The position numbers and the translations under genes were made by a program. The notes under the pieces are model-generated. The model was not told where the DNA came from. It saw only the letters and a program-made list of their open reading frames with translations, and ran no database searches. Positions 1 through 64,000 of a stretch of DNA of 64,000 nucleotides are shown one piece after another (position 1 is the stretch's first letter; every line of letters starts with the position of its first letter). The DNA comes from Macrostomum lignano (taxonomy: Eukaryota): contig NIVC01000572.1 in NCBI GenBank assembly GCA_002269645.1, forward strand, positions 186,001 to 250,000. Direction: 5' to 3'.

Positions 1-960
1 AAAATATACGCAGGTTCGCGCTTTCGCTGTGCTTTGCGCTGAAATCGTCGCAACTGTCCCTGTGTGCCATCAGCTGAGCATCAACAGCGACGAGTCGAGT
101 CGGAGACCAAGGGTTGCACATGTCGCCATATGGCTTAGGTGAAGTGGAAGTTACACCCACGCCGTTGCACATGAGGCCACACGGATTCAATTCCACAGCT
201 GTCAATGCAGTCAGCAGTCCTCGGACTACATGTAGTACTAAGTTCTATAAAGTAGTAGTACATGTAGTTTGTGTATTTTCGCTAGCCTGAAATTGGTCAG
301 CAACACTGGACGACCGTTGCTCGGCACGATGTGTGAATTGCGAACAACGCAGCGCCAATACGTAGTCTGCTCATGATCCGTGACTGGACGAAAGAAAACT
401 GTCCATTAACTACTAAAACAGGTTTTTTCTGCTAGAAGCTGCTTCAATAATGTTGAAGTCCGTTGGCTTCTGATTGAGTGGCTCTGCTAGCGGCGGCTCC
501 AGATGATTGGGCGGCTCTGCTAGCGGCGGCTCCTGATTGGGTGGCTCTGCTAGCAGCGGCTCCTGATTGGGCGGCTCTTCTAGTGGCGGCTCCAACTGAT
601 TGGGCGGCTCTGCTAGCGGCGGCTCCAGCTGATTGTGCGGCTCTGCTAGCGGCGGCTCCTGATTGGGCGGCTCTCGATTGGCACATGGCTGGCACCACCA
701 ACTTATCTGTAGGTTATATGTGCATGTACGCATGTACAGAATAAAATATAATATGCAATGAAAAAAACAATGTATGCACATCTGCACTGACAAGCTATAC
801 ATGTATCTGTACCTTTCTGTATCTGGATATATTGTTGATGCGAAATCCCTGTTCGACATTTTCGATGCTGCCATCCACCACATCCGTCACAGCTGATGGC
901 ATGTTGACAAGCGCTTACAATTTTCTCACAGAGAAGACATAAATCGCTGGGTGCATTCAT
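1..960 (-). pseudogene. Degenerate, internally deleted Mutator-like (MULE) transposase with PHD finger and FLYWCH remnants
   Basis: Minus-strand translation in order: PHD finger CLLC..CDGCGGWQHRKC (960-810), apparently completed by ISWWCQPC (about 706-683) after an intron-like gap whose phase I could not reconcile. FLYWCH-like YWRCVVRNSHI/CRATVVQ with a 1-nt frameshift (about 360-305). MULE core motif ESVWPHVQRRGCNFHFT*AIWRHVQ (about 190-113), with Gln mutated to TAA at 135-137. Likely continues past the window edge. Confidence 0.75.
469..680. repeat. 33-36 bp tandem repeat (about 6 copies) inside the MULE remnant
   Basis: Unit GATTGGGCGGCTCTGCTAGCGGCGGCTCC(AGCT); reads EPPLAEPPNQ repeats on the minus strand. 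Confidence 0.9.
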
Positions 961-1496
961 GGTTGCTGGGCGCAGAGTTCTATTGTAAGTCGTTTTTTAC
1001 AGAAAAGTCAAGTCGTTTTTATGAGCAACTGAGCATACAGTAATAGTCCAGCAGTGCTATTGTTGTTTAAATAGTGTTCAATCAATTCTAGTGCTTAAAT
1101 TGATGTGTTGGTATGGATCGAGTCAGCGCCAAGCCCCCCCCCCCCCAAATCCATCCATCGATTGCACTTTGTATGTACATAGCTATAGCTAAGTTGTGAG
1201 TTTTTTAAATGTAAAGTACATATATATATTTGAAACTACATGTATAAGTATCTTTTCGCCGAAATGTGCATCTCTGTAAAATAAAAATTTATCTTCGCCG
1301 AAATGGGCTGCACGACACCCGTAAAGAGCAGTGGAAGGGAACTTCTTTGATGCATCATATGCGTGATGGCAACTCTATAGCGGTAAAGCCGATTTCCCCC
1401 AGCTTCAGCGATCTACTGCGCATGGTTTCGTCGTGCTCGCAATGCCTTTTAACAATCCCCGGCTAGAATTAGCTTTACCCATGCATGTAAACACAC

Positions 1497-1853
1497 TGCG
1501 TGTGTACATGTAGCTTAACACCTACGTACGTGTGTGTGTACATGTAGCTTAACACCTACGTACGTGTGTGTGCACATGTAGCTTAACACCTACGTACGTG
1601 TGTGTGTACATGTAGCTTAACACCTACGTACGTGTGTGTGTACATGTAGCTTAACACCTACGTACGTGTGTGTGCACATGTAGCTTAACACCTACGTACG
1701 TGTGTGTGTACATGTAGCTTAACACCTACGTACGTGTGTGTGTACATGTAGCTTAACACCTACGTACGTGTGTGTGTACATGTAGCTTAACACCTACGTA
1801 CGTGTGTGTGTACATGTAGCTTAACACCTACGTACGTGTGTGTGTACATGTAG
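1497..1853. repeat. 34-bp minisatellite, about 10 copies
   Basis: Unit TGTGTACATGTAGCTTAACACCTACGTACGTGTG. Confidence 0.95.
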
Positions 1854-2616
1854 CTATAATACGAAAAGTACAAAATCTCGGATAATTTTTGCACTCTTTA
1901 GTTTCTGCTTGGCTATTTGAAAGAGTTGCAGTGCAAGCGTTGTAAGAATTTTTCTACAGTCGGTTGACTTAAACAAAAATTGTCATAATCAAACGAATCA
2001 TCTCTCTCACATATTTTGTACGTAGGAAATTTCTGGATTAACAAAACAATTGCAAACATCATTTTGAAAATTTGAGCAAAAGCAGGTGAGGAAATCTATG
2101 ATTAAAATTTGAGGGAATGATAAATATTTGCCAGAATGATAAAAGACGAACTATTACATGTACATGTACTACTTTCCACCTATACATGTAACCGTCATCA
2201 GCCCCCTCTTAGAATTTGATGATATCCTCGGCGACTAACAGCTAGTTTTATCCTCCAGTTTCGCTATAATCACGATTCCCAGGGGACAACACTGAATAAT
2301 TCCCCTCTAATTATTTACTGCCTGTTTGTAATGTTTGAGTCAATATAATCCCCCTCGGGGAAGCTGGCATGTAGGCTCCAATCACTCCAAAGCTAGGCGA
2401 TCACTCTGTCATCCGTGTAGTTTGCTAAACCATTGAAACCACTGCGGCAAGACCAATTGAACATCATCTCTCAGTGGTGTCCCTTCTCTGTCCCAATTCC
2501 CCCAGTTGGTGTGGATACCAGCTAGGGCGCGGTCGCCATGGATTTATGGTGGGATCAGACATGCAAAGCCAGGAATTCAACATGTACATTATTTTGAGAA
2601 TCGGTGTTGTTGTTGT

Positions 2617-2768
2617 ACCACTCATTTTGGCGCCGCAGACAGGCACTCATTTTGGCGCCGCTACAGGCGCTCATTTTGGCGCTGCAGGCAGGCACTCATT
2701 ATTTTGGCGCCGCAGTCAGGCACTCATTTTGGCGCCGTAGACAGGCACTCATTTTGGCGCCGCCACAT
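2617..2768. repeat. 25-bp minisatellite, about 6 copies
   Basis: Unit CACTCATTTTGGCGCCGCAGACAGG. Confidence 0.9.
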
Positions 2769-3465
2769 TTTGACGCGGTTATGATCCAAATGCTTATTTA
2801 GTAAGGCTTCTTATTAAAGAGATTTCTAGCGACATGACAAATGCATGAAATAATAGCTCACAGATATTATATGTTCAGCCATGACATCCTGTTTTTTAAT
2901 TTGGTATCCCGAGTTTGTAATATTTGCAATACAGCTTAAAAACACGATACTGTAGTGCAGTATGCTGTTATGAAACACTATATAACAGTGTATAATATTG
3001 AGTTAGAAGAGTTTTTTGGCATCCACACTGAACAGTGAATTAGTATCTCAAGTGGCCCGCAAGAGATTGCATGTATTAGTGTATCTTGATTATACAGTAT
3101 GCACCGAATGCTACTGCTATCATTGCTATAATAGAGAGCTACAAATAGAGGAAATAATGAGGTGTCAATCAAATTGATGAACTTAATATAATTGCTCACT
3201 AAAGTGGCACATTAGGTAGGTAAGCATGTATTAAGCTAAGCACTTCTGCTCTTGCACTCTTTACTCAATTTTGTATTTCTATATAGCATAAAATATACAG
3301 GCTGATGCAGGCATAGCGAGCTATACAGTAATTCTTACACAGACTCTAAGTTTACTCATCTGATGCTCCATTTTTTCTATCTTTTTGAGTAAAATGAGCG
3401 ACACGTAATGATACTTTAGCTAAGCTATTAATGGCCGCAAATGCCCCTCTGGGTAATGGAAGCTT

Positions 3466-3870
3466 TTTGGCGCCACAATGACACCCAGATTGGCGCCACA
3501 ATGTCAACCTGATTAGCGCCACAATCTCAAACTGATTAGCGCCACAATAACACCCAGATTGGCGCCACAATAACACCCAGATTGGCGCCACAATGTCAAC
3601 CTGATTAGCGTCACAATGATATCCAGATTGGCGCCATAACTAAATCCAGATTGGCGCCACAATTACGCCTAGATTGGCGCCACAATGACATCCAGATTTG
3701 GCGCCAAAATGACACCCAGATTGGTGCTATAATACCATCCAGATTGGCGCCACAATGACATCCAGATTGGTGCCACAATGACACCCAGATTGGCGCCACA
3801 ATTACGCCTAGATTGGCGCTACAATGACACCCAGATTGGCGCCACAATGACACCCTGATTGGCGCCACAA
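3466..3870. repeat. 23-bp minisatellite, about 17 copies
   Basis: Unit GATTGGCGCCACAATGACACCCA. Confidence 0.92.
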
Positions 3871-4351
3871 GCGTCCAGGTCATTGCGATTTAACAAAACG
3901 GATTGACTTTAAAGAAAGAAATGCAGTAAGTAGCAACACAACAAAAAACACCGGAAGTTTTTCTAGCAATTCAGCCGCTAGCTAGAAGAAGCCGTACAAC
4001 ACAAAGGAGCCAAAGTCTATAAAGCTTTATTCACAAATGTCAAGTCTTGACGCTTCTCTGAGAAAAGTAGAATTCACAAAAGTTTTTGAAGTGAATTATG
4101 AAAGGGTTCATTGTGCCTGCTTACTGTACACTGTGTATGTAACTGCTTAGGGGTTCAAGCAGTTTTTAAATGAGTCAAAGTGTAGTAGCTTACTCAGTAA
4201 CTTAAATGCATAAATTCAAATATTGCTTCTCATAAACCAGACAAGTATTAAATACATGCGAATGGTCTCGGCCCAGTCAAGCCTGAGCACCCGGATGCCT
4301 GGAGTCTCTGACTTCTGACATTTGTATGTTGGTGTGCCTGACATCACAGAT

Positions 4352-6335
4352 GCTGACATCTCTGACACCCCAGCTTCTGACATCTCTGACACCCCAGCTA
4401 CTGACATCTCTGACACACCAGCTACTGACATCTCTGACACCCCAGCTACTGACATCTCTGACACCCCAGATACTGACATCTCTGACACCCCAGCTACTGA
4501 CATCTCTGACACCCCAGCTACTGACATCTCTGACACCCCAGCTACTGACATCTCTGACACCCCAGCTACTGACATCTCTGACACCCCAGCTACTGACATC
4601 TAAGACACCCCAGCTACTGACATCTCTGACACCCCAGATACTGATATCTCTGACACCCCAGCTACTGACATCTCTGACACCCCAGCTACTGACATCTCTG
4701 ACACCCCAGCTACTGACATCTCTGACTCCCCAGCTACTGACATCCCTGACACCCCAGCTACTGACATCTAAGACACCCCAGCTACTGACATCCCTGACAC
4801 CTCAGCTACTGACATCTCTGACACCCCAGATACTGACATCTCTGACACCCCAGCTACTGACATCTCTGACACCCCAGCTACTGACATCTCTGACACCCCA
4901 GCTACTGACATCTAAGACACCCCAGCTACTGACATCCCTGACACCTCAGCTACTGACATCTCTGACACCCCAGATACTGACATCTCTGACACCCCAGCTA
5001 CTGACATCTCTGACACCCCAGCTACTGACATCTCTGACACCCCAGATACTGACATCTCTGACACCCCAGCTACTGACATCTCTGACACCCCAGCTACTGA
5101 CATCTCTGACACCCTAGCTACTGACATCTCTGACACCCCAGCTACTGACATCTCTGACACCCCAGCTACTGACATCTCTGACACCCCAGCTACTGACATC
5201 TCTGACACCCCAGCTACTGACATCTCTGACACCCCAGCTACTGACATCTCTGACACCCCAGCTACTGACATCTCTGACACCCCAGCTACTGACATCTCTG
5301 ACACCCCAGCTACTGACATCTCTGACACACCAGCTACTGACATCTCTGACACACCAGCTACTGACATCTCTGACACACCAGCTACTGACATCTCTGACAC
5401 ACCAGCTACTGGCATCTCTGACACCCCAGCTACTGACATCTCTGACACCCCAGCTACTGACATCTCTGACACACCAGCTACTGACATCTCTGACACCCCA
5501 GCTACTGACATCTCTGACACACCAGCTACTGACATCTCTGACACACCAGCTACTGACATCTCTGACACCCCAGCTACTGACATCTCTGACACCCCAGCTA
5601 CTGACATCTCTGACACCCCAGCTACTGACATCTCTGACACCCCAGCTACTGACATCTCTGACACCCCAGCTACTGACATCTCTGACACCCCAGCTACTGA
5701 CATCTCTGACACCCCAGATACTGACATCTCTGACACCCCAGCTACTGACATCTCTGACACCCCAGCTACTGACATCTCTGACACCCCAGCTACTGACATC
5801 TCTGACACCCCAGCTACTGACATCTCTGACACCCCAGCTACTGACATCTCTGACACCCCAGCTACTGACATCTCTGACACCCCAGCTACTGACATCTCTG
5901 ACACCCCAGCTACTGACATCTCTGACACCCCAGCTACTGACATCTCTGACACACCAGCTACTGACATCTCTGACACCCCAGCTACTGACATCTCTGACAC
6001 ACCAGCTACTGACATCTCTGACACACCAGCTACTGGCATCTCTGACACCCCAGCTACTGACATCTCTGACACCCCAGCTACTGACATCTCTGACACACCA
6101 GCTACTGACATCTCTGACACCCCAGCTACTGACATCTCTGACACACCAGCTACTGACATCTCTGACACACCAGCTACTGACATCTCTGACACCCCAGCTA
6201 CTGACATCTCTGACACCCCAGCTACTGACATCTCTGACACCCCAGCTACTGACATCTCTGACACCCTAGCTACTGATATCTCTGACACCCTAGCTACTGA
6301 CATCTCTGACACCCCAGCTACTGACATCTCTGACA
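4352..6335. repeat. 24-bp minisatellite, about 82 copies
   Basis: Unit GCTACTGACATCTCTGACACCCCA; source of the TPATDISD / SVAGVSEM pseudo-ORFs. Confidence 0.97.
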
Positions 6336-6349
6336 CATTCTACTTTAGT

Positions 6350-6435
6350 TCTATCTCGTATTCTACTCGTGTTCTATCGTGTATTCTACTCGTGTTCTAT
6401 CGTGTATTCTACTCGTGTTCTATCGTGTATTCTAT
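6350..6435. repeat. 23-bp tandem repeat, 3-4 copies
   Basis: Unit TTCTACTCGTGTTCTATCGTGTA; a degenerate copy follows to about 6570. Confidence 0.8.
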
Positions 6436-6789
6436 TCTTCTTCTTCCAAGTTTTCTGTGATTGGTAGATCCCAATAACCATCCCTTCAGAGCACCGGTTC
6501 TCTTATATTCAACTCTATAGTTCTATCTTGTATTCTACTCTTGTTCTATCTCATATTCTATCCTTGTTCGTTGTTCTATTATGAATTCTAGTCTTCTTCT
6601 ATTTGTCAATCTGTGTGCATACTTTTTAGTGCATGTGGATTAAAGGTAAGTCAAAGGTGGAAACGACTTTCTAATAAATCATTCAAGACGCTGGCAACAC
6701 CTTGGTCAGTGATCATTCACTTTAAATATAAGCATTTTTTTCTTGGTTTTCTATTGTACACATTATCGCAATTTTTTGCTCTTATTCTC

Positions 6790-6890
6790 ATGTGTAATAA
6801 AATGGCGCCCCACTTAAAATGAAATGGCGCCCCGCTCAAAATGAAATGGCGCCCTGCTCGCTATGAAATGTCACGTCGCCCCGCCAAAAA
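6790..6890. repeat. About 22-bp tandem repeat, 4-5 copies
   Basis: Unit AAAATGAAATGGCGCCCCGCTC. Confidence 0.75.
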
Positions 6891-6988
6891 TGAAGATAAT
6901 ATCCAACGCAAAGCAACGTAAAGATGAAGTTGACGTTGCCAGTTGCAAATAAAATTCAAGTAAAATGCGAGGTGCTGTACGAGTATAC

Positions 6989-7209
6989 CTATAGGAATGT
7001 GCACCTATAGGAATGTGCACCTATAGGAATGTACACCTATAGTACACCTATAGGAATGTACACCTATAGTACACCTATAGGAATGTACACCTATAGGAAT
7101 GTACACCTATAGGAATGTGCACCTATAGGAATGTGCACCTATAGGAATGTACACCTATAGGAATGTGCACCTATAGGAATGTACACCTATAGTACACCTA
7201 TAGGAATGT
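6989..7209. repeat. 16-bp minisatellite, about 14 copies
   Basis: Unit CACCTATAGGAATGTR with 11-bp deletion variants. Confidence 0.93.
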
Positions 7210-8493
7210 GCCGCAGGCAGCACAGCAGTTGGGTCTGTACGCGCGCCCATCTATAAATTCGGGAGTACAGTCCAACGCTATGCGCGAACGCAGCATAATT
7301 CAATTGTTAAAACTACGCACTGCGATATGTGCATTTACTCATAATTCGCATAAATAGAGTAGTTGCAGACTGTGGAGTGTGAAGAGTAGACTCGCTCCTG
7401 CTTTCTTCACCTTCTCTTTCTTCACCTTCAAGTCTAGCTGCCTATTGCTATCATGTTCGTATAATAATCTAGCAGGTTGATTTAAATTCAAATATGCTTT
7501 GTTTTACTTATTTAATTTGACTTTCCATTTAAATTTCAAATTATACAAAGTAAAAACAATTTTTTTAATAGTTTTTCAATTTTCAGTTAATAAACAATTA
7601 AAATGAGTACTTTCTGGTATTGGCCGGCTTCTCTGAACTGTAGAAATAACAGAAAATTTTATTGAGGGCGATAAGGGGGGTTCTGAGATTGAGGGTTGGG
7701 TTGCAAGACCTGCTAGCTATTGTAAAACTTGTTAGAAAAAGGCAGTGGCTGCCGTCCCGTCCAACCAAGCCGCCCACCACCCCAGCCCCACCACCCCAGC
7801 CCCACCACCCCATCAGAGTGCCTGTGCAGCCAATAGGAGCGGACCCTCCTTTCTTATAACTCAAAGGGTGGACAGCTATAGTATAGAACCACAAGCACGA
7901 AGCCCTCTCCCTAGCTTATTAACAAACGGCCTTCGCTTCAGGCCCCCCCCCATTTTCGGCCGTAAGAAAATAAAAAGACGCCAAACAAGAAAACAAGCTA
8001 ACACAGGCCAGCACAGTTATCCAAAATAGAGAAGAAGGGACCGGAATGGTTTAGTTTAGTGAAATCCTGTTACTTTAGTATTAAGCAACAATAATAACTC
8101 GAGATTATCTATGCTTCATATTATACCCATTGCCTTTAAAGTCAATCAATCTTATGACGGCATTAGCTAATGGGATTCGACATTGTAGCTAATTGACGCA
8201 ATCAACAACAAATCGAACGACTAACAATGTTCGAGCCAGTTTTCTGCCTAATATTTCTGGTAAGCAATTCTTTTTTAATTTGACTTTGGCGGCATGTGGA
8301 GTCGTATGTATTAATCATAAAGTTTATGCTTATCTTCTAGTTTAAAGATTTTAAAAGTTGTTATAGTGTTGAAAGATAATTTAACAATGCATTTTTTCGG
8401 CGCAAATTTGTTTTCGAAGAAAGCTAGCCAATTGGAATTTATCAGTAGCACTGAGATGTTTTTGTCCCGCTAAACTGATAAACTCTGCTAATT

Positions 8494-9345
8494 TTAGCGC
8501 CATTTTAGCGCCGAATGGGAAATTTTAGCGCCGAATGTAAGATTTTAGCGCCGAATGGGAAATTTTAGCGCCAAATGTAAGATTTTAGCGCCGAATGGGA
8601 AATTTTAGCGCCAAATGTAAGATTTTAGCGCCGAATGGGAAATTTTAGCGCCAAATGTAAGATTTTAGCGCCGAATGGGAAATTTTAGCGCCAAATGTAA
8701 GATTTTAGCGCCGAATGGAGGATCTTAGCGCTGAATGAATGCAAGATTTTAGCGCCGAATGGGAAATTTTAGCGCCAAATGCAAGATTTTAGCGCCGAAT
8801 GGGAAATTTTAGCGCCGAATGTAAGATTTTAGCGCCGAATGGGAAATTTTAGCGCCAAATGTAAGATTTTAGCGCCGAATGGGAAATTTTAGCGCCAAAT
8901 GTAAGATTTTAGCGCCGAATGGGAAATTTTAGCGCCAAATGTAAGATTTTAGCGCCGAATGGGAAATTTTAGCGCCAAATGTAAGATTTTAGCGCCGAAT
9001 GGGAAATTTTAGCGCCAAATGTAAGATTTTAGCGCCGAATGGGAAATTTTAGCGCCAAATGTAAGATTTTAGCGCCGAATGGGAAATTTTAGCGCCAAAT
9101 GTAAGATTTTAGCGCCGAATGGGAAATTTTAGCGCCAAATGTAAGATTTTAGCGCCGAATGGGAAATTTTAGCGCCAAATGTAAGATTTTAGCGCCGAAT
9201 GAAGGATCTGAGCGCTGAATGAATGCAAGATTTTAGCGCCAGTTTTAGCCCTAAAGTTTAGCGTCGAATGGGAGATTTCAGCATCGAATGTAAAATTTTA
9301 GCGCCGAATGAATGGGAGATTTTAGCGCCAATTTGTTTAGCGCCG
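8494..9345. repeat. 20-bp minisatellite organised as a 40-bp dimer
   Basis: Dimer GATTTTAGCGCCGAATGGGA-AATTTTAGCGCCAAATGTAA. Confidence 0.95.
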
Positions 9346-10007
9346 AAGAAGGGAGATTTTATTTCATGCCCGCAATGTTTTCCATCAAGACTCAGTACGA
9401 AAGAAAGGAAAGGTGATTCAGTGCAGACGCGCGACTCCCTCCTAGGCCCATGCCCCCAGGGTCCAGTTTTGCACGCCTTAATTCCCTCCAATTATGATGC
9501 CACAAGGGTTATCGGAAAGGACTTTGTTTCTTCAGTTTGTGCTCAAACCCTCGGCTCAAGTCTCTCAACATCCCCACAACATCGAATTCTATTCCGCTGA
9601 CTGAATACTCAACGAGTTCTCAATAAGCTCCCCGGCCCTTCATCACTCCCCAATCAATTACCTCTCAGATGGATCTGCTCACGATCGACAGTGGTTGCCA
9701 CTAACACTATTACTGGCATATAGTATATCCAGCGAGATATCCTACTCCTACCCTCTAGACTTGAATTAGCTCGCATTGTCACATGCTATATGCGAGTGCT
9801 ATAGAAATTCATGTCTCATTTCTTTAAAAAAAGTTTTTGTGTCGTAATTGTATTGTAATTATAGTTTTTTTACAACGAGTATCTATGTAATTATAGTTTT
9901 TGTTCATTAATAATTTAGTTATCAGTCTATAATACCAGCCACGTGTATTAGCCTTAGGAACCAAAGGTAGATTGTCAATACAATCATTATATACCACACG
10001 ATTCTCA

Positions 10008-10748
10008 ATACCATGCTTCTCAATGCCATGATTCTCAGTGCCATGATTCTCAATGCCATGATTCTCAATGCCATGATTCTCAATGCCATGATTCTCAATG
10101 CCATGATTCTCAACAATGCCATGATTCTCAATGCCATGATTCTCAGTGCCAAGATTCTGAATGCCATGATTCTCAATGCCATGATTCTTAATGCCATGAT
10201 TCTGAATCCCATGATTCTCAATGCCATGATTCTCAATGCCATGATTCTCAATGCCATGATTCTCAATGCCATGATTCTCAATGCCATGATTCTCAATGCC
10301 ATGATTCTCAATGCCATGATACTCAATGCCATGATACTCAATGCCATGATTCTCAATGCCATGATTCTGAATCCCATGATTCTCAATGCCATGATTCTCA
10401 ATGCCATGATTCTCAATGCCATGATTCTCAATGCCATGATACTCAATGCCATGATTCTCAATGCCATGATTCTCAATGCCATGATTCTCAATGCCATGAT
10501 TCTCAATGCCATGATTCTCAATGCCATGATACTCAATGCCATGATTCTCAATGCCATGATACTCAATGCCATGATACTCAATGCCATGATTCTCAATGCC
10601 ATGATTCTGAATCCCATGATTCTCAATGCCATGATTCTCAATGCCATGATTCTCAATGCCATGATTCTCAATGCCATGATTCTTAATGCCATGATTCTGA
10701 ATCCCATGATTCTCAATGCCATGATTCTCAATGCCATGATTCTCAATA
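10008..10748. repeat. 15-bp minisatellite, about 49 copies
   Basis: Unit TCTCAATGCCATGAT; source of the IENHG / NAMIL pseudo-ORFs. Confidence 0.96.
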
Positions 10749-11247
10749 ACCATCTGTAGCTCGTGTTGAAAAACTGTATGAATGAATAAAATTGACCCTA
10801 CCAAATCCATCCTGAATTGAAATTAAGTTGGAATTTGTTTATCTCCGCGAAAAAATGGTATGGTGGAATCGCTCACTGCACAATTGCCTCAATCCCCATG
10901 GGGGATATTGGCTGTTGTGATCAGTGGTGGGATAATTTGGTTCGCTTGGTTTAATTTTATGCATTATTTCGCCTCTACCATGACTCGTATGTATAGTTGA
11001 TAATAAAATGATACAAGCTATACAATTGTGCGCCACCACTAGCTTTTGAGTTGATGAAATTAACCCATTTAATGTAGCTTTTTTGGAGCCTAGCTTAATA
11101 CCCATCCATCACTGTCTGTAGGCCATTTTGCTGATACTATTTTCTATATGCTGCAGTTTGTCTACAAAAATTTTTCTGTGCATATTGTATCGACTGCTAG
11201 GGCGTGTCTGTGTTTGTTTGTTTGATGTTGCGGTTCCTACATACTTT

Positions 11248-12775
11248 TGTCACTCTTCCAGCACCATCTCTGACCTCTTGTCGCTCTTCCAGCACTATCT
11301 CTGACCTTTTGTCACTCTTCCAACACTATCTCTGACCTTTTGTCACTCTTCCAACACTATCTCTGACCGTTTGTCACTCTTCCAACACTATCTCTGACCG
11401 TTTGTCACTCTTCCAACACTATCTCTGACCTCTTGTCACTCTTCCAACACTATCTCTGACCTCTTGTCCCTTTTCTAGCACCATCTCTGACCTTTTGTCA
11501 CTCTTCCAGCACCATCTCTGACCTTTTGTCACTCTTCCAACACTATCTCTGACCTTTTGTCACTCTTCCAACACTATCTCTGACCTCTTGTCCCTTTTCT
11601 AGCACCATCTCTGACCTCTTGTCGCTCTTCCAGCACTATCTCTGACCGTTTGTCACTCTTCCAACACTATCTCTGACCTCTTGTCCCTTTTCTAGCACCA
11701 TCTCTGACCTCTTGTCGCTCTTCCAGCACTATCTCTGACCGTTTGTCACTCTTCCAACACTATTTCTGTCCGTTTGTCACTCTTCCAACACTATCTCTGA
11801 CCTCTTGTCACTCTTCCAACACCATCTCTGACCTTTTGTCACTCTTCAAACACCATCTCTGACCTTTTGTCGCTCTTCCAACACCATCTCTGACCTCTTG
11901 TCACTCTTCCAGCACCATCTCTGACCGTCTGTCGCTCTTCCAACACCATCTCTGACCTCTTGTCACTCTTCCAGCACCATCTCTGACCTCTTGTCACTCT
12001 TCCAGCACCATCTCTGACCTCTTGTCCCTCTTCAAACACCATCTCTGACCTCTTGTCACTCTTCCAACACCATCTCTGACCTCTTGTCACTCTTCCAGCA
12101 CTATCTCTGACCGTTTGTCACTCTTCCAACACTATCTCTGACCGTTTGTCACTCTTCCAACACTATCTCTGACCGTTTGTCACTCTTCCAACACTATCTC
12201 TGACCTCTTGTCACTCTTCCAACATTATCTCTGACCTCTTGTCCCTTTTCTAGCACCATCTCTGACCTTTTGTCACTCTTCCAGCACCATCTCTGACCTT
12301 TTGTCACTCTTCCAACACTATCTCTGACCTTTTGTCACTCTTCCAACACTATCTCTGACCTCTTGTCCCTTTTCTAGCACCATCTCTGACCTCTTGTCAC
12401 TCTTCCAGCACTATCTCTGACCGTTTGTCGCTCTTCCAACACCATCTCTGACCTTTTGTCACTCTTCCAGCACTATCTCTGACCTTTTGTCACTCTTCCA
12501 ACACTATCTCTGACCTCTTGTCCCTTTTCTAGCACCATCTCTGACCTCTTGTCGCTCTTCCAGCACTATCTCTGACCGTTTGTCACTCTTCCAACACTAT
12601 CTCTGACCGTTTGTCACTCTTCCAGCACCATCTCTGACCTCTTGTCACTCTTCCAGCACCATCTCTGACCTCTTGTCACTCTACAAACACCATCTCTGAC
12701 CTCTTGTCACTCTTCCAGCACCATCTCTGACCTCTTGTCACTCTTCCAACACCATCTCTGACCTTTTTATAACTT
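11248..12775. repeat. 31-bp minisatellite, about 49 copies
   Basis: Unit CTCTTGTCACTCTTCCAACACTATCTCTGAC with recurrent variants. Confidence 0.95.
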
Positions 12776-14142
12776 CTGTATGCTCTCTCAATGATTGATA
12801 TTTGCTTTATATTTTTATAATAGATTTCAGGATCAATAAAGTGATTAAGTGTTTCGATATTTTTGTTATAAATTTATGTTGGCCTGTTTAGAAATTGTTT
12901 CGCAAAAGTGTAGCAAGTCTAGCAAGGTGCTATTTCTATTGTTTAGCCTGTTAAGTCTCTCGCAATTAATTCTACTGTTCTTATTTAAGCATAAAATTGA
13001 AAGCACCTGTGTATCTACTAATTAGCATAATTGATGAGAATGCCAGGAAAATATTCAAGATTAATACACAACGTGCCATCAATTTTTACATTTCCAGTTG
13101 AAAGTTGAACCCAAACCTTGTGGGGGGGGTTCGTTTACTTCCATTGCCATATACAGTATGTAGGCACTGGCCCAGGTGCAATATGCCCTGTAGGAAATTA
13201 TTTTCCAATTTTCATCACCTATGCCTGCCGTGGAGATTTAACAGCGGCTGCATGTAGCTGTTTCCTTCCAGCAGCAACAACAACAACAAGACCCGTCATC
13301 GAGGCCTGTTGCAGGCTATTTGGGTACCTCTTTTATGCCTACAGGGTGCTAGTCATTTGCCTACCTGCACAACATTGCACCAGTACAGACCCTGTGTTTG
13401 TTATACGCTCAAGTTCCGCGAATCTTTATAAGAATCTATCTACCTATCTACCTAGCTATCCGGCTTCCCTGTTCCTTTCACTTTTCTCTTTCGGCAGCAT
13501 CAGCAACTTTCTCTCGCGGGGCTGAAGGTTTGGCAGAATCGCCTTCCCGTTCGGGCATCACCAATTAGTTGGTAGACGGGAAGGTTGGGTGTCGGCTATA
13601 GGATATTAGGGGTAGCGGTTCCTGAAAGTAGTCCAGCTAAGCCTCCCATTAGATCTGCTTCATCATCCTGATTGCTCCGAAGGCCTGTTTCTTCTATTTC
13701 TAAAAAGCCGCTGTGTCTGGACGGCAGACGCTATTACCGCGGCTTTGTGGTCCAGTACTGAATTCCTTCAACTGATTTTCGCCCCGTCTTCTCTTCCGCG
13801 TCCGGTTTACGGTGCATCTAAAGAGGCTCTGTGCTGTCTATAGCGCTGAGATTCTTTGCGCGTCATGCTTGCACTTTTGTTACGTGGGTGCAGTTGTATG
13901 TTTTTATAAAAGAAGAAAACCTACTAGAAAAGTTCAAATTATATTTTCTTGTGTGGCAGCTAATTGTAAGGGATCCATGGATGCTTTTGGTTTAAGGGTG
14001 TGACAGAATAATGGCGCAAGGAGGACGTTACCAAATAGTGGGCGACAAAATTATGTCATACAAGGAACGCTAGTTTTTACGTCACTAAGAACAAGGATAA
14101 TGACAGTAAGGAGCCTCAGAATGATGTCTGAATGACGAAGGA

Positions 14143-14500
14143 GTGCTAGAGTGACGTCAGTAAGAAGTGCTAGGCTAACGTCAGTAAGGAGTACTAGAGT
14201 GACGTTTGTAAGGAGTGCTAGAGTGACGTCAGTAAGGAGTGCTAGAGTGACGTCAGTAAGGAGTGCTAGAGTGACGTCAGTAAGGAGTGCTAGAGTGACG
14301 TCAGTAAGGAGTGCTAGAGTGACGTCAGTAAGGAGTGCTAGAGTGACGTCAGTAAGGAGTGCTAGAGTGACGTCAGTAAGGAGTGCTAGAGTGACGTCAG
14401 TAAGGAGTGCTAGAGTGACGTCAGTAAGGGGTACTAGAGTAAGAAGTGACGCTAGTAAGTGACGTTAGTAAGGTAGTAGGGAGTGCTCGAGTGACGTCAA
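14143..14500. repeat. 24-bp minisatellite, about 13 copies, carrying TGACGTCA
   Basis: Unit AGTGACGTCAGTAAGGAGTGCTAG; about 11 perfect TGACGTCA palindromes. Confidence 0.95.
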
Positions 14501-15253
14501 GGAGCGCGAGAAGCGTCAGTGAGGACAAAGAGCGCCAGGATGACTTCAGTAAAAAATTGTGTCTTCAGCAGCAACACTGACAGTAGGTCCTGACAGTGTT
14601 GGGCCCTTCAGGCGGCAACATCCAAAGTAAAATCTTTTTCTCACTATCAATGCTTTTTAGAAAAGCGACTAATGGTTTTAACATGCACTTTCTTACTGAA
14701 CTGCCACGCAGCTTCTGGTAAAATCAAATTGGTACAAATCGCTCTCATCAATCACTTGAGAATAGTAGAGTTCGAGTTAAACCAAGCTTGGCATGGCAGC
14801 TGATTGGTTTTAGAGATAAGCTTTACGTTCTTTATATATACGACGATATAAAGTGCGATGGTAGGTAGGAGCAGCTTTTTTGAGACTTCGAGGTCCCCAT
14901 GGGATCGAGCGGATCTCAAACAAAATCCTAGTTAGTCAAAGATTTCCACACTTTTTACAATGGTTATTTATGCATTCTTTAAAATTTTCAGGCTGGTTCG
15001 AAACAGTAAAAATCGAATAAAACATCAACATATCTTCCCCACCATTTACACCGAGTCTCTCTGACCTTAGCTTGTACAGAAGTTGCAGAAAGTCTGCAGA
15101 CTTCATGTTTACAGCTTACTCAAATTTGACACTTGATAGAGGTCTTGAAGTCCCAATAATCAATAATCAAGTATCACGTACCAAAACCAGCTACAAGTTC
15201 ACTTGTAGAGAATGCTCTGTAAATTCCCTACCAAAATGTTTTGAACTTCGCAG

Positions 15254-17415
15254 CTCATCACTGCAGCCAGTTTTGTCACGGGCAGCCTCACCGCATGCGG
15301 CTACTGCATGTGCGAGCGCTCGTCAGTGTCCTGCGATTTCGGCTCAGTACACGATCGAATCAAGCCAGGCTTCGCTCTGTCGGATTTCATACCGAATGCG
15401 GACTGTCTCAAACGGGTCGGCGTTGACCCGTCCAACTTTGAGGATCTGTACGTGAATTGCAAGAACAGCCGAGCTCTGGTGAACCAGACTCTCTCTAGGG
15501 ACATGCTGAGCCAGTTCTCCCGGCTCAAGTTTATCACCATCGTTCGGTGCGACCTAACCAGAATCGAGCCGGACGCATTCGAGGGGCTCTACATTCTGGA
15601 AAAGTTCGACGCCAGCGACAACAACTTGGAGCTGCTGCCGCCAGCGCTGTTCGGCCAACGCACTCTGAGCATCTTGAAGCTCAGCGAGAACCCTCGGCTC
15701 CGCTTGGATCCGCGGGTGTTTCGGGGTCTCACTCTCGAGCGTCTGGTGCTGTCGCGTTGTCAACTGACAGAGTTTCCTCTTGGCGCTCTGTTCCCTATTA
15801 GGGGACTTCGCGAGCTCACTTTGTCCGAGAATGAAATCCAATTGGTGCCCAGAGAAGCTCAGGTGCTCATCGCCAATTTGACAATATTGTACTTGGACGG
15901 CAATCCGATTGAGTGCACCTGCGCAAACAGGTGGCTTAGAGAATCAGTGGATTGGGCGAAGCTGTCACCGTCTGTTAGTAGGGTAAGTGAGGCTGACTTC
16001 GGAGCTAAGAAGCTGTCGGAAAATCAGTCATGTTGATCCACTGCTCAAGTCAAAGTGCTCCTGTGCTCAATTCTAAAGCTCATCTTGCTCAATGTAATTC
16101 TCTGCTCAATCATCGTTCTGTACTCAATCATCGTTCTCCTGTACTCAGTCATCGTGCCCCTGTACTCAGTCATCGTGCTCCTGTACTCAATCATCGTGCT
16201 CCTGTACTCAATCATCGTGCTCCTGTACTCAATCATCGTGCTCCTGTACTCAATCATCGTGCTCCTGTACTCAATCATCGTGCTCCTGTACTCAATCATC
16301 GTTCTCCTGTACTCAATCATCGTGCTCCTGTACTCAATCATCGTGCTCCTGTACTCAATCATCGTGCTCCTGTACTCAATCATCGTGCTCCTGTACTCAA
16401 CCATCGTGCTCCTGTACTCAACCATGGTGTATAGTATACTACTAACAATCTTGCAAAACACCCGCAGATATCCAAGCTGCCCACCTGCAAGTCGCCATTC
16501 AGCCTGATGGACATCGAGCTCACCAAAGTTGAGCCGTCGAAATTTCTCTGCCCGCCGCCTCGGATCTCCGGCGTTGACCTTCGCGTGTCCTCAGACTCCG
16601 CTCTGTTGGAGTGCTCAGCAGACGGCGAGGCCAGCCAGTCTTTAGCAGTTCAGAGAATCGCCTGGTCCTACCGGAACTTAGCAATCTCCGAAATCACTTT
16701 ACCAGCTCCAAACGGTCCCCGATTCGTCAAGATGCTGCGCCGTCGTCCGGGCAGCTTGAAGGATCAGCTGATAGTGTACGCATCAGCAATTGACGGTCAC
16801 TCCGCATCTATCAATGTCAGCCTGCGCTGGCCAACGAACCCAGCCGCGACAACAAGAATGACCCCGGCTCGGCTGCCAGCTGACGATGATGACAAAATTC
16901 CGTCCGTAGCGCTCATCCCCGAGCCAGTTGACGACAAGACCCGACCAGTCGATCGGCATGGCCTCAACCAATCCGATTACTACACCGCTAAACAGTTCAC
17001 TCTGCTAGAAATGATTGTCGCCGTGATTGGCACCTTCCTGACTACTAGTCTGGCCTTCCTGCTGTGCTGCCAGTTCGCCAGGTGGTATCGGAGACGCGAC
17101 CGGAAACGCTGGCTGCCTGCCAGCGCTGGCTACGCTGGCGCGACCACCTACGGCTACAGCCTGCACCATCCGCATCAGACGGGCTCGCTGTCGCAGCACG
17201 AATACGACGTGCCCCGTCTGGACCATCAGCATCCGTTGCATCTGCCGCCACCGCCACCGCCACCGCATCAACAGCAGCCGCCAACTCTGCCGCTAAAGCT
17301 GCCATCATCGGCTAGCGTTGTCAACGGAGGCGGAGGCGGCATTGTGGTCGCCACGGCCGCTAATAGCAACGAATTCTTGGACTTTAGCAATCCAAGATTG
17401 AAGTACAATGTGTGA
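15254..17415 (+). CDS. LRR-Ig-transmembrane (LIG-family-like) cell-surface protein; first coding exon not located with certainty
   Basis: Exon 15254-15982 (acceptor CTTCGCAG, donor AGG/GTAAGT): end of a hydrophobic signal-like segment, LRRNT CGYCMC..VSC, LRRs (LxxLxLSxNxL, ending LYLDGNPIECTC). Exon 16468-17415 (acceptor CCCGCAG, phase 0): LRRCT completed by LPTCKSPFSL..FLC, Ig-like segment (LLECSADG..IAW), TM helix LLEMIVAVIGTFLTTSLAFLLCC, His/Pro-rich tail ending YNV*. A possible ATG-only upstream exon (ATG/GTAGGT near 14858) is speculative. Confidence 0.88.
16100..16428. repeat. 21-bp intronic minisatellite, about 16 copies
   Basis: Unit CTCCTGTACTCAATCATCGTG, within the LRR gene intron 15983-16467. 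Confidence 0.94.
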
Positions 17416-17557
17416 TAAACATTTTGCTCTGTACACGTATGTGTTCTGTAGGGTTTTGTATCATAGACTCGGCTTAGTGGTTTTATGTTATGCAGAAGCG
17501 CTTGTGGAGTTATCCACGAATCTCATGCTCATTACAGAATTAGTGTACGAATCTCAG

Positions 17558-18975
17558 CATACGAATCTCAGCCCTGACAAGATAGAGAGACGAATCTCAC
17601 CCCTGACACGATAGAGACGAATCTCACCCCTGACACGTTAGAGACGAATCTCACCCCTGACAAGATAGAGACGAATCTCAGCCCTGACACGATAGAGACG
17701 AATCTCAGCCCTGACAAGATAGAGACGAATCTCACCCCTGACACGTTAGAGACGAATCTCAGCCCTGACAAGATAGAGACGAATCTCAGCCCTGACAAGA
17801 TAGAGACGAATCTCAGCCCTGACAAGATAGAGACGAATCTCAGCCCTGACAAGATAGAGACGAATCTCACCCCTGACACGTTAGAGACGAATCTCAGCCC
17901 TGACAATATAGAGACGAATCTCAGCCCTGACAAGATAGAGATGAATCTCACCCCTGACACGTTAGAGACGAATCTCAGCCCTGACAAGATAGAGACGAAT
18001 CTCGTCCCCTGACACGATAGAGACGAATCTCACCCCTGACACGATGGAGACGAATCTCACCCCTGACAAGATAGAGACGAATCTCACCCCTGACAAGATA
18101 GAGACGAATCTCACCCCTGACACGATGGAGACGAATCTCACCCCTGACAAGATAGAGACGAATCTCACCCCTGACACGATAGAGAGACGAATCTCACCCC
18201 TGACACGATAGAGACGAATCTCACCCCTGACACGATGGAGACGAATCTCACCCCTGACACGATAGAGACGAATCTCGCCCCTGACAAGATAGAGACGAAT
18301 CTCACCCCTGACACGTTAGAGACGAATCTCACCCCTGACAAGATAGAGACGAATCTCACCCCTGACACGTTAGAGACGAATCTCACCCCTGACACGTTAG
18401 AGACGAATCTCACCCCTGACAAGATAGAGACGAATCTCACCCCTGACAAGATAGAGACGAATCTCACCCCTGACACGTTAGAGACGAATCTCAGCCCTGA
18501 CAAGATAGAGACGAGTGCCCTGACAAGATAGAGACGAATCTCACCCCTGACAAGATAGAGACGAGTGCCCTGACAAGATAGAGACGAATCTCACCCCTGA
18601 CAAGATAGAGATGAGTGCCCTGACAAGATAGAGACGAATCTCACCCCTGATAAGATAGAGACGAATCTCACCGGCCTGACACGTTAGAGACGAATCTCAG
18701 CCCTGACAAGATAGAGACGAGTGCCCTGACAAGATAGAGAAGAATCTCACCCCTGACAAGATAGACACGAATCTCACCCCTGACACGATAGAGACGAATC
18801 TCACCCCTGACAAGATAGAGACGAATCTCACCCCTGACAAGATAGAAACGAATCTCACCACTGACACATTAGCCACGAATCTCACCCCCACACGTTAGAC
18901 ACAAATCTCACCCCTGAAACGTTAGAGACGAATCTCACCCCTGACACGTTGGAGACGAATCTCACCCCTAACAGA
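17558..18975. repeat. 27-bp minisatellite, about 52 copies
   Basis: Unit GAGACGAATCTCACCCCTGACAAGATA with 22-bp deletion variants. Confidence 0.95.
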
Positions 18976-19387
18976 GAGATTAGTGAATGTTTTTTCTATA
19001 AATGCTTCCTTCATCTCAAAAAGTGTATATTCAAAAAACAGATCTTTTACACTGCGTAAAATTGCTTTTGTCGATTGATCTACATTTGTACTTAATTTGC
19101 CCCCCTGCTGTCAAGTTAAACTGAATTTTTGTACATTTCAAATGTACTTTTTGTTGTGGCTGCAGCTACCCACCAAAGCGGCTTTCAATTCAACTGTCAA
19201 TTACTCTGAGTTAAAAATTTGTAGGCTTCAAGTAGATTATGCAAACTGTACATCCACACTTGCTGTACTGCACAGCAATTGCTTTCTAGTGCGCTGTTGA
19301 TCTGCCTTGCCGATAGCAACTCTGAACTGCATTGTTTCCCTTTTTGCCACTAATTTTGCCAAGCTTTTCTGCTTTCCGCTGGAATCT

Positions 19388-20725
19388 CGTCTGTTATCCA
19401 CCCCCTGTCGGTTATCCGCCCCCTGTCTGTTATCCGCCCCCTGTCTGTTATCCGCCCCCTGTCTGTTATCCGCCCCCTGTCGGTTATCCGCCCCCTGTCT
19501 GTTATCCGCCCCCTGTCTGTTATCCGCCCCTGTCTGTTATCCGCCCCCTGTCTGCTATCCGCCCCCTGTCTGTTATCCGCCCCCTGTCTGTTATCCGCCC
19601 CCTGTCGGTTATCCGCCCCTGTCTGTTATCCGCCCCCCTCTGTTATCCGCCCCTGTCGGTTATCCGCCCCCTGTCTGTTATCCGCCCCCTGTCTGTTATC
19701 TGCCCCTGTCTGTTATCCGCCCCATGTCTGTTATCCGCCCCCTGTCTGTTATCCGCCCCCTGTCTGTTATCCGCCCCCGTCTGTTATCCGCCCCCTGTCG
19801 GTTATCCTCCCCTGTATGCTATACCCCTGTCTGCTATCCGCCCCCTGTCTGTTATCCGCCTCTGTCTGCTATCCGCCCCCTGTCTGTTATCCGCCTCTGT
19901 CTGCTATCCGCCCCCTGTCTGCTATCTGCCCCTGTCTGTTATCCGCCCCATGTCTGTTATCCGCCCCCTGTCTGCTATCCGCCCCCTGTCTGTTATCCGC
20001 CTCTGTCTGCTATCCGCCCCCTGTCTGCTATCTGCCCCTGTCTGTTATCCGCCCCATGTCTGTTATCCGCCCCCTGTCGGTTATCCGCCCCCTGTCTGTT
20101 ATCTGCCCCTGTCTGTTATCCGCCCCCTGTCTGTTATCTGCCCCTGTCTGTTATCCGCCCCTGTCTGCTATACCCCTGTCTGCTATCCGCCCCCTGTCTG
20201 CTATCCGCCCCCTGTCGGTTATCCGCCCCCTGTCTGTTATCCGCCCCCTGTCTGTTATCCGCCCCCTGTCGGTTATCCGCCCCCTGTCGGTTATCCGCCT
20301 GGCCCGTGTCTGTTATCCGCCCCCTGTCGGTTATCCGCCCCTGTCGGTTATCCGCCCCCTGTCTGTTATCCGCCCCCTGTCTGTTATCCGCCCCTGTCTG
20401 CTATCCGCCCCCTGTCTGTTATCCGCCCCCTGTCTGTTATCCGCCCCTGTCTGCTATCCGCCCCCTGTCTGTTATCCGCCCCCTGTCGGTTATCCGCCCC
20501 CTGTCGGTTATCCGCCTGGCCCGTGTCTGTTATCCGCCCCCTGTCGGTTATCCGCCCCCTGTCTGCTATCCGCCCCCTGTCTGTTATCCGCCCCCTGTCT
20601 GTTATCCGCCCCCTGTCTGTTATCCGCCCCTGTCTCTGTCGGTTATCCGCCTGGCCCGTGTCTGTTATCCGCCCCCTGTCGGTTATCCGCCCCCTGTCGG
20701 TTATCCGCCCCCTGTCTGTTTTCCA
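19388..20725. repeat. 18-19 bp minisatellite, about 70 copies
   Basis: Unit CTGTTATCCGCCCCCTGT(C). Confidence 0.95.
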
Positions 20726-21039
20726 CCCTTTAAAGTAATTTGAAATGAACCTGTTTAAAAATATTTTTTTGTTTTAACTTTAAACTCGAGTATTTCGCTT
20801 CATTTAAAAAAACCCAAAAAACTCGTATTAGAATATTTTATTGCATTATTCAATTTCTGTTTGCGTTCGACATTCGCGATCAAAATAGCAGAAAATTTAT
20901 TAAATTGAATTTGATTGATAAATATACTCATAAAGCAACTTCGATTTCATTCATAAATAGATTATTAATTATTAGCAAATCGAAATGACGCTAATTATAC
21001 GCGCATATGCATGCATTTTTCTATTTTTATTTAAACATA

Positions 21040-21260
21040 GTTAACGACCCCCAAGTTCGATCCCTGACATGTCTACATGCCTGACAACTAGAAAGTCAGG
21101 GCTGCTGTTCACCTTGTGTGAGCTGTGTTTGAGTGCATGCCTGCGTACTGTATTGGAGCGCTTGTGTGTGTTCAGGAGTAAGCGAAATGAGCAGAATGGG
21201 CCATGAGATTGCATACAGCAGTTTCGGCTTTCGAACAACCCTTGAACCAATCGCATACTG
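21040..21260 (+). mobile_element. Degenerate SINE copy sharing a central domain with the SINEs at 56.2-57.6 kb
   Basis: B-box-like AGTTCGATCCC followed by TACATGCCTGACAAC..AAAGTCAGGGCTGCTGTTCAC, matching the reverse complement of GTGTACAGCGGCCCTGACTTT..TTAGGCATGTACAC at about 56405-56447. Confidence 0.5.
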
Positions 21261-21409
21261 TGTGCTGTGCATTTGCGATGTTTCAAATGACCTTCAGATG
21301 ATCAGAAGTTCAAGAGTAATAAAATCGTCCATTTTGATTGGCCTAAATCCTGGAAATGCATTTTGAGGGCATTTTTAATCCTCCAAATTCAAGCCAAAGG
21401 AGACTGGGG

Positions 21410-22445
21410 GCGCCCACCAAGAGACAGGGAGCGCCAATCAAATGACAGGGGCGATCACCAAGAGACACGGGCGCCCACCAAGAGACAGGGAGCGCCAATC
21501 AAATGACAGGGGCGATCACCAAGAGACACGGGCGCCCACCAAGAGACAGGGGTGCCCACAAAGAGACAGGGAGCGCCAATCAAATGACAGGGGCGCCCAC
21601 AAAGAGACAGGGAGCGCCAATCAAATGACAGGGGCGATCACCAAGAGACAGGGGTGATCACCAAGAGACAGGGGCGCCAACCAAGAGACAGGGGCGCCCA
21701 CCAAGAGACAGGGGCGATCACCAAGAGACAGGGGCGCCCACCAAGAGACAGGGGGCGCCCACCAAGAGACAGGGGGCGATCACCAAGAGACAGGGGCGCC
21801 CACCAAGAGACAGGGGCAATCACTAAGAGACAGGGGTGCCCACCAAGAGACAGGGGCGATCACCAAGAGACAGGGGCGATCACCAAGAGACAGGGGCGCC
21901 CACCAAGAGACAGGGGGCGCCCACCAAGAGACAGGGGGCGATCACCAAGAGACAGGGACGCAAATCAAAAGACAGGGGTGATCACCAAGAGACAGGGGCG
22001 CCCACCAAGAGACAGGGGCGATCACCAAGAGACAGGGGCGCCCACCAAGAGACAGGGGGCGCCCACCAAGAGACAGGGGGCGATCACCAAGAGACAGGGG
22101 CGCCCACCAAGAGACAGGGGCAATCACTAAGAGACAGGGGCGCCCACCAAGAGACAGGGGCGATCACCAAGAGACAGGGGCGATCACCAAGAGACAGGGA
22201 CGCAAATCAAAAGACAGGGGTGATCACCAAGAGACAGGGGCGCCAACCAAGAGACAGGGGCGCCCACCAAGAGACAGGGGCGCCCACCAAGAGACAGGGG
22301 CGCCCACCAAGAGACAGGGGCGCCCACCAAGAGACAGGGGCGCCAACCAAGAGACAGGGGCGCCAACCAAGAGACAGGGGCGCCGACCAAGAGACAGGGG
22401 CGCCAACCAAGAGACAGGGGCGCCAACCAAGAGACAGGGGCGCAA
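21410..22445. repeat. 20-bp minisatellite, about 50 copies
   Basis: Unit ACCAAGAGACAGGGGCGCCC; same family inverted at 30460-30690. Confidence 0.95.
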
Positions 22446-22764
22446 ACTTTCTTTGTATAATTGCGTCTGCATTCCAGAAAATTCCACATTAAATATATAT
22501 ATTAGTATTTTGCAGTTCACAACTGTAAACTTTCGTCTGTTGCTTACTGTATAACTGCGAAATACAGTAGGAACAAATTGCCACAAATTTATCATAATTA
22601 TATGCAAGAGTTATGAGATTTCGTCGTTTTATCAGCTATAAATTTGCGCATTTGTGGCGAAGCGAAAATGTTCAATTAAGTGTTTTATTAATATTTTTAC
22701 TTGATAATTGCAAGCATCACTGGAGACTGACTCAGCGAGTCGGATTTCTCTGAGTGGGATATTA

Positions 22765-23058
22765 GAGGGTGGGATTTCAGTGAGTGGGATTTCAGTAATT
22801 GGGATTTCAGTGAGTGGGAGTTCAGTAATTGGGATTTCAGTGAGTGGGATTTCAGTGAGTGGGATTTCAGTGAGTGGGATTTCAGTGAGTGGGATTTCAG
22901 TGAGTGGGATTTCAGTGAGGGGATTTCAGTGAGTGGGATTTCAGTGAGTGGGATTTCAGTAATTGGGATTTCAGTGAGTGGGATTTCAGTGAGTGGGATT
23001 TCAGTGAGTGGGATATCTATCTCTGAGTGGGATATCAGTGGGATTTCAGTGAGTGAGA
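22765..23058. repeat. 15-bp minisatellite, about 19 copies
   Basis: Unit GGGATTTCAGTGAGT. Confidence 0.92.
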
Positions 23059-23571
23059 TTCCATTCTATGCTCATTCTAGTTCATTGATAATTTTTTCGT
23101 TAACATTTTATGATTCATATCTCTAACTGCAGCAGTCAACTATAATGTTGATTAGAGAATTCTGAGGGCAAACATGATCACTAATTTATTGATTGCTTTT
23201 GCAAGCTGCCTGATAGCGATCAAAGAGATTGCACCCAATTATGGGCTGGCAAAGAAGCTGGAACTGATCCAGATGAGATATTTGAGCACGCAACAAATCC
23301 CAAACTGTTCTCAGTTCCCCCAGCTATTGGTTTATCCCACACACTGTGGCTGCAGTGGCAAAGGCGGAGATCAAATGCAAATTGCGCCAACACCCACGCC
23401 TTCAGACAGATACAGGAAAATTCCCAAACTGATCAGAGGATAATGCTCGGATCTCCTAATCAAGAATGAGCAGCCCATGGGCGCCTTATAGCTACAGCAG
23501 ATCCAGCAGTGATTCTCTGCGCAGTTTCTTGGTCTGCTATGAGCAAATTTACCCTAAACTGAGACACTTTT

Positions 23572-23746
23572 CCTCTCTGGCCATGCTAGTTCCTCTCTGG
23601 TCATGCTAATTCCTCTCTGGTCATGCTAGTTCCTCTCTAGTCATGCTAGTCCCTCTCTGGTCATGATAGTTCCTCTCTGGTCATGCTAGTTCCTCTCTGG
23701 TCATTCTAGTTCCTCTCTGGTCATGCTAGTTCCTATCTGGTCATGC
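23572..23746. repeat. 20-bp minisatellite, about 9 copies
   Basis: Unit TCCTCTCTGGTCATGCTAGT. Confidence 0.92.
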
Positions 23747-24188
23747 AGAGATAGCAGAGATGAATTCATCAACGTACATGTAGTATGTAATCCAAAGCAG
23801 AAAGCAAGATCCTTTTGAATGTGCAGCAGAGCCCATAAATCAAAAAACTGCATAAAGTACAACAACTGCATTTATGCAGAACGAAATAATGGCCGTCTTG
23901 TTTGTTTTGTGTAGTTTTTTCTGCGGCCGCGGCAAAAGCAGTGCAGGAAATTAACGAGTTGTTTTTCTGCCAGAAAGCGATCAAGGGAGCCGGCACTCAA
24001 GCATGGCCTTTCCTGCCCGAGTCCAATCAGGCCGGCTTATTGCTATCCGGGCGGGTCGTTGCTGCGAGGTGCTTCAGAAACTGGAGAACTGCTTTTAGAA
24101 GAACTTAGAGAATGCGAGCAAACCGGGATGGAAAAAGATGTCAAATCGACCGCTTGTTGCTTTGCTATTGCCTGCTTTGCGAAAGAAG

Positions 24189-24703
<515 letters not shown>

Positions 24704-24964
24704 AGTCAGGGGTGCAAATGGTTGCCCTCTGATTGTGCAAATGGCGCAGTTGAGAGGCCATGAGAGCGAAAAAACTTTTTCTAGAAAATTTTGCACTAAC
24801 TTAGTGCTTCTATTCTGCATTGTCGGAACATTTTCTTGCGAATAAAGTGTGTCATAAATCAATGGTTTTCTTTCTTAGAAAAGCAAAGTAGCGAAGGACT
24901 TCTACTAAGCACAACAAATTTTTGTATCAAAAAGTTACTAACGAAAAACTACAAATAAATATAG

Positions 24965-25262
24965 ACTGGGACAGAGGGTGAGACACACTGGCATAGGGTG
25001 AGACACACTGGCATAGGGTGAGACACACGGGCAGAGAGTGAGACACACGGACAGAGGGTGAGACACACGGGCATAGGGTGAGACACACGGGCAGAGAGTG
25101 AGACACACGGACAGAGGGTGAGACACACGGGCATAGGGTGAGACACACGGGCAGAGAGTGAGACACACGGACAGAGGGTGAGACACACGGGCATAGGGTG
25201 AGACACACGGGCAGAGGGTGAGACACGGACAGAGGGTGAAACACGGACACAGGGTGAGACAG
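24965..25262. repeat. 20-bp minisatellite with 60-bp higher-order repeat
   Basis: Units GGGTGAGACACACGG(GCATA/GCAGA/ACAGA); lines starting 25021, 25081 and 25141 are identical. Confidence 0.93.
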
Positions 25263-25871
25263 AGTCAGTGGAGCATAGCCGACTGAGATGAGAGGTTACA
25301 ATTGAGTGAAATGCTGGGGTTTACTATCAGATACAAATGAGCCAGACTCAGAAGCCAATATAACTAACAGTGCTATCCATCAGCCATCGATCAAGTTTAG
25401 AGTGAGTCATCATGGTCACGATGAGAGATAATGAACCGGTGCCTACTTTTGACCGTTTGGCTTTTTATCAATTCCGATCACGGATAGAAAATCTTAGCTA
25501 GTTGTATTCCTCAAAATCAAGGATCCCAGAGACCCAATCAGAGTGCCGGGCGAACTCCTCTCTCTCTCTCATTCCTAAACCGTATGACGCAATCGCTGCC
25601 TTTGGGATGCAAATCACTCAATTAAATTAACCAGGATTCTCCCATACATACATTTATATACTCGTATACTTACTGCTTATTGATGGGTTATTCATCTATT
25701 CATACTTGAGCAGTGAAGTTCTGCTCTTGAGGAGTTCCGATGGTCGCATGACTGACAGATTAAGGGGATTAGGCTAATATAATCTGTGGGAGTGGGGATG
25801 CAGTGTCGAGACTTGAATCGGTGATGCTTAAACTTGTAAATTCCGTGCGGCTGTTGAAGTCTGCTGTATGG

Positions 25872-26600
25872 GGAGAGAAGGAGAGGGAGAGAAGGAGAGT
25901 GAGAGAGGGAGAGTGAGAGAAGGAGAGTGAGAGAAGGAGAGTTAGAGAAGGAGAGTGAGAGAAGGAGAGGGAGTGAAGGAGAGTGAGAGAAGGAGAGTGA
26001 GAGAAGGAGAGGGAGTGAAGGAGAGGGAGAGAAGTAGAGTGGGAGAAGGAGAGTGAGAGAAGGAGAGGGAGAGAAGGAGAGTGAGAGAAGAAGAGTGAGA
26101 GAAGGAGAGTGAGAGAAGGAGAGTGAGAGAAGGAGAGTGAGTGAAGGAGAGTGAGAGAAGGAGAGTGAGAGAAGGAGAGTGAGAGAAGGAGAGGGAGAGA
26201 AGGAGAGTGAGAGAAGAAGAGTGAGAGAAGGAGAGTGAGAGAAGGAGAGTGAGAGAAGGAGAGTGAGAGAAGGAGAGTGAGAGAAGGAGAGTGAGAGAAG
26301 GAGAGTGAGAGAAGGAGAGTGAGAGAAGGAGAGTGAGAGAAGGAGAGTGAGAGAAGGAGAGTGAGAGAAGGAGAGTGAGAGAAGGAGAGTGAGAGAAGGA
26401 GAGTGAGAGAAGGAGAGTGAGAGAAGGAGAGGGAGTGAAGGAGAGTGAGAGAAGGAGAGTGAGAGAAGGAGAGGGAGTGAAGGAGAGTGAGAGAAGGAGA
26501 GGGAGAGAAGGAGAGGGAGAGAAGGAGAGGGAGAGAAGGAGAGGGAGAGAAGGAGAAGGAGAGAAGGAGAGTGAGACAAGTAGAGTCAGGAGAGTGAGAG
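25872..26600. repeat. 14-bp polypurine minisatellite, about 50 copies
   Basis: Unit GAGAGTGAGAGAAG. Confidence 0.95.
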
Positions 26601-27035
26601 AAATAAAGAAGGAGACAATCGAGAGAAAAGTAAAGTGACATATAACAAATTTCAATAGCAAAAACACACGAGTAGTTACTATCACAGAAAGTGAGAATGA
26701 AATGGTAGTCAGATTTGAAGCGTGAATGATGATTCAGAGTAGAGCAAAAATGAAAATTTCCATGACAGCAACAGCAGCAGCGGAAGAGCAGCAGGATTGC
26801 AGGCCTTGATCCAGTCTAGTCCAGCACAGAATTCAGTTTCTGCTTCAACGCTTTTCTGGAATCCCTTTACACCCAGGCTGTTGGGATTTTTAGTGCCTCA
26901 CCCATTGATTTGATTGGCAGTCTCCATTCTATCTTCATCTTACTCGATGCGAGAATTACATCGCAGCTGTACTGCTTGTGGCTTTAATGCGAGTTTTGAA
27001 GAAAATGATCAAAAAATATCGTTTTTCAACTTTTA

Positions 27036-27655
27036 GTAGAGTAGGGATAGGGAGAGAGGTAGAGTAGAGATAGGGAGAGAGGTAGAGTAGGGATATGGAG
27101 AGAGGTAGAGTAGGGATAAGGAGAGAGGTGGAGTAGGATTAGAGAGGTAGAGTAGGGATAGGGAGAGAGGTAGAGTAGGGATAGGGAGAGAGGTAAAGTA
27201 GGGATAGGGAGAGAGGTAGAGTAGAGATAGGGAGAGAGGTAGAGTAGGGATAGGGAGAGAGGTAGAGTAGGGATAGGGGGAGAGGTAGAGTAGAGATAGG
27301 GAGAGAGGTAGAGTAGGGATAGGGAGAGAGGTAGAGTAGGGATAAGGAGAGATGTAGAGTAGGGATAGGGAGAGAAGTAGAGTAGAGATAGGGAGAGAGG
27401 TAGAGTAGAGATAGGGAGAGAGGTAGAGTAGAGATAGGGAGAGAGGTAGAGTAGGGATAAGTAGAGAGGTAGGGTAGGGATAGGGAGAGAGGTAGAGTAG
27501 AGATAGGGAGAGAGGTAGAGTAGGGATAAGGAGAAAGGTAGAGTAGGGATAGGGAGAGAGGTAGAGTAGGGATAGGGAGAGAGGTAGAGTAGGGATAGGG
27601 AGAGAGGTAGAGTAGGGATAGGGAGAGAGGTAGAGTATGGAGAGGGAGAGAGGGA
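27036..27655. repeat. 23-bp purine-rich minisatellite, about 27 copies
   Basis: Unit GTAGAGTAGGGATAGGGAGAGAG. Confidence 0.94.
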
Positions 27656-28014
27656 GAACCATGGTTGGAGGACCAAGTGCAGAGGGTTCCAACAAAGGAT
27701 ATACCTCACTAGAGTTTTTGATGCCATTCAGTAGAAACCCTAAAGCAGCTGTCGCAACTTACTGACTATCTGACAGTTCATTTTTATCAAAGACACGCGC
27801 GCCTCAATAAAGTTGGCGCTAAAACTCATCTGCCATTTTCACGCCACAGCTTCTACATCAACGCTTGCGTGCAAATATTCGAAAACTGCATGATTTAAAT
27901 GTTTTAAGGCCACTGTTCTCATGCATTTACGAATATTAAAGCTGTCTTTTATTGTCTCGTTTCAGTGTTGCTTTCCAGATAGCTGCTATCCGGATAGCTA
28001 AATGCTTTTTCGGG

Positions 28015-28708
28015 TCCTGTAAGCGACTGTTTCCGGTCCTGTAAGCGACTGTTTCCGGTCCTGTAAGCGACTGTTTCCGATCCTGTAAGCGACTGTTTCC
28101 GGTCCTGTAAGCGACTGTTTCCGATCCTGTAAGCTACTGTTTCCGGTCCTGTATGCTACTGCTTCCGGTTCTGTAAGCTACTGTTTCCGGTTCTGTAAGC
28201 TACTGTTTCCGGTCCTGTAAGCTACTGTTTCCGGTCCTGTAAGCTAATGTTTCCGGTCCTGTAAGCTACTGTTTCCGGTCCTGTAAGCTACTGTTTCCGA
28301 TCCAGTTAGCTACTGTTTCCGGTCCTGTAAGCTACTGTTTCCGATCCAGTTAGCTACTGTTTCCGATCCAGTTAGCTACTGTTTCCGGTCCAGTTAGCTA
28401 CTGTTTCCGATCCAGTTAGCTACTGTTTCCGATCCAGTTAGCTACTGTTTCCGATCCAGTTAGCTACTGTTTCCGATCCAGTTAGCTACTGTTTCCGGTC
28501 CTGTTAGCTACTGTTTCCGGTCCTGTAGCTACTGTTTCCGATCCAGTTAGCTACTGTTTCCGATCCAGTTAGCTACTGTTTCCGATCCAGTTAGCTACTG
28601 TTTCCGGTCCTGTTAGCTACTGTTTCCGGTCCTGTAGCTACTGTTTCCGATCCAGTTAGCTACTGTTTCCGGTCCAGTTAGTGACTGTTTCCGGTCCAGT
28701 TAGCTACA
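28015..28708. repeat. 22-bp minisatellite, about 31 copies, with polar variant gradient
   Basis: Unit CTACTGTTTCCGGTCCTGTAAG, drifting from GCGA..CTGTAA on the left to GCTA..CAGTTA on the right. Confidence 0.94.
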
Positions 28709-29252
28709 TTCAGAAGTCTATTACCAGTTTAGTTATCTGCACCCAGGCTAAAGGTTTTATCGCATCGAATTCCTTGAAGTTTGCAATTCAAAGCAGTCTG
28801 CTGCACGCATTCATATCTGCATCACGCTTAACTAGTCAATCCTAAGTCATGTATTTTTTTACAAAGCGTCTTGTCGGCCGTCAACGTTTCAAGCTCCGCA
28901 AGTTTTTCTTACCATAAAACGTACTGCCGCGTTCGTGCAGTGCCGTGCAGAACTGTTTTCAAAGATCCGTGATTGCTGGAGAATATTCTGGCAAGAATAT
29001 ACTGGGGATCCGAACTCTACGTGTGCCTGTCAGCTGTGCTAGCGGCGTTACTACCCAGACTTGTCGGGACTTAGACAAAAGCAGCTGTTGCCGGGCTGAA
29101 TGTCTAGCATTTCTGTTGCCTGACCATCCAAGTCTTTCCTCGGTACGTGCGCCTTTTAGTCCCTGCAGTTCTGCTGTCTTCACAGACGGCCGACTGCCAT
29201 GGAAGCGATTTTTGGAAACAGGGAACCAGCAAAAAGAGAGAAATTTGGGTTT

Positions 29253-29692
29253 CGAGATGTCAGTAGCTGGGGTGTCAGAGATGTCAGTAGCTGGGGTGTC
29301 AGAGATGTCAGTAGCTGGGGTGTCAGAGATGTCAGTAGCTGGGGTGTCAGAGATGTCAGTAGCTGGGGTGTCAGAGATGTCAGTAGCTGGGGTGTCAGAG
29401 ATGTCAGTAGCTGGGGTGTCAGAGATGTCAGTAGCTGGGGTGTCAGAGATGTCAGTAGCTGGGGTGTCAGAGATGTCAGTAGCTGGGGTGTCAGATGTCA
29501 GTAGCTGGGGTGTCAGAGATGTCAGTAGCTGGGGTGTCAGATGTCAGTAGCTGGGTTGTCAGAGATGTCAGTAGCTGGGGTGTCAGAGATGTCAGTAGCT
29601 GGGGTGTCAGAGATTTCAGTATCTGGGGTGTCAGAGATATCAGTAGCTGGGGTGTCAGAGATGTCAGTAGCTGGGGTGTCAGAGATGTCAGG
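29253..29692. repeat. 24-bp minisatellite, about 18 copies; inverted copy of the 4352-6335 family
   Basis: Unit GAGATGTCAGTAGCTGGGGTGTCA, the exact reverse complement of the 4.3-6.3 kb unit. Confidence 0.96.
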
Positions 29693-30284
29693 GTAGCTAA
29701 AATTAGTGTCTGCAGTACTCCATAGTGTACGTAATTCCGAGTCGTACAGTATGCACATGCGATAGGAATTCACATTTTCCAAATGCACTTTTTTATCAGG
29801 CATTCCAAAAAATCTGCTTGCAAGAAGCTCGATAAGACGGAATCATGTGGTAATCTGGAAGAGAAATCATTTCTCTTCCAACAGGAAAAAATCCAAGGGC
29901 AGTCGGGCGGTCACATGCAGCTGGCTTGACCGGAGTTCGAATCCCTGAGGATTTTGGCGCCAGCAGTGTTGCCATGCAACTCAGACACAAAACGACTCTG
30001 TAAGGGAAAATATAAATCTCTATGGGATTCGATTCGGGAAGCTGGAGTTTGGCTCCCTCTCTCCCGGGAAAATTGGCCTCATCAACCATCGGCCGAGTCG
30101 GCAAAATAAAAGTAAAATAAATTTCTTGAGGCTGCTCGAGCCTCTCAGAACTTGGACCGACTGTTGCACTTTGACCTCAGCTTCTCGGGGCCGAGAGTGG
30201 GTGAGTGGAATGGAGGTATTCGATCTGGAAACTGACTTCTCCTGGTGCTCTTATCTCTGCTTCATCCCAGCCCGCTTCTGGAGT

Positions 30285-30358
30285 CTGTGTGTTTGTGTGT
30301 CTGTCTGTCTGTCTGCCTGTCTGCCTCTCTGTCTGTCTTTCTGTCTGTCTGTCTGTCA
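30285..30358. repeat. (GTCT)n microsatellite
   Basis: Imperfect GTCT run. Confidence 0.85.
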
Positions 30359-30392
30359 TGGTGTCTGTCCAGTTGTCTCTTAGGGAGAGGTG

Positions 30393-30856
30393 CAGTGGCG
30401 TAAGCATGCACTAATTTTAATTGGAGGGCGCTGCAGATAAGGAATACCAATTTTTAGTGTCTTGGTTGGCGCCCCTGTCTCTGGGTTGGCGCCCCTGTCT
30501 CTGGGTTGGCGCCCCTGTCTCTTGGTTGGCGCCCCTGTCTCTGGGTTGGCGCCCCTGTCTCTGGGTTGGCGCCCCTGTCTTTTGGTTGGCGTCCCTGTCT
30601 CTTGGTTGGCGCCCCTGTCTCTTGATTGGCGCCCCTGTCTCTTGATTGGCGCCCCTGTCTCTTGATTGGCGCCCCTGTCTCTGGTTGGCGTCCAGCTCCT
30701 GTCTCCCAGGCCGTAGATGCCACGTCCAAGAGGTGGCACAAGTTGAGCTGCAGTCATTCGTCAAGCTTGGCTGCCTCTTTATTTGGTTTCTGGAGGAGCG
30801 CACTTTTTCTGGAGCCGATTGCGGGGGTCCGCCCCCACCCCCCAAGTGCGTCACTG
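30393..30856. mobile_element. Putative hAT-type MITE carrying the 20-bp GGCGCCCCTGTCTC minisatellite (30460-30690)
   Basis: Left end CAGTGGCGTA, right end TGCGTCACTG (imperfect TIR) with a C-rich subterminus. No matching 8-bp TSD seen. Confidence 0.45.
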
Positions 30857-32464
30857 GGTCAGGGATCACCGGCAAAGCCCCTCTGCAGGCATATACATGA
30901 TGACTAATTACTGCATGTATGACTCCTCAATCTAAAAACAGATTTAATCCAATTATAAAACCTGACTGTTAGTCTATAGTCTGAGTAATTATTACATTTT
31001 CAATAGATATTGTCTATATTCATGTTATAGCCTACACAATTCTGTGCGTGCATTGATATATATATATAGATTCGTGAACAAAGACCAATATATGTAGAAT
31101 ATATTTAGCTCTCTCAGTGAACACTGAGTTGATCAATAGGCTTGACCTGCCCTATACATGTATACCCCCCCCCCCTACCAAAATACGCATATATTGTACG
31201 TGTTCGATGGTAACTCTGCAGTAAAAGGTATAAAAACTACCTAATGTTCATGTAAATTTTAGATAATTTATAGTTGTGTTTTTCCCGGTGTTACGTAGCT
31301 ACATGTTCTTCTTTTGTTAGAATTGCTTCTTAGTTATTAGTTTAATCAAAGCGCAGGCAATGTCACGCGCTTAACTTTTGACCCTCTTGCATTAATTGTT
31401 CAATCCAGATGCGATAAGCACTACTACACGGATAAGTAGCATCATCAAAAATCTATACATGTAAATTGTTAATTCCATGAAACATCCTATCAGAAGCTAG
31501 TACGCGTACCTAAGTTCGCCAGCCAATCAATCATATAGGAAGTCGCTGACCCAAAAATGCAACCTTGTCAAAAACCAAATAAAGCTGACCCTCTGGACAT
31601 TATCATGCATTTTTGAGCTTAAGTTATGCTTTGCACTTAATGAACTACTACTTAATTTCCCCGCAAAATATGTCCAGATTATGTTCAGGAAGTGTTGAGT
31701 TTTCTTGAGTACAGTAGCTAGAGAGAATCCGATTGTTAAGTACACGTAAAAAGGTCTCCCCTCACGAATTCAACATGTGGCCATGAAACTTTCACAGCTG
31801 AAATATAAACACATGTTACATGTAAATCAAAAGATCAAATTGTAATCTTCAGTGGCCCAGATCAAATGCAACAATTGATGTTTTAGACTTAAGATAAAAA
31901 TTTATTTTTCCTATCTACATGTATCTACATGCATGTATACTGCATAACCGGCCTCTAAAATTTATAGTTAAATCTTTGATCTGACCTGAGTAATGCTCGT
32001 ACGTCTTTCTGAATCTGACTACAGACGAACAGGCGAACCCTATACTAGTAGGCGATTTGACTGGATCTTCGTAAATATAGGTTCTTCCCTGGATGGTGCA
32101 ACTAAATCGAAAAGTGACACATCGTACCTAACTCAGCAATTGCATGACGATTACTATATATAAAGAAATCATCAGCTACACACTACAAGAACGTCAATGC
32201 CTCCTCACAGCTAGCCTCTTATAATGTTGCACAAAAAGGTGGCCAGAACGATAGTTGTGATATGAGGATTTCCTTTACTCTAGCCAGCCTACACCAAATA
32301 GCCAGCAAAGCGAAACTTTACGAGAGTACGTAAATTATTTTACCTGTAGAGTGTTCTACCTTTCGTAAAAAAGACATAAAAGTGTTAACGTACTACTCAC
32401 ACATTTTATTCAGTAGTAAGTTGAAGAGCATGAATAAAGGTATGCTTTGAATTATAAGTATATT

Positions 32465-33290
32465 CTGACTAACCAATAGAAAAAGAGAGACCTTGAGCAT
32501 GCTAAATTTAGAAATCACCCAATCACGTGTAACCTGTACGTGTCGAACGCAAACCCCAGGAGAGATGCATCATTCAACCGTACGCACGTGACCCAATCAA
32601 ATGTAACTAAAAATAACTCGAATGCGATGACCAATCACGCGCTTTTACACTGAACCAATGGAGTAACTTTCTACCCTGCCAAGTTTGACAGCAACCAAAC
32701 CGTGACCTTTTTGACAGCTGAAGAGTTGGACCCACGTGACCTCATGGGGGTCCATTTGCCTATAAATACAAGTGGTCCGGAACGGACCCGGAGCCACAAT
32801 CTCCGAGAGAGAAAGCTCCGAAGAGGAAGATCTGCAGCAGACTTCCTGAAGCAACTCGAAGACGTGGTCGAGTTCTTGCGGTAAGCCTTACTCATTTGCG
32901 CCTGTTGGTTGAGACGTCTCGCTCAAGTCCAAGAGTGACTTGAGTTTATAGTGAGTCTGTTGAGACTCCTGAGTCTGTTTAGACTCTACTGGTTGCAGTC
33001 TCCAGAAGGACTGCCCCTGATAGATCTTAGAAGACTATCAGTGGTTTCCGGAGCCATACCTAGAGTGCATAGAGGCACTACTAGAAGGAGTAGGCTTATA
33101 TTAAACCGCAGTTCGGCGCAGGGATCCCCATTGTTGATTTGGAAGCTTCCCATTGGTCCGCACTACAGATACCGGCCGGAAACGACTTCAGTGGACGTAA
33201 AGGAACGCGGACCTGGTCAAAGGAAGTCAGAGAACTACAGAACACGGAAGAGCTCTCCGAGACAGGACTCAAGGTAACACATACCTTCAT
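32465..33290 (+). promoter_or_regulatory. Pol II promoter-like island (possible solo LTR) with two short non-coding exon candidates
   Basis: CCAAT at about 32473, 32519, 32593, 32631, 32655; CACGTG at about 32524, 32585, 32733; TATAAATA at 32761; donor GCG/GTAAGC at 32881; acceptor CACTACAG at 33168; donor AAG/GTAACA at 33274. LTR termini not established. Confidence 0.5.
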
Positions 33291-34742
33291 TTGATTACTG
33301 GGTTGCCTAGCTACAGAGCTAGAAGTGAGTGTTCTTTGATTACCAAAAGTCGGGTAATAAGGAACACATCATACCCTCGACGGCCTCGAAGAGATTGTTT
33401 ACTGGAAGCCGAAGTTTTTTATGATGAAAAACGAATTAAAGATAAGTTTTTATCATAGTCTTTTTTAATTTTCCTTTGTCAAAAATAATAATAGGGCCTA
33501 GTGACCAAAAGTGTGATATCTAGTTGATTTTCAGTTAATTTTTAAAATAAAATTACGTATACTACGCCTTTTCGCAGAAACCAAAACTTTGATGATTTTT
33601 AAATTAGGAAAACTACATCTTATAAATGTGGTAGTTGCGGACTCCCACTAACGAATATTTAAATTTTATAATAACATTTCATGGACTGTCCCCTTTTTCC
33701 GCCGCCCCATTTCTGGCCCTACCCGTTCATCCTTTGGCGAAATTCTATGACGTATTTTGTTCCTTTTCTGGTATAACTGCATGCCCTCTTTCTGGATTTT
33801 CGTGCCCTTTTTCTGTTTAGTTTTGTTTTTCTTTGAGTATCTCTGCGGAACTTTTGCTCGCCAAATTCTGGGCCTTAGAGTCCACGTCCTGTCCCCATTC
33901 TATGGACCACCTTGCCCACCTTCTGCTCCTTTTTTGTTATTTAGCTTGGCTCTCTCTCTCCCTTCCGCCCCCAGTTGCCTCCCCTTCCTTCACCTTCCTC
34001 CTCCCTTCTCGCTCTTCCCCCCTTCTATCGCGACATAAACTTAATACATAAATTTAATACTTGTTATTTGTTCCCAGTTGAGTAAAGCCAAATACTAAGA
34101 CTAGTGATTCGAATTTAACTAATTTAGAGCCCCGCACCGCGGCTCCCCCAGAACTTTCTGTCGTCTGGTCGACTCCGGTATAGTAATAATTTTCAGTGAT
34201 TGGTTAATAAACTGACGTCAATTGCTCTTCGTTTAATACTTAATTAAAAGCCGTAGTTTATCTTAAGTCATTTGCCCGTGGGGCGTAAAACAACCAAGTT
34301 CTCATCTCAAAGAAAGCTCTGAGATTTCAACGTTCCGTAATACGTAAATTACGGTGGTGGCAGCGCTACTCTACCAACAGTAATCAGTCAAGAAACCGAA
34401 GTGCATTAACTACGGTGTCTGAGGACCCTCTCTGAACGCTCGCGCCTAACGAAGACCGCTCGTCTACGACCGAAACTACCCTCCCCCCCCCGGAATTGAG
34501 GACCCCGGCAGTCGGAGTAAAACAGGAGGCAAAACTTCCGTTGTGATTCATCTGCGCGATTTTCCGGCTTCAATTCGTGCGAACGCAACGACAACCGGTT
34601 TCAAAGAAACCCCGAGTTCAAATCAGCAATCGCCAAGTTTACTACCAACTACCAACAAATTTGTGCATTTGTTTCCCCATTGATATTCGCATTGATATTC
34701 AAATTTTAACAAAAGCAAAATACTAAAAGCAACCCGTAGCAT

Positions 34743-35427
34743 GAAACTTTACACAGAGTAAACTGCAACCGTGAAACGACTATTGGTCAAGTTTCAGCTC
34801 GATATGTAACTTTGGCTCTGAGCAGGTGCGATTTTCGATGTGTTCTATTTAAAATACATGTGATTCCAAAATTCATATTGATATTCGAGTACAGGTACTT
34901 CTGATTCACCGCTCTTGACGAAACTTTACACAGAGTAAACTGCAACCGTGAAACGACTATTGGTCAAGTTTCAGCTCGATATGTAACTTTGGCTCTGAGC
35001 AGGTGCGATTTTCGATGTGTTCTATTTAAAATACATGTGATTCCAAAATTCATATTGATATTCGAGTACAGGTACTTCTGCTTCACTGATCTTGACGAAA
35101 CTTTACACAGAGTAAACTGCAACCGTGAAACGACTATTGGTCAAGTTTCAGCTCGATATGTAACTTTGGCTCTGAGCAGGAGCGATTTTCGATGTGTTCT
35201 ATTTAAAATACATGTGATTCCAAAATTCATATTGATATTCGAGTACAGGTACTTCTGCTTCACTGATCTTGACGAAACTTTACACAGAGTAAACTGCAAC
35301 CGTGAAACGACTATTGGTCAAGTTTCAGCTCGATATGTAACTTTGGCTCTGAGCAGGAGCGATTTTCGATGTGTTCCATTTAAAATACATGTGATTCCAA
35401 AATTCATATTGATATTCGAGTACAGGT
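34743..35427 (+). repeat. 177-bp tandem array, left arm (about 3.9 units)
   Basis: GAAACTTTACACAGAG recurs at 34743, 34920, 35097, 35274. Confidence 0.96.
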
Positions 35428-38004
35428 GGAGGAGATGGCGCAACGTGACACAGTGGTCATTCTCGGAGACCTGAACGCAGTTCTGCGTAGGTCCGAGCGA
35501 TCGTTGTTTGTGACAGCGCGCGAGAACGGCAACACCAGAGCGCTGGAGGACTTCCTGGAGAGACAGGACATGGTGTCGGCCAACACCAGATTCCGCAAGT
35601 CACCGGGCAGGCTCGCGACCTTCGTGGGCTGCAAGCAGAGGCGGCGGAACGCGCGCGGCCGGAACGCTACGCGGAGGCTGGCACAGCTCGACCACGTGCT
35701 TGTGCGCTTTCGTGAGTGCCGCCGCGTCACCAACTGCCGCACCATTACGCCGCTGGCTCTGCTGTCCGACCATCGGCTGCTCATCTGCGACCTTCGGCTT
35801 CGGGACCCGCTCTACCGTCCGCCAAAGCGGCCACCGCGGCGCTACTACTGCGCGCTCAGGGACACCGAGACGCGGCGTCGCTTTGCCGGTGCCTTTGTCA
35901 CTGCGCTGGGCGACAAGTGTGGAGGAGCCGAGTACGCGGAGGTGAGCGCTGCAGTTCGAGCCGCTGCGGAGCAAGCAGTCCCGCTGATGCGACCGGCCCA
36001 GCGCGGGCAGCCGGTCTGGCAGGACGACCCCGCGATCGACGAAGCGAGGGAAGATCTGGAGAGGCTCCGTCTGAGTGGGCGGCAAACTCGCGAGGCGGAG
36101 GAGGCTCTGGCGGCTGTCTACCTGCAGCGGCAGCAGTCCGCTGTCGATGACGCCATCCACGCCGTCTCTGCCGCAGGGCCCGATGCCAGAGGGCGCGTGG
36201 CCTGGTCCGTCATCAACACTCTGACGGGGCGAAAGCGGCGCATCACGCTCAACCAAGCAGGCGACATTCCGGATGAGCGCAGGAACGAGCTGCGCGAGTT
36301 CTTCGCCGCCATTGTCAACGCGCCGCCCCCTCCGCTTCCAGAAAATCTGAGGCTGCCGCCGGAGACGCCGTTGCCGGCGGAGGAGAGCTTCAACGTTGCC
36401 CCAGTCAGCACAGCCGACGTTGTGAAGTTCGCTCGGCAGTCGCCGGGCGGCAAAGCGCTTGGTCCGGACGAGGTGCCCACCGAGGCGCTGCGGATCCACT
36501 GCGTGGCCACTGAGGTCGCCAGAGTGATGAACCGCGTGCTTTCCGGTGAGGTGGCGCCAAACGAATGGACCACGGCGCACATCGTCGCCATTCCAAAGAA
36601 GCCGGGCACCACCAAGCTCGAGGAGCATCGAGGCATCTGCCTACAGTCCTGCGCCGCGAAGCTGTTCAGTCGGAGTAAGCTGTTTCGCTGTACAGCAGCT
36701 CGAACTGGCTGACGGCGTGCCCGCCGCCTCCCGCATGCTGCTATCGCGGTTACAGACTGTGCTGGACCCGTACCTGTGGCCTGAGCAGAACGGATTCCGG
36801 CCCCTTCGCAGCACAGTGACGCAGATCCTGGCTCTTCGGCGAGTCATCGAGGAGGCGCGCATCCGCCAGTTGACCCTGATCCTGATCTTCGTCGATTTCA
36901 GGAAGGCCTTCGACTCGGTCGTGAGGGACGTGAGGGAGGTGCTCCGTGCGTACAACGTGCCAGACCTGCTGATTTCTGCTGTCATGGCGCTATACCACGG
37001 CACGACGGCTGCTGTCTCAACACCGGACGGCCTATCGGATTTCTTCGAGACATCCTCCGGGGTGCTCCAGGGAGATGCGCTAGCGCCGTTCCTATTTATT
37101 CTGGTGCTTGACTGGGTGCTACGGACTGCTCTGCCTTCCAACGACGACAGCTTCCTGCTGCGGCGACGCGTGGGTCGACGCCAACCGGAGAGACGGCTCA
37201 GCGTGCTTGGCTACGCCGATGACCTCGCCCTCGAGGGCGCCCAACGACAGCTGGATAGACAGGTTGCCGTTGCGGCGAGCGTCGGCCTGGTGGTCAACAC
37301 GCAGAAGACCGTCGTGCTATGCGTGCCGGACGACACCGAGGCTGCAATCTTCTGCCGAGGCGCTGACGGACAGGCGAGTGAGCTTCCAAGATGTCAGCAG
37401 TTCGTCTACCTCGGCGGTCTGGTTCCCGACGTCCGCGAGGATCTGCGGCGTCGCCGAGGACTTGCCTGGGCTGCCTTTCGTTCTATAAGGTCAGTCTTGC
37501 AGTCCGATCGAGGCCCTACCGGACCGCCAGAGGGCGGCGCTGTTCCAGGCGGTGATCGAGACCGTCCTGTTATACAACGCTGAGACCTGGACGCTGATAG
37601 ACTCGCTCGAGGCTCAAGTCGACGCGGCGCACGCTGGCCTGCTGCGCGCCGCCTTCAAGATCGGCAACGAGCGAGTCACCAACACGGCGCTCTATCATCG
37701 CGCCGGCCTGGCCCGTCCTAGCGATCTGCTGCGCCGTCGGCGACTCCAGCTGGCAGGCCACGTCATCCGCGCCGAGGCCTACTGTCCGGAGCCGGTGCAG
37801 GAGGTGCTGCTACTTACGTTGCAGGCACTTTACCGGCGGGGACAGGCGAGGACTCGGCGCTACGTCGACTGTCTGCTGGCTGACGCCGGCGCCCCGGACT
37901 CTGTCGGCGGTGCGGCCTTTGTTCGCGCCCAAGCTTCGAAGCGCGCCATCTGACGCTGCTTTTGCGAACTGACAGCGTACTCTGTTGTTGTTGTTGTTGT
38001 TGTT
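35428..38004 (+). mobile_element. 5'-truncated, frameshifted RTE-type non-LTR retrotransposon (APE endonuclease C-terminus + reverse transcriptase)
   Basis: APE motifs ILGDLNA, NGN..L..FL, LDHVLV, SDHRLL. RT motifs ALGPDEVP, IVAIPKK, HRGICL, QNGFR, FVDFRKAFDSV, GVLQGDALAPFLF, YADD. C-terminal LLYNAETWTL..RRRLQLAGHVIR, stop at 37953. About 61-bp frameshifting insert at 36668-36728 and a second frameshift near 37505. Short 3' UTR then a (GTT)7 tail at 37984-38004. Clade assigned from motifs and tail type. Confidence 0.9.
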
Positions 38005-39546
38005 TGGAATCACATGTATTTTAAATGGAACACATCGAAAATCGCTCCTGCTCAGAGCCAAAGTTACATATCGAGCTGAAACTTGACCAATAGTCGTTTC
38101 ACGGTTGCAGTTTACTCTGTGTAAAGTTTCGTCAAGATCAGTGAAGCAGAAGTACCTGTACTCGAATATCAATATGAATTTTGGAATCACATGTATTTTA
38201 AATAGAACACATCGAAAATCGCTCCTGCTCAGAGCCAAAGTTACATATCGAGCTGAAACTTGACCAATAGTCGTTTCACGGTTGCAGTTTACTCTGTGTA
38301 AAGTTTCGTCAAGATCAGTGAAGCAGAAGTACCTGTACTCGAATATCAATATGAATTTTGGAATCACATGTATTTTAAATGGAACACATCGAAAATCGCT
38401 CCTGCTCAGAGCCAAAGTTACATATCGAGCTGAAACTTGACCAATAGTCGTTTCACGGTTGCAGTTTACTCTGTGTAAAGTTTCGTCAAGATCAGTGAAG
38501 CAGAAGTACCTGTACTCGAATATCAATATGAATTTTGGAATCACATGTATTTTAAATAGAACACATCGAAAATCGCACCTGCTCAGAGCCAAAGTTACAT
38601 ATCGAGCTGAAACTTGACCAATAGTCGTTTCACGGTTGCAGTTTACTCTGTGTAAAGTTTCGTCAAGATCAGTAAAGCAGAAGTACCTGTACTCGAATAT
38701 CAATATGAATTTTGGAATCACATGTATTTTAAATAGAACACATCGAAAATCGCACCTGCTCAGAGCCAAAGTTACATATCGAGCTGAAACTTGACCAATA
38801 GTCGTTTCACGGTTGCAGTTTACTCTGTGTAAAGTTTCGTCAAGATCAGTGAAGCAGAAGTACCTGTACTCGAATATCAATATGAATTTTGGAATCACAT
38901 GTATTTTAAATAGAACACATCGAAAATCGCACCTGCTCAGAGCCAAAGTTACATATCGAGCTGAAACTTGACCAATAGTCGTTTCACGGTTGCAGTTTAC
39001 TCTGTGTAAAGTTTCGTCAAGATCAGTAAAGCAGAAGTACCTGTACTCGAATATCAATATGAATTTTGGAATCACATGTATTTTAAATAGAACACATCGA
39101 AAATCGCACCTGCTCAGAGCCAAAGTTACATATCGAGCTGAAACTTGACCAATAGTCGTTTCACGGTTGCAGTTTACTCTGTGTAAAGTTTCGTCAAGAT
39201 CAGTGAAGCAGAAGTACCTGTACTCGAATATCAATATGAATTTTGGAATCACATGTATTTTAAATGGAACACATCGAAAATCGCTCCTGCTCAGAGCCAA
39301 AGTTACATATCGAGCTGAAACTAGACCAATAGTCGTTTCACGGTTGCAGTTTACTCTGTGTAAAGTTTCGTCAAGATCGGTGAATCAGAAGTACCTGTAC
39401 TCGAATATCAATATGAATTTTGGAATCACATGTATTTTAAATAGAACACATCGAAAATCGCTCCTGCTCAGAGCCAAAGTTACATATCGAGCTGAAACTT
39501 GACCAATAGTCGTTTCACGGTTGCAGTTTACTCTGTGTAAAGTTTC
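38003..39546 (-). repeat. 177-bp tandem array, right arm (about 8.7 units, inverted relative to the left arm)
   Basis: GTGTAAAGTTTC ends at 38130, 38307 ... 39546 with period 177. Confidence 0.96.
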
Positions 39547-40295
39547 ATGCTACGGGTTGCTTTTAGTATTTTGCTTTTGTTAAAATTAGAATATCAATGC
39601 GAATATCAATGGGGAAACAAATGCGTACAAATTTTTCTTCCTCCGCCCCCACCTCATAAACTTATAGTAAAAATATACTGTACTGTACTCAGTGTACTGG
39701 GTTTTTTCGCTAGCGCTAAGATGCGAAATTGCATCCAAGTTCTAATTTCAGGATGCGATCTGGAAAGTCAGGATATTATAGCATCAGCATCCCTAGTATT
39801 TTTCTAGGGATTAGGCCTAACCTTGTCCTTGACCTTAGGCCTTAGGGATTGACTTTTAGTTTTACCTCATAGCCTGCGTTTTATTTAGGCCCTACTGGAA
39901 CTAGGATGCAAAAAATTGATTATACCCATCCAAGGTCTAATTTGAGAATGCGATTTTGAAAGTCAAGATGCTGTAGCATACCAATTGTACAAAAAATAAA
40001 GCTAGGCACTATACATTTTATTTAACAACAAAAACAGAAAATTCGCTCTGGCCTCTGGCATTAAAAGTTAAGGAACTTCTGTCTGATTCATACTTAAGCC
40101 CTTAAGGTATCTAACAAGGCTGAAGAAATAAAAGTTTTATCTGTCACTTTCTCCAACACTATATGACCTATTCATTAGCATAACTGCCAAATTATAAGAA
40201 TAGGGGGCCTATTAGAAGTGTTAAAATTGAAAAATAAGTTTTGCAATTTTTTACAATAAACATTTTTACTAATTTAACTTAGCCCATTATCTTTA

Positions 40296-40973
40296 GGCAG
40301 TGCTTATCCCCACTGTACCGTAGGAATAATTTCTGTCTTATTCCAACGGTACCGTGCGAATAATTTTCTGCTTATCCGCACGGCACACTGACGAGATAGC
40401 TGCCGGCTGCCCTATCTTCTACATATGCTGTGGGAATAATTTTCTGCTTATCCGCATGGCACACTGACGAGATAGCTACCCTATCTTCTACATATGCTGT
40501 GGGAATAATTTTCTGCTTATCCGCATGGCACACTGACGAGATAGCTGCCCTATCTTCTACATAAGCCATGGGGGAAGTTTAGTACATACGATTTGAGTGC
40601 AGTATAACAACATAACTTGGCTTGAACATTTGTTCTAAAGAAATAAAGATTTAACGACTTTTCTATGAGAAAGAATTTTTTTGTGTAGTAACAAATGATT
40701 TAAATTAAATTAACTCCAAGAATTGTTTATTATTTAAATTTATTGTATCCTCAGTTCAAATTCCCTTTCAATAAGCTATAACTATAAACTATTCACACAC
40801 AGCATATATATGTAGCAGATAGGGCAGCTAGTAAAGCAGAGGGAATAAAACAGAGGACGTGTAGGGCAGCTATCTTGTCAGTGTGCCATGCGGATAAGCA
40901 GAAAATTATTCGCACAGTACCGTTGGAATAAGACAGAAATTATTCCTACGGTACCGTGGGGATAAGCACTGCC
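40296..40973. mobile_element. PIF/Harbinger (Tourist-like) MITE with about 110-bp TIRs and an internal about 69-bp tandem expansion
   Basis: GGCAGTGCTTATCCCCAC... at 40296 and ...GTGGGGATAAGCACTGCC ending at 40973; TTA flanks both ends (40293-40295, 40974-40976); subterminal segment repeated 3 times at about 40365-40560. Confidence 0.85.
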
Positions 40974-41314
40974 TTATTTAGAACTTAGTTAGAAAAAACA
41001 GTTTCCTTTTCATTCATTTTCATGCTTATAAATGTACTATTTGTTTGCTGTTTTTTGTTGTAGAATAGGCCTATCATATCTTTATTCATAATAACAGTAT
41101 TTGCACTAGTGCAATATCATTGTATAATATAATTTTATAGAAATGATATTGATTTATTAATGGTGATTAAAGATGAATAATGGATAGGCCTGTCTAACTA
41201 TAAGCATTAAGAATGACAAATACTACATAAGAAAGAAAAAGTGCTGCTCTGGGTTTGAGATGGGCATCTATTTTATACAGATTAGCATTTTCAACCCCTC
41301 CCCCTGCTGCTAGT

Positions 41315-41852
41315 CCATAGTCAGGAAGGTGGCCTTTGCCATGGAAAATTCTGGCACACACAATAGTTCTTGGTGCACAATCATGGCGTACACTAAGGTC
41401 GCTGGCGCATGTGGCACACAATCATAGCGCACACTGAGGTCCCTAGCGCATGCGGCGCATAATTGCAGCACATAAGGTCCCTGACATGCATGAAAATTGT
41501 AATACAAATTAACAATTTTACGTAAAATAAAGGAGATTTGTATAGTCTAGAAAGTCAGTGATTAAACTTTTTGCTTCTTTAAAATTAACAGTAAATAAAA
41601 TTAGTATAAATTATCACTAAGAATGTCAATTTTGCATTATTCTATTTGTAGGTATAAATTAAGTTTGTTTAAAGTGAGAATATGCGTAACATTTTAATAA
41701 GGCTTTTTGTATGAAGCCTTTCTTAGAAAACTCTACTCGTGAAGAGTGGCGCACAAACAGTGCACAAATGGCGCATAGACGGCGCATAGATGGCGCACAA
41801 ATCGTCCCAAAAAAATTATTTTAGCGCACACTGTGCTACCTTCCTGACTATG
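41315..41852. mobile_element. MITE with about 18-bp TIRs, probably hAT-type
   Basis: CCATAGTCAGGAAGGTGGC ... GCTACCTTCCTGACTATGG; 8-bp flanks CTGCTAGT / CTGCCAGT (1 mismatch); GGCGCA subterminal repeats. Confidence 0.7.
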
Positions 41853-44266
41853 GCTGCCAGTGGGGTGTCTTTGTGTGGTTAGCAATAGCAGGGGGTTTTA
41901 AGCAATAAAAATTTATATGAGGGTAAATATGAGGGTTAGAGATTATTTGGGGTTTTGCAAATCTGTGTTGAGTTGGATAAAATTTAGGATAGAAAGATTA
42001 TAGAAAAAGAGCTTAATTTTCCATCTCTTAACTCTGTCCATGGATGATTATATAGTCTTCTCTCTCTCTCTTGGTTGTCAAGCTACTTGGGGTGATCTTG
42101 CCTTCTTGGATGGCTTTAGGTTAGATAGAAGTCCATGGACGGCCATGCGATTCTCCTCTAAAAAGTTTGCCAGGTTCTGATGTATGCCATAGGCTGATTG
42201 CTCTTCTTGATATCATTAGTGTGTGCCATGGGGCAGTTGTTCTATGATGTCATTGCTATTTAAATTTGGCCTCTCCTTGGTTTGCTTCTCCTAGCTAGTT
42301 TGAGCGCCATTGCCTGTGGCAATGTGTTGCTACTCACTGGAATGGAAAGAGGCTTTATTAGATTTGGCCATTCAAATTTGACTTGACAGTTGATAAATTA
42401 TCTTAATGCTACTTCTTTGTGCTATTCTAATAGCTAACTAGGAGTTCCATTGTGCTATTCTGCCTTACCCTTCACTGCACCTGGGCATTTCATAATTTTG
42501 TACCTATCTTCTAATTTTGGATAAAAACTTCAGATTTCTGACTCTTATAGGTAAAATATCTATATATCTTAGCTAATTGCTACATTTTTTTAAGATTTAT
42601 TTTTATAAGGCTTATAAGTTATAATAGATAGGTCAAAAAAGTAGAACTACAAAACTTAAACTAAGTCTAATAAAAAAATATTAATGTATAAATCTGCATT
42701 CAATGCATTTAACTCATTTATCCATATATTTAGCCATAAATCAGTTGATAAAATAGGAAAAGTTAAAACAGAATTGGCACTATCTGGTACTGGCACTAGT
42801 AAGCACTTTTATCCCTATGCATTATTGATTTGGAATGATTAAAACTATATTGCTAATAGTTATAAGTGAAATGACAATTTTATCTAGAGTACCTATATTC
42901 TTTGTTAAAGTCAAAGTACAATTGCTAGTCTATGCTAGTTGCTAGGGCATTTAGCTATGCAATCAGATATATTAAAATCTATTCTTGCCTAGATCCATAT
43001 AACTTCTAGGTCTTATTTATATAGTGCAATTTGCATGTATCATTGAATCTCACAATGCAAGCTTTGTTGAACCCAAGGTCAAATAGTGCACTATGTAGGC
43101 CTAATATAATATAGGTAGGTATTCATGCAGTTCCAAAATATCTATCTGGCTATCTAGACCACTTTTGAGTAGACTGTCATTATCTGGTAACTTTAGCTGC
43201 TACAGATAATCCTAGCACTTGTAAAGATCCTATCTGTAAACAGCAAGTCAATAGTAGCCTCTTTCATTTGAAATATAATTTTTCCTGATTTGTCATTTGA
43301 CTATAAAATGCCTATACTTTGCTGCTTCCACTTAGGCCTATTGATAAATTCAATTCATCTTGCTAATCTTACAATAGGCTCCTATACCAAAGCATCCTCA
43401 TTATCTAACTGGGTTCTTTGAAGCTGTGGGCTATTGCTAAAGCTGTTTGATTTCTGCTTGCAACAGGGAATTTCTATGCATAGCTTTAGCAGAGGCCTGC
43501 TACTTATTGTTGTCACATGGGCCTCTTCTTAATTGTCCTTATCAATGTTGAGTCCAATGCCAAAAGCAATGTTTTCAGAGTATACTAGCAGACACAGCAT
43601 ATTTATTTGCCTAGGCCTATTATATTGCATTGAAAGTCTAAGACTCTATAGTTTCTTGTGTAGTGCCTTCATAATATATATAAGGCGTATCCATCAGAGC
43701 TATACTGCCCAAGTAAACTTGAGTTAGTATGACTTAGCAAAAAATTAACAATCCATGGCAAAATTGATATCCATGGGGTGCTATGGCTAGGTAATGCCTA
43801 TCACCTTAGATCAATATCATCCTACCACAGAGTATGAGTATAAGCAAGTGGGAGGGCAAGAGGGCAGAAAAAATGCACCTAAATTGAATCTTAAAACCTG
43901 TTTTTACAGGTGTTTGTACCCATGCAAACCAAGTCAACTTAAATATAATTATTTCAGTTCTAAGTAGTCTAACCAATTATAAAAGAATTATACTCTTGAA
44001 ATATTTTATACTTCAAACCTAAGAATTAAGATATTATTTTGATTGTTTTTTTTAAAAAATTTTTGTAACTAAAAAGTGAGTTTATTTGAGTCTAGAACTA
44101 AATATAAATTTGCATTTTTTAGGTTGAATATGTATCTAATTTTGAATGGACACAAAAAGTATAATGCATTTTATTGGCACTGATTATTTAATTTCTATAT
44201 GAAAAATATTTATATTTTTTTATTCTCATGCATGAAACAGCAAAATCTTTAAATAGATGTTGAAAA

Positions 44267-46623
44267 ATGATCTGCCAGCTTGTGTGTCTTTTGTTTATTT
44301 CGACTGCCTCTCCAGTATTGTCTGTAGTTCCTCAGACAGTCTATGGAGATCTCTTAGCTAATGTTCTTAACCCAAATACCTATCTTAAGACTGCAATGCC
44401 AATATGCAATCATGGTGAAAAACTTCACGTTGGCCAGGATATGATTCTGTACCAGCTCTATGACCTGGAAGAGCCAACTCAGATGCTCACTGTAAGTGCA
44501 TTTCAATTTTAAATATCAATATTGGTAAATTATTTTTTGTCTATATCTCATCTGGACCCCATCTTATATCCAAATCTTTAAACTTTCATTTTCCATCTTA
44601 TCGCTCCAATGAGCGCTGCCCAGCCTTCAACCCCTTTCCCCCACCGCCCCCATCTTATCGCTCCAATGTACGCAGCCCAGTTTTCAACCCCTTCCCCCCA
44701 CCACCCCCATCTTATCGCTCCAATGTACGCAGCCCAGTCTTCAACCCAAATGTGCTTCAACCCCTTTCCTCACCACCCCATCTTATCGCCCCAACGCGCT
44801 GTTACCCGTCTAACTTTGCCATCTCTTAAATGGCACAAAGATTTTTAATTAGTCCAATTCCCAATCTAGGTAGACGTATGGGTTGAGTCAACCTGGCGAG
44901 ACTGTCGCCTAACCTGGGACCCGGCTGCCTATCACAACGTGACGAGTTTCGCTGTGAAAGCCACTGAGATCTGGCATCCGGATTTGGTGTTCTTCGAATC
45001 TTTGCACGGCAATTTCGCCGAAGCTCTCGGCGTTCTTGGCCAGTCGACTGCTAGAGTTAGATATGACGGCATGGTGGAGCTCGGCTCCCAGATGCTCATT
45101 AACACTTTCTGCAGGGTGGACCTCCGCCTTTATCCGTTCGATAAGCAGCGCTGCAACATCACGTTCGCCTCGTGGAGCAAAGATAATCGAACTTTTGTCC
45201 TGAGGAAGAAAGTGGACTCAGGAACCGGGGCCGATCACGCTTTCAAGGCGGCTAGCAACGGAGCCTGGCTGGTTGAAGGCTTCCCGGCGTTTAATAAAAT
45301 TGTCCAGCGCAAGGTTGGGTTAAATGAGAGCGCCGAGCCTGCCTGGTTTACCGAGGTCACCTTCCAGCTGCAGCTGCGCAGGAAGCCGCTCTATCATCAG
45401 GTGGGTCAGGGGGCTGCTGTCAGGTTGTGGATAACTAGATAAGCATCCAGGGTCCGAAAAATAATAATTAGATAAGCATCCAGGGTCCGAAAAATAATAA
45501 TTAGATAAGCATTCAGGGTCCGAAAAATAATAATTAGATAAGCATTCAGGGTCCGAAAAATAATAATTAGATAAGCATCCAGGGTCGTGAATAATGATAA
45601 TTACCAGGGTCGTGAATAATAATAATTATATAAGCATCCAAGGTCGGTGAATAATAATAATTATATAAGCATCCAAGGTCGGTGAATAATAATAATTATA
45701 TAAGCATCCAGGGTCGGTGAATAATAATAATTAGATAAGCATCCAGGGTCGGTAAATAATAATAATTAGATAACACATCCAGGGTCGTGAATAATAATAA
45801 TTAGATAACACATCCAGGGTCGTGAATAATAATAATTAGATAACACATCCAGGGTCGTGAATAATGATAATTAGATAAGCATTCAGGGTCGGAATAATAA
45901 AATTTAATAAGCATTTAGGCCCGTTAAAAACGTTTCTATGTCAAGAATCGCTAAATAGTCAAGCAACTAATAAGTGGACAAGCACCCGGGGATAATACAC
46001 CAGGATCCAGACAAAAAACTTTGTATTTATTATCCTACAATATGTAGTACTAATGAGTAGTACAAATTTCGCTAATCCCCAACCAGGCCTACATGGTGTT
46101 TCCATGCGCTCTGCTCACCTGGCTAGCCCTGCTAGTTTACCTGTTGCCAGCCGAATCCGGAGAGAAAATCGGTTACGTAACCACACTGCTTCTGTCGCTG
46201 GTCGTATTCCTACTGATGCTGGCTGACAATATACCCAGGTCTGGCGATTGCGTCCCCATACTTGGCCAATACTTTGTCATGTGTGTGCTGTTAGTAGCGC
46301 TGGCTAATATTACCACCGTACTCAGCTACAGTCTCAGTCTGCGCAGCGACGAGTTCTCACCGCCGAAATTGTTGCTGGCCTGCCTGTCTCTGGCTGGCCT
46401 GTGCGGACTGCAGTTCCGCTGCGATGGCGGCTGGAGGCTGTTCACCTTCTCTTGGCGGCAGCTCATGCCCAGCCGCAACGGTGGCGCCAAACAGCTGAGC
46501 AACAGCGACAAATGGCGCCTGTTGGGCATTGTGTGCGACCGGTTCTGCCTGCTGGTGTACGGCGTGTTGTGCACCGCCCTAACCATCTGGATTGCCGGCT
46601 TTTCTAACGAGACTGAGGACTGA
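44267..46623 (+). CDS. Nicotinic acetylcholine receptor-like Cys-loop ion channel subunit, non-alpha type, 430 aa
   Basis: Exons 44267-44491, 44870-45400, 46087-46623, all phase 0 with GT-AG. Signal peptide, WRDCRLTW, IWHPD, Cys-loop CRVDLRLYPFDKQRC, FASW, M1-M2 linker PAESGEK, M2 TTLLLSLVVFLLML, M4 DRFCLLVY. Confidence 0.93.
44545..44790. repeat. About 55-bp degenerate tandem repeat in nAChR intron 1
   Basis: CCCCATCTTATCGCTCCAATG..GCCCAG..TTCAACCCC repeated 3-4 times. Confidence 0.75.
45435..45898. repeat. About 33-bp minisatellite in nAChR intron 2, about 14 copies
   Basis: Unit TTAGATAAGCATCCAGGGTCCGAAAAATAATAA with variants. Confidence 0.92.
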
Positions 46624-46767
46624 TCGATTTGGAAATATCTGCAAACGGTTAATGATTGGCTTGTTGTAATTTATTAGGTTTCAGTTATTAATTACTCGCA
46701 TGCTAATTATATCAAATTTGCTTTCATTTTTATGAGGCTTCGATTGGATTTTCTGTTGAAGCCTTCA

Positions 46768-47765
46768 AGCCTCCCAGATCCTCAGTTGCTGGGCCAGCCT
46801 CCCAGAGTGTCTGTTGCTGGGCCGGCCTCCCAGATCCTCAGTTACTGAGCCAGCCTCCCAGAGTGTCAGTTGCTGGGCCGGCCTCCCAGATCCTCAGTTA
46901 CTGAGCCAGCCTCCCAGAGTGTCAGTTGCTGGGCCGGCCTCCCAGATCCTCAGTTACTGAGCCAGCCTCCCAGAGTGTCAGTTGCTGGGCCGGCCTCCCA
47001 GATCCTCAGTTACTGAGCCAGCCTCCCAGATCCTCAGTTGCTGGGCCACCAGCCTCCCAGAGTGTCAGTTGCTGGGCCGGCCTCCAGATCCTCAGTTACT
47101 GAGCCAGCCTCCCAGAGTGTCAGTTGCTGGGCCAGCCTCCCAGATCCTCAGTTGCTGGGCCACCAGCCTCCCAGAGTGTCTGTTGCTGGGCCAGCCTCCT
47201 AGATCCTCAGTTGCTGGGCCACCAGCCTCCCAGAGTGTCAGTTGCTGGGCCGGCCTCCCAGATCCTCAGTTACTGAGCCAGCCTCCCAGAGTGTCAGTTG
47301 CTGGGCCGGCCTCCCAGATCCTCAGTTACTGAGCCAGCCTCCCAGAGTGTCAGTTGCTGGGCCAGCCTCCCAGAGTGTCAGTTGCTGGGCCAGCCTCCCA
47401 GAGTGTCAGTTGCTGGGCCAGCCTCCCAGATCCTCAGTTGCTGGGCCACCAGCCTCCCAGAGTGTCTGTTGCTGGGCCAGCCTCCTAGATCCTCAGTTGC
47501 TGGGCCACCAGCCTCCCAGAGTGTCAGTTGCTGGGCCGGCCTCCCAGATCCTCAGTTACTGAGCCAGCCTCCCAGAGTGTCAGTTGCTGGGCCGGCCTCC
47601 CAGATCCTCAGTTACTGAGCCAGCCTCCCAGAGTGTCAGTTGCTGGGCCAGCCTCCCAGAGTGTCAGTTGCTGGGCCAGCCTCCCAGATCCTCAGTTGCT
47701 GGGCCACCAGCCTCCCAGAGTGTCAGTTGCTGGGCCAGCCTCCCAGATCCTCAGTTGCTGGGCCA
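46768..47765. repeat. 28-bp minisatellite, block 1
   Basis: Alternating units CCTCCCAGATCCTCAGTTGCTGGGCCAG / CCTCCCAGAGTGTCAGTTGCTGGGCCRG. Confidence 0.95.
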
Positions 47766-48444
47766 GGCTTTCAAGTTTGGTTGGTTACAAATTATCAATT
47801 TAATCGCTTAATCTCAATTTTTATATCTATTTTTTTCATCATTGGCTTCCTGTTATCACAATTATAAAAAGAATCACATCTTCTCAAACAACTAATTTTT
47901 AGTTAAATGGATTTCTTATTTTGACTCCATGTTGCATGATATTTTACAAGATCATTAATGATTTCACCTTTATTGTATGTCGTTATCAGAAACTAAAACA
48001 ATTTTTTGCTTCAATCATTCTTAGAAAAGGAATTTTACGAAACAAAAATTTGTAGAAAAAAATTAGAATTTTTTAAATAATTGTAAATATTCTCGTATTA
48101 TTTTTCAAATACGCATCAATGCTACTTGATATTCTCCCTCTGTGTAAGTAGAATAAGCGTGCACTATCTCTATATTTTTATTCTTGTTTTAAATGTGTTT
48201 CTGCCGACAAAAATTTTTGAAGTGTCGAAGCTTTTGTTTTTCCAGTAGCCCGCTCAATACCCCCAAATCCGAAAAGTTCAATAAAATCAACGCATCAGGA
48301 TACAGCTTTAATGTATTTGAATAAGAACTTTCTGCTATCAAATCTGTGAAACAAATCAATGTGTTAGAATATTTATTTTTGTTTGTGTTTTTCACGCAAG
48401 TAAATTTGAAAAAAAATTATGCTGGAATTTCAGACTAGACCACC

Positions 48445-48870
48445 GCCAGCCTCCCAGAGTGTCGGTTGCTGGGCCAGCCTCTCAGATCCTCAGTTGCTGG
48501 GCCAGCCTCCCAGAGTGTCAGTTGCTGGGCCAGCCTCCCAGAGTGTCAGTTGCTGGGCCAGCCTCCCAGATCCTCAGTTGCTGGGCCAGCCTCCCAGATC
48601 TTCAGTTGCTGGGCCAGCCTCCCAGATCCTCAGTTGCTGGGCCAGCCTCTCAGATCTTCAGTTGCTGGGCCAGCCTCTCAGATTCTCAGTTGCTGGGCCA
48701 GCCTCTCAGATTTTCAGTTGCTGGGCCAGCCTCTCAGATCCTCAGTTGCTGGGCCAGCTTCCCAGATCCTCGGTTGCTGGGCCACCAGCCTCTCAGATCT
48801 TCAGTTGCTGGGCCAGCCTCTCAGATCCTAAGTGGCTGGGCCAGCTTCCCAGATCCTCAGTTGCTCTGCC
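48445..48870. repeat. 28-bp minisatellite, block 2 (same family and orientation)
   Basis: Same unit as 46768-47765, separated by about 680 bp of AT-rich DNA. Confidence 0.93.
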
Positions 48871-49137
48871 AACCTCCCAAGATCGGCTTATCATTAACAT
48901 GGAGTACACTTTAGGCTTTAGTGAATTTCTGTTAGAGTAAAGTAATAAAATGGTGGGTAACGACAGCAAAACACGAAGCTGGAGTTAACCGAATTAATAA
49001 AAGGTTGCATTTATTTTATTGATAATTGCAGTTATAGTTAATTACAATATTATACGCGGGAAATAAACATTGGAATTGAAGGTAAATATTGCACACTCTA
49101 GCAGATAGGTTAAACATTGCTGTACACACGGTGTCGC

Positions 49138-52100
49138 CTAGGCAACAAAGGCCGCTCTCTTGTGTCGCCTGCCTATCATCTCGCGGTCCATCAGTGCCTT
49201 TTTAGCCAAGTATTTTTGTCGTTTTATTTTGCGTTTTAAGTCTTGGGGAATGTTTGGTATAAACCAGTTCATCACACTGGTCAATATGGTCACGAGTTGC
49301 TGCATGTGAAGATTTTTTGTGAGGTTTATATATTAGCTTCATTGGTTATACTCATTAATCTTGATACACATCTCTCAAGAATGTTTGGTCAGCCACCACC
49401 ACCTCACTCTGGATTGATTGGTCAGCCACCACCACCTCACTCTGGATTGATTGGTCAGACACCACCACCTCACTCTGGATTGATTGGTCAGCAGCCACCA
49501 CCTCACCCTGGATTGATTGGTCAGCAGCCACCACCTCACTCTGGATTGATTGGTCAGCAGCCACCACCTCACTCTGGATTGATTGGTCAGCCACCACCAC
49601 CTCACTCTGGATTGATTGGTCAGCCACCACCACCTCACTCTGGATTGATTGGTCAGCCACCACCACCTCACTCTGGATTGATTGGTCAGCCGCCACCACC
49701 TCACTCTGGATTGATTGGTCAGCCACCACCACCTCACTCTGGATTGATTGGTCAGCCACCACCACCTCACTCTGGATTGATTGGTCAGCCACCACCACCT
49801 CACTCTGGATTGATTGGTCAGCCACCACCACCTCACTCTGGATTGATTGGTCAGCCACCACCACCTCACTCTGGATTGATTGGTCAGCCACCACCACCTC
49901 ACTCTGGATTGATTGGTCAGCCACCACCACCTCACTCTGGATTGATTGGTCAGCCACCACCACCTCACTCTGGATTGATTGGTCAGCCACCACCACCTCA
50001 CTCTGGATTGATTGGTCAGCCACCACCACCTCACTCTGGATTGATTGGTCAGCCACCACCACCTCACTCTGGATTGATTTGTCAGCCACCACCACCTCAC
50101 TCTGGATTGATTGGTCAGCCACCACCACCTCACTCTGGATTGATTGGTCAGCCACCACCACCTCACTCTGGATTGATTGGTCAGCCACCACCACCTCACT
50201 CTGGATTGATTGGTCAGCCGCCACCACCTCACTCTGGATTGATTGGTCAGCCGCCACCACCTCACTCTGGATTGATTGGTCAGCCACCACCACCTCACTC
50301 TGGATTGATTGGTCAGCCACCACCACCTCACTCTGGATTGATTTGTCAGCCACCACTACCTCACTCTGGATTGATTGGTCAGCCACCACCACCTCACTCT
50401 GGATTGATTGGTCAGCCGCCACCACCTCACTCTGGATTGATTGGTCAGCCACCACCACCTCACTCTGGTTTGATTGGTCAGCAGCCACCACCTCACTCTG
50501 GATTGATTGGTCAGCCACCACCACCTCACTCTGGATTGATTGGTCAGACACCACCACCTCACTCTGGATTGATTGGTCAGCAGCCACCACCTCACCCTGG
50601 ATTGATTGGTCAGCAGCCACCACCTCACTCTGGATTGATTGGTCAGCAGCCACCACCTCACTCTGGATTGATTGGTCAGCCACCACCACCTCACTCTGGA
50701 TTGATTGGTCAGCCACCACCACCTCACTCTGGATTGATTTGTCAGCCACCACTACCTCACTCTGGATTGATTGGTCAGCCGCCACCACCTCACTCTGGAT
50801 TGATTGGTCAGCCGCCACCACCTCACTCTGGATTGATTGGTCAGCCACCACCACCTCACTCTGGATTGATTGGTCAGCCGCCACCACCTCACTCTGGATT
50901 GATTTGTCAGCCACCACTACCTCACTCTGGATTGATTGGTCAGCCACCACCACCTCACTCTGGATTGATTGGTCAGCCGCCACCACCTCACTCTGGATTG
51001 ATTGGTCAGCCACCACCACCTCACTCTGGGTTGATTGGTCAGCCACCACCACCTCACTCTGGATTTATTAGTCAGCCGCCACCACCTCACTCTGGATTGA
51101 TTGGTCAGCCACCACCACCTCACTCTGGATTGATTTGTCAGCCACCACCACCTCACTCTGGATTGATTTGTCAGCCACCACCACCTCACTCTGGATTGAT
51201 TGTTCAGCCACCACCACCTCACTCTGGATTGATTGGTCAGCCACCACCACCTCACTCTGGATTGATTGGTCAGCCGCCACCACCTCACTCTGGATTGATT
51301 GGTCAGCCGCCACCACCTCACTCTGGATTGATTGGTCAGCCACCACCACCTCACTCTGGATTGATTGGTCAGCCACCACCACCTCACTCTGGATTGATTG
51401 GTCAGCCACCACCACCTCACTCTGGATTGATTGGTCAGCCACCACCACCTCACTCTGGATTGATTGGTCAGCCACCACCACCTCACTCTGGATTGATTGG
51501 TCAGCCGCCACCACCTCACTCTGGATTGATTGGTCAGCCACCACCACCTCACTCTGGATTGATTGGTCAGCCACCACCACCTCACTCTGGATTGATTGGT
51601 CAGCCGCCACCACCTCACTCTGGATTGATTGGTCAGCCACCACCACCTCACTCTGGATTGATTGGTCAGCCGCCACCACCTCACTCTGGATTGATTGGTC
51701 AGCCGCCACCACCTCACTCTGGATTGATTTGTCAGCCACCACTACCTCACTCTGGATTGATTGGTCAGCCGCCACCACCTCACTCTGGATTGATTGGTCA
51801 GCCGCCACCACCTCACTCTGGATTGATTGGTCAGCCACCACCACCTCACTCTGGATTGATTGGTCAGCCACCACCACCTCACTCTGGATTGATTGGTCAG
51901 CCACCACCACCTCACTCTGGATTGATTGGTCAGCCACCACCACCTCACTCTGGATTGATTGGTCAGCCACCACCACCTCACTCTGGATTGATTGGTCAGC
52001 CACCACCACCTCACTCTGGATTGATTGGTCAGCCACCACCACCTCACTCTGGATTGATTTGTCAACCACCACAACCTCACTCTGGATTGATTGGTCAGCA

Positions 52101-55100
52101 GCCACCACCTCACTCTGGATTGATTGGTCAGCAGCCACCACCTCACTCTGGATTGATTGGTCAGCCACCACCACCTCACTCTGGATTGATTGGTCAGCCG
52201 CCACCACCTCACTCTGGATTGATTGGTCAGCCACCACCACCTCACTCTGGATTGATTGGTCAGCCACCACCACCTCACTCTGGATTGATTGGTCAGCCAC
52301 CACCACCTCACTCTGGATTGATTGGTCAGCCACAACTACCTCACTCTGGATTGATTGGTCAGCCACCACCACCTCACTCTGGATTGATTGGTCAGCCACC
52401 ACTACCTCACTCTGGATTGATTGGTCAGCCACCACCACCTCACTCTGGATTGATTGGTCAGCCGCCACCACCTCACTCTGGATTGATTGGTCAGCCGCCA
52501 CCACCTCACTCTGGATTGATTGGTCAGCCGCCACCACCTCACTCTGGATTGATTGGTCAGCCGCCACCACCTCACTCTGGATTGATTGGTCAGCAGCCAC
52601 CACCTCACTCTGGATTGATTGGTCAGCCACCACCACCTCACTCTGGATTGATTGGTCAGCAGCCACCACCTCACTCTGGATTGATTGGTCAGCCACCACC
52701 ACCTCACTCTGGATTTATTAGTCAGCCGCCACCACCTCACTCTGGATTGATTGGTCAGCCACCACCACCTCACTCTGGATTGATTGGTCAGCCACCACCA
52801 CCTCACTCTGGATTGATTGGTCAGCCACCACCACCTCACTCTGGATTGATTGGTCAGCCACCACCACCTCACTCTGGATTGATTGGTCAGCCACAACTAC
52901 CTCACTCTGGATTGATTGGTCAGCCACCACCACCTCACTCTGGATTGATTGGTCAGCCACCACTACCTCACTCTGGATTGATTGGTCAGCCACCACCACC
53001 TCACTCTGGATTGATTGGTCAGCCGCCACCACCTCACTCTGGATTGATTGGTCAGCCGCCACCACCTAACTCTGGATTGATTGGTCAGCCGCCACCACCT
53101 CACTCTGGATTGATTGGTCAGCCGCCACCACCTCACTCTGGATTGATTGGTCAGCCACCACTACCTCACTCTGGATTGATTGGTCAGCAGCCACCACCTC
53201 ACTCTGGATTGATTGGTCAGCAGCCACCACCTCACTCTGGATTGATTGGTCAGCCGCCACCACCTCACTCTAGATTTATTGGTCAGCCGCCACCACCTCA
53301 CTCTGGATTGATTGGTCAGCCGCCACCACCTCACTCTGGATTGATTGGTCAGCCACCACCACCTCACTCTGGATTGATTGGTCAGCAGCCACCACCTCAC
53401 TCTGGATTGATTGGTCAGCCACCACCACCTCACTCTGGATTGATTGGTCAGCAGCCACCACCTCACTCTGGATTGATTGGTCAGCCACCACCACCTCACT
53501 CTGGATTGATTGGTCAGCCGCCACCACCTCACTCTGGATTGATTGGTCAGCCACCACTACCTCACTCTGGATTGATTGGTCAGCCACCACTACCTCACTC
53601 TGGATTGATTGGTCAGCCACCACCACCTCACTCTGGATTGATTGGTCAGCCGCCACCACCTCACTCTGGATTGATTGGTCAGCCACCACCACCTCACTCT
53701 GGATTGATTGGTCAGCCACCACCACCTCACTCTGGATTGATTGGTCAGCCGCCACCACCTCACTCTGGATTGATTGGTCAGCCACCACCACCTCACTCTG
53801 GATTTATTAGTCAGCCGCCACCACCTCACTCTGGATTGATTGGTCAGCCACCACCACCTCACTCTGGATTGATTGGTCAGCCGCCACCACCTCACTCTAG
53901 ATTGATTGGTCAGCCACCACCACCTAACTCTGGATTGATTGGTCAGCCACCACCACCTCACTCTGGATTGATTGGTCAGCCGCCACCACCTCACTCTGGA
54001 TTGATTGGTCAGCCGCCACCACCTCACTCTGGATTGATTGGTCAGCCACCACCACCTCACTCTGGATTGATTGGTCAGCCGCCACCACCTCACTCTGGAT
54101 TGATTGGTCAGCCACCACTACCTCACTCTGGATTGATTGGTCAGCCACCACCACCTTACTCTGGATTGATTGGTCAGCCACCACCACCTCACTCTGGATT
54201 GATTGGTCAGCCACCACCACCTCACTCTGGATTGATTGGTCAGCCGCCACCACCTCACTCTGGATTGATTGGTCAGCCGCCACCACCTCACTCTGGATTG
54301 ATTGGTCAGCCACCACTACCTCACTCTGGATTGATTGGTCAGCCGCCACCTCCTCACTCTGGATTGATTGGTCAGCCGCCACCACCTCACTCTGGATTGA
54401 TTGGTCAGCCGCCACCACCTCACTCTGGATTGATTGGTCAGCCGCCACCACCTCACTCTGGATTGATTGGTCAGCCACCACCACCTCACTCTGGATTGAT
54501 TGGTCAGCCACCACCAACTCACTCTGGATTGATTGGTCAGCCACCACCAACTCACTCTGGATTGATTTGTCAGCCACCACCACCTCACTCTGGATTGATT
54601 GGTCAGCCACCACCACCTCACTCTGGATTGATTGGTCAGCCACCACCACCTCACTCTGGATTGATTTGTCAGCCACCACCACCTCACTCTGGATTGATTG
54701 GTCAGCCGCCACCACCTCACTCTGGATTGATTGGTCAGCCACCACCAACTCACTCTGGATTGATTGGTCAGCCACCACCACCTCACTCTGGATTGATTGG
54801 TCAGCCACCACCACCTCACTCTGGATTGATTGGTCAGCCACCACCACCTCACTCTGGATTGATTTGTCAGCCACCACCACCTCACTCTGGATTGATTGGT
54901 CAGCCACCACCACCTCACTCTGGATTGATTGGTCAGCCACCACCACCTCACTCTGGATTGATTGGTCAGCCACCACCACCTCACTCTGGATTGATTGGTC
55001 AGCCGCCACCACCTCACTCTGGATTGATTGGTCAGCCACCACCACCTCACTCTGGGTTGATTGGTCAGCCACCACCACCTCACTCTGGATTGATTGGTCA

Positions 55101-58100
55101 GCCGCCACCACCTCACTCTGGGTTGATTGGTCAGCCACCACCACCTCACTCTGGATTGATTGGTCAGCCACCACCACCTCACTCTGGATTGATTGGTCAG
55201 CCGCCACCACCTCACTCTGGATTGATTGGTCAGCCGCCACCACCTCACTCTGGATTGATTGGTCAGCCACCACCACCTCACTCTGGATTGATTGTTCAGC
55301 CACCACCACCTCACTCTGGATTGATTTGTCAGCCACCACCACCTCACTCTGGATTGATTGTTCAGCCACCACCACCTCACTCTGGATTGATTGGTCAGCC
55401 ACCACCACCTCACTCTGGATTGATTGGTCAGCCGCCACCACCTCACTCTGGATTGATTGGTCAGCCGCCACCACCTCACTCTGGATTGATTGGTCAGCCA
55501 CCACCACCTCACTCTGGATTGATTGGTCAGCCACCACCACCTCACTCTGGATTGATTGGTCAGCCACCACCACCTCACTCTGGATTGATTGGTCAGCCAC
55601 CACCACCTCACTCTGGATTGATTGGTCAGCCACCACCACCTCACTCTGGATTGATTGGTCAGCCACCACCACCTCACTCTGGATTGATTGGTCAGCCACC
55701 ACCACCTCACTCTGGATTGATTGGTCAGCCGCCACCACCTCACTCTGGATTCGTAAATAAAGCCTGCATAATCTCTCACCTGAAACAACAGCATATAAAC
55801 AATTCTGACAGCCTGCAGTTTCCAATGGTACTCGGTGTTATTCGGTATCCTGTTAAACCGACACGGCTCAGACGTTGCGTTTGCTTGAGCCCAGCTCAGG
55901 GTGTAATTCTTGAAGCCCAAGTCACCCCCGTAAACAGGTCTGAAGACGCTGATAGCTAACGACTCTGATGTGAATGCCATCAGAGAACCCTGAAACGGGG
56001 ATGAGTGAATGAAGGCATAGCAAACTGCACGCATGTCTTTTTTAGTTGTCCAAGGTGGATTCACGAGTGTTATTCAAGCTGACGATATTATAAAATGCTT
56101 CCAGAACCCGGCAATAAAGCAAAGTTTCCGGCGAAATGCCGTTGTGACAAGGCAGCTGTACTTGGCGATTTTCCGGTATTAATAGTCTTTCTTTCCCAGG
56201 TTATTTGGACAACCTCAACCTACTACTGTGAATCAACCTCGACACAATTTTTTTATTAGAGGCAGGGGGGTTGTGTGCACCCTGGCGCACTTTAAGCGAC
56301 ATTGGCACACAACCGGCGAGAGGCATTACTGCCCCATTCCGCCGACTCCCCTGAGCAGGCATACAAGCGCGCGGATACGTACGCAGGCACACACTCACAC
56401 AGGAGTGTACAGCGGCCCTGACTTTATTTTATCGTTAGGCATGTACACTTCACTGCGCCTTGGGGGGTTGGCTCTCAAGGCCGTTAATTGCACGAGCAGA
56501 GCCAAGCCGAGATTCCAATTCAGCTCCAAATTAATGTGACTCCACTTGGAATCGAGCCTGGGCCGCTGGCACACCAGAGCCTGCGCTAGACCGCTGGGCT
56601 ACGGCCCCCTCTAACCTCGACACAAACTTTACGTTTAAATTGCCATCTCGCAGTTTAGTGTAAAAACATCGATTAACCAGTCTCTTTCTAACGCATATGA
56701 AAAGTCTTCTCAGGAACGTTGCAGGCACCCCGGTGAAACGTCTTCAAAGACATCGTCCCGCAACCAGCGGGACGATGCATGCCCGACATTGATTACTCTT
56801 CAAAACTCACATTAGAAATAACCGCCAGGTGAGCCACAAATTTCATCATTGAGAACCAAATCCCAATGCTCTGAGCTCGCTCCGGCAGAGGCCGTCGAGT
56901 GCCGATCACCAGCTTCCTGGCGTCAAGGCGGATCTCAACCAAATTGTTGATGAGGGCAAACAGTGGCGCCAACGGGAAGGCCGGCACAAACAAGGTGACA
57001 AAGCCGAACTGCATGATGAGCTCTAAGTAGTCCATGAACAGACCAGTGTCGTACGGAATCAGCATGTAGTCAGCGTCCCACGACTGGCTGGCGTTCGGCA
57101 GCTGGTTCGCTTGCAGGCCGGTTGAGCCGATGTGGAGGAATGTGAGCAGCTTTCTAGAAAGAAAATATTATAAAGTAATTGCGTCAGTATAGTGTGAGCT
57201 TCGAAGATTCAAGAGTTCAGGCTTAACAACTCAACTTCCCAATGCTAAACAATTGTTTCAGTTTCAGTTTTAGTTAGCGGCAGGGGGCTGTGTGCACCCT
57301 GGCGCACTATAAGCGACATTGTCGCACAAGCCGGCGAGAGGCATTATTACTGCTCATTCCGCCGACTCCCCTGAGCAGGCACACATGCGCGCGGATACTT
57401 ACGCAGTCATACGCACAGGCACACACTCACACAGGAGTGTACAGCGGCCCTAACTTTATTTATCGTTAGGCATGTACACTTGAATGAGCCCTGGGGGGTT
57501 GGTTGGCCCTCAGACCAACAGACCCAAGCCGAGATTCCAATTAAGCCCAAAATAAATGTGACTGCACTTGGAATCGAGCCTGAGCCGCTGGCATACAAGA
57601 CCGCCGCTCCAGACCACTGGGCTATGGAAAAACTTACGGGATCAACATTTCAATAATCTGCACGGCGACCTGCTTGCCAATCAGAATGATGGCCATCAGT
57701 TGGGTCAACTCGAACATGCAGCTGCCGTTGATGCAGTCAGCCAAGCGACTTCCGAACAGCTCATTGTATTTTCCTGGCTCTCCCACCACGCTGCAATTTA
57801 TGAATTTTATACTCACTCGCGAGTAAATTAGTGATTGAAAATCGAGTACAAGATCCAATTATAAGTGCAGTCACTCACTTTCCTTTAATGAAAGCAATGT
57901 ACGAAATTGACAAGTAGTGGTTGAATATTTCAAAGACGAAAACCTTGAATATTACTTGGTTCTCGAATTGAGTCTGCGTTCGATGCATCTCTGCAAAAGC
58001 GGTTAAAAGTGAATTTATCAGTGAATTGGCACTGCATGAGGCCCGAGGAGGCTGGCTGGCGGACCCACTCTGCTGACAATCTACAGAGGGTGCACAGCGG

Positions 58101-61100
58101 ACCCTGACTTTCAACATTGTCAGTTAGTGTACACACCCTGTGCCTTTGGCCTGCATCGCACAATCTCTAAAGTCCAATCTTTGTTAGAATCAGGAGCGTC
58201 AACCACCCTGACCTCCAAAACAAACATAAATCAGTAGCCTTTACCCCATTCAGTGATATTAAAAGCAATCTTTTCATAAATCAGCTCCAACGCCAGAACG
58301 ATGATCAAATTGACGCAAGCTGATGACGCGTTTGCCAGCGTGACGGCGCGAGAACGGACGAGTTCGTTATTAAACAGCGCATGCAGAATCGATGACCGCG
58401 TCATCAGCATTGCGATTAGGCTGGCTGTTGATAGTATCATCTGGAAGATTTGTTGTTGACAGATAATTGCAGATATGAAAGCAAATTTCAGACACCTTTG
58501 ATCTACCGCCACTCTGACTAGACTCTTTGATCTACCGCGTCCACCATTCTGTACTCTTTGATGCACCGCTGCACCCTGTTCTGACTCTTTGATCTACCGC
58601 CACTTTACATTCACTCTTTGATCTACCGCTGCACTCTGTATACAGACTCTTTGATCTACCGCTGCACTCTGTATACAGGCTCTTTGATCTACCGCTGCAC
58701 TCTGTATACAGACTCTTTGATCTACCGCTGCACTCTGTATACAGACTCTTTGATCTACCGCTGCACTCTGTATACAGACTCTTTGATCTACCGCTGCACT
58801 CTGTATACAGACTCTTTGATCTACCGCTGCAATCTGTATACAGGCTCTTTGATCTACCGCCACTGTATACAGGCTCTTTGATCTACCGCCACTGTATACA
58901 GACTCTTTGATCCACCGCCACTCTGTATACAGACTTTTTGATCTACCGCCACTCTGTATACAGAGTTTTTGATCTACCCCCTACTCTGCACTGTATTGAC
59001 TCATCAAAACCTGCAAATAAAGCCAGCTTACTCACCATTACCATCAGACTCAACACTCCAATCAGTATTCGGAGTCGCCTTTTAGAAGATGGAAAATGCG
59101 GCTCCATATTTCCCGTTATCGGATCCTCCTCGTACTCGGTGCATCTGGACGCGTACTCGGGCCTCGGCCGCTCCTCCATCTCAACGTAATCCAACACATC
59201 CCATTGGTAAGCCAGTCTGGCCGTTTTGCGTTTCCAGAATTTCAAGAATCCATACGCTTTACGGGTGAGGTTTGGCTAATGTAAAATTTAGTCTTCATTA
59301 TGACAGAAAAATAAAAAAGTTCTCTTTTTTGACTAAAAATTCCATTTGAAAAACAGCGGTAGCATAGTGAAAAATTAACATAATAATTTCACCTTAACTC
59401 AGTCGGGACCAGTCAAAACAGATCTCTATGTCTAATTAGAAAACTAACCCCCGATCAACCAATCCCTAATCAACCACTCCCCAATCAACCACTCCCTAAT
59501 CAACCACTCCCTAATCAACCACTCCCTAATCAACCACTCCCCAATCAACCACTCCCTAATCAACCACTCCCTAATCAACCACTCCCTAATCAACCACTCC
59601 CTAATCAACCACTCCCTAATCAACCACTCCCTAATCAACCACTCCCTAATCAACCACTCCCCAAACAAACCATCTCAAATCAACCCATTCCCAAACTTAC
59701 CCCAGACGGACACGAAAATGGCGTAGAAATGCGTTGCAACATTGTCGAATACGTAAGAAGCTCGAATGTACGTGCAAATGTCACTCAAGTACCAGTAGTT
59801 GCAGGCCTGTATATTCTCGCATAGAGGGCACATTTTGAAGTATTTTTTACTACCGCAAATTTCGTGTCTGAAAATCGAGTGGGCGGAGATAATTGATAAA
59901 GCTAGTAATTCACCATTCAATTAATCAGGTCACTAATCTACCGGCTACGTCACTTAATCTGCACTTTAATCAGGTCACTAATCTACCGGCTACGTCACTT
60001 AATCTGCACTTTAATCAGGTCACTAATCTACCGGCTACGTCACTTAATCTGCACTTTAATCAGGTCACTAATCTACCGGCTACGTCACTTAATCTGCACT
60101 TTAATCAGGTCACTAATCTACCGACCACGTCACTCAATCTGCAATCTAATCAGGGCACTAATCTACCGACCACGTCACTCAATCTGCAATCTAATCAGGG
60201 CACTAATCTACCGACCACGTCACTTAATCTGCACTTTAATCAGGTCACTAATCTACCGACCACGTCACTCAATCTGCAATCTAATCAGGGCACTAATCTA
60301 CCGGCCATGTCACTCAATCTGCAATCTAATCAATCAGGGCACTAATCTACCGACCACGTCACTCAATCTGCAATCTAATCAGGGCACTAATCTACCGGCC
60401 ATGTCACTCAATCTGGAATCTAATCAGGGCACTAATCTACCGGCCATGTCACTCAATCTGCAATCTAATCAGGGCACTAATCTACCGACCACGTCACTCA
60501 ATCTGCAATCTAATCAGGTCACTAATCTACCGGCCATTTCACTCAATCTACAATCTAATCAGGGCACTAATCTACCGGCCATGTCACTCAATCTGCAATC
60601 TAATCAGGGAACTAATCTACCAGCCACGTAGATTACAAACAGAATTGGAGAATTCTACAGACTCTACATTCGTGTGCGTACTCATAATTAAAAAAAAAAC
60701 TATTAAACTTCTGCTTACGCAACCGTGCTTTTGTTGATAGTGCCAATTCCATAGAGAAATGTAACCATTCCGACCAGAGTTGCAGGTACGAGCCACATTG
60801 TGTAGTAACCTATAATGCATATAAATATTTCAAATTAAATTTCCCATGAAAATCATCACTGCTAATCTTATGAAAGCTTTAAAGTGAGTAGAAACGATTT
60901 AAGAGAGAATTTAAATTACCGATAAAGGCAAAATAAAATGCAATTTTCTCGCCAAAATAGTCGCGAATGTGGTCGAGCGGTTGAAACTTGTACCAGAGCT
61001 TCCAGCGGGCCCAGTAATTGTGCAGTAGTTGACGCGCGTTCATCTGCTCGGGTCTCAGGCCTGCCGGGGTGCTTGACGAGCCCTGAATTATTGTCCACAG

Positions 61101-63730
61101 TTTTAAACGGTCCTTAGAATCGTCAGCTTTGAGATAGATGTAGAGGACTGTGTGTAGAATGCTATGCGGAAGATTTAGACAATCGATCCAGTCGACCCGC
61201 AGTTAGCAAGAGAGGCAAGCAGTCATTGCTCAATTACGTTGACCCCTGAGCACGCACAAGGATAAACAAGCAGACACGCTCTCGCAAAGGGTGTACCGCG
61301 GCTCTGACCTCCTCATCGTCGTCAGGCCCTGTACATGTACACACAGCGGTGTCTAGGGATTTGGGCCCTCATAGGCGCATTGAACCCGTGCTGGGTTACT
61401 GTGGCGCTAGAATAAGACGCTTTATAACCTCTGAGCTCAAAGTAAGGACAGTTTAAGTATTTTAGAATTTTTTACATAATTAAAGTATGTTTTACTGCCG
61501 GCCTATAGCTGCACTTACCTCATGCGGTGGATAGGCGCAGGAGTAGATACCTCTCCTGATCATGCTGTCCAGACCGACCTCGGACTGGTCTTTCTTACCG
61601 TAGATTTGTGTGCCCAGCAGCTCGAAAGCCACTTCGAAGCGTTGCGTCGGCCTAAAGTAGGTATCCTTGTTACTGATGCCGATGTACCTTAAGGTTAAAT
61701 TCGGAGTTGTTGGAGAGCGTACAGGGTGAAAATTTTCTAAGCGCAAACAGTATAATAATAGTCTCGAGGTGCTAATTTATTGTTATTAAAAACGACGACT
61801 GCGACTCACTTTGTAGCTTTATCAGCCGAGAACGCGCAAGTGTAGAATTGCTTCTGTTTGCTCATATTCTTTGCTTCCAACGGGCTGCTGAACAATTCGC
61901 TGGATCTCGAACGACTGAAAAATGACGAAGATCTTTCCGAGCCGTCGCGGTTTTCCACTTCCTAAACAGATCCAAAATGAAAAGTTAACGATAGTAAACA
62001 GAATGATGAATAAAAAGCGTTCGAATAGGAAGATTCTCACCTCCAGAGGCGCCCGAAAGCCAAGATATTCAGCGTAGTAGCACATTGTTGTCCAAGAGAC
62101 AAACAGTTTTACAAAATGGATCTTTTTCTTCGAACTGATACAGGTCTCCTACAATGTGTTATGTATTATAATGTATTATTAAATAATTACATCAAAGAAT
62201 CCTTTGAAACAGCGAATGTTCAAACAAACCCGTTCAATCTCGACGCCAACTTCGATAAGATTGTCTTCGAATTTCTTTCTATGCATCGCCGCTTTTTTTG
62301 AAAAATAATCTTCCGTGTCTCTCAAGTCTTCTTCCCAGACAAGGACGTAGTCTAAAGCAAAGTGGGCTAATATTTTTTTTCTTTGCGATTTGTTCATAAT
62401 TTGATTCATAATCATTTAAAGTGCAACCAAAAATATGCTCGTGAGGCGTGCGTACATAGGTACCGGTATTTGTTATGCTGAAACACAGTTTTACACGTGA
62501 ACTTACCGACTCTACGAATTCCGTCCCTGAAAAAGCAAGTCTTTATTGATTCTCTAGGTGGCGGTTCACTGTCATTTGTTGCTTCACTGACTGGCTTTGG
62601 GTTGGATGCAGCATTTGTTGGTTGCTTAGTAGGTACAGAGTTAGTTGGTTGCTGAGTGCGTGCAGAATTGGTTGGTTGCGGAACTAGCTTAGCCTGAGGT
62701 GACTGTCGAGTCGGAGAAAAGCTCGCTTGTTGCTGCGGCGATACGGCTTGAGGTGACTGTCGAGTCGGAGAAAAGATCGCTTGTTGCTGAGGCGATCCGG
62801 CTTGAGGTGACTGTCGAGTCGGAGAAAAGATCGCTTGTTGCTGAGGCGATACGGCTTGAGGTGACTGTCGAGTCGGAGAAAAGATTGCTTGTTGCTGCGG
62901 CGATACGGCTTGAGGTGACTGTCGAGTCGGAGAAAAGATCGCTTGTTGCTGGGGCGATCCGGCTTGAGGTGACTGTCGAGTCGGAGAAAAGATCGCTTGT
63001 TGCTGGGGCGATCCGGCTTGAGGTGACTGTTGAGTCGGAGAAAAGATCGCTTGTTGCTGCGGCGATCCGGTTTGAGATGATTTCTTGGTTGGCGTGAACT
63101 GACTTGGTTGCTGAGGTGAAGTAGTTTGTGGCGACTGTGGGGTCGAAGGAAACTTTTCTGGTAGCTGCGCTGATGTGACTTGTGGTTGTGGCGATGACTG
63201 AGTTGAAGTTGCAGTAGCCAGAGGCGGCTGCCGAGTCGAAGGGAATGTCGCGGGTTGCTTTGAAAATGTTGCTGGTGGTGCAGATTGCCGAGTGGGGGAG
63301 AGTTTACTCTGTTGCCAAGACAATTTCGCTGGCTGATATGGTGATACGGCTTGCGGCGATTTCTGAGTCGCAGGGTATTTTCTTGGTTGCTGTGGTGTCT
63401 TAGAGAACTGAGAGAACTGCTGCTGTTGACCGATCGGGGCTTGCTGCTTAGGCGAGGCGTTCTTTGAAGGCTGCTTGGCTGAGCCGACCTTTCCTGGCTG
63501 CAAAGTTTGGGTCAATGAGACTTTTGCATATTTCAATGTAGAATGGAAAGTCTATTGAGTATTGTCATGATCGACATGCAATTTCAATTTAAATCGAATT
63601 TGAATCGATTCTAATTAGTAGAGTGGCAGCAGTGGTGGCAGCACTAAAAGGTGGCAGCAGGTGGCAGCAGGTGGCAGCAATAAAAACAACTTACCGACGC
63701 ATTTCTGTCAGCGTTCGTCCCCTTTCGCAT
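49138..63730 (-). CDS. Anoctamin / TMEM16 family protein (Ca2+-activated channel or scramblase), 16 exons, about 1131 aa
   Basis: Phase-consistent GT-AG exons on the minus strand: 63730-63695, 63497-62507, 62351-62230, 62148-62041, 61961-61810, 61687-61519, 61082-60920, 60809-60719, 59867-59701, 59256-59036, 58440-58245, 57990-57879, 57790-57638, 57153-56811, 55989-55780, 49299-49138 (3396 nt). Motifs FRDGIRRVDYVLV, AYPPHE, QPLDHIRDYFGEKIAFYF, CPLC, FWKRK, YLELIMQFGFVTLFVPAFPLAPLFALINNLVEIRLDARK, WFIPNIP. The 12-codon first exon is the least certain. Confidence 0.92.
49385..55750. repeat. 33-bp minisatellite, about 193 copies, filling the last anoctamin intron
   Basis: Unit GGTCAGCCACCACCACCTCACTCTGGATTGATT; lies between anoctamin exons at 55780 and 49299. 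Confidence 0.98.
56248..56612 (-). mobile_element. tRNA-derived SINE with 13-bp TSD in an anoctamin intron
   Basis: Minus-strand head GGGGCCGTAGCCCAGCGGTCTAGCGC..GGCTCGATTCC (A box and B-box-like), A-rich tail; AACCTCGACACAA at 56235-56247 and 56613-56625. Confidence 0.85.
57262..57626 (-). mobile_element. Second copy of the same tRNA-derived SINE
   Basis: Colinear with 56258-56609 (GGCAGGGGG..TGTGTGCACCCTGGCGCAC..GGAATCGAGCCTG..CTGGGCTA); TSD not identified. Confidence 0.8.
58495..58985. repeat. About 33-bp intronic minisatellite
   Basis: Unit CTCTTTGATCTACCGCTGCACTCTGTATACAGA, anoctamin intron 10. Confidence 0.92.
59452..59672. repeat. 15-bp intronic minisatellite, about 14 copies
   Basis: Unit CAACCACTCCCTAAT, anoctamin intron 9. 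Confidence 0.93.
59921..60628. repeat. 45-bp intronic minisatellite, about 15 copies
   Basis: Unit TAATCAGGTCACTAATCTACCGGCTACGTCACTTAATCTGCACTT, anoctamin intron 8. Confidence 0.93.
62695..63110 (-). repeat. 54-bp coding repeat (about 7 x 18 aa) in the anoctamin N-terminus
   Basis: SPTRQSPQA(V/G)SPQQQAIF repeats inside exon 2. Confidence 0.88.
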
Positions 63731-64000
63731 TTAGATTTGAAACAGTTTAGAAATAATATATTATGAAAATGGTCAGCAAATCTTGCATACCACCAGCGAC
63801 GCTGAGTTCATAACTCAATGCATTCGGTTTGTTTTCTCAGTTGACAAAATTATTATTTTTAATTCATGTTTCCTTCATGTCGATATTTTTGAGCAGCTGA
63901 TATTTTTGTCTATGGACATTAGTGATCCGCAAGAAGTCACTTACCAATCTACCTTAAAAGTTGGCTTAAAATACACTTAGAAATACCTTAAAGTTTCCCT

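Follow-up and report, generated by a model that had tools for sequence, protein, structure and literature searches.

A probable Foldback-like transposon with 177-bp tandem-repeat TIRs and a nested RTE-like retrotransposon in the flatworm Macrostomum lignano

The FB and FB-NOF elements of Drosophila melanogaster have modular TIRs built of tandem repeats, between which a central segment can be carried. The FB repeats are 10-31 bp long, and the TSD measures 9 bp. Many FB copies contain NOF, which is a specific partner of theirs rather than a truncated LINE and probably encodes the FB element's own transposase-like protein. The RTE clade of non-LTR retrotransposons, to which part of the locus described here is compared, reportedly goes back to Malik and Eickbush (1998). 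Tetris of Drosophila virilis (Dias et al. 2014) consists of a flanking domain and TIRs of ~220-bp tandem repeats, with 8-10-bp TSDs and no ORF, and a stretch of 37 bp at ~80% is common to its flanking domain and its repeats (PMC4079207). In root-knot nematodes, the Mutator/Foldback element Tm1 (Gross and Williamson 2011) has 8-10-bp TSDs, recorded nested insertions, and, inside the TSD, terminal motifs of 7 bp (A1/A2) that are not inverted; its TIRs are composite and contain tandem repeats, so that the two TIRs of one element are unequal in length (PMC3169594). Galileo, Kepler, and Newton of Drosophila buzzatii are Foldback-like elements of the P superfamily with long, internally repetitive TIRs, and the folding of the Galileo TIRs into secondary structures has been suggested as a cause of breaks. 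Non-autonomous copies of Galileo bear nested insertions that include a partial LINE-like element, and LINE fragments nested in foldback elements are thus already documented (PMC2775673).

A full-text literature search found no foldback element described for Macrostomum. The locus analyzed here lies in a 64-kb stretch of M. lignano DNA, which we call the window and which was analyzed over its whole length. We consider it probable that the locus is a non-autonomous Foldback-like class II (TIR) transposon into which a dead RTE inserted later, at or near the center, as an accidental passenger and not as functional cargo. The structure is real and of an already known kind. Its features are listed in Table 1.

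Table 1. Coordinates of the features of the element and of its nested retrotransposon, in window positions
Feature	Position	Strand	Basis
Left copy, putative 8-bp TSD ACAAATTT	34655..34662	.	best flanking direct repeat, offset 2/2
Left GT dinucleotide	34663..34664	.	between putative TSD and perfect TIR
Left 78-bp unique outer (flanking) domain of TIR	34665..34742	+	CATTGATATTCG twice in tandem
Left arm array, units L1-L4, 3.87 x 177 bp	34743..35427	+	ends at unit position 154
RTE frame segment 1: C-terminal AP-endonuclease, linker, start of RT region	35426..36688	+	protein homology
5'-truncated RTE-like non-LTR retrotransposon, 2575 bp	35428..38002	+	RVT_1, Exo_endo_phos remnant, relatives' alignment
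First frame disruption, ~61 extra nt relative to closest relative P0001	36689..36749	+	tblastn frame 2 to 3
Reverse-transcriptase domain (Pfam RVT_1)	36729..37415	+	residues 62-290 of ORF 36546-37583
Second frame disruption, ~+4 nt	37505..37522	+	tblastn frame 3 to 1
RTE stop codon, position as in relatives	37951..37953	+	P0001 residue 569 aligns to 37950
RTE 3' UTR (~30 nt) and (GTT)7 tail from 37984	37954..38002	+	same UTR in relative L001
Right arm array, R9 to R1 left to right, 8.72 x 177 bp	38003..39546	-	inner end is unit position 128
Right 78-bp outer domain of TIR	39547..39624	-	one mismatch to left copy
Right GT dinucleotide	39625..39626	.	between TIR and putative TSD
Right copy, putative 8-bp TSD ACAAATTT	39627..39634	.	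read directly

The original prediction, made from the sequence of the window, placed two 177-bp arrays in opposite orientation around the RTE, and both TRF and an inverted-repeat search reproduced this arrangement. TRF returned 3.9 copies at 34743-35427 (99% matches) and 8.7 copies at 38003-39546 (98% matches), and the inverted-repeat search paired 34665-35427 with 38862-39624 over 763 nt at 99% complementarity. The left arm (34665-35427) is built from a 78-bp unique terminus and 3.87 units, and the right arm (38003-39624) from 8.72 units followed by the inverted terminus. Together, the two arms, 763 and 1622 nt long and ~99% complementary, are the whole element except the nested RTE; such very long TIRs that form most of the element are characteristic of the foldback class, as is their modular build from a unique outer domain and tandem repeats in unequal number. 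The shared terminus at the outer ends, first put at about 80 bp, measures 78 nt, and 34665-34742 differs from the reverse complement of 39547-39624 by a single mismatch at position 37. The termini begin GCATTTGTTTCCCC, and the TIR tip reads GCATTTG. A 36-nt terminus probe has two matches in the window, both at the element ends, with none expected, and the matches of a 44-nt unit probe (four on the plus strand, nine on the minus strand) all fall within the two arms.

Assembly is difficult for long inverted tandem arrays that are nearly identical, and the counts of 3.87 and 8.72 units could err. It is nonetheless very improbable that a foldback-chimeric long read or a mis-join made the inversion itself. 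Chimeric foldback reads give rise to a palindrome that is symmetric about one point and reaches the read end, whereas the arms of this element differ in length and internal unit order, its center is occupied by 2.6 kb of RTE that is not palindromic and whose 5' and 3' junctions differ, and its unique, unrelated outer flanks bear a matching 8-bp repeat.

The GATTCACCG variant is present in the outermost units L1 and R1 alone, and the inner pair of units matches between the arms, with L3-L4 equal to R8-R9 (types AAT and AAC). The equivalences between the arms are L2 with R4 or R6, L3 with R8, and L4 with R9; the best unit path has 3 mismatches in 763 nt, as opposed to 10 on the colinear path, and in the right arm R3-R4 equals R5-R6, a two-unit duplication. 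Mirrored variants had been proposed at the outset, and for the outer GATTCACCG units this stands; the GGAGC/TTCCA type, however, is not unique to the innermost units and is found also in R7 and, with one further change, in R2. Each terminus contains two copies of an 11-mer, ATTGATATTCG, and each unit one; the motif, confined to termini and units, is a candidate repeated transposase-binding site. We rejected the derivation of the terminus from the unit: their local alignment scored 13, within the range of shuffles (mean 11, maximum 17), so that the overall similarity is not significant and only the exact 11-mer is common to both. The 177-bp unit corresponds to 59 codons and has one open frame, most likely open by chance. 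Three units searched against 5.8 billion proteins gave no match, and the apparent Pfam hits of the unit frame were discarded as repeat artefacts with no passing stretch.

The architecture resembles that of Tetris in several respects: a unique external domain and, next to it, satellite-sized repeats (~220 bp in Tetris, 177 bp here) that vary in number, a putative TSD whose 8 bp fall within the 8-10 bp of Tetris, no coding capacity of its own, and a stretch common to the domain and the repeats (37 bp in Tetris, the 11-mer here). The two elements are unrelated in sequence and belong to different phyla, the flanking domain has 78 bp here compared with up to 866 bp in Tetris, and no inner TIR domain or middle domain is left in the M. 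lignano element because its center is entirely RTE insertion. With Tm1 the element shares unequal tandem-repeat TIRs and non-inverted terminal nucleotides (A1/A2 in Tm1, GT/GT here), but the repeat unit of Tm1 is ~14 bp long, compared with 177 bp, and some members of Tm1 are autonomous and encode a Mutator-like transposase, whereas no such partner was found in the 64-kb window. Long, internally repetitive TIRs and a nested LINE-like fragment recall Galileo, which differs in its 7-bp TSDs and its known P-like transposase. Modular tandem-repeat TIRs with a segment between them are common to this element and FB/FB-NOF, although the central segment here is a truncated LINE known from one copy.

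The outer boundaries of the element are marked by a direct repeat, ACAAATTT, at a distance of 2 nt from each perfect TIR tip. It had been noticed on both sides and was confirmed there, with GT between repeat and TIR; this GT is not inverted, and it reads GT at the left end and GT at the right end. Among unlinked random site pairs in the window, only 0.03% have a direct repeat of at least 8 bp at an offset of 0-3 nt from each end (P about 3e-4). Linked random pairs, used as a control, gave 1.8%, a value inflated because such pairs are frequently located in one of the many tandem arrays of the window; the chance figure was taken from unlinked pairs in their place, the element's flanks not lying in a tandem array. 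Beyond ACAAATTT, the flanks are unrelated to each other and unique in the window by self-BLAST. Since ACAAATTTGT is palindromic, ACAAATTT is also readable as a TIR extension with an indel. From this single copy the TSD reading is favored, because the extension would leave the element without any TSD. An 8-bp TSD fits several superfamilies, with hAT, P, Mutator, and Merlin as candidates, and to our knowledge the GCATTTG tip matches none of the tip motifs of hAT, P, or Mutator. The Foldback-like architecture that had been proposed is supported by the unique outer domain, the unequal tandem-repeat TIRs, and the putative flanking 8-bp duplication.

The same observations bear on whether the locus arose by a one-off local rearrangement, in which a 177-bp array and the adjacent unique sequence were duplicated in inverted orientation by fold-back or template-switch replication or by break repair, with the RTE already serving as the spacer or captured in the repair. 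From an inverted duplication one would expect neither an 8-bp direct repeat outside both ends, nor an arm homology that ends at the identical nucleotide on both sides, nor a terminal motif present in every unit, and we regard this origin as unlikely. It would agree with the single copy of the structure (in the window and in metagenome and viral contigs), with the minisatellite-saturated surroundings, where some families occur in both orientations kilobases apart, and with an RTE that lacks a TSD and a palindrome that lacks its apex, both as expected of repair-associated capture.

We describe the insert as an RTE-like non-LTR copy, a placement by domain content and 3' end. Its RVT_1 match has a value of 1.8e-17, and only the C-terminal third of Exo_endo_phos is recognizable, below threshold. 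The 5' end lies inside the endonuclease domain, aligning from about residue 111 of a 938-aa relative with Exo_endo_phos and RVT_1, and the first residues of the copy are identical to a M. lignano protein. The closest named proteins, up to 91% identical in amino acids, also come from M. lignano, and the source names of relatives ('exonuclease III', 'hypothetical protein') are uninformative for typing the clade. Full-length relatives (P0122 and P0139) have 938-940 aa with Exo_endo_phos plus RVT_1 and no other domains, in elements of ~3.3-3.8 kb. Such a single ORF, here of ~940 aa, in which an RT follows an N-terminal AP endonuclease, is the organization of the RTE clade. The 3' UTR and tail of the copy come to 49 nt including (GTT)7, in keeping with the very short 3' UTR and the tandem trinucleotide tail, not poly(A), of the clade. 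The closest relative (L001) is 82.6% identical and has the same UTR with a (TTG)5 tail, and another (L002) ends in (TTA)7. What sets the copy apart from the clade is the loss of the first ~110 residues and of the 5' UTR and the absence of a TSD, together with two frameshifts, at the first of which residues 158-164 of P0001 are aligned twice by tblastn. Judged from this truncation and the two frameshifts, the copy is dead.

No spacer other than the RTE remains between the arms, as originally predicted: homology starts at the left junction, and at 38002/38003 the right array follows the (GTT)n tail directly. The first codon with protein homology to RTE relatives, 35426-35428, spans the left junction, and nucleotide homology to one relative sets in at insert base 8. 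The GT at 35426-35427 is assignable to the array or to the RTE, a microhomology, and the TT at 38003-38004 to the RTE tail or to the right array. On the RTE's own strand, the left array sits immediately 5' of the retrotransposon sequence, where the monomeric 5'-UTR repeats of a retrotransposon would be expected, as in mouse L1. That the 177-bp array belongs to the retrotransposon in this way is exceedingly improbable, and we rejected the idea: the array meets the RTE in mid-endonuclease, at residue ~111 and not at the ORF start; the same array follows, inverted, after the 3' tail; and the arm has no similarity to the contigs of RTE relatives, including L002, which reaches 513 nt further 5'.

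The complete native 3' end and the tail that adjoins the array point to a target-primed insertion and not to a recombined fragment, and as the mark of such an insertion they also speak against the rearrangement considered above. No direct repeat flanks the RTE (35427/35428 compared with 38002/38003), which departs from the TSD of the RTE clade and also from Galileo, whose nested LINE has a 13-bp TSD and poly(A), where the RTE here has a (GTT)n tail. At its inner end the left arm breaks off at unit position 154 and the right arm at 128, an offset of 26 bp which implies that no less than 26 bp of the apex is missing. The missing TSD and the apex loss are compatible with TPRT plus target deletion or with an endonuclease-independent insertion. 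The alternative raised in the original prediction, the replacement of the apex contents by an RTE inserting there or close by, is supported by the native 3' end, the 5' truncation, the missing TSD, and the 26-bp offset. Insertion at the center rests on the two matching inner unit types, a coincidence of which we estimate at ~0.05-0.1. A more specific variant, which we think doubtful, is that a hairpin or cruciform of the palindrome was cut at its apex and that RTE cDNA patched the break, a structure-directed and possibly endonuclease-independent retrotransposition.

Foremost among the original proposals was that the element may move RT sequence as cargo. This has no support: the RTE is dead, and the window, like the metagenome and viral contigs, yielded no second copy with the same junctions (35427/35428 and 38002/38003). 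The geometry does permit a true composite, in which foldback and RTE transpose together like FB with NOF: the TIRs and their termini are intact and enclose the entire RTE, and any later mobilization in trans would take it along. We nevertheless hold joint transposition to be quite improbable. The RTE is truncated and frameshifted and therefore has nothing to offer the element, and the single TSD is explained equally well by a foldback first and an RTE later. The analogy with NOF is weak, a LINE fragment being unrelated to TIR transposition; an FB-NOF-type insert would recur between the TIRs of several copies or serve the element's own transposition, whereas the insert here is a truncated, frameshifted LINE with the hallmarks of TPRT. 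Taken alone, the nested RTE is an ordinary nested insertion and does not show that retrotransposon sequence was moved as cargo.

Sensitive self-BLAST found no second copy of the terminus, the unit, the RTE, or either flank elsewhere in the window, and no empty site was found in these 64 kb. Exact-pattern scans gave 0 matches for the terminus in metagenome contigs and 0 for the unit in metagenome and viral contigs. An autonomous partner with the same TIR, which the original prediction proposed to seek, did not emerge from the 64-kb window, where no ORF of at least 130 aa contains a transposase domain; such a partner may lie outside it. Most long ORFs in the window are minisatellite artefacts, and in this stretch, saturated with minisatellites, inverted pairs of one family, some of them kilobases apart, are not rare. 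Inverted arrays of a 20-bp repeat at 22 kb and 30 kb were considered as a second foldback element and set aside, as no paired unique termini are visible. Rfam had no match anywhere in the window.

From the arrangement of the parts, we propose the following history. The element would have been integrated by a cut-and-paste transposase supplied in trans, with an 8-bp staggered cut that gave rise to the ACAAATTT duplication. Both arms would derive from one ancestral arm pattern, and their unit numbers would have changed afterwards through unequal exchange or slippage, including the two-unit duplication of the right arm. An RTE-family non-LTR retrotransposon would have arrived later, at or near the center of the palindrome, where the minus-strand 3' end ...TTCCAAA of the right arm (unit position 128) may have primed reverse transcription against the (GUU)n tail. 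The cDNA presumably stopped within the endonuclease-coding region, and 2-3 nt of microhomology would have served to join it to unit position 154 of the left arm; the apex, at least 26 bp together with any spacer, would have been lost. The RTE would have been dead on arrival and would have acquired its two frameshifts since.

The element would add a flatworm example to the scattered foldback elements whose TIRs are made of satellite-sized repeats (Tetris, Galileo, Tm1). In the nested RTE there is a clean, if single, example of a LINE that inserted at the center of a palindrome with deletion of target sequence. If the apex was indeed patched by RTE cDNA, foldback elements in this genome would be recurrent LINE traps, perhaps carrying LINE sequence when mobilized in trans. 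Foldback elements of this kind have been proposed as seeds of satellite DNA and as hotspots of breakage and inversion, and a genome as rich in tandem repeats as this one would be well suited to testing that link.

The structure at 34663–39626 is real and cleanly delimited, and it is probably a non-autonomous Foldback-like transposon with a dead-on-arrival RTE nested at or near its centre. It displays the structural features of the Foldback-like class, together with a putative target-site duplication (TSD) that carries the caveat discussed with the flanks. No transposase domain was found in the window, and an Rfam search over it gave no match.

Features of the element and of the surrounding window
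Feature	Coordinates	Strand	Evidence
ACAAATTT, outward of the perfect terminal inverted repeat (TIR) after GT, both sides	34655–34662; 39627–39634
Left 177-bp array	34743–35427	+	Tandem Repeats Finder (TRF), 3.9 copies, 99% matches
Right 177-bp array	38003–39546	- (opposite to left)	TRF, 8.7 copies, 98% matches
Single non-LTR retrotransposon copy filling the space between the arms	35428–38002	+
Mechanical ORF over left array, 161 aa	34989–35474	+	Open frame of the 177-bp unit
Mechanical ORF over right array, 496 aa	37810–39300	-	Open frame of the 177-bp unit
Leucine-rich-repeat ORF	15308–16036	+	LRR_8, 8.8e-19
Cys-loop neurotransmitter-gated ion channel, ligand-binding domain and transmembrane region	44939–45442; 46093–46623	+	Pfam, 1.3e-20; 1.8e-19
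Minisatellite examples	49385–55751; 10000–10747; 11247–12764; 17561–18973; 19389–20728		TRF

The two 177-bp arrays face each other in opposite orientation, as the original prediction described, and each is capped at its outer end by the same inverted unique terminus, said there to be about 80 bp and found here to be 78 nt with one mismatch between copies. A 36-nt terminus probe matched the window twice, at the two arm ends (0 expected), and a 44-nt unit probe matched four times on the plus and nine times on the minus strand of the 64-kb window, always within the arms (0 expected). Sensitive self-BLAST of the terminus, unit, insert and flanks against the window gave no further copies. The longest inverted pair joins 34665–35427 to 38862–39624 (763 nt, 99% complementarity). 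We divided each arm into units, starting at its outer end (L1–L4 on the left, R1–R9 on the right), and tabulated seven variable columns. L2 is identical to R4 and R6, L3 to R8, and the truncated L4 to the truncated R9, so that the arms differ at 3 of 763 positions on the best unit path, against 10 on a plain colinear alignment; within the right arm, R3-R4 recurs as R5-R6. This shared path and internal repeat establish that both arms derive from one pattern whose unit number was altered later, as expected for the TIRs of a single element and not for two independent arrays. An assembly or foldback-read artefact is very improbable, being contradicted by arms that are unequal and internally different, by the non-palindromic centre and by the unique flanks. 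The claimed mirroring of unit variants held for the outer units, where the GATTCACCG variant is restricted to L1 and R1. R7 also carries the inner GGAGC/TTCCA type, as does R2 with one additional change, so the inner mirroring is suggestive rather than proof, with chance coincidence estimated at ~0.05–0.1. Each terminus carries two tandem copies of the 11-mer ATTGATATTCG and each unit carries one, and the window has no others; outside this 11-mer, the terminus aligns to the unit no better than shuffled sequence. The unit is exactly 59 codons long and one frame is open through both arrays, probably by chance, since this frame has no protein homologues in 5.8 billion sequences.

The outer limits of the perfect inverted repeat are 34665 (GCATTTGTTTCCCC...) and 39624. 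Among random pairs of unlinked sites from this window, a direct repeat of at least 8 bp within 0–3 nt of both ends was found at a frequency of 3e-4; the corresponding 1.8% for linked pairs is inflated because such pairs meet the window's many tandem arrays, outside which the element's flanks lie. The left flank, ACAAATTTGT, is palindromic, which allows these bases an alternative reading as an 8-bp TIR extension carrying a 2-nt indel. No duplication would then remain outside the putative extension (CTACCAAC versus TTCTTCCT), which favours ACAAATTT as a putative 8-bp TSD. In the foldback family Tm1, short non-inverted terminal motifs likewise stand between TSD and inverted repeat (PMC3169594). 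A one-off inverted duplication, which we consider unlikely, predicts neither the flanking 8-bp repeat nor the coincident arm ends, nor a 3′ junction of the target-primed type. The right flank also holds a 53-bp direct repeat (39732–39784 and 39927–39979, 83% identity).

The middle ORF of the insert matches Pfam RVT_1 (1.8e-17), and the first 116 residues give a sub-threshold match to the last third of Exo_endo_phos. In an exhaustive HMMER search, the homology of the ORF at 35426 runs from residue 1 or 2 onward; it aligns to residues 112–528 of a relative 938 aa long and shares 91% identity with a UniRef protein from Macrostomum lignano. In another M. lignano protein (...SVR|VEEMAQRDTVVILGDLNA), identity begins at the codon straddling the junction. 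The 5′ junction lacks any non-RTE spacer, in agreement with the earlier claim that nothing but the RTE separates the arms; GT at 35426–35427 is assignable to either array or RTE. Full-length relatives are ~940 aa with Exo_endo_phos and RVT_1 as their only domains, and this copy lacks their first ~110 residues. Mapping by tblastn with 25 relatives located two frame changes, about 61 extra nt at ~36689–36749 and about +4 nt at ~37505–37522, and no others. The stop codon lies at the relatives' stop position, and the copy has the 3′ UTR and tail native to its family: contig L001, its closest relative at 82.6% nucleotide identity, ends ...ACAGCGTAGC(TTG)5, and a more distant one has a (TTA)7 tail. 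Malik and Eickbush reportedly described the RTE clade in 1998 as having a single APE-RT ORF and a short UTR with a terminal trinucleotide repeat, and by both features the insert would fit that clade. The best named relatives of the RTE are all from M. lignano, and the window probably derives from this flatworm or a near relation of it. The idea that the 177-bp arrays are 5′-UTR monomers of this RTE was rejected as extremely improbable.

In the window around the element, a small TIR element of ~680 bp (40295–40978) lies 670 bp downstream. Its 110-nt TIRs are 96% complementary with 34-bp tandem subrepeats, it holds a 69-bp × 2.3 array (40406–40563), and its flanks, CT[TTA]GGCAGTGC...GCACTGCC[TTA]TTTAG, carry a 3-bp duplication, TTA, of the kind seen in PIF/Harbinger-type MITEs. 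The 20-bp minisatellite GGGGCGCCCACCAAGAGACA and its complement form arrays at 21407–22447 and 30457–30690, in opposite orientation and 8 kb apart; they are probably no second foldback element, as paired unique termini are not evident. The 24-bp arrays CTGACACCCCAGCTACTGACATCT (×83, 4338–6336) and GGGTGTCAGAGATGTCAGTAGCTG (×19, 29247–29691) have consensus units that are exact reverse complements, so one minisatellite family is present in both orientations, 23 kb apart. Minisatellite density is extraordinary (45 TRF rows, periods ~14–57 bp), and most long 'ORFs' are minisatellite translations: translation of a 33-bp unit × 193 gives a 2238-aa 'ORF' whose FG-nucleoporin and mucin Pfam matches are spurious, and a 15-bp × 50 array reads as 'pentapeptide repeats'. 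The ion-channel segments, ~5 kb downstream of the element, are probably host gene exons, and the leucine-rich-repeat ORF is possibly one.

Target-primed reverse transcription characteristically leaves the native 3′ end intact and the 5′ end truncated. Here, the minus-strand primer would be ...GATTCCAAA-3′, located in the right arm (unit position 128) and pairing with the (GUU)n tail over 2–3 nt; in the left arm, the junction with the RTE 5′ end falls at unit position 154. The RTE lacks flanking direct repeats. Between the inner arm ends the register is shifted by 26 nt, which means that the apex has lost at least 26 bp, plus any spacer. These junctions fit an endonuclease-dependent insertion with target deletion; they also fit capture of the cDNA where the palindrome broke at its apex, and a single copy does not discriminate between the two. 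The RTE was non-functional already at insertion. The suggestion that it is cargo of the FB-NOF type fails on the single feature open to examination: the insert is a dead piece of a LINE with no relation to TIR transposition. That foldback and RTE move as one composite unit is permitted by the geometry, has no supporting evidence and is quite improbable.

The architecture of the element is that of Foldback-like elements, none of which was found described in Macrostomum by full-text search of the literature. In Drosophila virilis, Tetris combines a unique flanking domain with TIRs of ~220-bp tandem repeats and 8–10-bp TSDs; it has no ORF, and one stretch is common to its flanking domain and repeats (PMC4079207). 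Tm1 of Meloidogyne has tandem-repeat TIRs unequal in length and 8–10-bp TSDs (PMC3169594). The long TIRs of Galileo have been proposed to provoke breaks, and Galileo copies contain nested insertions that include a partial LINE (PMC2775673).
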